DNA of 64,000 nucleotides, taken from assembly GCA_036172245.1 (NCBI GenBank), contig JAYWIR010000007.1, positions 3,472,001-3,536,000 of the forward strand, given 5' to 3'. Origin of the DNA: Raillietiella orientalis (lineage: Eukaryota). How positions within the stretch are numbered: position 1 is the first letter of the stretch; every line of letters begins with the position of its first letter. Both the position numbers and the translations under genes were made by a program. The notes beneath the pieces are model-generated. The model was not told the DNA's origin, did no database searches, and saw nothing but the letters and a program-made list of their open reading frames with translations. Positions 1 to 64,000 of the stretch are shown here, one piece after another.

Positions 1-2949
1 GTCACCAAGTTCAGTCAATCTTGCTGGTGGTTCTGTCGTACTGGTTGGGGACTTCGCATACTCATTTTTTTTTATGGCTGGGGGTGTTTCCTTTCACGGG
101 AATCCATCTGGGAAGCGATAATGCTTGGTTCGGGTACTGATGCAACACGTTGAGGCACCGAAAGACCAGTGGTCATGCGACGTGTGGGGGCTCTTAATTT
201 CCGATTCGGTTCTTCGGGACACGAGTTCGTTCGTTGAACCGTTCAGGGCTCCCGATTCGTCTTCCTCGGAGGAGACTTTTGCCCGAGGGATTTTCTGTTT
301 AGCGACACGCGCAAAGTACAACGTGGTTGCCTTCAACTGCGCTTCGTTTTTCACGATGCCGTTACTGAAGATATGAACTTTCGTTGGTGCCAAAGAGCTG
401 CACGGTCTGCGGCGGCTGAAACTTCATTCAAAGTAAAGGTCTCTGGGAAACAAATAGAGAGGTCAGGGAAAGAAACCGTCTCGATTTACAGGGAAAAATA
501 CGAAACGGATCGAGTGGATTTGCCGATCGGTGCAGAAAAGGCATTGTAATCACTTATCTCTGGAGTGTACAGGATATTTCCCAAAATTATGCTGAACACG
601 AGAATGTTTTATGATTCGGAAACGATGTCAGTGCTTGCTAGCCATCATATGACCGTCGGTATTGTGGACATTCAATGTTTATTAGTGACGAAATTATACA
701 AAACACGTTAATGGAGATTCAGGACAAATACAGGGGGGGGGGGGGATTTCCATTATCTTATCAGCCTATCTGTCCTCTTCTTCCGTTCATTTGATTAAAT
801 GCAAATCCCCGAAAACCAAAGGTAGGGATCGATGTAAATGTATGTCAATCATCATATGACCGTTGGCATGCTGCATGGTCGAGATACAAAGATATGTTAT
901 CCGAACACTCTCTCGGGATTCGCATATCCCAGCTCGACAACGTGATTGTTATCTATTAGAGCATAGGTTCCGATGTGATGTAAGTGAACACCTAATCCAC
1001 AGATAGAAAGTGGCGCCGAAATCTATTTATCTCCGTCGGAAGCAGGAAAGTGGCCGCCGGCATCTCAGTTTGCAATTGTAGATGCTGCCTTGCCTTCCGC
1101 GCCAGCATCCACCCCGTGCTGAACTTTCTTGCTACGTGTGCCATTTCCTGTTCGTGGCATCCTTCCCTGTCTGACCGCGCCTCTTTTTGAGAAATCGAAT
1201 TCCTATCGAAACGGCGCGTAAAACTTTATTGTGCGACCCACTTGATTAAACCTGCCAGTTTCAAGCGCAGGTCCCTATTGGGACCCCCATACTGCGTCTC
1301 GTTTCGGAATAAGAGAGCAAATTCGGCGGATGAGGATGAAGCCTTCTAAGATTCGCTGATGCTTTTTTGGTTGAACCTGGTGGCGTCATGACAGCAAGAG
1401 CCGGGCCACCTGGTGGTGATGGGAGTTGTCGGTTAGGGAAACGCCTCAACTTCCCTTTTTAAACCACTTGGCTCATGTGTTTCGGCCTACAAATCACGCG
1501 CAAGAAGTGGCTGTGGAGGCAGCGACAGACTGAGGAGAATTAATACCTTAAAACGAAAGCGCTTGCACAGCGGCTGCATGGTCTCACAGCAATCTTTTGC
1601 ATCCCGATTGAAACCTTTGCTGTGTGCTTTGCTAAGGATCCTCTGAGAAATAGTCTTTTGCGCAGAAACGAATGTGTTCAACAGCGAACACAAAAAAAAC
1701 TCGGATCCATGATTTTTTCTGTTTATTTTTTCTCCAACGATGATTATAGAATATATCATTTCTTTTTAAATATCCATTCACCTATGTGTCTGATATGATC
1801 TGCAATGCACTGCATGCAGTGCTCAAAGATGCAAAACAAACAAACAAAGAAAAGAAGCTAGAAAAAAACACACACACCCACACACGCTCAAAAGACACGT
1901 TTCGCGAATTTCATGTGGGAAGTGCGTCGGCATAAAGTAGGAGTTCCTTGGAGCAGTGCTTTTGTTTGTTTTCAATGGTGTCGACTAGCACGTGGCTGGT
2001 TTGATACAGAGAACATCCTCAAGAGTTTTGGGCAGACTCGGATAATGCGTGATAATGGAGGCCCTTCGCCACGTGAGAATGCGTGCGGCCCAATTTCTGA
2101 TATTCTCTCATCCAACAGTTTCAAGGAGCAGCGATTTCATTGCCGGTTCCCCAAAATTTCTAGGGCTTTCTTAGGTAGGGAGAGAGCATTTGGAGAGTCA
2201 GCAAACAGTACGACTGCAAACACCATGCAGCACGTCCACGCACGGTTCCTTCCTGCCGAGCCCGTTACACGCTCGAGCACTCGTCTGGAGCATTTAAGCC
2301 GAAAAAGATGTGGGCCAAACATGCTGCGGAAGCTCTTGCATTTACTTTTTGAAAGATCACTCAAGCAACCGTTGAGAGGAGACGAAGCGTTTCTGACGGT
2401 TGATAAAAAGCGCTGTTACGATCGTGACGAACGTGGTCGGAGTAGCGGTCAGGTGGTCAGTCCTACCTGTAACCCGAAAAGTCGCTTTGTGCACATCCCG
2501 ATCCCTATGAATGGTCATAGTAAGCAATGTAATTTTGACAGTACGGAAGAAAGCTACCCATAACTGCAGGAATTGCATTGCTGCAAATGCACAGTCATTG
2601 CACATCTCGAAACGCTGATCCATAGCATAGTATTCGAATCACAATTTGGGTTTTTCTTGTTTACCACAGTTCTCACATGCCGACGCTGCCCGTTTTTACG
2701 AGGAAATGGGGCACGGGAAATGTTTTCTTCTTCTTCTCTGCGTGGAAGTCGATTTTTCCTATCCGAAGACTCGATCTGGGGGTCGTGAAGGTGGGCGGTG
2801 ACGTAGCTAAGCGCCGCGCAGTCGTACTGCGTCTTCAGGCGTTCCACAGACAGCTCTGTGTGCATCGCCATCCTTAGAACGGAGGAATCCTCTTGAAGGT
2901 GAGAACGCGCTGGCCTCCCTTCGAGTTTTCAAACAGCAAATTTTAGAGG

Positions 2950-3980
2950 TGCGACTGACGTTCGGGTCAACACGGTGGGGGCGAGGGGGGCGGGAGTGCA
3001 GAACACCCGTGCTGACCCGAATGTAAGTTGCACCTTTAAAAGCCACTGCTTTAGTAAAACTCGATACCTGAACGATCCGATTCCGGTGTTTCAAAATTTT
3101 GGGCAGCAGGATGAAGATCACCACTGCTCGCAAGATTCGTGTGCCCGTGATGGCACTGGCATTTCTGTTCTTTTTTTTTTTTTTTGAAAGAAGAAGGCCA
3201 TCCTGTTTACACTTCGCCAGCAGCACTCAGCCCTAGGATTATCGCTCGATGTATCATCTTTCAAAACGGCCGCTTGCGTAACGCATGTCTTTTGCAACAA
3301 CTGAAACAGTGCCGCTTAACGATGCACCTTGCAGAGACTGCGATCCGCATGCAAGTCGATGGCATCAACAGCCGTCACATCAACCCACCCGATGGGTAAA
3401 CGATACCCCCCTGTATCGGTGAAGGGTGCGGGTTTGACTTGGTGGCCTATCTCCTCCTCCAGACTTTCTTGAGCGGCGGCCGCGGTGTTCGGCACGTACT
3501 CATTGCCGCCTCTGGTCGCGGCTGGTCGTTTCCCAGCTGTTTCGCTCTCGTGCACCACTGCTCAAAAAGGCGGAACGTTGCACAACTCCCAACACTTCCT
3601 CCTCATTCACGACTGCGTTGAAATGTTTCCTGCGGTGGCTCACGATTGCAAACCGGAGGCGTTCGGGATGACTGGATGGGAATTCCCGTGTTTTCCATGC
3701 GGACATTCCCAGAACCTTCCGTCTGACTTGTTGGCCCCACCCTGCAGAGAACGTCATGCGGATTCGGTGATCTCCAGGAAATACAAAAAGTCTTTGGAAG
3801 GCACATGCTGCATCGACAACTATCGTCAACACACCTTATCCTGGAAGTCTCATGGGGTCATGTTCCCCTTACCCTCTCATTCTTCCCTGCAAGCACTTCG
3901 ACGAATCCACTACCTTGCAGAAGCATTGAGTAGGAGACTCGAATAGTCAGGCATCCTGCGAGCAGAGTGCATACCGGATG
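2950..3980 (+). mobile_element. Decayed L1/Tx1-type non-LTR retrotransposon, 5' part (ORF1 remnant and N-terminal half of APE endonuclease)
   Basis: Frameshifted remnants: 'PVFQNFGQ...DGTGISV' (ORF1-like) and 'VGDSN' at 3930-3944 (GDFN-like APE motif). This frame joins in frame to the inverted segment at 8315. 5' boundary approximate. Confidence 0.5.
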
Positions 3981-5390
3981 GTTACAAAGGAACCTGCCGA
4001 GAACCGGACGCAGGCCGACGGGGTTCGCCTCGACAGCAGGGAGGAAGAGGAAATAGACAAAAGGAAAAATAGAACAAAAAAAATATGTTCAAACAAAAAT
4101 TGGGAGGGTTCGGGAAGGGATCACCGGGTGCTGGAGGGCGTCCTCCGCATCCTTGTAAGGATGCCGGCAAGTTCCAGATGGGGATATCTTGACAATATCA
4201 TCACGAAGAGGACGGCAGAATAGACGGCGTCCCTATCGTTTTGGCCTCCTCTTGCGCTGCTCCATGCAGCCACGATCCCGCCGCAGGGGCGGCAAAGTGC
4301 TGCTGGGGATGCGACCGGCGCGAGGGCATCGCGCAGGAAGAGGCGCTTCAGGACGTCTCTGGAGTTGCCCTCGAGGATCTGCAGAGACGCGACAAAGCGT
4401 TCTCACAGGGGGCGGAGGGCAACGCAACGCAATCCACGAGCAGGTGAGGGAGGAACTCTCCTCCGCACTGCTGCAGTTGGGGCTCACCTCCTCCCCCGGG
4501 TCCAATGGTGTCGGCGGGCGTTGCACGGGAGACCGCAATGCAACAGAAGGATCGCCGACTCCTGCCACTTTCGGGGGAGGATTGCGCTGTTTCAGCACGC
4601 TGGGAGCCACTGTACCTCGTCCGGAGGAATTCGTGGTAGCTCTCCCCGGCGTAGCAGTCCTTCTGGAGGGACACTCGGGTGGCAGCGTCCTCCAGCTCCC
4701 GAGTTGTCCGCGTACCCAGATGTTTCCTTTTGTTGTCTATAGCGCAAGTCACCTCCCACCTTCCCGGAAGGTCGCTGTCTCTTGATTCCCGTAAGAAGGA
4801 CAGCACTGGGGTAGGGGGGGGTGAACGACGCTCAAAGCAGATTCCCGGTGTTACCCAGGATCTTCTCGACGACTGGCGGGCGTATCTGCTGTTTCGTAGG
4901 CAGATGCACTCTTCCTCGCTCGTTTCGTTGATTTTACTCCATGCGGAAGCTGACTCCTGCAGCCAAGTAGTAGTCCACTTCGCATCGAGGACGGAGATCT
5001 TCGAGGAACGACAGGTCGGACAGAGATGTGCGGAAGACACCCAAGTTGGGTCCTGCGAAGCGCAGGTGGTGGTCGTTGCGCATCGGAGGGAGGAAACGAG
5101 GACGATGCGGTGATGTGGTCTCCGGATCGTACGGTGCAATCGGCTGCTTAGCAGATTCGGACTCTGCACGTAGCTGCACTCTGCGTGCACGATAGGGACC
5201 CCTGAGGTAGGAGCGCGCAAGAAACGCTGCAGGTGGACATCCCGAGTGAGAGGAGGTGTCCCCAACCTGGAAGAATCCTGGCACCGCGCCACCATGGCTC
5301 GCGAAGCCAACACGGTCCAACGGTAGCTCACCGGAACCGCAGTCATCCGCATTCGCGGAATTTCTGCTGCGATCCGAAGATTCCGCGGAG
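3981..5390. repeat. Left arm of a 1,410-bp inverted duplication
   Basis: Reverse complement of 8316-9725. Paired ORF coordinates all sum to 13706 (e.g. 4189+9517, 4348+9358) and their translations are identical. Confidence 0.97.
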
Positions 5391-8315
5391 GTGGGAGGGA
5401 GGCTGGTGGGCCGAAGAGAGAAACGCTCATGCGCACTGAACACGATGAAGAGTTGAGCGAAAAACCGGTGCATGTTCATCTGCATCGGGTCCCCCCCGGC
5501 GAGAATGTGGCAGAGATCCCCCTCGGGGTTCCCTACCAGGAGTGAGAGGAACGCACTCATTCCCCCGGAGCCTTTCTGCTTTCATAGAATGGTCCCTCTG
5601 GGGTACCCCTATAACTTGAAGAGTCACACGCACCCTCGGGTGGCGTGGACAGCGTTAAAGAGCTTCATGAGCTCCATCGCTTCCTCCTTGAGTAGGCGAA
5701 CGGTTCCCCACCACCTGGAGAACCAGAAGGAAAAGAAAAGAAAAAGAAGCTGGGAGGTGAACAGCGAAAACCGAAGAACCCTAAAGGATTTCCATCATCC
5801 AGGGAGATCCAGACGAAAAGCGCGTGCCGGGATCGGCTGCTGCCTCCGATTGACCGATCAGATGCCCAAAGGGTTCGAAGCAAGAGGGCCGTCGCAGAAT
5901 GTGCGTGCCGGCTTCGTGAAGAGCGCGAGTTCCAGGACGGCGAGGTGCGACAGCGGTGTACGGAGACGGGCATGCGGTAGGGAGGCTGGGTTTGGTAAGG
6001 CAATCCAAGTCGAGAGAGAGAGAGAACAAACGGCGTCAAGCTGAAAGGCGAGGAAATCTCACTGAACTTTCCTTGAAGACTCTCAGGATCTTGTAGCCAT
6101 CGGCAGCAGAACTTCCTTCTGCCGTAACCGAGGAAGCACGCGATTTTGCAGAAATGCTCAGCTAGCACAGAAACTGAACTTGAGATTTCAAAATAAAGAG
6201 AAACGGTGAGAGGGATGACTCTACAAGACAAACGGCAGCTCGTCTCAGCAAGCCAGTCAAGATTTCGTTTGTGGACTTGGATAGCTCGCCAGGGGGCATT
6301 CACCTCGAGCTGAAGAGCTTTGCACTTACGAAATCCGTTCCGCGGACACTGTCCGGTGAAACTCCAGTTGAGATCCTTCTTATTTCTTTGAGGAACTTCG
6401 CAGACAAGGAGGGATGACATTAGACGTTCGATGCTGGGTAACTGAGAAAACGGGACAAACATTTTTCGAGTCTGAGGTAGAGCTGGAAGTCATCGCAAGG
6501 ACTACAGGTCATGAGGATGGCTGAGATTTCCACCGTTGCATGTAGCACATGAGAGCGTGCGAGTGGCTGGAATTTCGTCAGGACGATTGCAGCACGTCTA
6601 AACGTCATTGACCGAAGCAGCTTCATAGAAATCTGGAACCGTCCCGCAAGCTTCCAGTATTCCAGGGGAACTTCTCGAGAGAACGGTGACCTACTGAAGC
6701 TCTCCTATCACTCAAGCTTTCCTAAATTAGTGGACAAGTCCAGCATCAGTCCCACAGAGTCGCGCATGTACCAGATCGCCGGCCATCTGCGATAACCGAA
6801 CCAATCTCAGAGGTTAAGAAGTCTCCAGAGTCGGCCGAACGAGTTCAGTTGAGTCCTCCTCACTCGAATTTCCCAAGTAAGCGGAGTGGATATCAGGAAT
6901 TCCTGGAGGAATTTCCATGGTGCGCTTAGATGGGTTGAAATCAGGGTGCGTAACCTCGTCTCGTCCAACAGATGTCAGCTTGAATATCTCAAAACTGCTG
7001 CTACTAGACGACTGTTGGCGTTCTCGAATTTTTGTAGGGGACTCATGGAATTCGAGAAGAACTGCAGAGTAGGATCAGCTGGAACACCTGCACCTGTCGA
7101 GCAATGGTTGAGAAAGCGTTAACTCTTGTCGTTCCTAAGAAAATCAAGGCTGAGGTGAAAGAGCAGTGCTCTAGGAGCCAGAGAAAAAAACTCGCAAGGT
7201 GCTGTGGAACCTCCGCGTCAACGTCTTCACTGCACAACAGTGTAAAGAAGACGCCTGCAAGAAGGCCGGAATCCAGCAGCTAGATTGCTCGAGCCACGAC
7301 TGCCCCAGCTGCCTTTACGTGTAGCCTTAAAAAACAAGAATGTGTCGCTCGCGGGACTTTCGGAACAGAATCTTTGCTATCTGCAAAATGCTAGCATGGA
7401 AATGAGACAGATGACAAGGACTTCTCCAGATAGCCAGCTATTTTCATCAGCTGCTTCGGAGACCTGAGAGACCTAGGACAGTGTCTCCGGATAGAGCACA
7501 CAGCGTTGCCAGCACAAACCAAGCAAGAGAGACCAGAAGTTGCAGCTAATCACTAGAAGAATGCTGGGAGGGGACAGAGGAGTGCATCCAGACGTATGTC
7601 CACCAGAGGGCACCAGCTCATTCATAATCTCCTCATCATTCAGACCACAGGTTCTCAATAGTTGGGCCACTCAGAAAACTTCTGTTACACACAGTGTTCG
7701 GAGCTGAAGATGCGAGTTTTCTCGAAGAGCAAAAACATTGTAAAAAGTGGGAGCAACAAGACCGTTGCTGAGGAAATTTTTGCCGCCCACGAGCAACGCT
7801 TCTTGACTCGAGCCCAGGTGTGCACGGAGAAACTCGCCCACCCACGAGAGGAATAGAACCCGTGCAGTCATCTTGTTCTGGATTCTGAGCAGGAAGATGT
7901 CGGATCTGAACGAGGAACGCCACCTACTGCTTCTCGAGACTCCATCGCTGAGACAACTCCTGAGAAAGACTTCTTTCGTCCTTCCACATCGCACGGCAGC
8001 TCCTGTTCACTTCCTCATCCGAAAGGCGACAGAACGGCGGACCTGACCTTGTGAACCAGTCTTTGTCTGTATGTTGGCTCGAGGCGTGCACAACATGCGA
8101 CAAGGGAGGCAACATCTCGCATTACGAGCCGTTGTGAGGCGACGGAACCACGGGAAGATGAGGCACGGTTTCACGCATGCGTTTGGATGTGAACCACCGT
8201 GACTCCAGCTCCAGGAAAGAGACGCACTGCAAGGGAAGAAGTGCTTGCTTGCTGTCACTTTCTGCGGTATCCCCTTCCTCACTGCTGCCTTCAGGCTCGC
8301 TTCCAGCGCTCTCAT
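3981..8315 (-). mobile_element. Inverted central/3' part of the same L1/Tx1-type element (APE C-terminus, RT, zf-RVT, 3' UTR), pseudogenised
   Basis: Minus-strand fragments in canonical ORF2 order: 'PTFYNVFALRENSHLQLRTL...NDEEIMNEL' (linker), 'SPCDDFQLYL' (YADD-like), 'YKILRVF', 'QQCGGEFLPHLLVDC' (zf-RVT CxxC..H...C remnant), then a T-rich 3' UTR. Many stops and frameshifts. Confidence 0.75.
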
Positions 8316-9725
8316 CTCCGCGGAATCTTCGGATCGCAGCAGAAATTCCGCGAATGCGGATGACTGCGGTTCCGGTGAGCTACCGTTGGACCGTGTTGGC
8401 TTCGCGAGCCATGGTGGCGCGGTGCCAGGATTCTTCCAGGTTGGGGACACCTCCTCTCACTCGGGATGTCCACCTGCAGCGTTTCTTGCGCGCTCCTACC
8501 TCAGGGGTCCCTATCGTGCACGCAGAGTGCAGCTACGTGCAGAGTCCGAATCTGCTAAGCAGCCGATTGCACCGTACGATCCGGAGACCACATCACCGCA
8601 TCGTCCTCGTTTCCTCCCTCCGATGCGCAACGACCACCACCTGCGCTTCGCAGGACCCAACTTGGGTGTCTTCCGCACATCTCTGTCCGACCTGTCGTTC
8701 CTCGAAGATCTCCGTCCTCGATGCGAAGTGGACTACTACTTGGCTGCAGGAGTCAGCTTCCGCATGGAGTAAAATCAACGAAACGAGCGAGGAAGAGTGC
8801 ATCTGCCTACGAAACAGCAGATACGCCCGCCAGTCGTCGAGAAGATCCTGGGTAACACCGGGAATCTGCTTTGAGCGTCGTTCACCCCCCCCTACCCCAG
8901 TGCTGTCCTTCTTACGGGAATCAAGAGACAGCGACCTTCCGGGAAGGTGGGAGGTGACTTGCGCTATAGACAACAAAAGGAAACATCTGGGTACGCGGAC
9001 AACTCGGGAGCTGGAGGACGCTGCCACCCGAGTGTCCCTCCAGAAGGACTGCTACGCCGGGGAGAGCTACCACGAATTCCTCCGGACGAGGTACAGTGGC
9101 TCCCAGCGTGCTGAAACAGCGCAATCCTCCCCCGAAAGTGGCAGGAGTCGGCGATCCTTCTGTTGCATTGCGGTCTCCCGTGCAACGCCCGCCGACACCA
9201 TTGGACCCGGGGGAGGAGGTGAGCCCCAACTGCAGCAGTGCGGAGGAGAGTTCCTCCCTCACCTGCTCGTGGATTGCGTTGCGTTGCCCTCCGCCCCCTG
9301 TGAGAACGCTTTGTCGCGTCTCTGCAGATCCTCGAGGGCAACTCCAGAGACGTCCTGAAGCGCCTCTTCCTGCGCGATGCCCTCGCGCCGGTCGCATCCC
9401 CAGCAGCACTTTGCCGCCCCTGCGGCGGGATCGTGGCTGCATGGAGCAGCGCAAGAGGAGGCCAAAACGATAGGGACGCCGTCTATTCTGCCGTCCTCTT
9501 CGTGATGATATTGTCAAGATATCCCCATCTGGAACTTGCCGGCATCCTTACAAGGATGCGGAGGACGCCCTCCAGCACCCGGTGATCCCTTCCCGAACCC
9601 TCCCAATTTTTGTTTGAACATATTTTTTTTGTTCTATTTTTCCTTTTGTCTATTTCCTCTTCCTCCCTGCTGTCGAGGCGAACCCCGTCGGCCTGCGTCC
9701 GGTTCTCGGCAGGTTCCTTTGTAAC
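8316..9725. repeat. Right arm of the 1,410-bp inverted duplication
   Basis: Reverse complement of 3981-5390. Identity breaks at 3980/9726 and 5391/8315. Confidence 0.97.
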
Positions 9726-9980
9726 GTAGCAGGACCACACGTCGTGCCACTGACTCGTATGCTTATTTTTATATGCGTAAACGCCCCGGCACAACCGGGT
9801 GTCAAACCTGTCGTTCCGGGCGGCAGCCGGACGAGGCGGATGGGAAGCCGAGCTGGCCGCCGCCGCTGCCGGCAGTGGGACGGAATGCTGCCTCCGCGCA
9901 CTCCGAGTGCTCGCTGGAGGCGCGGTCGACTCTCCTCCGATCGACCCAACCGCATCTGATGCACAGGCGGAGCGCGGGCG
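8316..9980 (+). mobile_element. 3' end of L1/Tx1-type element (zf-RVT region, 3' UTR, conserved downstream hairpin)
   Basis: 'HLLVDCVAL...LQILEGNSRDVLKRLF...ELAGILTRMRR'. The 3' UTR is homologous to copies at about 15020-15400, 40280-40560 and 63280-63580. Confidence 0.8.
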
Positions 9981-11116
9981 GGGGAAGATGCTGTCCTTTG
10001 GACGAGGAACGATGCCCGAGTCGTTAACGCGACCTCATTCCTCTCCTCGAGGAAGGAGGCAGCGGCCTCGTCGCAGCGGAAGACTCGCGAGAAGAGGGAA
10101 GGGGTCGTGCAACGGGCTGGAGCGGCAGTGCGCACGTCACCTTTCGCTGCCGAGAGGAACCCGCGCGTCGGTTCGCGGGAGCGCCGTGTGGGGATCATTG
10201 CGGGAGCGCACGAGAACCTTCACGGTAAGCCCGTGACGACACCGTCGGGACGATGTTCGTCCGGGACGCACAGTCAACTGACTGCAAGAAGCCCAGCTGA
10301 CCTTTTAGACCCCCCGCACCGCTGAAACTCGTGCAGACAGGTGCCGAACTAAAGGTGGACGCCAGGTGCCGAACCATCCGATAGCGTCCTCACCACAGCT
10401 TCAGCTCGAGCAACCCATATCAGGTGACATCGAATACACAAAAGTTCAGTGACTTCCCTCAGCCACGTCACCTGTCAGACGTCCCTCGTCGAAACCTCTT
10501 CTCGTTCACACTCCCATTCTTTCCGTGACGTCACAGTGCCTCTGTAGTTCTTTCAAGGCTTCATTTGCTTGTCAGCCGGATTTTTGGGGGGCTCCAGAGG
10601 TGTCCCCCAATTCTGCCTGCATTTCGGCGGTTGCTCCGGAGATGGTACGAAGTCTTAGATGCTCACTATCTTAACTTCCATCCGGAAGAAGGGATGGAAT
10701 CGAAATAAGTGATTTGGAGTCTCTACGTGTCGTGTTTTGTTCTTTTTTCTACCTGGACAACCTCATTCCAAGTGGACAAGTAAAGCTGGGTGGCATGCGG
10801 AGGGACCTTCGAGGAGAATCCAAGAAAGATCGCGAAGACAGAGAATGTTTTTGTCCTTTCGCCCCTTTTCCGATGGCAGCTGTGTGAGCCGCCTTTCGAC
10901 GCGTCCGTACTTGATTTGCCCTCGCAGGTGTGTCGACATGTGGGATCAAAAGAACACCGCGGTGCTCCTGGAATGCTGCACGGGCACGGCAATTCTCTTT
11001 GTCCGACGGCTAGTGGTGGAGGCACCTCGTTTTTCTCGAGAACGCAGAGGGGACACGCAGCCGTCACACCGGAACGTTTCTTGTCACAGCACTCTTTGCC
11101 GGAGCCCCCGCCCCGA

Positions 11117-11124
11117 TATAAAAG
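11117..11124 (+). promoter_or_regulatory. Candidate TATA box (TATAAAAG) preceded by a GC box-like CCCCGCCCC
   Basis: Consensus match, with a downstream splice donor GTATGT at 11253. Function is untested. Confidence 0.3.
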
Positions 11125-11581
11125 GTGATTTCGGTTCCCGGGCCAATTGTTCTCCTGCCTTGTCGTTGCGTTAACCTGGAACCGCCTCCCTGAAGCACTG
11201 CGACGACGGAGGAAACGCAGAAACAAGTTGAGCGATTCCGCAATACATTCACGTATGTACAGAGTGAGCTACCTCATAACCAACCCTTCTCGAGTGTGGC
11301 TGTGCGCAGTCCACAATAGGAACGAGCCCAGGGAGGAAAACGGTTCTCGGCCAATTTCGCGATTGTGGGATTCGACTGCAAGAAAATTAAGGGGTCCGCG
11401 CACTTTGCGTCTTCTGCCGAAATCTCTGCTCAGCGCGCTCCGTCCAGCACCTTTCTTCTCCGGAGGGTTGAGGAGCGAGCCTTGCTGCTTCGGAAGGAGA
11501 TTGTTCGAGAAAATGCTCGGAAATGCGAAATCTCTTTGCGATGGCGTGGAGCACCATGAAATCAGCGTGTGAGAGATCAGC

Positions 11582-11600
11582 AATAAAAAAAAAAAAAAAA
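11582..11600 (+). repeat. AATAAA running into an A-tract
   Basis: Sequence caataaaaaaaaaaaaaaaa. Confidence 0.7.
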
Positions 11601-12299
11601 TGCGGGGTGAGCTACTTAAAACCGGTCCACCGCCGAGCCTGACCTCGAGGCGAGAAGTAGGGTGCAGCGCAGATGGAGAAAGAGAAACTGCTTCGGCGCT
11701 CCCCCTTTCGAGCTGGCCCCAAGCTCTCCCTCTGAAGCAACCCTCCGATTTTCCCGTACAATGCTGTGGAACGCTCTCCTCGGCGACAGAGTACTCTGCT
11801 TAAGAACAAGATGGGTGGGTGGGTCGTCACAAATTCACCGGAGGGGATGGTGAATCCGACTGCATCCGCACCCATGTGGTTCGGTTTCGGAAAAAGCGTG
11901 GCATGAAACAAGCCGCATGAACCCGTCGGAAGCGGCCTGAATCGGACGAGGGTGCCGGTAACCATGGAGACGCCCCTCGCGTTTTCCGAGACGCAGCTCC
12001 ATCACCAGGAAAATCTTCTCATCTTCCACAGGGAACTCTTCCAGTGGAGATACAAGAGATGGTCTTTTGGTCCAAGGGGGAGGCATATGTGAGTTTTCGT
12101 ATTCTTTTTTTTTTTTGTTTTTGCGAATTGCCTCCAATAACACACCCTACTTCAAGTGCTTGCGGGTTGCTTGAAAGATCATGTGAGAGAGTTGATCTGC
12201 GTCAAAGAGAAGAAACACTGAAGAGAGAGACGGAGAAAAACTTGGAAGACAGCGTGATCACTTCGATTCTTTAGATTCTTAGGATTCTTTAGATTTGTG

Positions 12300-14450
12300 G
12301 TCTGAGAATCCCGGCCCAATTTGTGGTATCAGAGGAATCAGCTAGGATCTCATTAACTGACGGGGTGCTCCTGCCACTTGAGCGGTTCAGGTTCGGTGAT
12401 GGCGCGGCTCGACCACGCGGACAGAGCGCGCTTCTCCTCCCAGATGCCTGGAAGGAGCCAGCCAATCCGATCGTCCCCGCCTGTCTTTCGGAACGCCCGC
12501 CCACGTGGCACCCCTTGATTGATTCGGAAATTCTCCCGCGGTCCTGGTTCTCTTCTCAACCCGGGCCCTCCGGAATAGGCTGCGGTCTTCAAAGGGGGAG
12601 AGGGTTTGCTTCTGATCATGGTCGGTCGGCGGCCTGGACCATCGGAGTCTCGGGTACGCATCACGAGTATGGGTAGACTTTGGCATTCCTCTCAAGATTC
12701 TTTTCAAGCATGGCCCGAGGCGCTTCTTCGGAGAAGCGGAAAGCCTTCGATCCGGTTCGATCTCCTTCCACCGTCTTCAACTTTCCAGAGCTTCTGCGGT
12801 GTTCTCGAAAGGACAGGCTGCGATGCCGCCTGTAACCACTCGTGTCTTCGCCCCGAAGCTCTGAGGTCAGGTCGAGCAGACCTCAGGAACGCGAGCGTCG
12901 GTTCGCGGTAGCGCCGTGTGGGTCGCCGGGGGATTGAGGGGGGTCTCCGGGACGGAAGCGTCACCTTTTCGATTCGGCGGGTGAGGATGCGAGGGAGGGT
13001 GCCTTCCCCGACATCTCCATCCCCCTGCCGTCCGGAGCGTCCGATTCAGACCGCTTCCGGCGGGTTCGCACCCTCGTGGACATCGTGTTGAACCGCGGCG
13101 CTTGGAAGGGTCGATGACCGCCTGGACCTGGAACTGCCGACAGAAAAGCCGGTCGGTACAACTGCGCCGTCGTCCCACGCAGGAGCAAGGCCTGCCCTTG
13201 GTCCGGAGCCTCCCGGCAAGGGGGAACCACTCCCCCTCGCGTCGGAGGGTGCGCGCGCTGGCCGTGGATGCCCCCCTTTTACATTTTGCGGTCGAACATG
13301 GCGCCTTCCGCAGTGGCGCTTGAGTTTGTCCTGATCCCTGCCACCCGATCGTGGGTCCTGCCCACTCCCTGCCTTGGCAGTTCTCGGTGGGAGACTCGCT
13401 GGGTTCGCCACGCTTTCTGCCGATGACTCCGAGCGCGAGCATTCCCAGAACTCTTTCCGTCAGAGTTGTCCAGAGTTGTTGCTGCTTACCACGAACGTGG
13501 GTTCGAGACGTCTCGAGAGACTGGATCTGGAGAACTAGCTCTCACAACCGTCTCCTACTGAACCCCCTGCCGACCCCGCCAGGCGAACTGGGCGGATCCG
13601 AGGCGCCCGTGCGATCGATCCACGCAGGCGTGCGCGCATCCACTCGCCGCCACCCCACTCGGAAAGCGCGCGGCTCGGCCCGGCCCGCGGACTGAGCGGG
13701 ACGGGGACCGATCGTCATACGCGCGAGAGATGCACAGACTCGGAAGCGGATCCCCGTATCCGCTCACCGCCGCGAATCAGCAGTAAAGCGGGGGTCGCTA
13801 GAAGGCATGGTAAGATGCTGATTTGAATCGGGAGGCTACCCGGAGGCATTGGAGGCTGGTAGTGGCCTACGATAGGCCTATTTCGAGAACCCTCGAAGCG
13901 GAAGCATCTAGGTTGAGCTTCCCACCCGCACCAGTCGGAAGGGTCTCTGGTTACAGGATCCGAGACACCCGAAGACGGAGGGAGCTGAAGCATCCCGAAG
14001 CGATAGGCAGAGCTCGCGAAAGAAGAATTGCTGTTCTCGAACGTACGGTATTCCCAGGATATGTGTGCCAGATGCACTCGATGAGTCACCACTGCCCGTG
14101 CTGCGAGCACACTCCAGGGTTCGTCCTGAGGATAGGCAGGAGAAGACGAATCGCAGCTAAGGAGGCTGGGGTTAGCAGCAGATCAAGAAGTTCTGGCTGT
14201 CGGAACGCGCTCGGGAATTCCGCCGCGACTCCCGAGTTCGGAAGATCCCGTGCTCCGAAGGAGAGGGAAAGCGATCGTCCCGACCAGAGCGTGCGCCGAC
14301 CATGGCAGGAACGGTCCAGCTGCTGCAGATTCCTTCTTCGCTTCCCGCGAGCTTCTCTTAGTTTGCGCGGTGGTCTCGGACTGCACATCCCGCAGTTTGC
14401 TGCCCCGGGCTTGGAGCAGGGGAGCTACCGCAAGAAGGGAATCTCCGTTC
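12300..14450 (-). mobile_element. Decayed L1/Tx1-type ORF2 fragment (APE to RT N-terminal region), 3' truncated
   Basis: 'EQQFFFRELCLSLRDASAPSVFG' (APE R..FF..L region) and 'GRAFRKTGGDDRIGWLL' (KAFD region, degenerate). Ends at a short GATTCTT(T)A tandem at 12265-12296. Confidence 0.5.
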
Positions 14451-14866
14451 CTCTCCGCCCGCCCTTCCGCTTGGGTACAAACAGGTTGACTCTGGCCTAT
14501 GGGAGAGGCCGTAGGGGAGAGGCGAGGGAGATGCAGGGGAGGCAGCGTCCCGGGCCTGTGAGGAATCGGCTAACATTCCGAAGAGGAGCGCAAACATCCG
14601 CGGCGGGCGTCTGCGTTCCGAGACGTCGCTCGACGCGAAGAACGTGCGCGCCAAAACGCGAAAGCGCCGCTGCGGCTGGAAAGAGGCACGCGGAGAGCCG
14701 GCTCCACGAGGAACGGGTTGCTGCTGCTCCACGTGCACCACAGCCGGCAGCTGCTCGGCTCGGAGAACGCATCTTCGACCTGCATAGTCGAGTTGCCAGG
14801 AAGAGGAGGGCCAGCCTTTAGAGAGCCGCATCACAAATAGCAGCCAAGCTTGACCCGAGGCGAAAA

Positions 14867-14939
14867 TTCTTCATAGCAACGGCTGCGGTCTCCGCTCGCG
14901 GCACCATGCGTTGCGGGTTCGAATCCCCGCGTGGAGGAT
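14867..14939 (+). other. tRNA-like / tRNA-derived element (non-canonical)
   Basis: 73 nt. 7-bp acceptor-like stem TTCTTCA/TGGAGGA, TAGC at positions 8-11, T-arm GCGGG-TTCGAATC-CCCGC with a B-box. D and anticodon arms are not canonical. Confidence 0.35.
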
Positions 14940-15019
14940 CGACTCCAGAAAATGAGTGAGTCGCGGGTTTCGAATTTCCCCGCAAGATGGCACTGGTTGG
15001 CATATTCGTGTGCAGCACT

Positions 15020-16750
15020 GGTTGACTCCCGATCACGCCGGGGCCGTAAAAAATAAACACACACGTCTGTGGCAGGACGTTTGATCCTACCACGTTACTT
15101 ATGAATACGAAAAGGAACCTGCAGGGATCTGGCACGCAGACCAGAGGGTTCGCCTCGGCAGCACATGGGAAGGGTAGACAAACAAAAAGAAAAACATAAA
15201 ACATACAGTCAAAAAAAATGGGGGAGGGGGGAGAGTTCGAGAAGGGATAGCTGTATGCTGGAGGGTGTCCTCTGCATCCTTGTAAAAATGCCAGAAAGTT
15301 CCTATTTTATGATTCCCAGATGGGACTATCTTGACGCTGTCCTCATGAGAAGGACAGGAAAATAGATGGCGTCTCTATCGTTTTGACCTTCTCTTGCTCT
15401 GCTGCATGCAGCCATGGTCCCGCCGCGTAGGCAGCAACGTGCTGCTGCCTACGCGGCAGCTGCACTTTGCTTTGCCACAGCAAAGTGCTCCTGCTAGGGC
15501 TGCAGCCGGCGTGAGGGCGTTACGCTGGAAGAGGCGCTTCAGAACGTCTCTGCGGTTACCCTCGAGGATCCGCAGGGACGCGGCAAAGCGTTCCCACAAA
15601 GGGTAGAGGGCAACACAATTCATGAGCAGGTGCTGCAGGGATTCCTGCTCCCCGCACCTTGCACGGTTTGGATCCCCACACACACTGTTCCCATGAGGAG
15701 TACTGGAGCAAAGAACGAACGGTACTTCAGCACTTGGAGAGCCAAAAAGAAAAGACAAAAAAGGAAAGCAGGAGAACATGCCTTAAGCGAAAGGTTGCGC
15801 AGCGTCCCCCTCTTCCGAATGCGCACCGCGGTCCAGCCCTTTGCCCAACAACGGCGGAGCTGGGTGTGTGGACAACTGCAGATTCAGACTTTGTGAGCGG
15901 TTAGAATTCGGCAGTGCTGCTGTGAGGGGGCTCCGCCGGCTGTGGCATCCCAGAAACCTGAGGAAGTGCGGGAACACGCCGTGGGCAGGCAGGTCGCGAT
16001 GCGAATAAGAAAGTGGCCATGCGCGACACGGAATCGCGAGTCTCATGGACCCATCCGACTGTGCCACTTTGGTTGCAAGAGACCAGTGGCACAGTGGGAA
16101 CCCTCTCCCCACTGCCCGCCCCTCGAACCGCAAAGGGCTAGAAGGACGACGGCACTTCGACCCTCTTTTTCCCTTTGCGTGCACCGCGATGGCGGTTGCG
16201 CGCCGTACGTTTTATGATCGTCTCGGGAACTTCTCTCCGTTTCGCTCCTGGACCAAAAGCGGGCACTCTCAGCGGGCGGCTTCGTGATCCACTAGCGCTC
16301 CTCGGATCCGGCGCTCATCTGCGAAAAGAGTTCTCGAATTCTTCTGGAGGAGGGCGGCTCCACTTGGACCGCGGGCCGTGGAGTGGCACACCGCCTGTTC
16401 AGGAGCAGCACCGAGGAGGTTTGGTCTTCCGTCCTCCAGGAAATGCGGATCAGCGGTTTCCTGGAGCACTGGTGCTGCGTGAAAGAGGTTCCCCAGGAGT
16501 CTGACGAGCCGCCGCCAGGAGTGGATGCTAGAACGTGTGCCGAGACGTTCCCGACTGCTAGCCATCCATTAGGAGGCCGGGGTGCTCTGCGAATGCTGTT
16601 CTTTTCCTGCAGATTCACTCGCTCAAACGTGCGAGTATTCCACATGTTGAAGGTGGCGCCACGGGATGCCCACGAAACACCTCCGGCCGAGTTCGAACGC
16701 CTCCAAAACACAAAACGTTCAGAACACCCTGGAAAGCTGCACAACACATC
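15020..16750 (-). mobile_element. 5'-truncated L1/Tx1-type element (RT C-terminus, zf-RVT, 3' UTR), diverged relative of the 8316-9980 copy
   Basis: 'ARCGEQESLQHLLMNCVALYPLWERFAASLRILEGNRRDVLKRLF'. The nucleotide 3' UTR aligns with 3981-4250. Confidence 0.85.
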
Positions 16751-16939
16751 TCAAGTGTTGTGGTTTTGTTCCTCTGAAGGGATCTTCATTCGTGGATGAC
16801 GTGGCACTCCAGCTGCTCGAGATTAAAACCCCACGTGTTTTCTTCCCTCTGGAGTCCCTTTCAACAGAAGATTGTCCGTCTCATCTAGGCTTATTCTAAG
16901 ACTAGTACATCCTTTGGGCTAATTTTTTAGAACCGCGAC

Positions 16940-17105
16940 CGGGGAAGGGGAAAGGGAGGGATCGGGAAGGGAAGAGAAGGGGAAGACGCGCTCGCTCGCT
17001 CTTCCCGCTCGGAGCGCGGAGGCGGCGGAGACGCACGGGATGAGGAGGACGGCCGTGCCCACGTCGCACTCCCTCCTACTCCTACTCGTATCAGACTTTC
17101 ATTCA
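16940..17105 (+). promoter_or_regulatory. Purine/G-rich tract (potential G-quadruplex) followed by an arthropod Initiator-like TCATTC; candidate vari promoter
   Basis: At least six GGG runs in 16940-16983, and a TCAKTY match at about 17099, upstream of the first recognisable vari exon. Confidence 0.3.
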
Positions 17106-18611
17106 AATTCAGACCGACCGTACGAAGCAGCATTTTCGCTTCAAATGCATCTGTATGCGCCAGCAGATCACCAGTCCCTTATCACCAGTTTTTTAGCGGT
17201 GATCAGATCATAATACAATCGCATTCGGGTCCTTGATCCGTGTAATTTTATCCAATCTGTTTATGTCCGTGCGGATGCGGCTTACGCGCCAAACGTAGAA
17301 AGATCCGTCGGTTACAAGATTCTTACTGCCGTGTCAATGCTGAATTTGCGTTGTTGAGAATGTTGTTGAGCCGAAGTGGAGAACGACAAAGGCGATCAAC
17401 TTTCTTCGGTGCGCGCGACACGTCCTCGGGAAGCAGAAGCAGCCACGTAACGCGATTGCTTCCAGGGGATTCCGACAGTCTGCCCAAGCTGGCAATATTT
17501 GGCAAACAGATAAGGATAGGATGCAGACGGCGAAGTTATCCGGAAGTCACTCGTTACTACGCTTTCTTCGAAGTGCACGAACTCCTGTGGATGTCCCTCT
17601 GAGCAGGCGGTGCGCTGGTACTGCGGAAAAGTCCAGAGAACAAAGAATTCCCTCTCGAGCCATATCTGATTGCTTTGAGGCTTCCAGAAAGACCTCACGA
17701 TGCGTAATGAGGCGAAGTGGTGAAAGGCGAGATGCAAAGTGGAGGAAAAGTTCAGGATTGGGGAAGACGGAGACAGGAATTTCGAAACGTCTCACACTGG
17801 CAGGAACTTAGCAATAGACCTGAACCTGAAGAGTGGCTGGCGCACCAACCGGTGCGGAAAGGGGGAAAGAAGAAGTGCCGGAGGATTCCTTGAATTCAAA
17901 GCGGTGAACATTTTGCGGAAAGTCAAACGGTCCTCCACAGCAAGAATGCGAGGTCGCCTCCGGAGGTGCGGTGCCTCCCCTTCTCGCCGTCTTCGCCTCC
18001 TCCTTCGCTCTTTGATAAATTTTTCAGTGAAGCCGGGACTGCTGGCCGTTGATGGATTCCCCTGTTTACGCGTGACGCTGCGCCAGCTCATTGCGACCCA
18101 GACACCACCACGCATCTGCTGCATAATATCTTCTTGATTGCGCAACACCGCGAACGTTTACCTACTCCAGGCGGAAGATGCTGCCTTCCCACTGTGGCAG
18201 TAAAAGACTGCAAGCTTGCGTGAAAGTCGAGGATCACGTACGTAGGTGTGGATACACATATGTGAGTTTCGTGCACAGACGCGCGTGCACGTGGGCGTTT
18301 CTTAGCCCCGTTCGCGCTTCTTGGTGTTACCTAACTGTCGATAATCGCGGGTCAGATGACCACACAGACCGCAACGCCGCGATGCCTTTTTGTCACTGCA
18401 ACTGACGATCTTACCGTGGTGAGCCGTGCTAGCAAGATGGAGAGAGCTATGCTTCTCGAAATGAAATGCGTATTGCGCACTTTTCGTCGCACATCCTATG
18501 CAACGACCTTAAAACGTTGCCGAGTCCGGAAAATTTCGTTTTGTACAATGCTTTCGTACAATCCACTTTTTCCATCTGACATTGAAACTGTTTCCTTGTA
18601 ATGATTTGCAG

Positions 18612-21600
18612 ATGCATTCGTATTGCTGAAAACTGGTTTAGACGATCTGGACAGAAGGATGGGCATTAATCACGAGGATCTACTGTTCCTGAAGAATGTC
18701 ATGAAAGATGAGGTGATAGCCGAGCTTGTTCAGGTACGGAAACGAATTTTCGAAAGGGGGACATCGAAGAAGCATGCTGAAAGTTGGGCGTTTTATTAGC
18801 AGATGTGCCCCTGCATCGCCTTAGCCTGTCTTTCCGACTCAAACGATGACGGTCCGTTCCGTGAGTTTCACTTGAATTTCAATTCAAGTTTTTGATTTCG
18901 CATCTCCTTTGCAAGCCTTGAGACAGGCTGATGGCGTTGGCAGAAGGAGAACGGGCGCGAAACATGGGGTGGGTAGTGCAGGGCGGCACACCTTTCTGAC
19001 GAAGCGTGTCAAAAAGTGTGGCGCAGACTTCTGGAACAAAATGCCGACCCTTTCGACCTGTGAAAGAAGCTCCAAGTAGCCACGATCCGTGTTCCCACCT
19101 GCATACCCTTCCTGCCAGACTCGTGTGAGGTGGCCTTCCCGAATCGGTGGCAGGGCAACCTTCTTGGTGAGGAGGAGACTGACCGCGATCTCCGCGGTGG
19201 CGAATAAATTGCGCGAAGCCGGTGCCTCGTCGAATCCTGAGGTCTTCGCACCGTATGAAAGAGGGCCTCAGCAGTGGATCGCAGAAACTTGGGTGCGCAC
19301 CGCATTGCAGTGCGGACTTGCGCACCGTTTCTTAGGAATGAGAGTGTGTTTACGCATCTTAGACGCGGGAGGAGTGGCCACTCGTCTTGACGCCAAAGGG
19401 TGGCAAAAGCGAGGTGTGTTTAAGGAAGGGGGGGAGGGGACTAAGTGTGGCTCGCGGCGCCATGGGATAGGTGGATGTTCAGGTGACAAATAGCGGTCGG
19501 TCGACTCTTCTCGAGAGGCTGGCGAGCTCGGACTAGAAGAGGAGAAACACTGGAGGAGGAAAGGCGACTTGCCACGCGTGTCAAAGACGGAAGTCGTTCT
19601 CGTCTTTGGCTGCCAGCACAGTGAGCGGATCCTAGAATGTGGTCCGAATCGTCCTCGACGGACCTTCGCGAGAAAGGTGTGGGAGTCGGATGACCAACTC
19701 TCCATCCAGCAGCACCTGCGTATCCCGGATCCACGCTTTGCAAAACCGGTACTTGGTCCAGGACCGGAATCTGCAAACCTTCCGGGGCACCGCTTGTGCA
19801 TGCGCCCGTTCCTACAACCGTAGACCGGGCTCAGTGGGTATCCACCTACCCGCTGGACTGACGAGAGGCAGCAGGGAGCATTCTTCTCCCTGCTGCATCA
19901 CTGACGCGCGCGTCTTCGGTCACTCTGTGGATCTCGGCCCAGCGCTCTCTGCTGTGTCGTTCGCGGTGCCACGAGGTAACGAGCCTTGCGGTCCACCTCA
20001 GTATACGTCTCCAGGATGACCAGAGTGGTTGTCTCTGGGCTTTTTCCCTTCGGCCGATCCCTCCCCGGGGAAGAAAGCACCACGCAACCGGCGTTCCTGG
20101 AGTCGATCCCTTCCGCTTCCTTCGAGACATCGCGCGTCTCCGAAATCCCTAGCATGCTTCCTTGGTACCATGGACCCCCCATCCGAAAGCTGCTCTCCGC
20201 CGTCTCTTCCCCCTTTCGGCGGTCATCCGGGGGAAGGGAAGCGGTCAGTCGGGTACCAGGAACTTGTCCTCTCGTCGGCATATCCACACGTGGCTTCAGG
20301 AGAGGAAGCGAGCAAAAGTCGCAGATGCGCATGCGGCAGATTCTCCGTCCCGGATGCGGAAAGTCTTCTGAACCTCCCACACTAGCGATCCTCTGGAGAG
20401 TCCTCCCGGACGAACAGCTCTGCGCCCTTCTCTGGAGAGGAACGCGGACGCATCCACTCTCTGCGCCCAGGTGTCGCTGCTGGCCTCCTGGGAGGGTCCT
20501 TTGGTAGATCTTCCTTTCTGGAAGACCCCTGCGTGGCTGTAAAACGAGATTCCCTGCGATTGGCGCCTGAGCAGGATTCCCGGCTTCCGGAGACACGGCT
20601 CGTTTCCGAACAACTTTATTCGCGGCAGTTGTTCCGGGAGCGACTTCGAGGAGGCGTCGTCGTCCAGACCTGCAGGATGCAGGGATGCTGCTCGTTTCCA
20701 AGGCCTCTGCAGGAGAGTTTGTGGCACCAATTGGCACCGAGAGCTCCTCCTATTCCACGCAGCCCGGAGGGGAAAGACCCGGGAGCACAGGCGGGAGTAC
20801 GAGCAGCGGATTCGTCCCTCGGATCTCTTAGCCGCCGCCGTAAGCCCTTCGGCTCTCCGTCTGGCGACCCGTGGCCCGCGTCTCCGTTCGCGCAACCTTG
20901 GCGACGTACCCTCCTTCCGGGAGTTGCCAGGACCCCGCTGCTGGAGGCGCCGCCTCCCCCTTAGGCTGCCACTGGTAAGGCGGGCGAGGAGCCGACTCAA
21001 GCGTGCTGACGTCACGAGGGCTTCCCTTTACTGGCCGGGCTTCTGCGGATGTCTTGGCTCCACAGTCCAGACCTGAAGCGCCGCGCCCTTTTGGCTCCTG
21101 GACCCCCCGGAGTGCATGACCATCGCTTTGTTACCGACCTCCTCAAACCTGCGGTCGCTGCCGGTTGATCACCCCCCATGCGTCCCAACTGCGGCGCACT
21201 GCTGGAATCGCCACCGAGCACCGACCCGGATGCGCGCGCGCACTCGCTCGGTTCCTTCGCCCCTTCCTCCTTCCCTCCTCCTCCCACATCCGTCTTCGCG
21301 AAACGATCGATGGCGCCGTCCTAGTTCGCGGTCGGCAGGTGTCCTTCCTCCAGCGGCGACGGACAGAGGGTGGCAAACGAGTAGGGGATGGGACGCCACG
21401 GGGACATCGCCGCCGACCTTGCCTTCCTCTTGCTGCGCGGAGGCTCCTGGCCTTCTTCCTTCCTCTCTCCCGCGCCCACGAACGAGCAGCGGGAGGGGGG
21501 CTCTCCCGGGATTTGCCCGGATAACCTAAGGGAGGACTACCCGCGAACAGGAAATGTCCAGCTTCTGCTCCTGTGATGACTTTAGCGCCAGTCCACCGGT

Positions 21601-24600
21601 TCCGCTCCGCGGCATGCAAAGAGCAGCACTTCGGATGGTGGTCCCGTCCTGCTCCGGGGTGGAACAGCCATTCAACTCCCATTCTCCTCCCCTCCCGTAA
21701 GCGAGACGCCACGGGCATGGAGGTCGCAATGACTGGCAAGGGACGGAATCTCCGGAAACGTGCGCTCCCCTCCGCCGCGCGCGCCAACGAACGAACGACC
21801 GACGTTGGTGTACGTCGTCCTCTCTGAGCGCCGCCAAGTCCTTTGTCCAGCAGCTCCCATGGCAGGGACGCCCCGGTGAACGGAAGACGATGCGGAACGC
21901 AGCGGCATCCGGGACCAAAAAAGGGAGGGAGGGAGAAAGAATAGCTGAGTGGGGTTCTTGCACACCGCATCGCTTCGCCCTGGAGAGTGTCGAAAAGAAG
22001 GTCGGTTTCTTGTCGATGGCGGTGCCGCTGGCGCCGAGGAAATCCAAGGAGGTCCTCCAAGGAGGAGCAGCTTTCCCATCCTGCCTCTCGTTTTCAATAC
22101 CTGCAGCGCGGCAACCTCGAGACGGGAGAGAAGAGGCCCCGAGCTGCGTCCGGTTCCTCTTCGCGACGCCACGGGCTTAGCGTCGAGGGGCGGAAGAGGT
22201 GCTGTGTGCCGGAAGTGCCAGCAGCATGTGGAGGAGTGTTGCATCCCACCGCACCAGGCACCAAGCACGAAAAGATCGGAATCTGCCGCGGGTGGGTCTC
22301 GAAGCGGCGCCAGCCTTTCCCCCGCCATCTGCGATTCGTCCTTCCATCCAGTCCGCCTTTTGGAGGAATCTCCTTACGGGCCGAAACCGCATCGGATCGG
22401 CGGGGCTGACGTGCTTCCTTTTTCCAAAATGGGGGTTTCCCGCTTCCGACCTGGGAACCCCTCCCCGCGTCCCAGAGACGGTCTCGGATCTGGCTGCGAT
22501 CCGCTCTCTTCCGTTCATCGAGCCGAATTCGCTGCATCTCCGCTTCCAGTCCTCACGACGAAAAGCAAAAAACAGAACAAAACGCAGAGGAAACTTGGGG
22601 ATGCCCTTCAGGGAAGCGAACGAGCTGGGCTCAGGGCTTTTCCCCTTTCTGTTTCTTTACTTTCCGCTTCGAGGAAAGAAACACGCACGGCCGGCGGCAT
22701 TCGAAGGCGTGCCCGCGCTGTGTGCCTCAGCAGCCATTCCAGAATACCTCAGCCCAAAGGGAGAAGCTTGGAAGGTTGCGGTGGTCAGGAAGAAGCAAGA
22801 AAGGCTACCTGCATCCCTGATCCTTGCTACGGAATCAACCTCGCGGATTGCCAGATAAACACTTAGCCTGGTAACAGGCAGTCCTTGTACGTATCGTGGC
22901 CACTGTATGTCCTCCCCCCCCTTCTTCTTCCTCTTCTCAGAGAAAGCACTTTTTTTCTTTTTTTTTTCGTATTCGAGATGAGCACTTTTTGCAAACCTCG
23001 CCGGCAATTTTCCTCGCTGTCGATGGAGTGGATTGAAGATTCACACGGCTCACCTGAGCCAGATTAATTCTGCGTTTCCTGCGCAACAAGGGAGAAGGGA
23101 AGCGGTGGGGGGGGAGAAGGGGGGGGGATGTCACTGAGCGGAGCTCGGACGCTTCGGCACGTTCCCGGCAAGCGCGTCCGCCAACGGAATTTCCCGCTAT
23201 GGCTTCGCGAGCGCTCACGGAAGGCGCGGTTTCCTTGGCAATCCCCGCCGGCATTGTTGCGACAATCGCGAAACCGTCACGTTCCTGGCACGCAACCCGC
23301 CGCGTCCACGGCAACGCAGCAGCGGCAAGTGATCGCGCTGCGGAGTATGTTACTCGGAATGCTGCTGCTGAGGCGAAGGTCCCTTGGAGAAGGCATCTTC
23401 GCGGAGCCAGAGGGAGGGAGGGAGGAGGAGGAGGAGGGGGGAGAAACGCCGACAGGTGATGCGCGCGTACCTGCACGGTCAAGCCGAGCACAAGCCGCAG
23501 GCATGTCAGTAGTGGGTGCGTACGCGTGGAGTTAGCAGCGACACGTCGCACGAAGTTCGGCTAGGTAGGTGGTAGTGGCATTCCTGTGCAGCTCATTCTT
23601 CTTGCATGTGGTGGTGGATTGGCAGTAACCATGTTCTGATCATCATCCGGCATGTTGCTATTCACGACCGGTCCGCCATCTTTCCCTTTTCCTTTCTTAG
23701 ACGCGAGGGTTTTTTTTTTTTTTTTTCTTTTCTTACCTTTGGAATCGCTGATGAGGATTTTGTAACTTTCCCGCAATGCCTGTCGAATTCTTTCTTAAGG
23801 CGAGAGATCTGGCAGCTTCCATGTCGGTGGTGTGTTCCATATAGAACTTAACCCTGATAAAGCACATCCGTTCCATCACCAAATGAATATGCGTTCGTTT
23901 GATTTCACTGCGGGAATCCAATGCCTCATTTGAGCCTTGGGAAAGAAAAGCCCCCTCTCCCCCCCTCCCCCCCCGGTAAACATCTTCGTAGCAATGCAAG
24001 CGTTGTGGGTATCCATGAGCAGATTGCAGTTCAGGCAGACGCACGCGTCTTGCGGTGACGGAGGAACATCTTTGTGGCTTCCATCACAAAAGAATCGTGA
24101 GGCGATTTTTCCCTAAGGAGGGACAAACTTTGCACCTGCTGCGGAAACTTCTCGTTGCCAATTTTATATCGCAATCCGTGCTTTCTTGTGCGTCGCAAGC
24201 ACTCCGGAAAACGTTAATAAATTGTCCAAGTAACTCAACCGTAGGTCCAGGACATACTCGAGGCCATCCGTACTGTGGATGCTGCAGGAGACGGTAACTC
24301 TGTGGAATTGCTGGAGGAGGTGGTACACACCTTAGGGCACCTACAGGGATCAAGACACCTAACGGGTGAACTGCTCTCCATATTCAAGAATGTGTACTTC
24401 AAGGTAAAAGTTGAAAAGTGAGGGCTGGGGAGGCAGTTTTATGGTGAAAGGAGTTGAAGGCGGTGGCGATCGCGACAGGATGCCAGCGGAAGTGTTCCTT
24501 TTACACGGGATGTTTCTGCAGGGAGGCTGGTTCGAGTAGACATTTTGAGATCGCCAACGCTGATTTTCGTGGCAGTTTCCCGGCCTTAAATGGGCGCGAA

Positions 24601-24692
24601 ATTCCTCCGAATGAGAAGTGCATTCATTGTCTGTAGAGGCGGGGAGGTGGCTGGGTCTCGTTAGGGAAGAGGGAAGCCATTCCACACGAGGT

Positions 24693-24730
<38 letters not shown>

Positions 24731-27533
24731 AACGAGTGCTCCTGCCGCTTTTTCTTCCTTGCTGCCTTTGTTTTCGGTGCCCTGCCTCGCTGCAAAATGG
24801 CAGTTCTCATGGTATGCCGAGACCCATCAATTTTCAGACCAATGCTCCATAGCATCGATCAGGAAATTGCTCGGAATGCATCTGATAAAAACGCAACTGT
24901 GTGGTGATTCGTAGAGATGCAACGAGGTTTCTGGTGGCTTCATGTACATAAATGAAAGTGAACGAATGCACCGGTGCGGTGTGTATACACACATGTGTGT
25001 ATGTGTGTGTGTGCATATCACGTACATCACGTAGCATGAAATATCGTTAAGAGATCAGTGGTGTCGAACGTTGGAATAGTGGGTTTGAACAGGCCGCCAA
25101 GGGGCCACTCAGCAGCTTGCTTGCCTTTTGATTGCCAGAGCGACAGGATTAACCTGATGGGGCTCTTCTGGTTGCGTTAGGCAACAGAAAAAGACGCGGT
25201 TCCCATTTCACGTTTGTCAGATCGGTCGCATGGATCCATGGAGAGTCCATGACGAAAGACGAACCTTTGCGAATGAAGGTTGCTTCTTGCGCGTACGGCA
25301 AGATGTAAACACAGACGCCGCGGACGCATATCTGTGGGTAGAGCTTTTGAGCCGCTCTTCGCAACCTGCTGCCCCACATAATTAGGGAGCCCCCCCTTTG
25401 TTCTTCCCATGTGGTAGTTGAGTTAATGATGGCGCCGCTAAAGGAGAATGTGGGAGGGCTGAATGAGAGCAGGAAACGCACATCGACGCCTCTTGCTCCG
25501 GGGTGTTTTGACATGGACATTCTATTTCAGGCTCTGTTGGATGCATATGACGCCGTCGTAAAAGGAAAGCACTCTTTCGTTCGATCCGCCGGCGCAGCAG
25601 TAGACAGCTTCGACGTCGAAAATATGCCTGAAGAGCGATCACGTGTGATACGCCTACAGAAAAATCCCAACGAAAGCCTGGTGAGGAACACTTTCTTGTG
25701 ATCTGCTCGCAAAGGTGTGCCTGCCCGAGAGCATATCGGGCCTTGATCAGGCTTACAAACTCGAGGTTCTTGCGCTCAGGCTTCCCGACGCGCCTCCTCA
25801 ATCCCCCCGACTAACATGGGACCTTGGGTTTCAGGGAATCACCGTGCAAGTCGAGAATGACCAGCTGACCGTGGCGCGCATCCTGGATGGCGGTCTGGTG
25901 GACAGGTGCAAGATCTTGCGAATCGGGGACAAGATAAAGGAAATCAACCAAGCTCCCGTGCGTTCCGTTGAGGAGATGATCGAGAAGATCAAGGCCTCAG
26001 GCACCGAACTGTTCCTGACCGTGACCACACCCTCCCAGTCCCTCCAGGAGGATACGATCGACAGCCAGGCATCCTCCGTCCAGTCGTCTTGCCCAGTAGT
26101 GAGTCCATCCAGCTCTCGCGCCTGTTCTCTCCCGCCTCGTTGGCTCTCACCTCCCAGGTTTACATGCGCGTCCTGTTTTCTTACGACCCCACCGAGGACT
26201 CGCTGCTGCCTTGCCCCGACATCGGGTTGTCTTTCTCTCAAGGAGACGTCTTGGAAGTCGTCGACAGGAAAGACCCCAACTGGTGGCAGGCCCGCCGCGT
26301 CGGCAGTCGGGGACCAGCCCGTCTCATACCTTCCCAAGAGCTAGAGGAGAGGCGCAAAGCGTTTGTGCCGCCCGAGCACGACTACGTTCACAAGACAGGC
26401 ATGTGCGGCACGAAGGTGAATGGGCGAGGGAAAAATCAGGAAGAAAGGGGAAGATCGAGAATAGGCAGACGCTGATATCCGTGTTATCTTTGCGTCCCCA
26501 GATAAGTAAGAAGAAGGTCAAAAGTATGTACCGGTCAAAGAACAACAGCGATTTCGACAAGGCAGAGCTCATCCTATATGAAGAGGTGGTTCGCAGTCCA
26601 CCCTTCCACCGGAAGACCTTGGTCCTCGTCGGTGCTCCTCGGGTGGGCAGGCGCACACTAAAGCAGCGCCTGCTTTCCTACGATCCGGAACGGTTTGCCA
26701 CCATCTTGCCTCGTAAGTTCCTTGTCGTTGTTGTTGTGTTTGTTCTTTTCCTTCTTTGTTTGTTGTTGTCGCCTCTGCTGCTGCCGCTTCCATTAGTCAA
26801 CTTTGTGTTGTAGGCACGTCTCGTCCTCCTAGGGAGAACGAGCAGAACGGTCAGACATACCACTTCGTCACGCGAGAGAGCATGGAGCACGACATCCATG
26901 CCCACCTGTTCCTTGAATGGGGGGAGCACGGGGACCACCTATATGGACTGCACACGAACGACGTGCACGAGATCATTCGTTCGGGGCGCATGTGCGTTCT
27001 GGACGTGGCACCCGGCGCGTTGAAGGCGTTGCACGGGTCCGCCGACCTGCTGCCATACGTCGTCTTCATCGCTTCGCCCAGCATCGAGCAGTTGCGCTTC
27101 ATGAACGACTACGGCCGCGTCATGGGGCTGGCCTCCAGCCAGCGCACCCTCACGGTACTGTTGACCCGCCGCGCTTCTTCGGGCAGCAACTTTTCCATCC
27201 ATTCCCCCAGCTTGATAGGAGCTTCCGCTACAGTTCTCGCCGCGCGCGCACTCTGCAGTCTCTGGCCTCTTTCTACGAGGTACGTGACCCCGACTGACCC
27301 TACCCCCCTCTTTCCTCTGAGAATCCCTCACCAACTTGCCCAACCACTCTACTCAGGAAGAAGACATCCTTGCCACCATCGAAGAAAGCGCCCGCATTCA
27401 GAGGACATACGAGAAGTACTTCGACTTGGAACTGGTCAACGAGGATTTCGAGATGACCTTCCAGAAGCTGGTCGGCACCATCGAGTCCCTAAGCCAGGAA
27501 TCGACTTGGATCCCGGTTCAGTGGATCTACTGA
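18612..27533 (+). CDS. vari: MAGUK p55 subfamily protein (Varicose/PALS2/MPP6-like): L27-L27-PDZ-SH3-HOOK-GK. Exons 18612-18733, 24245-24403, 25531-25680, 25835-26098, 26158-26415, 26502-26712, 26814-27154, 27211-27279, 27357-27533; 5' start unresolved
   Basis: L27 'HEDLLFLKNVM' and 'ALLDAYDAV', PDZ 'GITVQVENDQLTVARILDGG', SH3 'YMRVLFSYDP...DPNWWQA', GK 'TSRPPRENE...YHFV', Vari-like 'RYSSRRARTLQSLASFYE', C-terminus 'WIPVQWIY*'. All introns are GT-AG and phase-compatible. Confidence 0.93.
18880..22400 (-). mobile_element. Decayed L1/Tx1-type element, antisense inside a vari intron
   Basis: GC-rich block with 'TSLAGRV' (LSLxGR post-RT motif), degenerate RT pieces and a knuckle-like 'CGGMQHSSTCCWHFRH' near 22250. 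Boundaries approximate; may extend to about 23550. Confidence 0.55.
24696..24729 (+). repeat. Poly(A)34 tract in a vari intron
   Basis: Read directly from the sequence. Confidence 0.9.
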
Positions 27534-27764
27534 TTCCATGGCAGTCCGGAGCTTGGGGATGCTCCAGAAACCCTAGCTTGCCCAACTTGTGACCCGGAAC
27601 ACCTCGTTCCCGATGACGCAGGTTTCATGTCCCACCGAACATGCCCACGTGTGTGTTCAGACTTGTGTATACCTCTACTCCGTCCATGTACGAAAGACTG
27701 TGTACAAAGTGCTAATTTATTCGACTACTCACCGGTTCTATTTTTAGACGAGGTGACTTAGGCG

Positions 27765-30570
27765 AGCCGGGGTGGAAAAAAGTGTACCTTCCTACCTGTC
27801 TCTTTTTCTATTCTCTCCCCGGCCTTCCGCGCAGACTCGTCACCATCCGCTTTCTGGAACTCCGTAAATCCAGGAGATTCAATAAAACGAAATACAAAAC
27901 AGGAATACTGGTCGCGGTTCTCCCCAGCTATGGGTGTCAAGGGGACTTTGACTTAGGCGGATATCCCCGAACGAGGATGCAAGTACAGTGGTGTCGTTTG
28001 TTGCCCAAGGCGCACTTGGATTCGAAACGTCCTCGAAATGCCGTTCATTCCCCTCCCTCTCCCCGCTCCCCCTCTCTCGAGAAGAAGCGAGAGGGAGCAT
28101 CTCCACCGTGTCGTGTGACCTGAACAGCGCACCTCGAAGAATGCCAAGGATCTATCTGTTACTCCAGCTTCACCAAAGGTTCACCAAGCAGTCGGTCTTC
28201 TTCCTGGTAGTCTTCGCGAGTCGGACATATTCTTCCACAGTTGTCCAAATAGAAAAAAAAGTATTTGAATTACAGGATCTCCACATGGAACGTTCGATCT
28301 TTGTAGACATCCCCCTTCCTCCCTCTGCACTCTGAGCAGCCACATCTCACCGCATATTTCGTGCGGACTGCCATCTGTGAGAGGAAAGAGGTGGTAACAG
28401 AGTTCCATGGTCCTGCGTGAGGCCCTGCCTCCGAGTTCAATAGCATGCTCTCCAGGAGGCATCCTCCCTGAAACCCCTTCGGGAGTCCCTCCTCCCGGGT
28501 GTTGGGGAGCCTGCAAGTGCCAGTTCCTCCTAGCATGGCGGGAAGGTGATCGCGACGATCTCTGGGATCACGTCGTTTCCCTTGTCGTACCCCGTCCATG
28601 CTGCATTCCGCCGTCCCACCCCTCCCCATCTCTCGTGCGCCCCCATGTGGACCTTCGCCCGGACCTATCCCTCTCGAGTGAGCTAGTGCGTCGTCCTTGT
28701 GTGCAGTGCACCTCAGTTTCCTTCCCAGAGAAAAACATCTCCCGTGAGAGCTAAGGACTCCACGGGCACGCGGGAGGAGGGAAGTATACTCCTAGAGAAA
28801 AGCGTGGATCAGTTTCCTCCGTGTCTGAGGGAGGACGCTTTCGACTCATCACCCCGCACTTCGGTGAATGGGTCATTTGTGATTCCCAAGAAGAATATGG
28901 CTCCCGGGAAATCCATCCTGGTTGCTGCAAACGGTCTGCTGCGAACATCCAGGAATGTCTGTCGCTCCATCTCCCGGACCGATCAAAAAGAGCTTTCGCG
29001 CAGCATCAGCATTAGCTGCTAGTGATGTTCCCATTCCTCTCAAGTGCGGCAAAGCTTACCGTAGCCATTCACTGAAGGCGAACGAGCGCTCATGCAGAAA
29101 GAATTCTTCTGGATGAGCGTCAGTTCCATCCTTGAAGATCCAGAGGTCGGCTGCTTCCGCGGTCAGTTCCATCCTTGAAGATGTCCCCCACTCCTAACCC
29201 TTGTCTCCCTCTCCCCCCACCCCAAACTGATGCTGTGCCATTTGGAGAAGCGGTCATCCCGGAAACTTCCTACACTTGCAGGAAAAACCTGAAAATATCA
29301 GAAAATACAGGAATCCAGAAACCTATACTTCTTCCCTGATCTGAATCTTCCCTGATGACTTTGTTCTCCGCTGACGCCGCCTCTAGCACTTCGTTCAACA
29401 TGCGCACTGGGGGACAAGGCGCGTTTGGACCATCGTTTTCCGGAGCTAATCGGAGTAGGGTATAAAAGCTCCTCGCCAGTCGCCGCTGGGCCGAAAGCCA
29501 TCCTTCATTCATGGGATTTCCCGAGAGCGAGAAGGCAAAGCAGCAAGAATATCTTATTGCAGCCCGCTCCTTTCACTTTTCATCCCCTACTCCCAACACT
29601 TCGCAAACTTGGGCCGATCCTCTGAAAGTCGATTTTTTCCCCACCCAGTTTTGCCTGCCTTGCCTTCTGTGGGCGCTCGCGAGAAGTCCTGAACCGATCC
29701 ACGAATGGGGATTCTATTGGATCGGCACCGAGATCCCGCGCGCAAAATCAAGAGGCTAGGGACACCAGGACGCCTCAGAGCAGTCGCAGATCGGTAGGGC
29801 CAGCTACTCACCAGGTCCAGCACTCAGGTATCCCGAAGCATCACGACTGGGGGGGTGGCAGACCCATTCTGGAATAAGCTGACCTTGCCCTCCATGGGCG
29901 ACCTCTCCTTTTGAGCGTAGAGGGAAGTTACCTCTGTTCTTCCATGATCACTTTGGTCTTCAGCATCTGTGCGGCTTCCTTCTAGGCACAATTGCATTAC
30001 CAGTTCATCAGACTGCTTGGGGCGGGCCTTCCATAAGCGAATGACCAACACAAGCTTTCCTTCGCCTCTTGTGACCCTGGTGAGGTGCTTGCGACCGAAG
30101 ATTCACATGCTTCCAGTTGTAGGTTCGTCCATTTCTCCTTTTTTTTTCGAAGCTTCCCAAGAGCAGTCCTTCTTCCTTATCAAGCTCTTTTGAAGCAGGG
30201 TCACCTATTTGTGCCGTCTTCAGAGGGGAAATCACTCTTCTCCAGAACGCCAAACTCTCAGCAACTCCTCACGCCGATGACGTTCAGACCGATTTATGCT
30301 CCCGCGCTCGAGCGTATCCGGAGAGTTGCGTGGGTCGTGTCCTCTTCCCTGATGGCCCTAACGAGCACACAGCCACAAAATTATCGTCTTCTGAATCTGT
30401 GAAGTGCGTCCCTGAAAGACCATTCTGCGAACGAAGACGATATGGAGACTCCATTGCGACCAGAGTTTCAGCGGCAGAGTAAGTCTCCCTCGGAGTGGAC
30501 ATTCACGTCCTCGTCAAGCGGTTGAGGAAGAGTGGCCACCTCGGCATTCAGGGCACCTGGAAGGGATTGT
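27765..30570 (-). mobile_element. Decayed L1/Tx1-type ORF2 (RT to zf-RVT) with 3' UTR
   Basis: 'LCYHLFPL...CLQRSNVPCGDPVIQILFF...LWK' (zf-RVT-like). 3' end reads TTTTTTCCACCCCGGC, like the family motif. Abrupt switch to AT-rich DNA at about 30570. Confidence 0.55.
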
Positions 30571-32887
30571 CCTTAAGTTTCATTAGTTTGCCTCCGAATG
30601 CAGGGCAAAAGAAAGGTTTTCCGGTAAAGCCTCATAAAGAAAAGTTGAAAAGCATATAATACAGAGTACATAGTTTATAAGTTACGAGAAGTAACAGTTG
30701 ATATCCCATCTTGGCATTGCATTGAGGAGCTTAAAGATTTCTCTCGATAGCAACAACAGTCTCATATTGTTGCTGTTGCACATAGCTTCTGAGCGTTCTT
30801 CCCAATGCACTTCATTTGTACATGGAATGAATAGTAAGCTACGTCTGTAAACCACCATGCATTGGAACTAATTGTTCGTGATAGCTACATGGATGATGGT
30901 AGTCACAGTGCAGAGAGATCCAGAGAATCATTAAATGTCCACCACTACCCAACTGTACAGCTTGCACGCCAAGGAAAGAAAACCCTCAGCATCCACTTTC
31001 AAGCTGTGGAGTGTGGCTTTTCTGAGGGTATGGAAGCTGGAATTAACTCATGCCTAGAACACTTTAAAAGTATCATCAACCACAGTGATCTGTGGATCAC
31101 CACATTGAGGGTTTATCGGTTATACATGCTGAGTTCCCTCATGTATATTCGGATGACCTTACAAGGATTCCCATGCTTGCAAAGTTTTCATTCGTTTAAA
31201 AGTAATGCTTTGCACAATAATTTTTTTGCTAATTACTTTAATGCACCTTATTATAATAAAATTTCATTGCAGTTAAATAGAAAATCTTCTCAGTATGTTT
31301 TCAGAAATCCTTGAGTTTATTAAATTCCAGTTTCAGAAGGGAAGTGAAAACATTTCGGAATCTGAAATCGTAATATATATATATATGAGAAAACGACAAA
31401 AGCATGAATAAGCCTTAACGTGCATTCTTTTCCTTGAGTTTCTCGTTCATTTTCCTTATAGTTCAAAGAAATAAGCTCTGAAGTTTCAGTGCAAAAAAAT
31501 TGGGACAATCGTCAATCTAAACCATAGATAAAATGAAAATTGAGAAGAAATTGATAAAACCACATAAAATGAAATTCATTACGTAGGGAAAACCCAGGCC
31601 ACAGCCATTAGCAGCAAAGGCATCAACGTTTCACATTGATGACTGTGTATAATATAATTGATACTTGTGATCAAACAAATCATACCAATGGTCTACACTC
31701 TGAGCAACAAAAGTGATATAACATAAATCACCATAAATGTCCCACGGCTATAATATTTAGAAAGAGCCCTCTTGATTGGAATAAGCTTTAAGGCACACCA
31801 TCGAGCTTTTTAATTAAAATTAAAAGTTCTATAAACAGACTGCCAGCGTAAAATAAGCAACACTTAATTGCAGAGAGATAATTTTTTCATTTGGTTTATT
31901 ATGTGACACCAACAAATACGTGATGCCTAACGAATATTATCGTTCTACATAGTAGATAAATATCAAGGGTGGAAAAAGTGGCATGAAAAAAATCGGTGGA
32001 TATGAGCTTACAGAGATGGGTGAATGTGAATACGAGATTATTAGCGTAGTTTTCCGGTATGGGTTTTTATTACCTTGTTGGTATTGATGCAGTTTGTGCA
32101 TATGTACTCTTGTACTATTAATACATTTGTATAGAATGCTGTTTTTCTAGAACACAAATGCACCGATTTGCAAGATCGAACTCGGGACAGTTATAAAGTA
32201 ATTCCATATGTCTGCATGATTCCATATGCATGAATGTCCACGTAATCTTTGTTAATTGCTCATAATTATTTGCTAGAGTACAAAAAAACATGACGCATAC
32301 AAATTTTCGATACAATGGTAGGTTTAATTACTTCATGTATGAGGTACCGTATGAGGACTTCTGCATTGTGTGCGTTTAACTCGAACTCTAATTGAGAGAC
32401 ACATTTTCTCAGATTTAAGTATTTAACAGCCTTTTATCTCAGCAATCTTTCCATTACTCCTTGCGTAAATCCAGTTGCCATCGATAGTCATTTTGAGAAC
32501 TGTATTTCAGGAATATCTTCATTGCATGTAATTTAACCAAGCGTAAGAGTGATTTGAATAGCCTGAAGCCAGTGGGTAGGTACATTTTTGTGTTAACTCA
32601 TAGATCTTATTGAGAAATTACTAGTATGCATTTTATGATTTTAATATTTGTTTTAATTCATGTAAAAATTTAAATTGCAAAATATATCCAGAAACCGATA
32701 TTCATCAATTGGTTCCAAACAGTAAAATGTTTTAATCTCACATTTATCTTCATACTGGGTGAAGTAAAGACAAACCAGTTTTGAATTTTTAATTATTCAT
32801 TTTATAGTACTTAGGGTAAGTAGTTTCTTGAAAGTTGTTAGAGTATCTTATGCTTGTTTGCAGACAATTGCTGTTCAATATTTAGTA

Positions 32888-32918
32888 TAATATATATATA
32901 TACACATATATATATATA
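32888..32918. repeat. Interrupted (TA)n microsatellite just upstream of the Rab5 ATG
   Basis: Read directly from the sequence. Confidence 0.85.
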
Positions 32919-32933
32919 CCATCTCTTTGATTC

Positions 32934-34492
32934 ATGGCTGGGAGAGGTGCAACCCAACGACCTAACAATGCTAGTCAGAGTAAAATTTGCCAGTTTAAAT
33001 TAGTTCTTTTGGGAGAATCTGCTGTAGGAAAATCGTCCCTAGTATTAAGATTTGTGAAAGGACAGTTTCATGAATTTCAAGAAAGCACAATAGGAGGTAA
33101 GTGTTAGGCAAATACACAATTTACACAATTCATGCGGTGGCAAGTCATAAATTCATATTTGAGAAACGAAACAGGTGTTGCATTTTATAAGAGGATTTTA
33201 TAAGAATGAAATGGAACTATAATGCATGTATGTCATTGTTATATTAACAAGTTAAATCATTTAAGTGTTCTTTCATGCAAATTTAAATTGGGAATTTCTT
33301 TCTCTTTTTTCTGTTGAAGCATAATGAGCTGTTGAACTGTATAGATAAGTTTGCAAAGTACAACATTTGCATACCTAGATAATATTGCCAAGGCAGTACT
33401 GTAACAGGTTAGCTTCTTTATGCTGTTAGAGTTTGTAGATTTTCGGGGGATGCTTACTTTACAAATTTGCATATGTGCTTGTCTGTTGTTCACAGGTGTA
33501 GTAACCCATAGACCTTTATTGATAAGGATAGGGTACACATACTAATATATTTCTGAACACAATTTTCAACTGAAGTCATCAGCATTATTTGTGCACATCC
33601 TTGCCTTTTTTTTATTTATCTTTGCATTTGAGTTAATTCTTGCACTAATCAGATGGCTTTCTGCTCATTACTTTTTGAAGCATATGGTTTTATATGCACT
33701 TATGAGTACAAATTAGTTGACTGTGGTTAAAAAGAATGAAAAACATGTACGCTTTTTAGTGTAAACAAACCATTAATTCAGATTTTCTGATATTAGCTGC
33801 CTTTTTAACGCAAACAGTTTGTCTTGATGATACTACAGTAAAATTTGAGATATGGGATACTGCGGGACAGGAAAGATATCATAGTCTGGCCCCTATGTAT
33901 TATCGTGGTGCCCAAGCTGCTATCGTTGTTTATGATATATCCAATCAGGTTTGGATGACATAACTGGAGATTTTAAGGGTAACCGTGAATTCAGGAGAGT
34001 TTTTTAAGAGCCAAAAATTGGGTAAAAGAATTGCAGCGACAAGCTTCTCCCAACATTGTCATAGCACTGGCTGGGAACAAATCAGATCTTTCCAATAAGA
34101 GAGTTATTGATGAGGAGGAAGCTCAGGGGTATGCGGAAGAAAATGCCCTTCTGTTTATGGAAACCTCAGCCAAAACTGCAATGAACGTCAGTGAAATTTT
34201 TCTTGCTATAGGTGAGAATTTCAGTTATACCAACATAAATTTCAGTTATTCCAACATAAATCCCATGTTTCATGTGATTTATGTTGAAATATTTATTGTT
34301 TAATATGTTGAAGATTGTGTAGCTGTTGTCCCAAAGAGATGGTCTGTAAGTTGTAACTGTGGTTTACCATTGCTTTTAGCCAAGAAGCTACCAAAAACTG
34401 ATCCTAATGTTGTTGGAGGCAATAGCAACCAAGCTCGACGCTTAACAGATGTAGATAATTCATCTTCCTCATCAAGTAGCTGCTGCAAGTGA
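32934..34492 (+). CDS. Rab5: Ras-related protein Rab5. Exons 32934-33096, 33797-33948, 33995-34211, 34380-34492
   Basis: '[44 protein letters not shown]', '[23 protein letters not shown]', 'GNKSDL', 'ETSAK', C-terminal 'CCK*'. AATAAA at 34901. Confidence 0.98.
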
Positions 34493-36148
34493 TATTGTGA
34501 ATATGGTAGTTAGTTATATGGCATTTTTGAGCAAGAAAACTGTCAACATTTTTATGAATTTCTTTCTTAGATATGATCATGTTTCCATTTAGTATGCATA
34601 TTTTGCACTCTGATCAAGGGATATATCCAAAGATTATTTTTCTTTGAATATTGTTTGTTATTTCCTATCTCCAGCTGAAAATTTTCACATATATCATTTT
34701 TATTTTGTTGTTTCTCATACTTTCGGAAATTTAATTTTCAGAAACACTGTAAACACTAGCAGTCTTAGAATCTTTAGCTTTGGTTACATTGTGAAATGTA
34801 TTGAATGCTGGGTTTTAATTTTTAGATCTTGAAAATTCCTTTGTATATAAATCTTTAAATGTCTCAAATAAGTTTTTTAAATTTGTAACTATGAAAACTG
34901 AATAAAATGAACTGAAAATTTTCACCTTTTCTATGCACAATTTCTATCACTTCATTGAGTATCGATCTTGTCAATAAAAAAAAATAGATTACCAGAATCC
35001 GACTGCATTCGCGCTGCTAAACTTACTCTGCTGCCTGATGATGTAGCTGTAAAGGTAGAAATGTGTCGTTATTAACTTTGCATTGGCGTTTTGCATTACG
35101 TAGATTTCCAATTCTCTGATAGTAAACTTTGTTAGTCAGATCACTGGACGCCTACCTTGGCGTGGTTCTATGGTTTTTTTTCCCCACGTGCAGTACGTCC
35201 CTGTCACATTTTTCGCGTTCTCTTCATGGTGCAGCTTCTCGTTCTGTAAACTCTTGCATAGGTAATTGCTCGTCATTCTTACAAGGGGACCATACTGGAC
35301 CGCTTCTTTCCTTCGAAAACGAAACGAATTCTGAAAAGCCAAAGTATCGTGGAATAATTCACCGGCAGAAGAGACAAGCCACCTAGAAGAGTTGCCGTTT
35401 CCATGGGATCCGAACAAAATTGAGTCTACGAGGCGATTCAAGTGTTGGAGAGCAAAGGATTCGGTCGGATTCTAATGTGCAAGTAAAGAAGAATTTCCGG
35501 TGTGCCTGGCACCAGTTTCGTAAAGATCGGCTGCGGTTATTTGAGTCGTGGCTAGAGTGGTCCAGTTCATTTTTTCATCGTAACGAAAATGTAGTGCGCC
35601 TTGCTTCTGCTCGCGCTTAAATCGACGGAATCAATCTCCGTTCTGGAGTTATGTGTGGTTTATCGGGGGGATATCATCTTGCAACATGGAAACAGGACCT
35701 CGACGCAGGTTCCGATCGAACAGTCACCCGTGGTTTCATATGGGGCGCCGTTCGGGACGTTTCGCGGCTTCTAGGATTCCTTCTTAATGTCTTCATGTAC
35801 ATTAAAGAGCATTACACAGACAGGATCGATTTCCTTGAAGGCGATCCGTTTCTTCATGTCCTGAAACACTGGTACATTTGATCCAGACGAAGACCTTCCC
35901 GCGAGACAGAGGAATCCCGCGTGAGAGAGGAAGCACTGCGAGTAATATAAAAAAAAAAATACTGGCGATGGTCAGTTTGAGTCTTGCAACTCTGGAAGAG
36001 GCTTAGCTGTCGATGTCTTCATCGGTCTGCCAAAATTCGGATGTTCTGTCACTGCTACAGGTCTTGCGTTCGCTACTGGTGTGACGAGTTGACTCTATGC
36101 ACGACAGACGAACCCACGACAGACATTCGTCTGTCGTGGGTTCAGCGA

Positions 36149-36169
36149 TTATTATTATTATTATTATTA
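36149..36169. repeat. (ATT)7 microsatellite
   Basis: Read directly from the sequence. Confidence 0.9.
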
Positions 36170-36445
36170 CTTACAAGAAGGGAGCCACCTGTCTAACGTG
36201 TAGAGAGCAAGCACGACGGGGGCCGAGAATCAGAGCGTCCGACTACGAGGCGCCGTGGTGCAGCGCTTGTTGCAGCGCATCCGCGATTCCGGTTCCTTGG
36301 TGGACGGGGATGAAGTCTGATTCTTCTCCGTATCCTTCTCCATCCGCCCACTGTGTGCGTGGCTGGGGAATCCAATAGCCAAAACTACCTGCAGCTGGTA
36401 TAGACCGAGCAGAGAAGGACTCTCACCAGGGAAAACCGCAGCACA

Positions 36446-37018
36446 AACAAAGAGGAAGGGTCGAAGGGAGACATCCGCGCCGATGAAAGTACAGCGTAAT
36501 GCGGCGGAATCAACAGCGAGAGAGGGCTTGCGGAGACCGTGGTGCGCTCCCGTCATGGAAGGGGATGGACAACACATTTGCACCCTTGATGTGTAAGGAC
36601 AGTTGTCGGAAGTCGGTAGGGACCAGCTCTGTTTCATAACTAGGATAGGTTCCGTCGGCAGGTAGGTGGAAAGAATCCGTAGAGTGGCCTCTGTGAAGAC
36701 AACGAAGCACACATGAGTAATGACATCCGAATGGAAAACTGGAACCAAGAAGATGGAAGGGGAACTCTTGGCGGGGAAAATTGACTTTGCGAGCGAGTTT
36801 GGATCTTAGGGTTTGGAAGACTTCGCGACCCACGAGGTTCCACCCACTTCCGACAACTGTCCTTACACACGAAGGGCTCAGGTGTGTTCTCCTTCCCTTT
36901 CCATGATGAGAGAGTACCACTGTCTTCACAAGCCTTATCTCGCTGTTGATTCCGTCGCTCTAGGAAACGCTGTTCTTTCATCGGCGCGGATATCTCCCTT
37001 CAACCTTTCCCCTTTGTT
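36446..37018. repeat. Imperfect inverted repeat; arms 36446-36617 and 36842-37018 (about 175 bp each), spacer about 225 bp
   Basis: Arms share long blocks, e.g. TGTGTAAGGACAGTTGTCGGAAGT and ATCCGCGCCGATGAAAG. The ORF track shows PTSDNCPYT...LAVDS on both strands. Confidence 0.9.
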
Positions 37019-37199
37019 GCTTTCCAGTACAGAATTGCGGATTTCATTCAGGGCAGTACACGAACACCCCTCCTCCTCCTCTTACCTTGTTTTCCGACCT
37101 TGGAAGGAGCAGTGTGCATCGGCCCTCGCCTCGGCGCAGAGGGTATGCTTCACCCTTCTAGCCGCCACTCCTTAGTCCTCGCTCCTGGTGTTTTTTCTC

Positions 37200-40100
37200 C
37201 ACCGCGCCTGTGATTCGGTCCTCCGCCTCGAACCCCGCGCGTCAGGTCATCTGCTCCTGCTACCCCTTCTCCTTGCTTCGCCGCCGATCGCGGAGGGACA
37301 GAGGAGGAGAGAAAGGGATGACTGCGAAGGGACCGTAGGGGAGTTCAGTCTCTCCCACCACCCACCGATGCTTTGCTTCTTCCTCACCTTCCTTCCCTGC
37401 CCTTCCGTTTTTTCGACTGCCCCACGCGCGGGAGGTCAGGGAAGGAGGGAGGCTGGCAGTATGAGGGAGAGGGGGAGGGGTACCCATCTGCCACCTTGAA
37501 AAGAAGTGAAGACCCCTCAGGCCAGGCCGGAGGGGTGATTTCGGGTAGTCCTGAGGCGGAGCAGAATAGCTCAGGTGGTCGCGTGCTCTTCCGAGCGAGG
37601 CTTCTGAACCTCTTCATCAAGCCCTAGGGTATCCTCTCCGATGGGGCTAGCATGACTCCTCGCTGCGAGTGACCCAGAGCGAACTCCCAAGTCCCTCCTT
37701 TTCGAGAAGCCCAGGCGGCTGCCTCGAACTCGGGACCACCGCAGGAGCGCAATGGCGTCCCTGAAGGTGAGCATCCGGGAAACGAGGGGAAACGAGGACC
37801 AGCAGGATCCCCATGGTGATGGGTTCCTAGCTTCGCACCGTTGCCGGCTCCGGCTCGCGGCCCCGAGGAACGCAGTCTCGTGGGTATGTTCCCGCTCTCC
37901 GGATCGTTAGGATGAGGATGCTCTGGATTGCCGCTGCTGTCTCGGCGAACACCAGCGGGCTACCATGGCTGAAGGCGATCATTCCGCATCCATCTTTCCT
38001 TCTCGCGTGGCTTGCAAGGACTCATCCGCTGTGTCCCGCTAGTCAAACCTCGACTCCCAGGAAGCTGACCTCTTGTTCTCCGGTTTCGTTCGACGCCATA
38101 ACGGCGGCCTGCTGGGGAACGCGAGTGCCGACGTGTGGAGGCGCGCCTGATCCCTTGGAAACGCCCGCGTTTTTTTCCTATCTCCATCTTTCCGTCCTCA
38201 GCCACTTTTCCCGACGCTCCCCGCGCTTGACCCCCTTCCTCCACCTCTGAAACTTTCCCTCAGAGTCTTCCTTCTCTCCTTCATCTCCTCCCCTCCCCCT
38301 TTGGGGAGGGCAGTAGGACGGGATCCAATCGCGGGGCTGGTCTGCGCCGCGCAGGCTTTCGTCTTCCCACGGGACCACGAGAAGGGAGCGACGGATCCCG
38401 GAACCCCGAAACGCTGTTGCTTTTTTCGCCTCTCGGGTCGCACCCGTGGCTCCCAGGAGTGGGTCAGTTCCCTCCCGGAGTCCTCCTCCTCCATCCTGTC
38501 GGAGAAGAGGAAAGAGGGGGAGGAGCGGAATGGAAGGCGGGGCTGTTCCACGAGGTTGCGGAGCTCTCCCATCGCGATGTACTGGTGGGAAAGCCAGGCC
38601 ATTCCGAGAGGAGGATGGGGTCGTCCATCGCGCGTGCCCGAACCCCGCGGCAGATGCAGGCAGACGGCCGCGCCTTCACGACAGGAAGACCCCTCTTCTT
38701 CCCGCACTTTTACTGCGAAAAGGATGCGCGAGCCGGCTCTGCCGAGCTCCGGTCGAGTAGCCTGTTGACGTCACGGCCAGCGAAAACGCGAAAGAGGAAA
38801 TCCTCTCCGTTCGCCTGCGGCGATACGCATGTCGACGTTATCGCGACGCCATCCGACAGCCTCGCGCGAGGCGGCTCGGTTTCCATCGAGGTGAAGGGAC
38901 AGCGCACCCCGTCGGGATGGAAGAAACAAGATGCGGGAGAGGGAGGATGAGCCGTCCACCCGGTTTTTTTTGGAGGGAGCGAGGGGGAGGGGGGATGGTT
39001 CCAGCTTGCCTTTGGAAACGACGCCGCGCTTTCCCTCCTGCGGGACGTGGGATGCGAGTGGATCCGACCATTCCGCGTCATTGCCCTCGCAGCGGTGGCG
39101 GCGCCGCTAAGGCGCTCCGCAGTCCTTCGAAGACATTCGCAATCCGCTGGCGCAGCTGCCAGCGGCAACGGAGCACTTAGGGAATTCGCCACTGCAGAGA
39201 GCTCTGGAAGGACGGCACGACACTTGCGAGATGCTGGGCGACGGAGATGCCTTGTATAACATTTCCAGAGGATTATTTTTTTTTTCCCCTCACTCTCCTC
39301 AGAGGGTGGGATCGGTGCGACCGCCGTTCATGTGCGCCGAGGATCAGTCTGCAGGAGGTGCGCATTTTCCAGATGGTGCCACAAACCTTGAACGAGGACC
39401 TCACTCGAACCCGCGAAGAGGAGCCTCAGAAAGCTCCTGAAGGATGGGGGGGAGGGAAGCGACCTCATTCTGCGGTGGTTTTTGGCAAATAATTGCCTTG
39501 GATCACATTTGGATCTCCTGCTCTTCCGCGAATTGTATTGCGTGGCAACAGAAAACAGAAGATCCGCGGCACGAGCCTGCAAGAAACTCAATGCCTGAAG
39601 CACTCCAAACACTCTCACTGCTTGCTGAAGGAGATGATAAATTGCTTGAAGAAGACCCTGCCAACCCCTCATACTGCGATGCTGTCGTCCCTGCGGGATA
39701 GCCAGTACAGCCACCAGCCTGCAAGATGGGAAATAAACTTCCAGATGGCAGGAAAAAGAAATCATTGGGATGCTGGACAGAGCGTCCACTGGCTGGCGCT
39801 TCTGCCCCTCCTCCTTCTCCAAAGGAGGAAGGCAAATCTTGGAATCCCGTTGGAAGAAGTGGAGATCCCCGAGGTGTTCTTAAACAGCTACATGCTTCCC
39901 CTGAAGTGGCAGGACTCGGCGTTGCGACTGCTGCATCGGACCATCCCATGCAACGCACGCCTCCACCACGGCACCAGAGGAAGTGTGGTCCCAGAGTAAA
40001 AGGGAAACCTTGTTGCACCTGCTTTTAAGGTGTGTTGCCCTCCGGCATTGTGGGGACGTTTGACCACTTACCTCAACTTCCGAGAAGACCACTCGAGGGT

Positions 40101-40560
40101 CCCATTTAGACGCCTCTTCACGTGTGGCGGGATGCCGCCTGTCGCGACGATCGCAGTTTCGCGCTGCGTCCGCGGAATCGTGGCGCCTGGAACCCCCGAC
40201 AGCAGAGGCCGGAATAACACAAAAGCCATCTCCTTCGGCTTTTCGTTCCTAAGGATCGCCGCTGAGACACAACCAGGGGGAACTTACCGGCATCCTTGAG
40301 AGAGCAATCTGTGATCCTTTCCCTTATCTTCCTTCCCAAACATTTTGGTACTTTTTTTTGTTCAATATTTATTTATTTTTTTGTTTGTTCCCCTTCCCCC
40401 TAATTTCCCTGCTCTTCCGGCGACTGCTCCGAGCAGAGGACTCCTCCGGAACATGCGGAAGTGGTGGCACTGTACTGCCACGACGGAACCATAGGAAGAT
40501 TTATTGATGAAAGATACATCTTTTACACTAAACGCCCTGGCGTGACAAGGTGGAAATGCA
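37200..40560 (+). mobile_element. Decayed L1/Tx1-type element (RT, zf-RVT, 3' UTR)
   Basis: 'SVSIEVKGQRTPSGWKKQDAGEGG*AVHPVFF' (V.VNG..S...GVRQG.PLSP.LF equivalent), 'WQDSALRLLHRTIPCNARLHH' (zf-RVT lead-in), and family 3' UTR GGAACTTACCGGCATCCTT. 5' boundary uncertain; may include the 36842 arm. Confidence 0.75.
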
Positions 40561-40849
40561 TTCTCGGGAACTACTCCCACTCGTCTCCCTGTTTCGGCGC
40601 TTCGAATGGACGGGAATCCCCATTTGAAAACAGCGCCGTCGAATGCCGGAATGGGAAGGATAGCATTGGGATTCGACCTTGGATCGAATCTCAGCGGCGA
40701 CACGACCACGATGACAATCTGCAGAGCGTCTAGCTTGACCTGATTGAGAAAGGAAGAGTCGAGTTTGAAAGCGTCACAAACGTCAAGAAAGGTGTTAAGT
40801 ACCACTAAGGATCTGCTAAGAAATGGGGTCCACCAAACGGAGGATCTCC

Positions 40850-43100
40850 AGGAAACCATCTGACTTTCTTTTTTTTTTTACACCTGCTGCCCTCTTTGGG
40901 TTGAGCCCTTGAAGCTTCTCGCTTCGTCTCAAAATGTGTAGATCTTGAGTGCCAGGTGGCTGACATCAAAAGACACGTGGAAATGACACGCATGATGGGT
41001 CCGATAGGGACGGTATACAACTGCACATGTGCGGATCCAGAATAGCCGAGAGAAGGGATGCGCTACTTCGAGTGAATCCAGCGGCTGAAGAGACCCTCAC
41101 AACCTGCACGTGGCACGCCCAACCAAGAGGGGAAACGTGGAACAGCATTTTCCAAGTAGGGAGCGTTGGGCGTTGGCGTATCACATCCTCTTTGCCACGG
41201 GGATTAGGATGGCGAACCGGGAGAGCTGAAGAAGAGAAGGAGGTGACGGCTTCGACTTCCAGAGAAACCGTGAGCAGCCGCCTAGCGGAGGTCGAGCAGG
41301 TGGTCCTCCGTCTTTCTAGAGAAGAAGAACCGGGAGCGGAGTCTAAAAGTTCAACACGTAGCAAGGAAACTCCCCGGCGTGACCTTCTCCTTCCAGGTTT
41401 CCGGGCCGTTTATTTTTGGAACAAATAAAATTTGTGCAATAAGGAAGGGACCGGCACGTGCCAGCTCGAAACCAAAGAAACTACCCTCGATAGAGAGGGA
41501 ATGAGGGTGGGATGGAGGAAGAGAGAAAACAGATAGATAAAATAGGGAATGGGATCGACAGGTCTTCTCAACGCTGTCGAACATGATTCCCGAGGACCTG
41601 TGTCGGGGAGAGAAGGGTGTACGATGGGGATCCATGGATTTCTAGTACCTCGCATCCCGGACTGAATCGTCTCGTTGCATCTCTTCTCTTGCGGGCAGGG
41701 GGAGAAGGAGATGGCGAGCTGCTACCCTGAATGAAGGATGTACCCTCCCTCCGTTTTGGCCGGTCCCCGCTGCCTGGCATGGGAGTCTCCAGCGAGGGGA
41801 GGGTGCAACCGAAATGCAGGAAGAGGAAGAAGGGGACATGCAGTCTCTGAACATCTGCGGGAGCAGCGACGGGACGCTCTACGACGTCCTACAGTGCTTC
41901 TCATCCCTGATGCAGCCCTCCTCATTCGCGGAGCACTGGCAGCCGGGTCCCCACGATCCTGCATCCAGCTTCTCATCCAAGATCCAGTAGGTGTGCTCCT
42001 CGGGCACTCTCCTCCCGGTGAGACTTGACCCGGAGGAACATGTCATTGGAGCCGTCACCGACCTGTCCGCTTCCCCATCCATTCTGACACCCTCTCTCAG
42101 GTGCTGTCCCGTTATGAGGTGCTCCACCCGACTGTATCCGCGTCAGCCGGCATTCTTGGACTCATCGAATGCCGACGAGCGGTCTAGCACCTCCCAATTT
42201 TCTCTCACGAATTCCGCCGAGCACTCCCAGGAGCGACGCTTTCTCGAGAGGGGATTACGCTACTTGCAACGCGAACGGTCGGAGGTCGTCCCCTTCTCCT
42301 TCTCAGTGGCCTGCGACCTCGTCCCGTGCTGTCCGCTACCGCGCTCTTCAGGAAGCGGATTCTTTCGAAACGAGAAAAGGCGTGCGTTGGTCTTGACCGC
42401 TGCTCCGTCTGGCGCTCTCTCTCGAGTACTCCTTTCTCAGCCACCGCTGCTCGCACGCGAGAGTGGGTGAGACACACCGATGCTGCGCGAGAGATGTCCC
42501 GTGGTGTCCCGTACCGAGAGCTCCGAACCAGAAATAGAGTCTGCATACACAGTGCGTGGGGTCAACTTTGCCCTTGTCCCTGCGAAGCCGAGGGACTTCC
42601 CTGAGATCCCCAGGCATCGTAAACACTCGAAAAGGCTCAGTTGGCGGCCTCGTGGCTGCGGTTGCCGCGCGTCGCTGGTTCGAATCCGTGCCCGGGAGCG
42701 GTCGACGCCGAGAATGGGGGGTGAGTCATGGGTTTCGAGCCGTTCCTCTCCTCAATTCACTACTTAACTCACAGACTTCGGGTGCACTGGTGGGACGTGC
42801 GTGCACGTTGGAAACTGGATGCCCCCTTTGACTGGATGAGAGTGAAAGATGACCCTCCGGGTCATTCCAGGAATCAAGGATCCGGTCTTCTTCGGGCGTG
42901 GAAATGAAGCCGTATCCATCTCGCACCATATTTCCCTCTGGGGGTTGCCTCTACAGAGTGTCAAGAAGACCGCTTCTCCCTTCAGGGAGATTCGGAAGCG
43001 TCCATTCCAGGTTCTCTTCGGAGGAGGAAACAAGGGGCGGATCCTTTCCGAGGGTTCTCTCCGGAGAGAATAAGGAGGAGGTTCCCTTCGGAGTTTTGAT
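40850..43100 (+). mobile_element. Next decayed element in tandem: ORF1 remnant plus APE endonuclease, 3' truncated
   Basis: 'TCTWHAQP' (Y.GQP-like), then APE-like pieces 'CNRNAGRGRRGHAVSEHLREQRRDAL', 'DPVGVLL', 'RLYPRQPAFL'. Confidence 0.45.
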
Positions 43101-44548
43101 AGGTAAATTCTGAGATGAAATGCATTCGTTCTGAAAGAATGGCAGAATTGCAGCTTGAATTTTTTGTTTCCGAAGATGTGACGTCATACCTTTCTGAAGA
43201 GCTGTTTGGTCCATTTTAGGAACACATATTTGAATGCATGCATATCTGAATCCTCGCGAGACACGAAAATCCATTTGAAATCCCGTTATCCAAGACATCG
43301 CAGGAACCATGATCTGGAGTTGTCCACAGTGGGATCAGATGTCTCGAATCTAATGGTGCAATCATCGAAAGCTGTAGTTCACCCGGAAAACCAGGCAGCA
43401 GAAATTAGAAATCGAGTTCAGTTCAGTTTTTACGGACAGTAGCATATTCGTGCATGAGAAGCATCAACTTCATAAAGTACCCCTAAATTCACGTCTCTTA
43501 GGAATCTGCTTACTCATGTTTCTTTTTCTACACGACTCATGACAAATTAATGCTACTTTTTCTTTACTAATTTTCCAAGTCTTTTGAAACGCTCAGATCT
43601 GAGACCCATAATATCGATACTTGAATATGAATCTTTTCGAATATGGTATTCGAAAGAAAGGTAGTACTTGTTGTCTTCCTCCAGGTGATTATATCGGTTT
43701 ATCTTAAATCTTTAAACCTGTGTGAAAAGTGACAGTCACTCAAAATTTACGATGATCTTGACATTGGAGTACTTGCATCGGAGAATCAGAATTACGGAGG
43801 CAAATCAGAGTAAGGTGCAAGAGAGGTGGAAGCAATACGTATAAAACGAAATTTGTACATATTAATGGAATTTGCTCTTTCTCATGCTAAAAGAAAATAC
43901 GACAGACACAATAGATTACTGGGTTCAGCATGAAATAAATAATGCTTTATCGAGAGGAACAGTTTATTCAAATATTATCATGATATATCGAACTTGCATT
44001 CATATAACCACAGGTACAACTTTTTCTATAGTTGAGACGAGAGCTATTAGAACCCAAAGTGTAAGGAAGTGCTCTGATGATACCGCCTGGAATGATAACC
44101 AAACAATTTTCAGTATACTGTGTCACGCAGAGCAACGAAGTTTTTAAATAAAACGTAAAAACTACTTAAAGGGTTTCTCAGACGTCGAATGCTTTATGAA
44201 TTTATTCAATACTCACCGAAAAAGTGGAGTTTCACGAGGTGAAAATTCTGCTGCTACCCTAAATCATTCCGACAACACAGTAAACGGGTAGTGGGGTCAC
44301 AGACATCACTTTCTTCAAGGCTAGTTGTCTCGAAAGTATCTGCAAATTCCAGTCGTGGAAACACCAAAATGACAGCCCAAACTATAAATGCTCACCGAAT
44401 CATCTCACAGCAAATATATTCTTATGGTTATGCGATTTTTCGTGAATGTGAAAGCACACGCCAAGCCTGCTGCGGAATCTGCAACGTGTTGTGCTGGTAA
44501 CCCTGAAAATCACCGAGTGAATTTCGGAAGAGCATCTTGAAGAGTAAA

Positions 44549-45697
44549 ATGGCTATAAGGAGTCAATTCGAAAACAGCTCAGAAGTTGGAGTTTTTTCTA
44601 AATTGACTTCCACGTACTGCCTGGTTGCAATAGCAGGATCTGAGCACTATTTTAGGTACGTGTTTTTAGGTACTATTCAAGTACCTCTTTTTTCTTCCTC
44701 CTCAAAAAGCCTCTTTCAAGTGTAATGACGTTGCTGTTTGTAGCACGTTGGAGGCCGAACTGGCAGATGTTATTCCTGTTATTCATGCGTCTATTGCAGG
44801 CTGCCGAATAATTGGGAGGCTGGCAGTTGGTAACTTTGATCCTATATGAAGCAAAAGAATCACATTTCAGGTAATCGGCGTGGTTTGTTGGTACCCAATG
44901 GTACTACGGACCAAGAACTGCAACATCTTAGGAATTCACTTCCCGATGACGTCAAAATTCAGCGAATTGAGGAAAGGTTATCGGCCCTAGGAAACGTAAT
45001 CGCATGTAATGATTACGTAGCCTTGGTTCATCCCGATATCGACAGGGTACGCTTTTGTCAAGAGAAAACGGTTGAATTTGTTTTGCCTAACTTGCTATCG
45101 AATGCAGGAAACTGAAGAGATACTAACGGATACCCTCAGTGTGGAAGTGTTCCGTCATTCGCTTGCTGACCAAGTACTTGTGGGTTCATATTGTGCTTTG
45201 AGCAATCAAGGAGGATTACTGCACCCACGAACATCAGTTGAGGACCAAAATGAATTATCCGCTTTGTTGCAAATACCATTGATAGTAAGTATGAGAACCT
45301 TCGGTGTTTTCAGCCTGCCAGGGAGCAGCAGCATCGGATTAATGATGCCATGCTACTTACTGTTCTCTATCACTGTGCATTACATGTGTACTTTTGTTGT
45401 TTACATATTGGATTTTGCATAGTTTCTTTTTTGAAAAAAACCTGTGTGCATTCAGGCTGGAACAGTAAACAGAGGTTCCGAAGTGATTGGAGCAGGTATG
45501 ATCGTTAACGATTGGTTTGCAGTTTGTGGTATTGATACTACTGCCACCGAGATATCAGTCATTGAGAATGTATTTCGATTGAGTGAAAATCATCCCACAG
45601 CAATAACCACCAAAATGAGATCTTCTCTCGTTGAAAGGTAAAAAAGAAAAGCTGAAATTTCTACTCACACGTGCACTGGTTGCTTAGTCTTGCTTGA
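44549..45697 (+). CDS. eIF6: Eukaryotic translation initiation factor 6. Exons 44549-44655, 44744-44829, 44871-45046, 45108-45284, 45456-45637, 45688-45697
   Basis: '[20 protein letters not shown]', '[45 protein letters not shown]', '[20 protein letters not shown]'. AATAAA at 45829. Confidence 0.98.
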
Positions 45698-45862
45698 GCA
45701 ACAAATGGAAGTTCCACTTTCATAAGGAAGTGTCTGTTAATGGAGTACAGTGAGACTCCAGGTGATCATACTTAAAATGGCACCAAAGGATGGCAACTTT
45801 TATTCGGTAATCAATCATTCAAACTAAGAATAAAGTGCTTTCAAAGCATACACGTAAAAATA

Positions 45863-46888
45863 TTAAGTGAAATTGAATGGAGAACGAGAAAAATGTTGAG
45901 AGCCAGCTGCACGTAACAAGGGGAAAGTGTGGACCACCTGAAAATTTGCTGTGGAAGGAGTTATTCCCTTTGCTGATGGAATTTGTTGATTGAAAGCAAG
46001 GGGAGAATGTTGGTTTGAGGTGGGAGGAGTTTTGATGAGAGTAATGCGCCCAGGAGTGAGAGCATCTGCATGGGTACTCTACTACAAGCATTACAGGAAT
46101 TCTTCTTTCGAGACATCAACAGTTACCTGCATCTTCATTGCTGATTCAAAACTAGTGTGACAGGATAATGGTTTGGGAGAACTAGCTGGATGGCAAGGAC
46201 TGATTTGGGAAGGTGAAATGTCTTGTTTCTCGAGAAGACCCTCAAGATGCTTGGTGTAAGAAGTCAGTTTATCGAGTAGTTGCTTCATCTTTTGGTACTC
46301 TCTAAATTTGAGTGGTCAGTTGAAGTCGACAGTACTACTACTCTACCTTTCTAATTGCTGCTTTTCCTTCTGAATGCGCTCATAACTTTGCAGGATAAGA
46401 TCGAATTTTGATTTCTACAAAGACAAGTCTGTGATTTGATAGAGGATCCTTGTAAATATTACTTGTTCTTGTTGACACTTCATGAGTTTATTTCTGTGTT
46501 GCTGCTGGAATTCCAGCACCTGCTGAATCTGTGGGAGATTGGATTTTAACAAATCCAGTGGTGAAGTGAAGAAGGTTTTTACTTTAGGAAATTTCTTTTT
46601 GGGAGTGCGTGAAAAGGAGGAGCAGCGTTCTCAATACTCACAGTGAGATTGTCTTTGTTAAGTACAATGAAAGTACATTTGGAATTACATGCTAAGCAGC
46701 TTTCCGATTTATTTGCTGATGGATGATGATAATCAACATATTAAAAAAAAGCATTCAATTTACGCCAATCACACACCTTTGCTTAAGCAACCTTCACAAA
46801 GTATGTGACCACAGCTGGAAAACGAATATGTCACCGGTTGCCCTCTTAAAGACTGGACACCACATTTATTACAGTGAACCCAATCCAT
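45863..46888 (-). CDS. RNF212: RNF212/RNF212B (Zip3/ZHP-3/Vilya-Narya family) RING and coiled-coil meiotic crossover protein. Exons 46888-46777, 46715-46642, 46594-46463, 46414-46347, 46301-46127, 46078-45863
   Basis: 'MDWVHCNKC...FSSCGHILCEGCLSK-ANKSESCLACNSKC' RING, 'TFFTSPLDLL...QQVLEFQQQHR', coiled coil and S/P-rich tail. All exon phases are consistent. Mostly absent from the ORF track. Confidence 0.9.
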
Positions 46889-47120
46889 TTCAATGTGTCC
46901 ACCAAACCGTTAGATTTCAAATGTACCTCTGTAAGGCATCAGCAAGTAAATAACACATGGATTAGGAAAAACACATGGATTTTGGGAAACTAGCTAACAA
47001 ATGCATAACGTTCTCCGCTTTCAGAACATTTCCTTTGTAGATTTAGGACACATGGCATTTGGGCAACACAAACTAAAAGGCAAAATGAAACTGGGCAATC
47101 GAAAATGCCAGTTTTATTTA

Positions 47121-49360
47121 TCATATCTCGGAAGGGCACTTACTGATATACGAGGAATCAAAGAACACAATAGTGATTGTGATGTCATCTCGAAATGCTC
47201 TCACTAAATCTTCTGGAAAGCTTAGGAGTTGTGAAACTCTCGCATTGTCTAGTCCATAATCTGTGGAACTCAAAGCATGACGTATCAGATGTGTTGCTGC
47301 ATTAGCATCAATTGGTTTTTTTTGTAAGGCTTCTTGTCTTTGCACCAAGAGTTGTTCCACTTGTTTCAGCGTCAAAGTTTTCTGAGGTAAGACTAGGGGG
47401 TTGAGAGCTGTTCTGCCACACATGTGTTCTCCAATCAGAGCCACCACTTCTGCAGGTGTGAGAAATTCCCAAAAACCATCTGTTCCCAATATGAGAAATT
47501 TATCTTTGGCAGTTAGTCGATGATAGGTAACTTCAGGTTGTGCACTCAGATAAGGAGGTGTGTGGTAATGTGGTGGTATGATGCTTGGACTGCACATTGG
47601 CACGAACAATTTATTTTGCAAATTCACATTCCACTTATATCGGAAATCACCAAAGGCTCTCAGAGGACTCAACTGACCAAGTAATCTTCCATCATGAATG
47701 ATTGTATGACTTTCTGATGCAGGATGTTCATGAAACAGGCGATGCATTTCTTTGGCATTTTCGTGATTATGCTCATTGGTTAATTTTTTTGCCACCCAGT
47801 GATTCGCATCAGTTTCCTGGCCAAGCACAGCTTGGCAATCACCCACATTACCTACATGCAAGTGGGTACCATCAATGTGTGCTACACAACCAACACAACC
47901 AGACAAGGCCACAGCCATGGGAATCATCTGATTTGCTGCTTCTCTAGAGAGGTCATCATCCAATCTCAGAAATGCCTTCTCAAATGCATCCTGAGTGCTT
48001 ACATTGCTGAACTTTGTTCTTAATTCTTTTAAATATGCATGAAAACTTTTTTTGTAAAGGTTTTCCAGATGTTTATCAGTGTTGTCCATGACATAAGATG
48101 TGTACACTTCCAATAGATTCAATTCTTCTACTGAATTGACTTGATCAATTTTTCGAATGCATTCATCCAAAGCATCTTTGCAAAGCAGTGAGGCAGCAAC
48201 ATAGTGCATCAACCTTTTGGTAACCACTTCAACACAATTATTTCCACCATGCCCATCAAAAACTCCAAAAAGCAAACCTGCAATAAACCATAATCACCGA
48301 ATCCCACAACAGATAGAACCTACTAAACAAGATCAAAGCTCGGTTTGCTACTATTCTTTAACTACAACTTTGAAATTCATTCATGCTGAGGGAGATAGTC
48401 ATTTTTTTCAAGAATCCTGCTGAACTTGATTGTTCTTCAGTTTGTTTTGCAATGCACGTGTGTTAAGAGAACTAGAAAACTCACATGCACCACATGAAAT
48501 GAAATGCAAAAGTACATCTGATGCATAAAGTATTAGGTTAGATTCTAGAAATGCATGGAAGCTCATTTTTCGCGGTGGTGATATCATCACTACAGAGCAA
48601 TCAACCTGTAATACCTTTGCAATTGCACGAAAAAGCCAATCAATTGCAGAGATTCCGTCAAGAATACGAGGAACCTGCTCGAAAATATCATTTTGTGAAG
48701 GAAGGTCGAAATACAGAAAAACAAAAAGTTACGTGCGACTGTGCAAATCTTGAAACGGAATTCTGCACTCTCAGGGAGTGCATGTTTTCATCACGCTCAC
48801 TGACCAATGATGATTCTGCACATCATTCATCGGAAAAAGGAATGGACATTTCGAAATCAAATCAGAATACACAAAGTGGTGGTTGTGTGCCACTCGATTC
48901 GTGCACTGTGACGGTGCCCCGACTACTAGGAATTGTCATTGCACTTCATGCAGGAAGAAACGCGATGGAGGGAACCAACGAAATACGTTCTGTACCATTT
49001 GTGGCTCGTTCAAGGAAAACAAAATGCACATACACACCTGAACACACACGAGAAAACCTCCTTACCGGTGGTATACCGACAACGGGATTCTACATGTCGA
49101 TCTTCTGGGGGAATGTTGGATGGAAGGAGGTTGCTTTCGAATGATTTCACCGACTCGCAATATAAATCTTTGCTGAATTCATTGGCTGCCAGTATGTCTG
49201 TCACCTGGGAAAAGGCTCCGCTTACTGCACATGCTTGGAAGGATCACGGACAGTAAGAAACCCGATCGGGGCATACCTGACCAGGGGACAGCCTTGGTGT
49301 TGGGAATGCACGTCTGCACAAACACCTCGCACTGCCAAAGCTCATTCGAAGCCTCGCCAT
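47121..49360 (-). CDS. Pdp: Mitochondrial pyruvate dehydrogenase phosphatase catalytic subunit (PP2C family). Exons 49360-49277, 49204-49066, 48277-47121
   Basis: Arg-rich leader 'MARLRMSFGSARCLCRRAFPTPRLSPGQ', 'ILAANE...SFESNLLPSNIPPEDR', 'FGVFDGHGG', 'GRLLGQLSPLRAFGDFRYKW', 'TPPYL', 'LILGTDGFWE', 'FRDDITI'. Start codon inferred. Confidence 0.95.
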
Positions 49361-50749
49361 TCCTGAGAGACGACACTTTTCACGGACGCACCACGGCGAC
49401 GGACACGATGCTGTGATGCTGGAAATCGTGGAAAAGGAAAGAGAAAACTTCACGCTCTCGACCTTCCTTGTTGCGGGGGTCGCACGAGAAAGTGTTGACG
49501 GTGCACGTTTTCCCTCGCAAGTACGGACGCCTCCGTGTACATTCGAAGCATCTCCCTGCTTTCCGTACTCAGCCACGTCTCTTTGCCTCCCCCGTGCAAA
49601 CCACTCGAAGACGTTCGTCTCCAAAGCCCGCAGTTGCCGCGTCGGCAAAAATTGCACCCGCGGTGAGGAATGATGGGAACCACCTGCATGCAGAATCCGG
49701 GTCCACCGGGATGTGCAGGGAAGCTGGAATTTGGGGGGGATAGGTCAGGTGGGAGCGCGGATTTTTCGTTCCTGGAGATCCCGCATTGCGAGAAAACCAA
49801 AGAGAAGCAAATGTAATCCTGGAGAAGAAAAGTCTTGGACAAAGATACGGCACGGGAAGAATGCGATCGGATAAAGTACTGTGGAGAGCACATGAAAGAC
49901 AGATGAAAGCAAGATGCAACCTGGGAAAGATTTTCCAGAGTCGCATTTTGAGATGGACGACCAATCCTTCATTCCAGTTATGGCGATGTCTGAATTTTCG
50001 TCGCAAGGGAGCTGAAGTGGAAGCAGACTCCTGCATGTCGAGGGATGCAGAAAAGAGCAGTTTGAGGAATTCTGCAAGACTGCGACTCAATCGTGACTCA
50101 GAAGAAAAGAAAAAAGTGGTGGACCGAAATGCTTTCTTGTGCCCCTTGCATCATGAGTTCGAAACCAAAGAGTGTGGTTGAAAGAAGTGCATGTATTCGA
50201 TGCATTTGATTTGAATGTTTGGAAGAATGCATTTCATTACAGCTGATTGAGTTGCCGTGAGAACTATTTTAACTTTGAGATTCAACTGAGAAAAGCGACC
50301 GCGGGGAAGTTTGTATTGCCACTGTAAATTTTTCTGTAATTTTTCTTTTTCTACTTAAGCTTTTTGCAAGGTTTGATTTTGTGTCACCCTTGTACCAGTT
50401 TTGGAATCGAGAATTTTTTCCGAAACAATTGACTTTTAATGATTTGAAAATACAAAGCTTTGACGCTTTGTGAGGACTCCTCTTGGTTTCAGGTGCTACT
50501 GCTCATTTTAGTTGAAAAATTATCAGTTTATGCTGTTTGCATTCTTCAATATGTGATTTTTTATTTGTTTCTGGTAGAATAATGATCTATTTGCATTCTT
50601 ATGCAAGGCATGCATTTTTCCGAAATGTGTGCCTTGCATAAGAATCAGCCAGAGCTGCGAACTTTCGGAATGGCCATTCGGTTGCATATCCCGTGCATTC
50701 AATGCATTCCCTGATTGTGCAGCGAGATTTTTTTTTTTTTTATTGGGCA

Positions 50750-52740
50750 GGGGGATCCCATCTCCCACGCTGGTTGTCTCCGAAGGGGAAGCCCGAAGGG
50801 AATCTCCTTCCTCATTCTCACCGGAAGGACACCCCCCGGGAGGGAGATGCTCCTCTCCATTTCATCTTCTCCGAAGGGCATCCAGAAAGGATCCGCTAGT
50901 AGGAATTTCTTCTTCGGAGGGAACTCGCAAGGGAACCGCTCGCTTCCCGGCAGACATATCCGTGTCCCTGCCCCCCCAATGCCTGTTCCCACCTCCTTCC
51001 GACATTCAACCATCCGCTCGTGCGGCATCAGTTGCTACACCCGGTAGGAAATCACATCTCTGATCCCGTCGGCGTCTCAGGAAGACTTGCGCGCCAACAA
51101 CAGTAACAGTAAAGGAGGTAGCATATCTTCCGCTAAACGATCCTCGCGTTCAGCTGCAACCCAGCATCCTGCGGTCACAGTTAGCATTGCACCGTGGATC
51201 CTCCTCCCTCTCCTGGGTGTGATTCTAAGGCAAAGTGAGTTGGCACGCAGAATGGGTGAGCTCTTGGGTACACTCTTGGGTGAGCCCGCAGATTCTGTGC
51301 TTGTATCCGTTGCTAAGATACCGATGAGCCAGCGGGGCTGATGCTCACTCGGTATTGTGCCATTCCGACGGGATGTACTCGCTTTCTTTGAATCAGCAGA
51401 CCTTGGGGGAGAGCGACGTAAAAGAGTGGAAGATCTTTGCACCCACCCCGAACGCTTAGCCTTCCGGACGCGGAATGCGTGCTCCAACAGCTGGAAAATG
51501 TGCAGAGTGTCGAAGGCGCGCCCAGCCACCGTTGAACTTTCAGCGGAACTTTTTTTTTGTTACTCTCTTGCGCTGCCGCGCAAATGCGCGCGCTAATTTT
51601 GCTTGTTCTAATGTGCAATGTGCTGCCCACACAGATCTCCATCACCGTGGACGACGTTCTCAAGGAGAGCATGAGCACACCGAGGGACCGTTTACCGTGT
51701 TGTTGTCCCGCAGAATCTCCGTCGGCGGCAGGGAGCACACGACAGCATTGCCCGGAGTCCGAGAGGTGGATAACCTGTAAGGGTGAATGAAAAACGTGAG
51801 CACCCTCTGAGGGTGCACGTTTGCTGCCGTTGGCCAAACAAAGAACTCTCTTTCGATAAACAGTACACCCTTCTCTGATCCTCTGCTCGAGTCGGTCCCT
51901 CGAGATCCCTTTTAGCCGTAAAGAATGAAAAAAAATTGGACATGAAAATTACTAGTCCGCTCGTAGCGTTTTTCCCGCGTTTCCAAGAAGTAGGGAGAGC
52001 AGCTGCTTCGTGGACGCGGACAAAACATCCTGCTACTCGACGTTGAGTCTAAGGGCTCCCGTTTCCGTGGGAGCGTTACCACCTTACACATTCATAGAGT
52101 TCGAGGTCCTTCGGGTTCTCTAAAGAGAACCCCGAAGGGACGCTTCTGAAATTCAGGAGTGCTGCTTTCCGCAGGGTGATCGCTCTCGCTTCCTTCCTTG
52201 CACTCTCTGGATAGGTGACGATGCAACTGCTTCCATCAGAACGACTCCAAAGGGTTCCTCCCGCAAAGAGGGGGTCCGCTCTTTTAACAACTGGAGAGGC
52301 GCCCGTGGAGGCTCCATCTTGAACGTACCGGAGGGGTCCCCCCCCCGTGGGATGGGTCCGCTCTCCGTTGTACGACCGGAGGGGGAACTCTCCACTGCTT
52401 GATTCCTGGAAGGACCCGAAGGTCGTCTCCCATTGTTCCGGCCTTCATCGAGGGCCATCGGTTTTAACCGCTAACGGTGTCACGCCAGAATGTTTCGGCC
52501 AACCAGAGCCATTGCATGAGAAACTCGGAACCCAACGACGCAACGGCCTCAGCTTCTGCCGAAGTATTCGAACCCGCGACGCGTGGTGCCAAAAGTCGCG
52601 GAAGTCTTGACCACAAAGCCTCCGACACGGGCAATTGCGCAGAGAGATTCGCGCTTGGGAGAAACCAACGCAATGATCTGCAGGATGAGCATCAACTTTG
52701 GAGCGCTCACCCTTCGAGTTGGAAATCTGGCTGACCCAGC
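50750..52740 (-). mobile_element. Decayed L1/Tx1-type RT fragment
   Basis: 'AGRAFDTLHIFQLLEHAF...GWVQ' (D.EKAFD.V.H..L...W motif) in a GC-rich block. Boundaries approximate. Confidence 0.6.
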
Positions 52741-53101
52741 AGAGGTTATTTTATAAGAATCGAACCACACTCATCGTGCGGAAAGAGTGCCCTAAAAAGG
52801 CGAGAAGGAACGATAGGATGAAAGAAAGCTGCTCAATTCTGTGACTGTTTCAGGGAACAGAAAGCAATTCAAGACTAGAAAAAAATGGTTTAAAGGGCAC
52901 AAGAGTTTAGGTGCATCACAAGGACCGTGCACTCTGCCGGGTATACGAGGCATCGTCCAACATTATACACTGATCACTGCAAAACGAAGTTGTCGATATG
53001 TGTGTTTCTTCGTGATGCACCACAAAAGTGAAATGATGGATATGAAGTCCGGCGCACTCTGAATAGGTAAACTCGAACGTTTAGCGTCTCACTACAGTGT
53101 C

Positions 53102-56100
53102 TCAGACGCGAACGCTGTCTTCTACGAGCGCTTCCACGCTCATCTTCTTTAATATCATGTTATTAGCCGCTCCCTCGATCGTTTCGAAATCAACATTTGG
53201 GAAGGTTTTCCAGAATCCTGTCTTCTGGGACCACAACCGATTCTGCGGGCTTCTGATACCGTGCAGAATTCTCGCCACGTCGAATCCCGACCACGTTTTG
53301 TCCTCCATGTGCCTGTCAAGGAATTGCTTCACAGCAAGTTCAAGTTCCTTTTCGACCTGAAAAACGCATTGAGAATCGGACTTCTTCTCCGTCCGCTTGC
53401 AAACCTCGGGTTCATTTGCCCCGACGTCTCGAAGAACCGCGGCTCGAACATCTTGCTCGACGTACTGAGACGACAGGGCTTCCAAGTGGATGGCCGATGT
53501 CCTGAGGAACAGAAGTCGGTTTGCCAAGATCACCAGTCTCCGAACTCACTTGGAGCACGCCGCAAGGAAAAAGGATAGCAAGTGAAATCTCAGACCCAAC
53601 AGGTGCATCGCCGAGGCGTAAACGTCATCCAGCAGCGTATCCAATTCGCTTCCCCCCATCTGCTCTTCCACGTGCACGCAGAAGCTCCAGTCGGAGAAAC
53701 GTACGTTAATGCGGTGCTGCTTTGACAATTTCCACAGGAGGTCACGAACCACGAACGGCTCGAACCCCATCACGTCGGCAACGCTTGCAACGCTGATGGA
53801 CGCCTGCCTCCGGATCCTTTTATTCAAACGGAGAGTCCCACTCAGGAAAGAACTCTGGGTCATCGCTTTAGTGTCCGCACGAACCACGAGGCCACTTACC
53901 TTCTCCAGAATATCTCGGATATTTTTCGTCCCTGAGTAATCTGTCAGTATGCACGTGGCGTATGACCACCGCTGCAACGACACTTTTGAGATCGGGTGCT
54001 GTGACAACAGCAGCAGTAACATTTCTATTGTTTCCTGGTTCAAATCCAACTTCTGCTGCAGCTCGCTGGCGGACAACGTTTTGTAATAACCCTTTGATCC
54101 TGAGGTTGTAGAACGTTTGGGAGGCGAGAACACCGCCTCCAGCAATTTGCGAATCATGAGACGGGTAGTCCTGTGTGCGTTAATCTCCCTCTTCAGTTCG
54201 AAGACAGCATCATCCTGCAAACTTTCACTAAAAGCCTGGCAACTGATCTCATCTACCTGATCGGCGCACAACACGCAACACTCTGCTTGGCACTCCTTCG
54301 TATCGAGCATCGATATATGGGACACGAAACTATCGAATCCCAAAGGCATATCGTAAAACACCAGGTACCTCACCCCGTAGTAGCACAGACCAACAGTGAA
54401 AGAGACACTTGCTACAAGGATGTGAATCTGCCCTAAAATTGCTCCAAGGATGCCGAAGCGCCTGCGGAAATGCAACCAAGGTTACCCTTCTGTAATCTGT
54501 CCTCCACCTGCCGGCGGTGATCCGACGACGATTGCTCATGGTACGTTTCCAGAATGGGCTTCTTCATCGACGCGTTGCAGCCCTGGAAGCAACGACAGCG
54601 TCGGCTCAAGTCAACAAAACTCGACTCGCACCTCCAGAAAAAAGTGGATCACAAGTGCCACTCGCTTACAGCTCTGGGACTGCGAACAGCAAATCAGCAT
54701 GGGAAAAGAGACATTCTTTTGGATCAATTCAGTCAGTTTCTGAAATGGGAACCACTTCCAGGTGGTTTACTTCTCCGAAGCAACTTACTTTTTCTTTCTC
54801 GGAAGTACGCACGGCATTCACCACGAGGCTGTTGTACTCTTCCTGATATTTCACCGTGGCAACATGCGAATCGGCATCGCCAGCGGCAATGCTCTTCCGA
54901 ATTTCGGCAGCCCCCGACGACGTCACGCAGGCGCACAGCGCTAAGATCGGCACGCCCAAGGATTGCCGAACGAACTAGCGATGCAAATCATTAACAAGAC
55001 ACATAGCGTACGTTCTGTCATGAACATGAATTCAGAGTTTAGAAATGACAGCCTCTTTCACACGTTCGATTCGCGGCACATTTCATAAAGTGTGCCCCTA
55101 TTCTCTTCCAAAGAGGAGGATTGATATCGACGGGTGTGATATCGATGAATGATTTTCGAAGCCTACTTATTTAAGGAGTCTGCGAAGAAATTTCCAGGCG
55201 TACAGATTATCGTTATTTTCTTTGATTTTATTCGCTGTAAATCGATGAACTTATCTCGTTACACAACCACATGCAAAAACCGAAATCTAGGGAAAGGAAA
55301 TCGCCATTTCTCCAGCAAATATGGGTGAATTCACCCTTATTTGCTTTGCGCGGAAGCAAGCATGCAAGACTCCTGCAGTTGACCAGAGGCAACTGCGAGG
55401 CTCTTTGCAAAAGGGCCTCCCAGTTGTGTTTTTGAAGGAACCCTTTCGACCGAATGGAATCGGGTAGAAACATGCACTCCTTTCTTCCTAGTGATTACCT
55501 GCACAAAATGCCAGTGGATCGGATGGAAATTGAGAGAAGACATGGTCAAACACTGAGCTTCGGGAACGCACACGAAGGCTATTTTCTGACCAATCTCCAG
55601 CAAATTGTTCACTTGGTGCAAAAAGGTCTTTGGAGTAATGTAGAGGATGGACGCACATCCTTTCTTGAGCATTTTTAGCATTCTATGTTGCTCACTCCAT
55701 GTCATTTCTTCATGGAGGAATATGCCCTTTAGGAAGTTGGGTAATTCCCTCACCTAGAACGCATGGAAGTGATTTGGCAGGTGAAAATTTCAACTTACCT
55801 CTTTTTCCATTTTGGAAATCAAGGAAGTGACAACAACAGTCAAGGCCTTGCATTTCTGGTAAAAAAGATGCGCACATGCTTGATAACACAATTGCTGACT
55901 CCGAACACAATTATTGATCAAAAGTGTACTGGAACCACTCAGAATTCGATAAAGTACTTGTTCATGATGTGGACGAACACCAACACCAGAAGCTAGTTCC
56001 ATCATGGATAATGAACAATCAGCTGAAATGATTACAAATTTCAAGTTAGACACACAAGTCAGTCTGGTCCATTGCTGCACAAATTCAATACGGGGTTAAG

Positions 56101-58788
56101 GGCACAAGTGTTCACATGCACCAAAAATAATTTATCTATTTGCAAACCGGCACCGTTCAATTATGAGCCTGCAAACTTTCTGGTCCATAAAGTTTTCCTG
56201 ATATTGGATTGATGCATTGGCATTTCGATTGCATGGAATATTTGTTTCTGACTGGTATAAATAGAATGATCAAATTACTCGAATTTGTGAGAAAGGAAAA
56301 TGTGCCAGAGACATCCTGTGCATGTTTACTCAGAGATGAATATCTTTTTCTTCAATGAAAGAAAATGGCTGTTATGCACATCAAACCAAGTCATGTACGA
56401 GCATTGTTTAACGGACCCAAAGAGACTGGAATCTACAAATAATCCTACATGTTTCCACTATCAGTTTTCATATTGCAGTTTTTAATCATAATTCAATGAT
56501 GTTTAGATTCCACTAAAGTCTATAGGGCAGAACCAAGGCTCAATGCATCCTATGACTTTTGTTAGGACTGTGACATTCACATCGGAAACATTCGATTCCA
56601 AAATGTCATCTTTAATAATGATAAAGGCGCACGAGTAATGTGCATTTTCTTTGCAATAGTCGTTAACAATCTTCGAGACGCTTCAATCCGGTAGTTGATT
56701 TTACTGACTCATCAAACAAAGCATGCCACACGCACCACTGTTGAAATTCTTTATCATACTGAAAACCACTTGCAGGAAAATTTTTGCTGCCTTTAATTAG
56801 AACAACTTTCATTCAGCTAATAAACGAACACCCATGTATACTTATGGCTATCATTTAGGGTTTCATTTATCCATCTTAAAGTAACAGTCCACATCAAAAA
56901 TTCGTTAATCGGAACGTATTTCAAAACTTTCACAATACTCAAAAATAATTTCAATTCCTTTTACTTGTAACTTTAAAAGATTCAACATTACCTTCCTCAT
57001 TGATCTGTTCCTTGGAAAAATAAAATGGAAGTTTGGCATCTCCAAAGTCCTAAGAAAAAGAAGAAAACCATACATGAGGAGCATCCCATTCAAATCTTGA
57101 TGGCAGTAAACAGCAGTGCTAAAAATTATGAGTATGATATAATGCTCCATGCACACATATTTCCGAGTTTATTATGCAATAAGTGTACAGTGCAATAGTA
57201 AACATAAATAGGGATACTAATTGCATTCCAAAATGGGTGCTGTGTATGATAATGAATTTATGTTGTACAAAAATCAAAATAAAAACACAGTCAATACAGC
57301 ACAACTTTAGACAAAGAAATTATCCACACACATCCACAAGGATACATACAAGTTTTAATAGGTATTCATCAACTTGTTTCTTGGATGTTCTCCCTGTTTC
57401 TAAGCCATCTAATGCTTCCATGAGATCAAGGCCAGTTTTATAGGAATCAACGTTTCCTGATGAAACTCCATCTACAAAACGGAACTTAACACAAAAGCAT
57501 GAAGGTTTCCATCTCAACAATTACATCACAACAAAAGACATCATATCACAATCAGCATGTTATGGTAAATAGATTCAGATAATCTTTCTGCTTACATTTA
57601 TGATGCTGTAATATATACATAACGATATCAAAAGGATGCACAACTTTCTTCAGTGAAATGATTAAACAGTATTAATTTGGAAAATGAATGATCAGTTGCT
57701 TTTCATTGAATTACAAACAGTCAGAAAATATTTAATCTGTGGCAATAAGTTTGGCATTCTGAAATCACTGGCCAACATACTGCTGTTCTGACTGGTTGGT
57801 TTACAAAAAAATCCAAAAATTATTTTGATCCAAAACTTTTGAGTAGGTTATCTGCTAAGCAAAACATTCACAATGCTATCTGTACTTACTATTGGATTAT
57901 CTAATAAAAACATAGGTACAGTTCACAGTGAACGCTTCTTTTAAAATACATAGTATTGCTTAAATTACATGCAATTTACTGTAAACACTGTTCTTTATGA
58001 ACTCATATAAAGGTTACAATCAACAATTACATACTTGACACTTTTAGTTTATCTTTCTCTTGTAGTTTTCTCATTTTATATTTCCATTTTTCTCGCATAA
58101 ATTTTTTATGTTTATTTGATTCATGTTTGACAAACGTTTCCTTCCTTAAATTCAGTTTACAAAAGTTGGGCTTCTTCCACAGTTTAGTAGTTTTTCTCTT
58201 ATTCATTGACTTTGAAACAAGAGACTCTGGAAGTGCCTTTGAATCCATGGCATTTAATGTAGAGTTCAGCTCAGGATTTCCTTCTGCATGCAATAAATCC
58301 GTGTGTTTTATCAAGTCCGAATATTTCTTGCTTTTGATAGAAATGGCAAAAACATTTTCTGCTAAGTCCTTTGACTCCTTTGTTGACATATGACTAATTA
58401 CACTAACAGGTAATAAATCTTTTTTTTCTGTACTAATAGATGTCGTTTTACATTCAAAAGGATGCATATTAAAATGAAAGACTTCGTCAAAACTAATTTT
58501 TCGCTTTTTACACCATCTACTATCAGTTTCTTCATTTACATAATCAATTTTATACTGAGGAAACTTTTCCATTTCATCTGGGTTTATCCCATTAACAGCA
58601 GATTGTTCCACATAAGAATTAGGTTCTAATGGTCTCTCTTTAATTGTCACCAGTTTTAATTTAGAAAATAAATCAGCATTGGACAGAGAACTTGAGGGGA
58701 TGGTCTTATGCTTTCGACTCCTTTTAGGCATGCCGAGTTCAGCACCCCAAATTCTGCATTTTGTTGAACTTTCCTCTTCTTCAATCAT
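53102..58788 (-). CDS. RecQ4: RecQ4/RECQL4-like protein with degenerate helicase motifs (multi-exon; the start and exons in 56100-58000 are tentative)
   Basis: RecQ4-specific blocks 'WGAEL', 'NFCKLNLRK..FV...KFMREKWK', 'LYRILSGSSTLL...LCYQ', 'QKLDLNQETIEMLL', 'DVARILHGIRSP...FW...DFE'. Helicase-region exons (56022-55799, 55753-55499 and downstream) are GT-AG and in phase. Confidence 0.85.
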
Positions 58789-61449
58789 TATTTGTTTGTG
58801 TTATATGATTTCCATTATTTCCAATATACTTGTTCAGATGCTACTTTTATCCCTTGTTGTATGTTGCCTATCTGTATCCAACAAATGTCTCAGTGAATTC
58901 CAGGGATTTCTGTTCGGACTATCACTCTTCCTTTCTACAAAAGATCATATTTTTTGTTAATGCAATTTGGCAGAAAATAAAGACTGTGCAAAGGTTTTAT
59001 TATCTCTTTGGAGATCCTCTTTTGTTTGTAATTTTGAAATGTTGAAAGACCCCATTAAATTATCAATTTTTTTTATGGTTGCAAAGCATTCTCGGCAATG
59101 ACAATAGACAATCTCATTATTAATTATTGAAAAAAATACAACGATCGGAATGAAAAAAATAAACAACCACAGATTGGAGATGCAAAGACAGTTTCATATT
59201 GAAAAGAGGCAATTTATTAATGTGGAATCCTAAGTGCCTGACCAAGCAAGGATCATAAAATGTCTAATTGTGCCACATTAATTTGGAATAATACTAGTGC
59301 AGTACAAGTTCTCATGTAATTCATAGGAAATTTACAAGTATTTTAGTTTGACAACAAAGTCCAAATTCTGCAAATAGAAAGGAATGTGTACCCTTTTCAA
59401 TCCCTACAACTTGAAGAATGAAAAAACACTGATTTGCGAAATTGTTTTCCAAAAGCGTTCACATACAGAATCCGGCAGCACTCATGATGTGCAGGATCTG
59501 GCAATTTAACATTATGCATGCATGAAAACTGCTGTGGATATACAGGAATCAGAACAAACAATTTAAACCAAAATAACAGAAGAAGCCTTGTAAACCTGAT
59601 CACTCAAAGTTCCAAAAATTACGTAAAGTAAAATTCAGAGGGAAAAAATTTTGGAGAAATTATGTAAGATAAAATTGAATTGGGTTGGAAAGCATTCATG
59701 TACATATAGGGTTGAACTGCTGCTTTTACATTTGCAAGACATGCTTAACAAAGCCGTTTGTACAACACTCACTCAATAAAGAACGTTAAAGTTACATATG
59801 CAGGTATAAGTTAATTTTCAAAAATAGTTGATATAACAGTCTAAACTACTGATGAAATAAGCCGTGTACATCTTGCAAAACAATCCACTTCATAGTATTT
59901 GATTAAAACTTTTCCTATAGTGGTTTTTCAGTAAAGAGACCAAAGATCGAGGTTTAATTCAATTAAAGAAATGAGCAAAATATTACTATTGCTGAAAGTG
60001 AATAGGGAATTTGGTAAAAAAATGAATAAATTCAAAAATGATTTATTAATCATAATTAATGGACAATGCATCGTAAGCAACAAGTAGTTTTCGGGAACAC
60101 TGATCATCCCTGAAAACTTCAAGAAAATAAACATCTGTTGATAATGTACAAAACCACTAACGTTTAGAATAAGGCTATCCGGTTTGTTGTACACAGGACC
60201 TCACAGAGCAATGAAATATTGAATCACCCGCCCAAGCAGTGTTGCACCCTAAGGTTTTATACTCATGACCATTCGACGCGAGGTTTTCGGATTCCATTGG
60301 ATTCGGCAAGTTAGCCATTCCTACATTCCCTCATATTAAGGTTGACATTCCTTTTGCATGCATGTTCTTTTTCGTTGTTGCACACTCGATGATACATCTT
60401 GGGCCCATTTCTTATCATAAGGCCAAGTGATATACTCGACGTACTATGAAGCTCCGTACTTTAATGGTCTTAAAATTCGATACTTTGATGTTTTTATGTA
60501 TATGCTCTTTTAAATGCGCTAGCTTTTAATGAGTAGCACTTTTTAATAAGAGAAACATACGTCAGCAAAGAAAATAATGAAGAGAACTACTAATTAATCA
60601 TGTAAGTTGGATCCTGATTATTTAAAGGAGAAATACTAATTAAAAAGAATTAACATTGCAAGGTTAAGGAGATACGTCATTTGAGTTGGCTTAAGAAATC
60701 GTGAAGGCACAGATGTGACAACTGGCTGAGACTGACCAGTTTACTTCGCATTAATCACGTCAGCCTGAAGAACGAATATGCCAACTCGAAATGTATTGCA
60801 GCACATCACAAAAACCAAAACGGTTAGGAAAATAAAAACTGCATTCTCCCAAAGCATTTTTGAAGTATGAATGAAAATTAATCATTTTGGAAATATTCCA
60901 ATTCTATGATTACTTTAGCGAAAACATTTTGTTTCTTTAACAACTGAAAATAAAAAGAAACTCTATCATTTGAGACAGGATTGAAGACTTATTAATCTTA
61001 TTATTCCAGCATTTCAAATGAGGCATGAGTTTCAGTTTAGACCAGATAGGAACCTAGTAAGATGTGTCATCTTCGTCTAATAACACACGTTTGTATACTA
61101 ACTAATACAGAAAAAATATTGAATATTTTGGAGAAATTGTGAGCTTTTTCTTGTTGTTAGTTAACTAAAGAATCATTAGTTAAGTGTGATTTCCCGTTTT
61201 CTTTATTTATCATGCCGATAACATGCAAAAAGAAAACCACAGTTTCCTTAACAGCACTGTAATCTATTGAGAACCCCTTCACAACTCGCCTTGCCAAGAA
61301 TGCTACTATACAATTTGCTAAGATACAAAGTTTGTACATTCAAAACCCTTTGAAATCTTGCCTAGGTCCGACAAGTGAATTTATTTAACAACCATATTTT
61401 ACATTGCAACCATTACGAACAAAACACGATTCACTCCCAGTTTTTGCTT

Positions 61450-63000
61450 ATGGCAACACTTGAGGCATTTCGCCTTTCGCGGATGGTCTTTCGTCTTTAT
61501 CCTTACATTGCGAAGGAAGGAAGACAGAGTTGTACATCTGGTCGGAGATCCTCCCCCAACTGCAACTTCCTATTTTCTGATGTGGTCGACAGGAAGGAGG
61601 CCATCGAAGATTACAGGACTTTCTTTTTTTTTTGCCTGGGAGAAGTCCACCGTCTGTTTCCAGCAGATTTTCCATCACCTGTGTTGCTTTCCGACTCGAC
61701 AAAATCTGTCGATTCTCCCTTTTCCTGCTTCATTAAACAAATAGCCCTTGTTACTTTCCTCACCAGAGGCGGACTTGTTTGCACTGCTTCGATGATTGTG
61801 GCTCTCGCCTCTTTCACTGCTCTTTGCGTTTCATGGCGCTGCTTTTCGTCTGCTTTTGTGTAGTGGATCCCCGCGTGGAGGGTGTAGGTAGGCAACAGAA
61901 TTTGTTCCTCCTGTTTCCCGGCGATGTACGGACGAATCACGTCCTCAAATTCAGCGTTTACACGCTGCTTGTCTTCCTCAGTCAATACTTGCGCTGCGCT
62001 CGAACTCCGCGATCTTTTGCTTGCATTCCTCGATGGCGCGGCTTTCTGCCTCCGCTACTGGAGGAGATGGAAGTCATCCACAGCCAACTGCTTTCTTCCC
62101 TCTTGGGGCTTCTTCTTCTGCTGCTGCTTGTCTAGGAGGCTTGTGTCGCTGACTGTGGAGGGAAGGGGGAGCTCCGCTTGTTGCTCCGCCTGCCTCCTGT
62201 TCGACTCCACTTCGGGAAGCGGAGGCAGTCCTCGGGTCACGAGCAATCCTTCTTCACGTAGCCCGAATTTTGCAGTAGTAACACTGCGAGAGTCTGGAGC
62301 AATCCTTGATAAAATGGCCGATTTAGCCGCAATTAGAGCATCGCGCCTTGGGGCAGGAGCCCACGCGGTGGCCGAACTCCTGGCAGCCCGTGCAAAAAGT
62401 GGGCTGCAGGCAGTACCGCATCTGCACATCCTGGGAGTGCTCGTCGGAGGCGGCGACGACTTCCGGGGTCCTCTCGTCAGGGAACAACTTCATTTACACC
62501 ATGGCCTCCCCGGAAAAGATCTCTTCGATGTGGTTGCGGAATGCAACCTTCTTAACTTCACCGTATTGAGAGGAAAAACTCCCACACGTCTTCCTAGTTG
62601 GTATCGCAGTGTATAACGGTCCGGTAAAGAGGGGCCGTTGACAGTTCCACGAGGAACTCCAGCGGCTCCTCGTTCCTAGTATACACGGCAAGTTCTCTCG
62701 CTCATGGAACGATGGCTTTGATTTTCTGGAAATCAACGTCCTCTTTATGGAATGCCACGTAGACGTCTCACATGTTGACGAGTCGCAGCAATCCCGTTCG
62801 GAACGTGATTTGTTTGGCTTCCTCTTCAACTTCCTCCACGGTTTTCTTCACTTGTTCAACTTCAAAGGTGGTGGCTCTCGTCGGCCTCGCCATTGTCACC
62901 GCCGCCGTGTTCCGTGTTGTTGGCTGCGAAACTTCCACGGCCACGTAAGACAGCGGCGGCTGCGTCGTCGTCATTGCCAGCGGTAGCGCGTCACCTCCCT
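61450..63000 (-). pseudogene. Gag-like retroelement ORF1 with three CCHC zinc knuckles, disrupted; no ORF2 follows
   Basis: 'SQYGEVKKV...IFSGEAMV*MKL', 'CTGCQEFGHRVGSC', 'CSNCG*IGHFIKDC', 'CYYCK-(frameshift)-GYVKKDC'. AATAAA on the minus strand at about 61380. Confidence 0.8.
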
Positions 63001-63279
63001 GAAGGTGCCGGGCTGGCATACCTTTATTGGCTTGGGGATCGCCATACAGCGTACGGTCCCTGAGAGAGAGGGAGCTTGCATCTTCAAGTCCTCCACACTT
63101 GAAACTGTCCGGGGACAGTCCAAGGTTCTGGAGAGCGAGGGCAGTGTTCACGGGCGAGGAATGTTCACTCCACACACTCGGAAAAACTGCTCTTCGAACC
63201 TTTTGGCCGGAGTCCGCGCGAACGCAGTCTCCCAGCCTAAAAATTATGCTTCTGAGTAACCCACGTGTGGGGTTGTCGC

Positions 63280-64000
63280 AGAGGTTTCTCATCCGGATTT
63301 GCCGGTGCATTTATTATAAAAAATTATAATAAAAGTCATGATGCTTACAGAATCGTGGTAGAACACTTGGTAATATCACGGGCGAAGGACTTGCCAAAAA
63401 CCGGTACTCAGACCGGTGAGGTCCACTCCAGAGGCAAAGGAGGAGGGAAAACCAAATAAAAAGACAAAAAAAGGGGGGGAGGAGTTTTTCGGGGAAAGGG
63501 GACGGGGAAGGGATCATTGTTCTTCTGGAGACGTCCTCTGCATCCTGCTCACGATGCTGACAAGTTCTGTATTCTTTGGTTTCAGTTGATACCATCGGGA
63601 AGCGGTCTTCAAGAAGATTTCCGTCCAATGGATGGCATCCCTGATACTGTGGCCTCTTCTTCTGGCGTTCCAGATACCCACAATTCCACACATCAGAGAA
63701 TTGCTAGAGATGCGGCTGGCGGCAGGGCGTCATGCATGAAGAGGCTCTGGAAAATGTACTTAGGGTCGCCTACCGGGATTTCAAGGATTTACGAGAGTCG
63801 ATCCCAAAGGTCTCAGAGGCCGACAGTATATTGGCAAGTGCGGGGAGGTCTCCTTCTCTCCGCAACTTTCGCAATTGGCATCCACATTCTCAAGTGTTCA
63901 ATGCATGGGATTTCTCAATGCAACAATTGCAGCGCCACCTCTTGCCACTTCAGAGGGAGGGTGCCAACACGCTGGAAGCCACTTCACCTCCTCCGGAGGT
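63280..64000 (-). mobile_element. 3' end of L1/Tx1-type element (zf-RVT and 3' UTR); runs off the window
   Basis: 'NCESCGE..TSPHLPIYC' zf-RVT. 3' UTR GAACTTGTCAGCATC...GGATGCAGAGGACG...TGATCCCTTCCC matches 9531-9594. Confidence 0.8.

Follow-up and report, generated by a model that had tools for sequence, protein, structure and literature searches.

What does a helicase gene encode when all of its catalytic motifs have been replaced and its exons remain open? This question is raised by a locus on the minus strand of a 64-kb stretch of DNA, the whole of which we refer to as the window. The span 53102-56022, in which a first-pass annotation had placed a RecQ4-like gene, corresponds exactly to exons E2 to E8 of the gene model presented below. 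With a probability of about 0.55, we favor the reading that the locus is a predicted spliced RecQ4 (RECQL4) derivative and a natural pseudo-helicase (i.e., a protein that would neither use ATP nor unwind DNA), with a frame, and probably a fold, kept by selection.

A predicted RecQ4-type gene

A profile built from 20 RecQ4 proteins was run against the exon open reading frames (ORFs). The RecQ4-type gene model on the minus strand has 8 exons and 972 codons, with a single stop at the end. The seven introns all have GT-AG ends and phases that match, and five of them measure 45 to 53 nt; from E2 through E8, the lengths are, in order, 45, 524, 49, 49, 53, and 48 nt. Exons E2, E3, and E7 match RecQ4 proteins in order and on one strand in both tblastn and the profile search. 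E2 (55799-56022; profile E value, 2.2e-13) carries the Q motif (VRPHHE), Walker A (NNCVRSQQ), and the start of motif Ia, and E3 (55499-55753; 1.2e-16) carries the remainder of RecA1, including VPEAQ and NFHPIH (for NFRPSY). E7 (53550-54432; 883 nt; 2.4e-33) holds the remnants of motifs V and VI and the RecQ4 zinc-binding/winged-helix domain. E8 (53102-53501; 2.1e-11 at profile positions 1252 to 1319) encodes the RecQ4 C-terminal block and ends with the stop codon at 53102-53104. Given these E values, the RecQ4 identity of the exons is not due to chance. Three exons that were weak alone were placed by collinear alignment: E4 (54789-54974; E value, 2.2), with the motif III remnant LCACV; E5 (54632-54739; 1.4), with the motif IV region (MLICCSQS for IIVYCTRR); and E6 (54486-54582; 0.64; also found by tblastn), with YHEQ for YHAG. 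The two-RecA-lobe SF2 core is thus present and collinear with RecQ4 according to tblastn, the profile, and the alignment.

The first-pass description of the exons as open and correctly phased is true of the spliced sequence, in which the phases match; in the unspliced sequence, the frame shifts at E4/E5, E5/E6, and E6/E7, and intron 7 (53502-53549; 48 nt; GTGAGT...CTCAG) carries an in-frame TGA. A possible 34-nt intron within E7 (GTAAGT at about 53908) was discarded, being out of frame and of insufficient length. The unresolved exons that had been expected at 56100-58000 appear to be absent. Instead, E1 (58035-58800; E value, 2.7e-5 at profile positions 291 to 487; also found by tblastn) joins E2 in frame over the AT-rich intron 1 (56023-58034; 2012 nt; 34% GC; GTATGT...TTTCAG), a join that we infer from matching phase only and that leaves out the zinc knuckle and the linker. 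Premature stops, frameshifts, lost splice sites, and missing introns, any of which would indicate a pseudogene, were all absent from the model.

The 5' boundary of E1 is the limit of its ORF, and the first Met is at 58788. E1 contains landmarks in the RecQ4 order, namely, RIWGAEL (58755-58735), DSRWCKK (58524-58504), and NFCKLNLRKETFVK...KWK (58167-58126), which correspond to VWGxxLN, DxxWLxR, and NFVRxNLKKK...WK of RecQ4, respectively. There are no SP/TP sites in the 255 aa of E1, compared with 4 to 11 in five homologues. Neither a RecQ4-like exon nor a CCHC knuckle was detected by profile or pattern between E1 and E2, including intron 1. The sole CCHC patterns, at 62394 and 62340, are upstream within a gag-like remnant bearing a stop; the knuckle-like match at 62340-62299 was rejected because it is in the wrong order, contains an in-frame stop, and is part of tandem gag-type knuckles. 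Searches of the minus strand at 58800-64000 with full and N-terminal profiles and a pattern (LKxWExxF...RKP) yielded no credible match to the Sld2-like region I (about 55 aa). Two candidates, AEAESRAIEECKQKIAEFER (about 62070-61990; E value, 12) and KCWNNKINK (about 61000; E value, 7), were attributed to chance or the gag-like element. The Sld2-like first exon may lie past the end of the window or be too diverged for detection. That these searches did not find it counts against the favored reading, since this domain underlies the helicase-independent function in other animals.

Catalytic motifs, zinc site, and fold

The motif readings of the first-pass annotation were all borne out by the alignment (coordinates on the minus strand). 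The Q motif reads VRPHHE in place of FRPGQE (55978-55961); Walker A reads NNCVRSQQ in place of S/PTGxGKS (55915-55892), with the Lys replaced by Gln; and Walker B reads VPEAQ in place of IDEAH (55567-55553), with Asp replaced by Pro and His by Gln. Similarly, motif III reads LCACV in place of LTATA (54938-54924), YHAG is replaced by YHEQ (54543-54532), and motif V reads VASVSFTVG in place of VATVAFGMG (54415-54389), the motif V Gly being gone. Motif VI reads FVSHISMLDTKE in place of YVQExGRAGRDG (54328-54293), and its remnant (SMLDTKE) has neither arginine of GRAGRDG. The alignment and the gene model together therefore confirm the total loss of catalytic motifs alongside an intact multi-exon frame. 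The reported retention of the RecQ4-specific C-terminal block was also verified (ARILHGIRSP..LW..FW..NVDF / FWKTFPNVDF; 53275-53186). A protein unable to bind or hydrolyze ATP would be unable to unwind DNA.

One further loss was absent from the earlier description. The RecQ4 zinc-binding-domain cluster C-x-C...C-x-G-H is also gone, with the homologue consensus PCxC...CxGHEV aligning to SPPKRSTTSGSKGYY (54127-54083). The conserved cluster corresponds to the zinc ligands of the R4ZBD. Taken together, the disappearance of these ligands, of the zinc knuckle, and of every SP/TP site in the N-terminal half looks like general erosion, which argues against the favored reading.

Among the exon pieces, there was no match to Pfam DEAD or Helicase_C at an E value of ≤1, and the six exon ORFs searched against Pfam produced only subthreshold chance matches (ExsE and PCI). 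Wherever the 61 library RecQ4 matches span motifs V and VI, both motifs are conserved, except that two matches read GRSGR for GRAGR and one departs from the strict motif V pattern. A check for alternative exons that might restore the motifs revealed no other RecQ4-like exon at 52000-64000 or in the rest of the 64-kb window, and tblastn and the profile detected no second RecQ4-like stretch in the window.

The AF2 model of E7 had a mean pLDDT of 76.4, with 125 of 295 residues at a pLDDT of ≥90. In a Foldseek search with this model, human RecQL4 (5LST) was the sole match at an E value of ≤0.001 (E value, 1.4e-12; TM, 0.54 over the query); 5LST was also the best PDB sequence match (E value, 1.8e-5). 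E7 is accordingly modeled as a RecQ4-specific fold, one that selection has probably kept, although the alignment behind the model consisted of active homologues, which counts against the favored reading.

Divergence and selection

The median helicase-core identity to 18 RecQ4 proteins was 26%, whereas those 18 share 51% among themselves. Of 95 invariant residues, 41 are kept, compared with 86 to 100% in leave-one-out homologues. The end branch of the gene has a length of 10 (median, 0.65; Capsaspora, 4.06), and this branch is saturated, so the tree does not fix the placement of the gene. The neighboring PDP gene, 5 kb away, is ordinary (92 of 107 insect-invariant columns kept). The extreme acceleration is therefore specific to the RecQ4-type gene and does not affect its PDP neighbor.

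Searching with E7 resulted in 61 RecQ4 library matches, the best at 31% identity, and none of the 61 exceeded 37% identity to the predicted protein. Arthropod proteins to which their sources give the name ATP-dependent DNA helicase Q4 come from Limulus polyphemus, Nymphon striatum, Phyllotreta striolata, and Coccinella septempunctata. No intact copy could be assigned to the source organism from these 61 matches, in a library that may lack it. A word-based homologue search with E7 among longer proteins returned nothing at an E value of ≤0.001, a metagenome scan for related loci yielded 112 pattern matches (0 confirmed), the ESM Atlas returned only generic Helicase_C clusters for E7, and Rfam gave 0 matches for the whole window.

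Neutral decay cannot explain the gene, because none of 2000 simulated neutral copies remained stop-free at 0.1 substitutions per site (nor at 0.2 or 0.37); at 0.05, 1.65% did so. The loss of 54 of the 95 invariant residues requires about 0.37 substitutions per site. The probability that all 28 splice-site bases would survive at d = 0.1 is 0.06, and codon-position structure persists (GC1/GC2/GC3 of E7, 0.50/0.38/0.64). Hydrophobic invariants were kept more often (24 of 37) than the others (17 of 58; Fisher P = 0.0013). Replacements at conserved columns had a mean BLOSUM62 score of −0.23, compared with −1.32 for a composition null (0 of 5000 reached the observed value) and −0.56 for a single-nucleotide-neighbor null (P = 0.009); at strictly invariant columns, their advantage over the single-step null did not reach significance (P = 0.115). 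There were 9 in-frame deletions and 9 insertions, compared with 11 and 11 in Capsaspora RecQ4. At columns that are 80 to 99% conserved, the gene has the majority residue in 49% (Capsaspora RecQ4, 52%), whereas it matches 43% of invariant columns (Capsaspora, 87%); judged from these columns, the residue loss is targeted. Compared with a typical homologue, however, retention drops by much the same factor in each conservation class (12/25/49/43%, versus 29/58/93/100% in Limulus), and uniform relaxation would look like this.

We also examined a public sequencing run (X1) of a kind guessed to be DNA, which holds 8% of words and in which uncovered bins are uninformative. One X1 contig omits exactly the 48-nt intron 7 (joint between 53501 and 53551; one altered letter; depth, 3). 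Thus, a spliced transcript once existed, with the contig representing RNA or a retro-copied or intron-less DNA form. Diverged contigs (84 to 97% alike), including one without intron 7, overlap E7 and E8, so that the 3' part, at least, may be present in more than one copy. Eight of the nine listed exonic differences between the window and these contigs are nonsynonymous. The few variant data from X1 show no purifying selection, which argues against a strongly constrained scaffold. The proposal of selection for a nonenzymatic role consequently stands in part: a frame preserved beyond neutral decay, hydrophobic retention, conservative replacements, and the RecQ4 fold modeled for E7 speak for it, and the nonsynonymous differences and the uniform drop in retention speak against it.

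Interpretation and comparison with known RecQ4 systems

Given that every ATP-hydrolysis residue is gone and that the frame and splice sites are intact, survival as a nonenzymatic protein is probable. Such a protein would act without catalysis. The helicase-independent functions of RecQ4 would most likely reside in what is left of the protein: the N-terminal landmarks and the basic NFxKLNLRK...KWK region, a RecA-like body of two lobes that is inert, the winged-helix/R4ZBD-like domain, and the C-terminal block. It would likely bind chromatin or DNA, or contact partners when replication is initiated. Precedents for a noncatalytic role are the Recql4 K525A mice and the N-terminal fragment that supports replication in mouse cells, both described below. 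It is possible, though doubtful, that this is the only RecQ4 of an arthropod lineage, in which the inert body would serve structurally in initiating replication or maintaining the genome. The animal would then live without any RecQ4 helicase activity, which would be unexpected in an arthropod because a helicase-dead K898N transgene failed to rescue RecQ4 nulls in Drosophila (Capp et al. 2009, as cited in excerpts of PMC6636780 and PMC3926958).

Those fly genetics, which make a sole dead RecQ4 unlikely, are one reason to consider that the genome harbors an intact RecQ4 at another locus. The gene described here would then be either a redundant paralogue evolving rapidly toward a new role under relaxed or positive selection or a gene lately fallen out of use that has yet to acquire a disabling mutation. 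The extremely long branch, the failure to find the Sld2-like N terminus at 58800-64000, and the diverged X1 contigs over E7 and E8, with the several 3' copies that they allow, are consistent with this explanation, as is the absence of AATAAA and ATTAAA within 800 nt 3' of the stop, which also counts against the favored reading. We nonetheless consider it unlikely: the window holds no second RecQ4-like stretch, the open frame excludes a long-dead copy, the diverged contigs look like the dead gene rather than an intact RecQ4, and no candidate for an intact copy appears among the 61 matches from a library that may lack it.

Less probable still is that only the N-terminal part is needed and that the amino acid sequence encoded by the helicase and C-terminal exons is nearly free to drift. 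The dead helicase body would be functionless by itself, and its frame would stay open because stops, frameshifts, and splice losses are purged through truncation, destabilization, or nonsense-mediated decay of an essential mRNA. Such drift would fit the nearly equal reduction in retention across conservation classes, the nonsynonymous X1 differences, the saturated branch, and the joint loss of the zinc site and all catalytic motifs. In addition, an N-terminal 480-aa fragment is enough to support replication in mouse cells (10.1101/2025.07.21.666025, excerpts), and separation or loss of the helicase domain has been inferred several times independently in evolution (PMC3926958, excerpts). However, lineages with no need of the helicase part simply deleted it, and the N-terminal Sld2-like exon on which this account depends was not found at 58800-64000. 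Moreover, the preferential retention of hydrophobic invariants, replacements more conservative than either null, in-frame indels no more common than in Capsaspora RecQ4, and the confident RecQ4 fold predicted for E7 are not what free drift would leave. We regard it as highly improbable that the protein is still an enzyme, with ATP binding and hydrolysis supplied by noncanonical residues, RNA editing, or alternative exons. Nothing was found in its favor; GK(S/T) of Walker A, Asp and His of DExH, and both motif VI arginines were replaced together, no alternative RecQ4-like exon occurs at 52000-64000 or elsewhere in the window, and library homologues keep motifs V and VI with small exceptions.

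If the pseudo-helicase reading is true, the gene would be a natural separation-of-function allele, revealing the surfaces that are still under selection and pointing to a nonenzymatic role of the domain mutated in Rothmund-Thomson-type syndromes. The in vivo need for RecQ4 helicase activity is disputed: flies reportedly require it, and mice reportedly do not, although losing the helicase and C-terminal body is still harmful to mice (PMC6636780, PMC3926958, and 10.1101/2025.07.21.666025, excerpts). As a sole RecQ4, the gene would be nature's equivalent of the helicase-dead mouse and would conflict with the need for activity described in flies; should there be an intact paralogue, it would instead be a helicase turned pseudoenzyme following duplication. 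Our narrow literature search (pseudo-helicase with RecQ; pseudoenzyme with RecQ4) turned up no published account of an animal RecQ4 that is dead by nature.

The predicted gene resembles animal RecQ4/RECQL4 in that its N-terminal landmarks, its two RecA-like lobes, its zinc-binding/winged-helix domain, and its C-terminal block are all collinear with theirs. It differs in the replacement of all ATPase/helicase motifs and the zinc ligand cluster, in having no zinc knuckle or linker, in our failure to locate an Sld2-like first exon, and in its core identity (26% versus 51%). Like the engineered mouse K525A allele, it would represent a full-length RecQ4 that is unable to use ATP and has kept its domains. 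Recql4 K525A mice were reported to be normal, whereas truncations removing the helicase and C-terminal parts were deleterious (PMC6636780, excerpts). In K525A, engineering altered one residue and left the rest of a conserved protein as it was; the predicted gene has changed naturally at all motifs and at 54 of the 95 invariant residues. The replication-initiation part no longer depends on the RecQ4 helicase in the case of fungal and nematode Sld2/SLD-2 either (PMC3926958, excerpts). Region I of Sld2 was not found at 58800-64000 of the window, and those lineages removed the helicase domain, whereas an open, spliced, and inactive body remains here.

Exon structure and RecQ4 identity

The RecQ4-like peptides are encoded by minus-strand stop-to-stop open reading frames (ORFs) across 53102-58800. 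Exon boundaries were read from the DNA and tested by script, giving eight minus-strand exons: E1 (58800-58035), E2 (56022-55799), E3 (55753-55499), E4 (54974-54789), E5 (54739-54632), E6 (54582-54486), E7 (54432-53550), and E8 (53501-53102). All seven introns (in order, 2012, 45, 524, 49, 49, 53, and 48 nt) have GT...AG ends with agreeing phases, the E1-E2 junction being placed from phase alone. The spliced frame comprises 972 codons, with its sole stop at the end and a Met codon in E1 at 58788; no polyadenylation hexamer was found within 800 nt downstream of the stop. The span given in the first-pass annotation (53102-56022) corresponds exactly to E2 to E8. The exons it described as open are so once spliced but not in the unspliced DNA, because three junctions shift the frame and an in-frame TGA lies within intron 7.

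GC3 rises along the gene (53102-58800), from 0.28 in E1 and 0.31 in E2 to 0.56 to 0.78 in E3 to E8, and intron GC climbs alongside it (0.34 to ~0.52); the compositional switch (~55.8 kb) is the point at which long introns give way to very short ones. Beyond the E3 donor, read-through of the intron (55498-55470, minus strand) would give VITRKKGV. In tblastn, this peptide and the start of E4 (VRQSLGV) aligned to one homologue segment (ILTQKLGV); the read-through peptide may be a coincidence or may mark an exon boundary that has since shifted.

Pfam revealed no family in the separate exon ORFs. An exhaustive HMMER search with E7 against 1.84 billion representatives detected 61 proteins at E ≤ 0.001 (2 at ≤1e-10 and 0 at ≤1e-30; top match, 31% identity). 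The named top matches were "ATP-dependent DNA helicase Q4" of Limulus, Nymphon, and beetles, with further matches in echinoderms, insects, and Capsaspora. A RecQ4 profile built from 20 of these proteins and run on the window ORFs matched E1 (E 2.7e-5), E2 (2.2e-13), E3 (1.2e-16), E7 (2.4e-33), and E8 (2.1e-11) in collinear order; E4, E5, and E6 scored weakly singly (E 2.2, 1.4, and 0.64), and their position was assigned by collinearity. These matches, together with the top PDB hit for the E7 sequence, human RECQL4 (5LST; E 1.8e-5), bear out the earlier assignment to RecQ4. Neither tblastn nor the profile found an additional RecQ4-like stretch in the window.

Motif replacement and retained features

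Alignment and coordinates confirmed each motif string quoted in the first-pass annotation. Relative to its homologues, the gene has VRPHHE for FRPGQE (Q motif), NNCVRSQQ for STGSGKS (Walker A), VPEAQ for IDEAH (Walker B), LCACV for LTATA (motif III), YHEQ for YHAG (YHAG motif), VASVSFTVG for VATVAFGMG (motif V), and FVSHISMLDTKE for YVQExGRAGRDG (motif VI). Motifs V and VI were preserved in those of the 61 library proteins that span them, except that two have GRSGR for GRAGR and one missed the strict motif V pattern; four short fragments lack this region. In the RecQ4 zinc-binding domain, the conserved C-x-C...C-x-G-H cluster is replaced by SPPKRSTTSGSKGYY, and no counterpart of the CCHC zinc knuckle and PTLEEA linker (~150 residues in homologues) was found between E1 and E2. 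As had been claimed, motif-flanking residues (LCYQ, AFxC, NFxP, and YH) and the C-terminal block (ARILHGIRSP...FWKTFPNVDF) are retained, and the motifs were lost with neither stops nor frameshifts, the spliced frame being intact. The locus is no classical pseudogene, and its product is predicted to be unable to act as an ATPase.

E1 retains the landmarks RIWGAEL, DSRWCKK, and NFCKLNLRKETFVK...KWK and contains 0 SP/TP sites, versus 4 to 11 within residues 1 to 600 of five homologues. Profile and pattern searches did not find the Sld2-like region I (the N-terminal RecQ4 part, ~55 aa) upstream of E1 in the window; a first exon with this region may lie beyond 64000, be unrecognisable, or be absent. 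A GC-rich, gag-like remnant with tandem CCHC knuckles lies upstream of the gene at 62000-62500 and probably extends over 61600-62500. Its knuckles at 62280-62460 (minus strand) were rejected as the RecQ4 zinc knuckle, being part of a retroelement remnant with an in-frame stop.

Divergence, neighboring features, and public reads

Over the core and C terminus, the RecQ4-like protein was 23 to 28% identical (median, 26%) to 18 RecQ4s, which were 34 to 63% identical among themselves (median, 51%); P0056 was excluded because part of its core is missing. It retained 41 of the 95 columns invariant in the 18, with leave-one-out retention of 86 to 100% per homologue. Its terminal branch in a maximum-likelihood tree was saturated at 10 changes/column (median, 0.65; Capsaspora, 4.06), too long for the tree to place the gene.

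The nearby pyruvate dehydrogenase phosphatase (PDP) gene (47121-48293, minus strand) is a single-exon PP2C-family ORF (390 aa), 49 to 53% identical to insect PDPs (49 to 52% to a set of 13 insects, whose median identity among themselves is 64%), and retains 92 of 107 insect-invariant columns. PDP homologues have ~470 to 510 aa, and the N terminus therefore lies in another exon. Since the named entries among the 120 best matches listed were all insects and the divergence of PDP is ordinary, the host appears to be an arthropod-like, probably pancrustacean, lineage missing from protein collections. By the same baseline, the acceleration is confined to the RecQ4-like gene.

Elsewhere in the window are exons of a MAGUK p55-type gene (25685-27592, plus strand; PDZ, E 2.6e-8; guanylate kinase, E 2.4e-27; an SH3-like stretch between) and an inverted repeat (3981-5397 and 8309-9725) with 100% complementary arms of 1417 nt and a spacer of 2911 nt. 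The repeat lies in GC-rich sequence with long ORFs lacking any Pfam family match; it may represent a foldback-type element of very recent origin, or else an artefact of the assembly.

We also compared the window with one public sequencing run (X1; kind guessed as DNA; 8% of sampled words present), for which the contig figures cover eight pieces from seven of 12 contigs. Three contigs were identical to the window (53050-53138, 58157-58307, and 58415-58565), one inside intron 1 had 3 differences in 170 letters, and three over E8 and E7 had 5/186, 5/149, and 15/96 differences. One E7/E8 contig (a single contig, depth 3) joined 53501 to 53551 with one letter changed, the exact predicted 48-nt intron 7 being absent. 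If X1 is RNA, this contig is a spliced transcript; if DNA, the 3' part exists in a copy that lacks the intron and has diverged somewhat, and this copy could be a retrocopy, allele, or paralogue. In either case, a spliced mRNA of the gene must once have existed. Among the exonic differences listed (most differences are not), 8 of 9, junction letter included, change an amino acid; those listed, from contigs of uncertain origin, show no sign of purifying selection. X1 contigs also diverge from the window at 54783, five bases off the E4 boundary inside intron 4, and others depart around 56919-57030 (depth, up to 7). Such breaks suggest that intron 1 holds a repeat and that the sequence near intron 4 differs structurally or exists in a second copy.

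Decay, selection, and known RecQ4 proteins

Neutral decay was simulated by random substitution of the E2-E8 coding sequence (2000 copies per rate). Stop-free copies amounted to 17.6% at 0.02 substitutions/site, 1.65% at 0.05, and 0/2000 at each of 0.1, 0.2, and 0.37. Neutral loss of 57% of the invariant residues would need ~0.37/site, with ~20 stops expected. The probability that all 28 splice-site bases stay intact at d = 0.1 was 0.06, and the three codon positions still differ in composition (E7 GC1/2/3, 0.50/0.38/0.64). On the basis of these results, long neutral decay is excluded. The gene may have died very recently, and we consider it unlikely that it is a redundant or recently silenced paralogue, with the possible second copy in X1 on one side and the lone RecQ4-like stretch of the window on the other.

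Our preferred reading, with a probability of roughly 0.55, is that the gene is a selected, noncatalytic RecQ4 derivative. The evidence that its fold is still selected is mixed. In favor, hydrophobic invariants were retained more often (24/37) than others (17/58; Fisher p = 0.0013), the majority match in 80 to 99% conserved columns was 49% (Capsaspora, 52%), and the indels (9 deletions and 9 insertions) resembled those of Capsaspora (11 and 11); the match in invariant columns was 43%, versus 87% in Capsaspora. The 115 replacements at conserved columns had a BLOSUM62 score of -0.23, compared with nulls of -1.32 (composition; 0/5000 reach the observed value) and -0.56 (single-nucleotide neighbours; p = 0.009). 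Structure prediction was run for E7: the AlphaFold2 model (mean pLDDT, 76.4; 125 of 295 residues at ≥90) drew on an alignment of 30 homologues, and the signal borrowed from active homologues counts against it. Confidence was low in the truncated RecA2 piece and in two loops. The sole Foldseek match at E ≤ 0.001 was 5LST (1.4e-12), which suggests a RecQ4-specific fold. Against a selected fold, retention relative to Limulus was down by a similar factor in 4/4 conservation classes, and replacements at strictly invariant columns were not significantly conservative (p = 0.115). The evenly lowered retention would suit a drifting passenger tail whose frame is kept open by selection against truncation; set beside the evidence in favor of the fold, this explanation seems quite improbable to us. 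The value of the observation hinges on expression and on whether this gene is the only RecQ4 of the genome.

Our literature search found no report of a natural RecQ pseudo-helicase. In human RECQL4, as summarized in a review (PMC8637615), the zinc knuckle spans residues 397-421 and the RecQ4-specific zinc-binding domain 836-1044. Recql4 K525A mice are described as normal, and truncations losing the helicase and C-terminal parts as acting like nulls (PMC6636780); a fly K898N transgene gave no rescue (Capp et al. 2009, as cited in PMC6636780). According to a preprint (10.1101/2025.07.21.666025), an N-terminal fragment of 480 residues is able to support replication in mouse cells. Gaggioli et al. 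(PMC3926958) inferred that fungi, nematodes, placozoans, and euglenozoans separated off or lost the helicase domain in several independent events.
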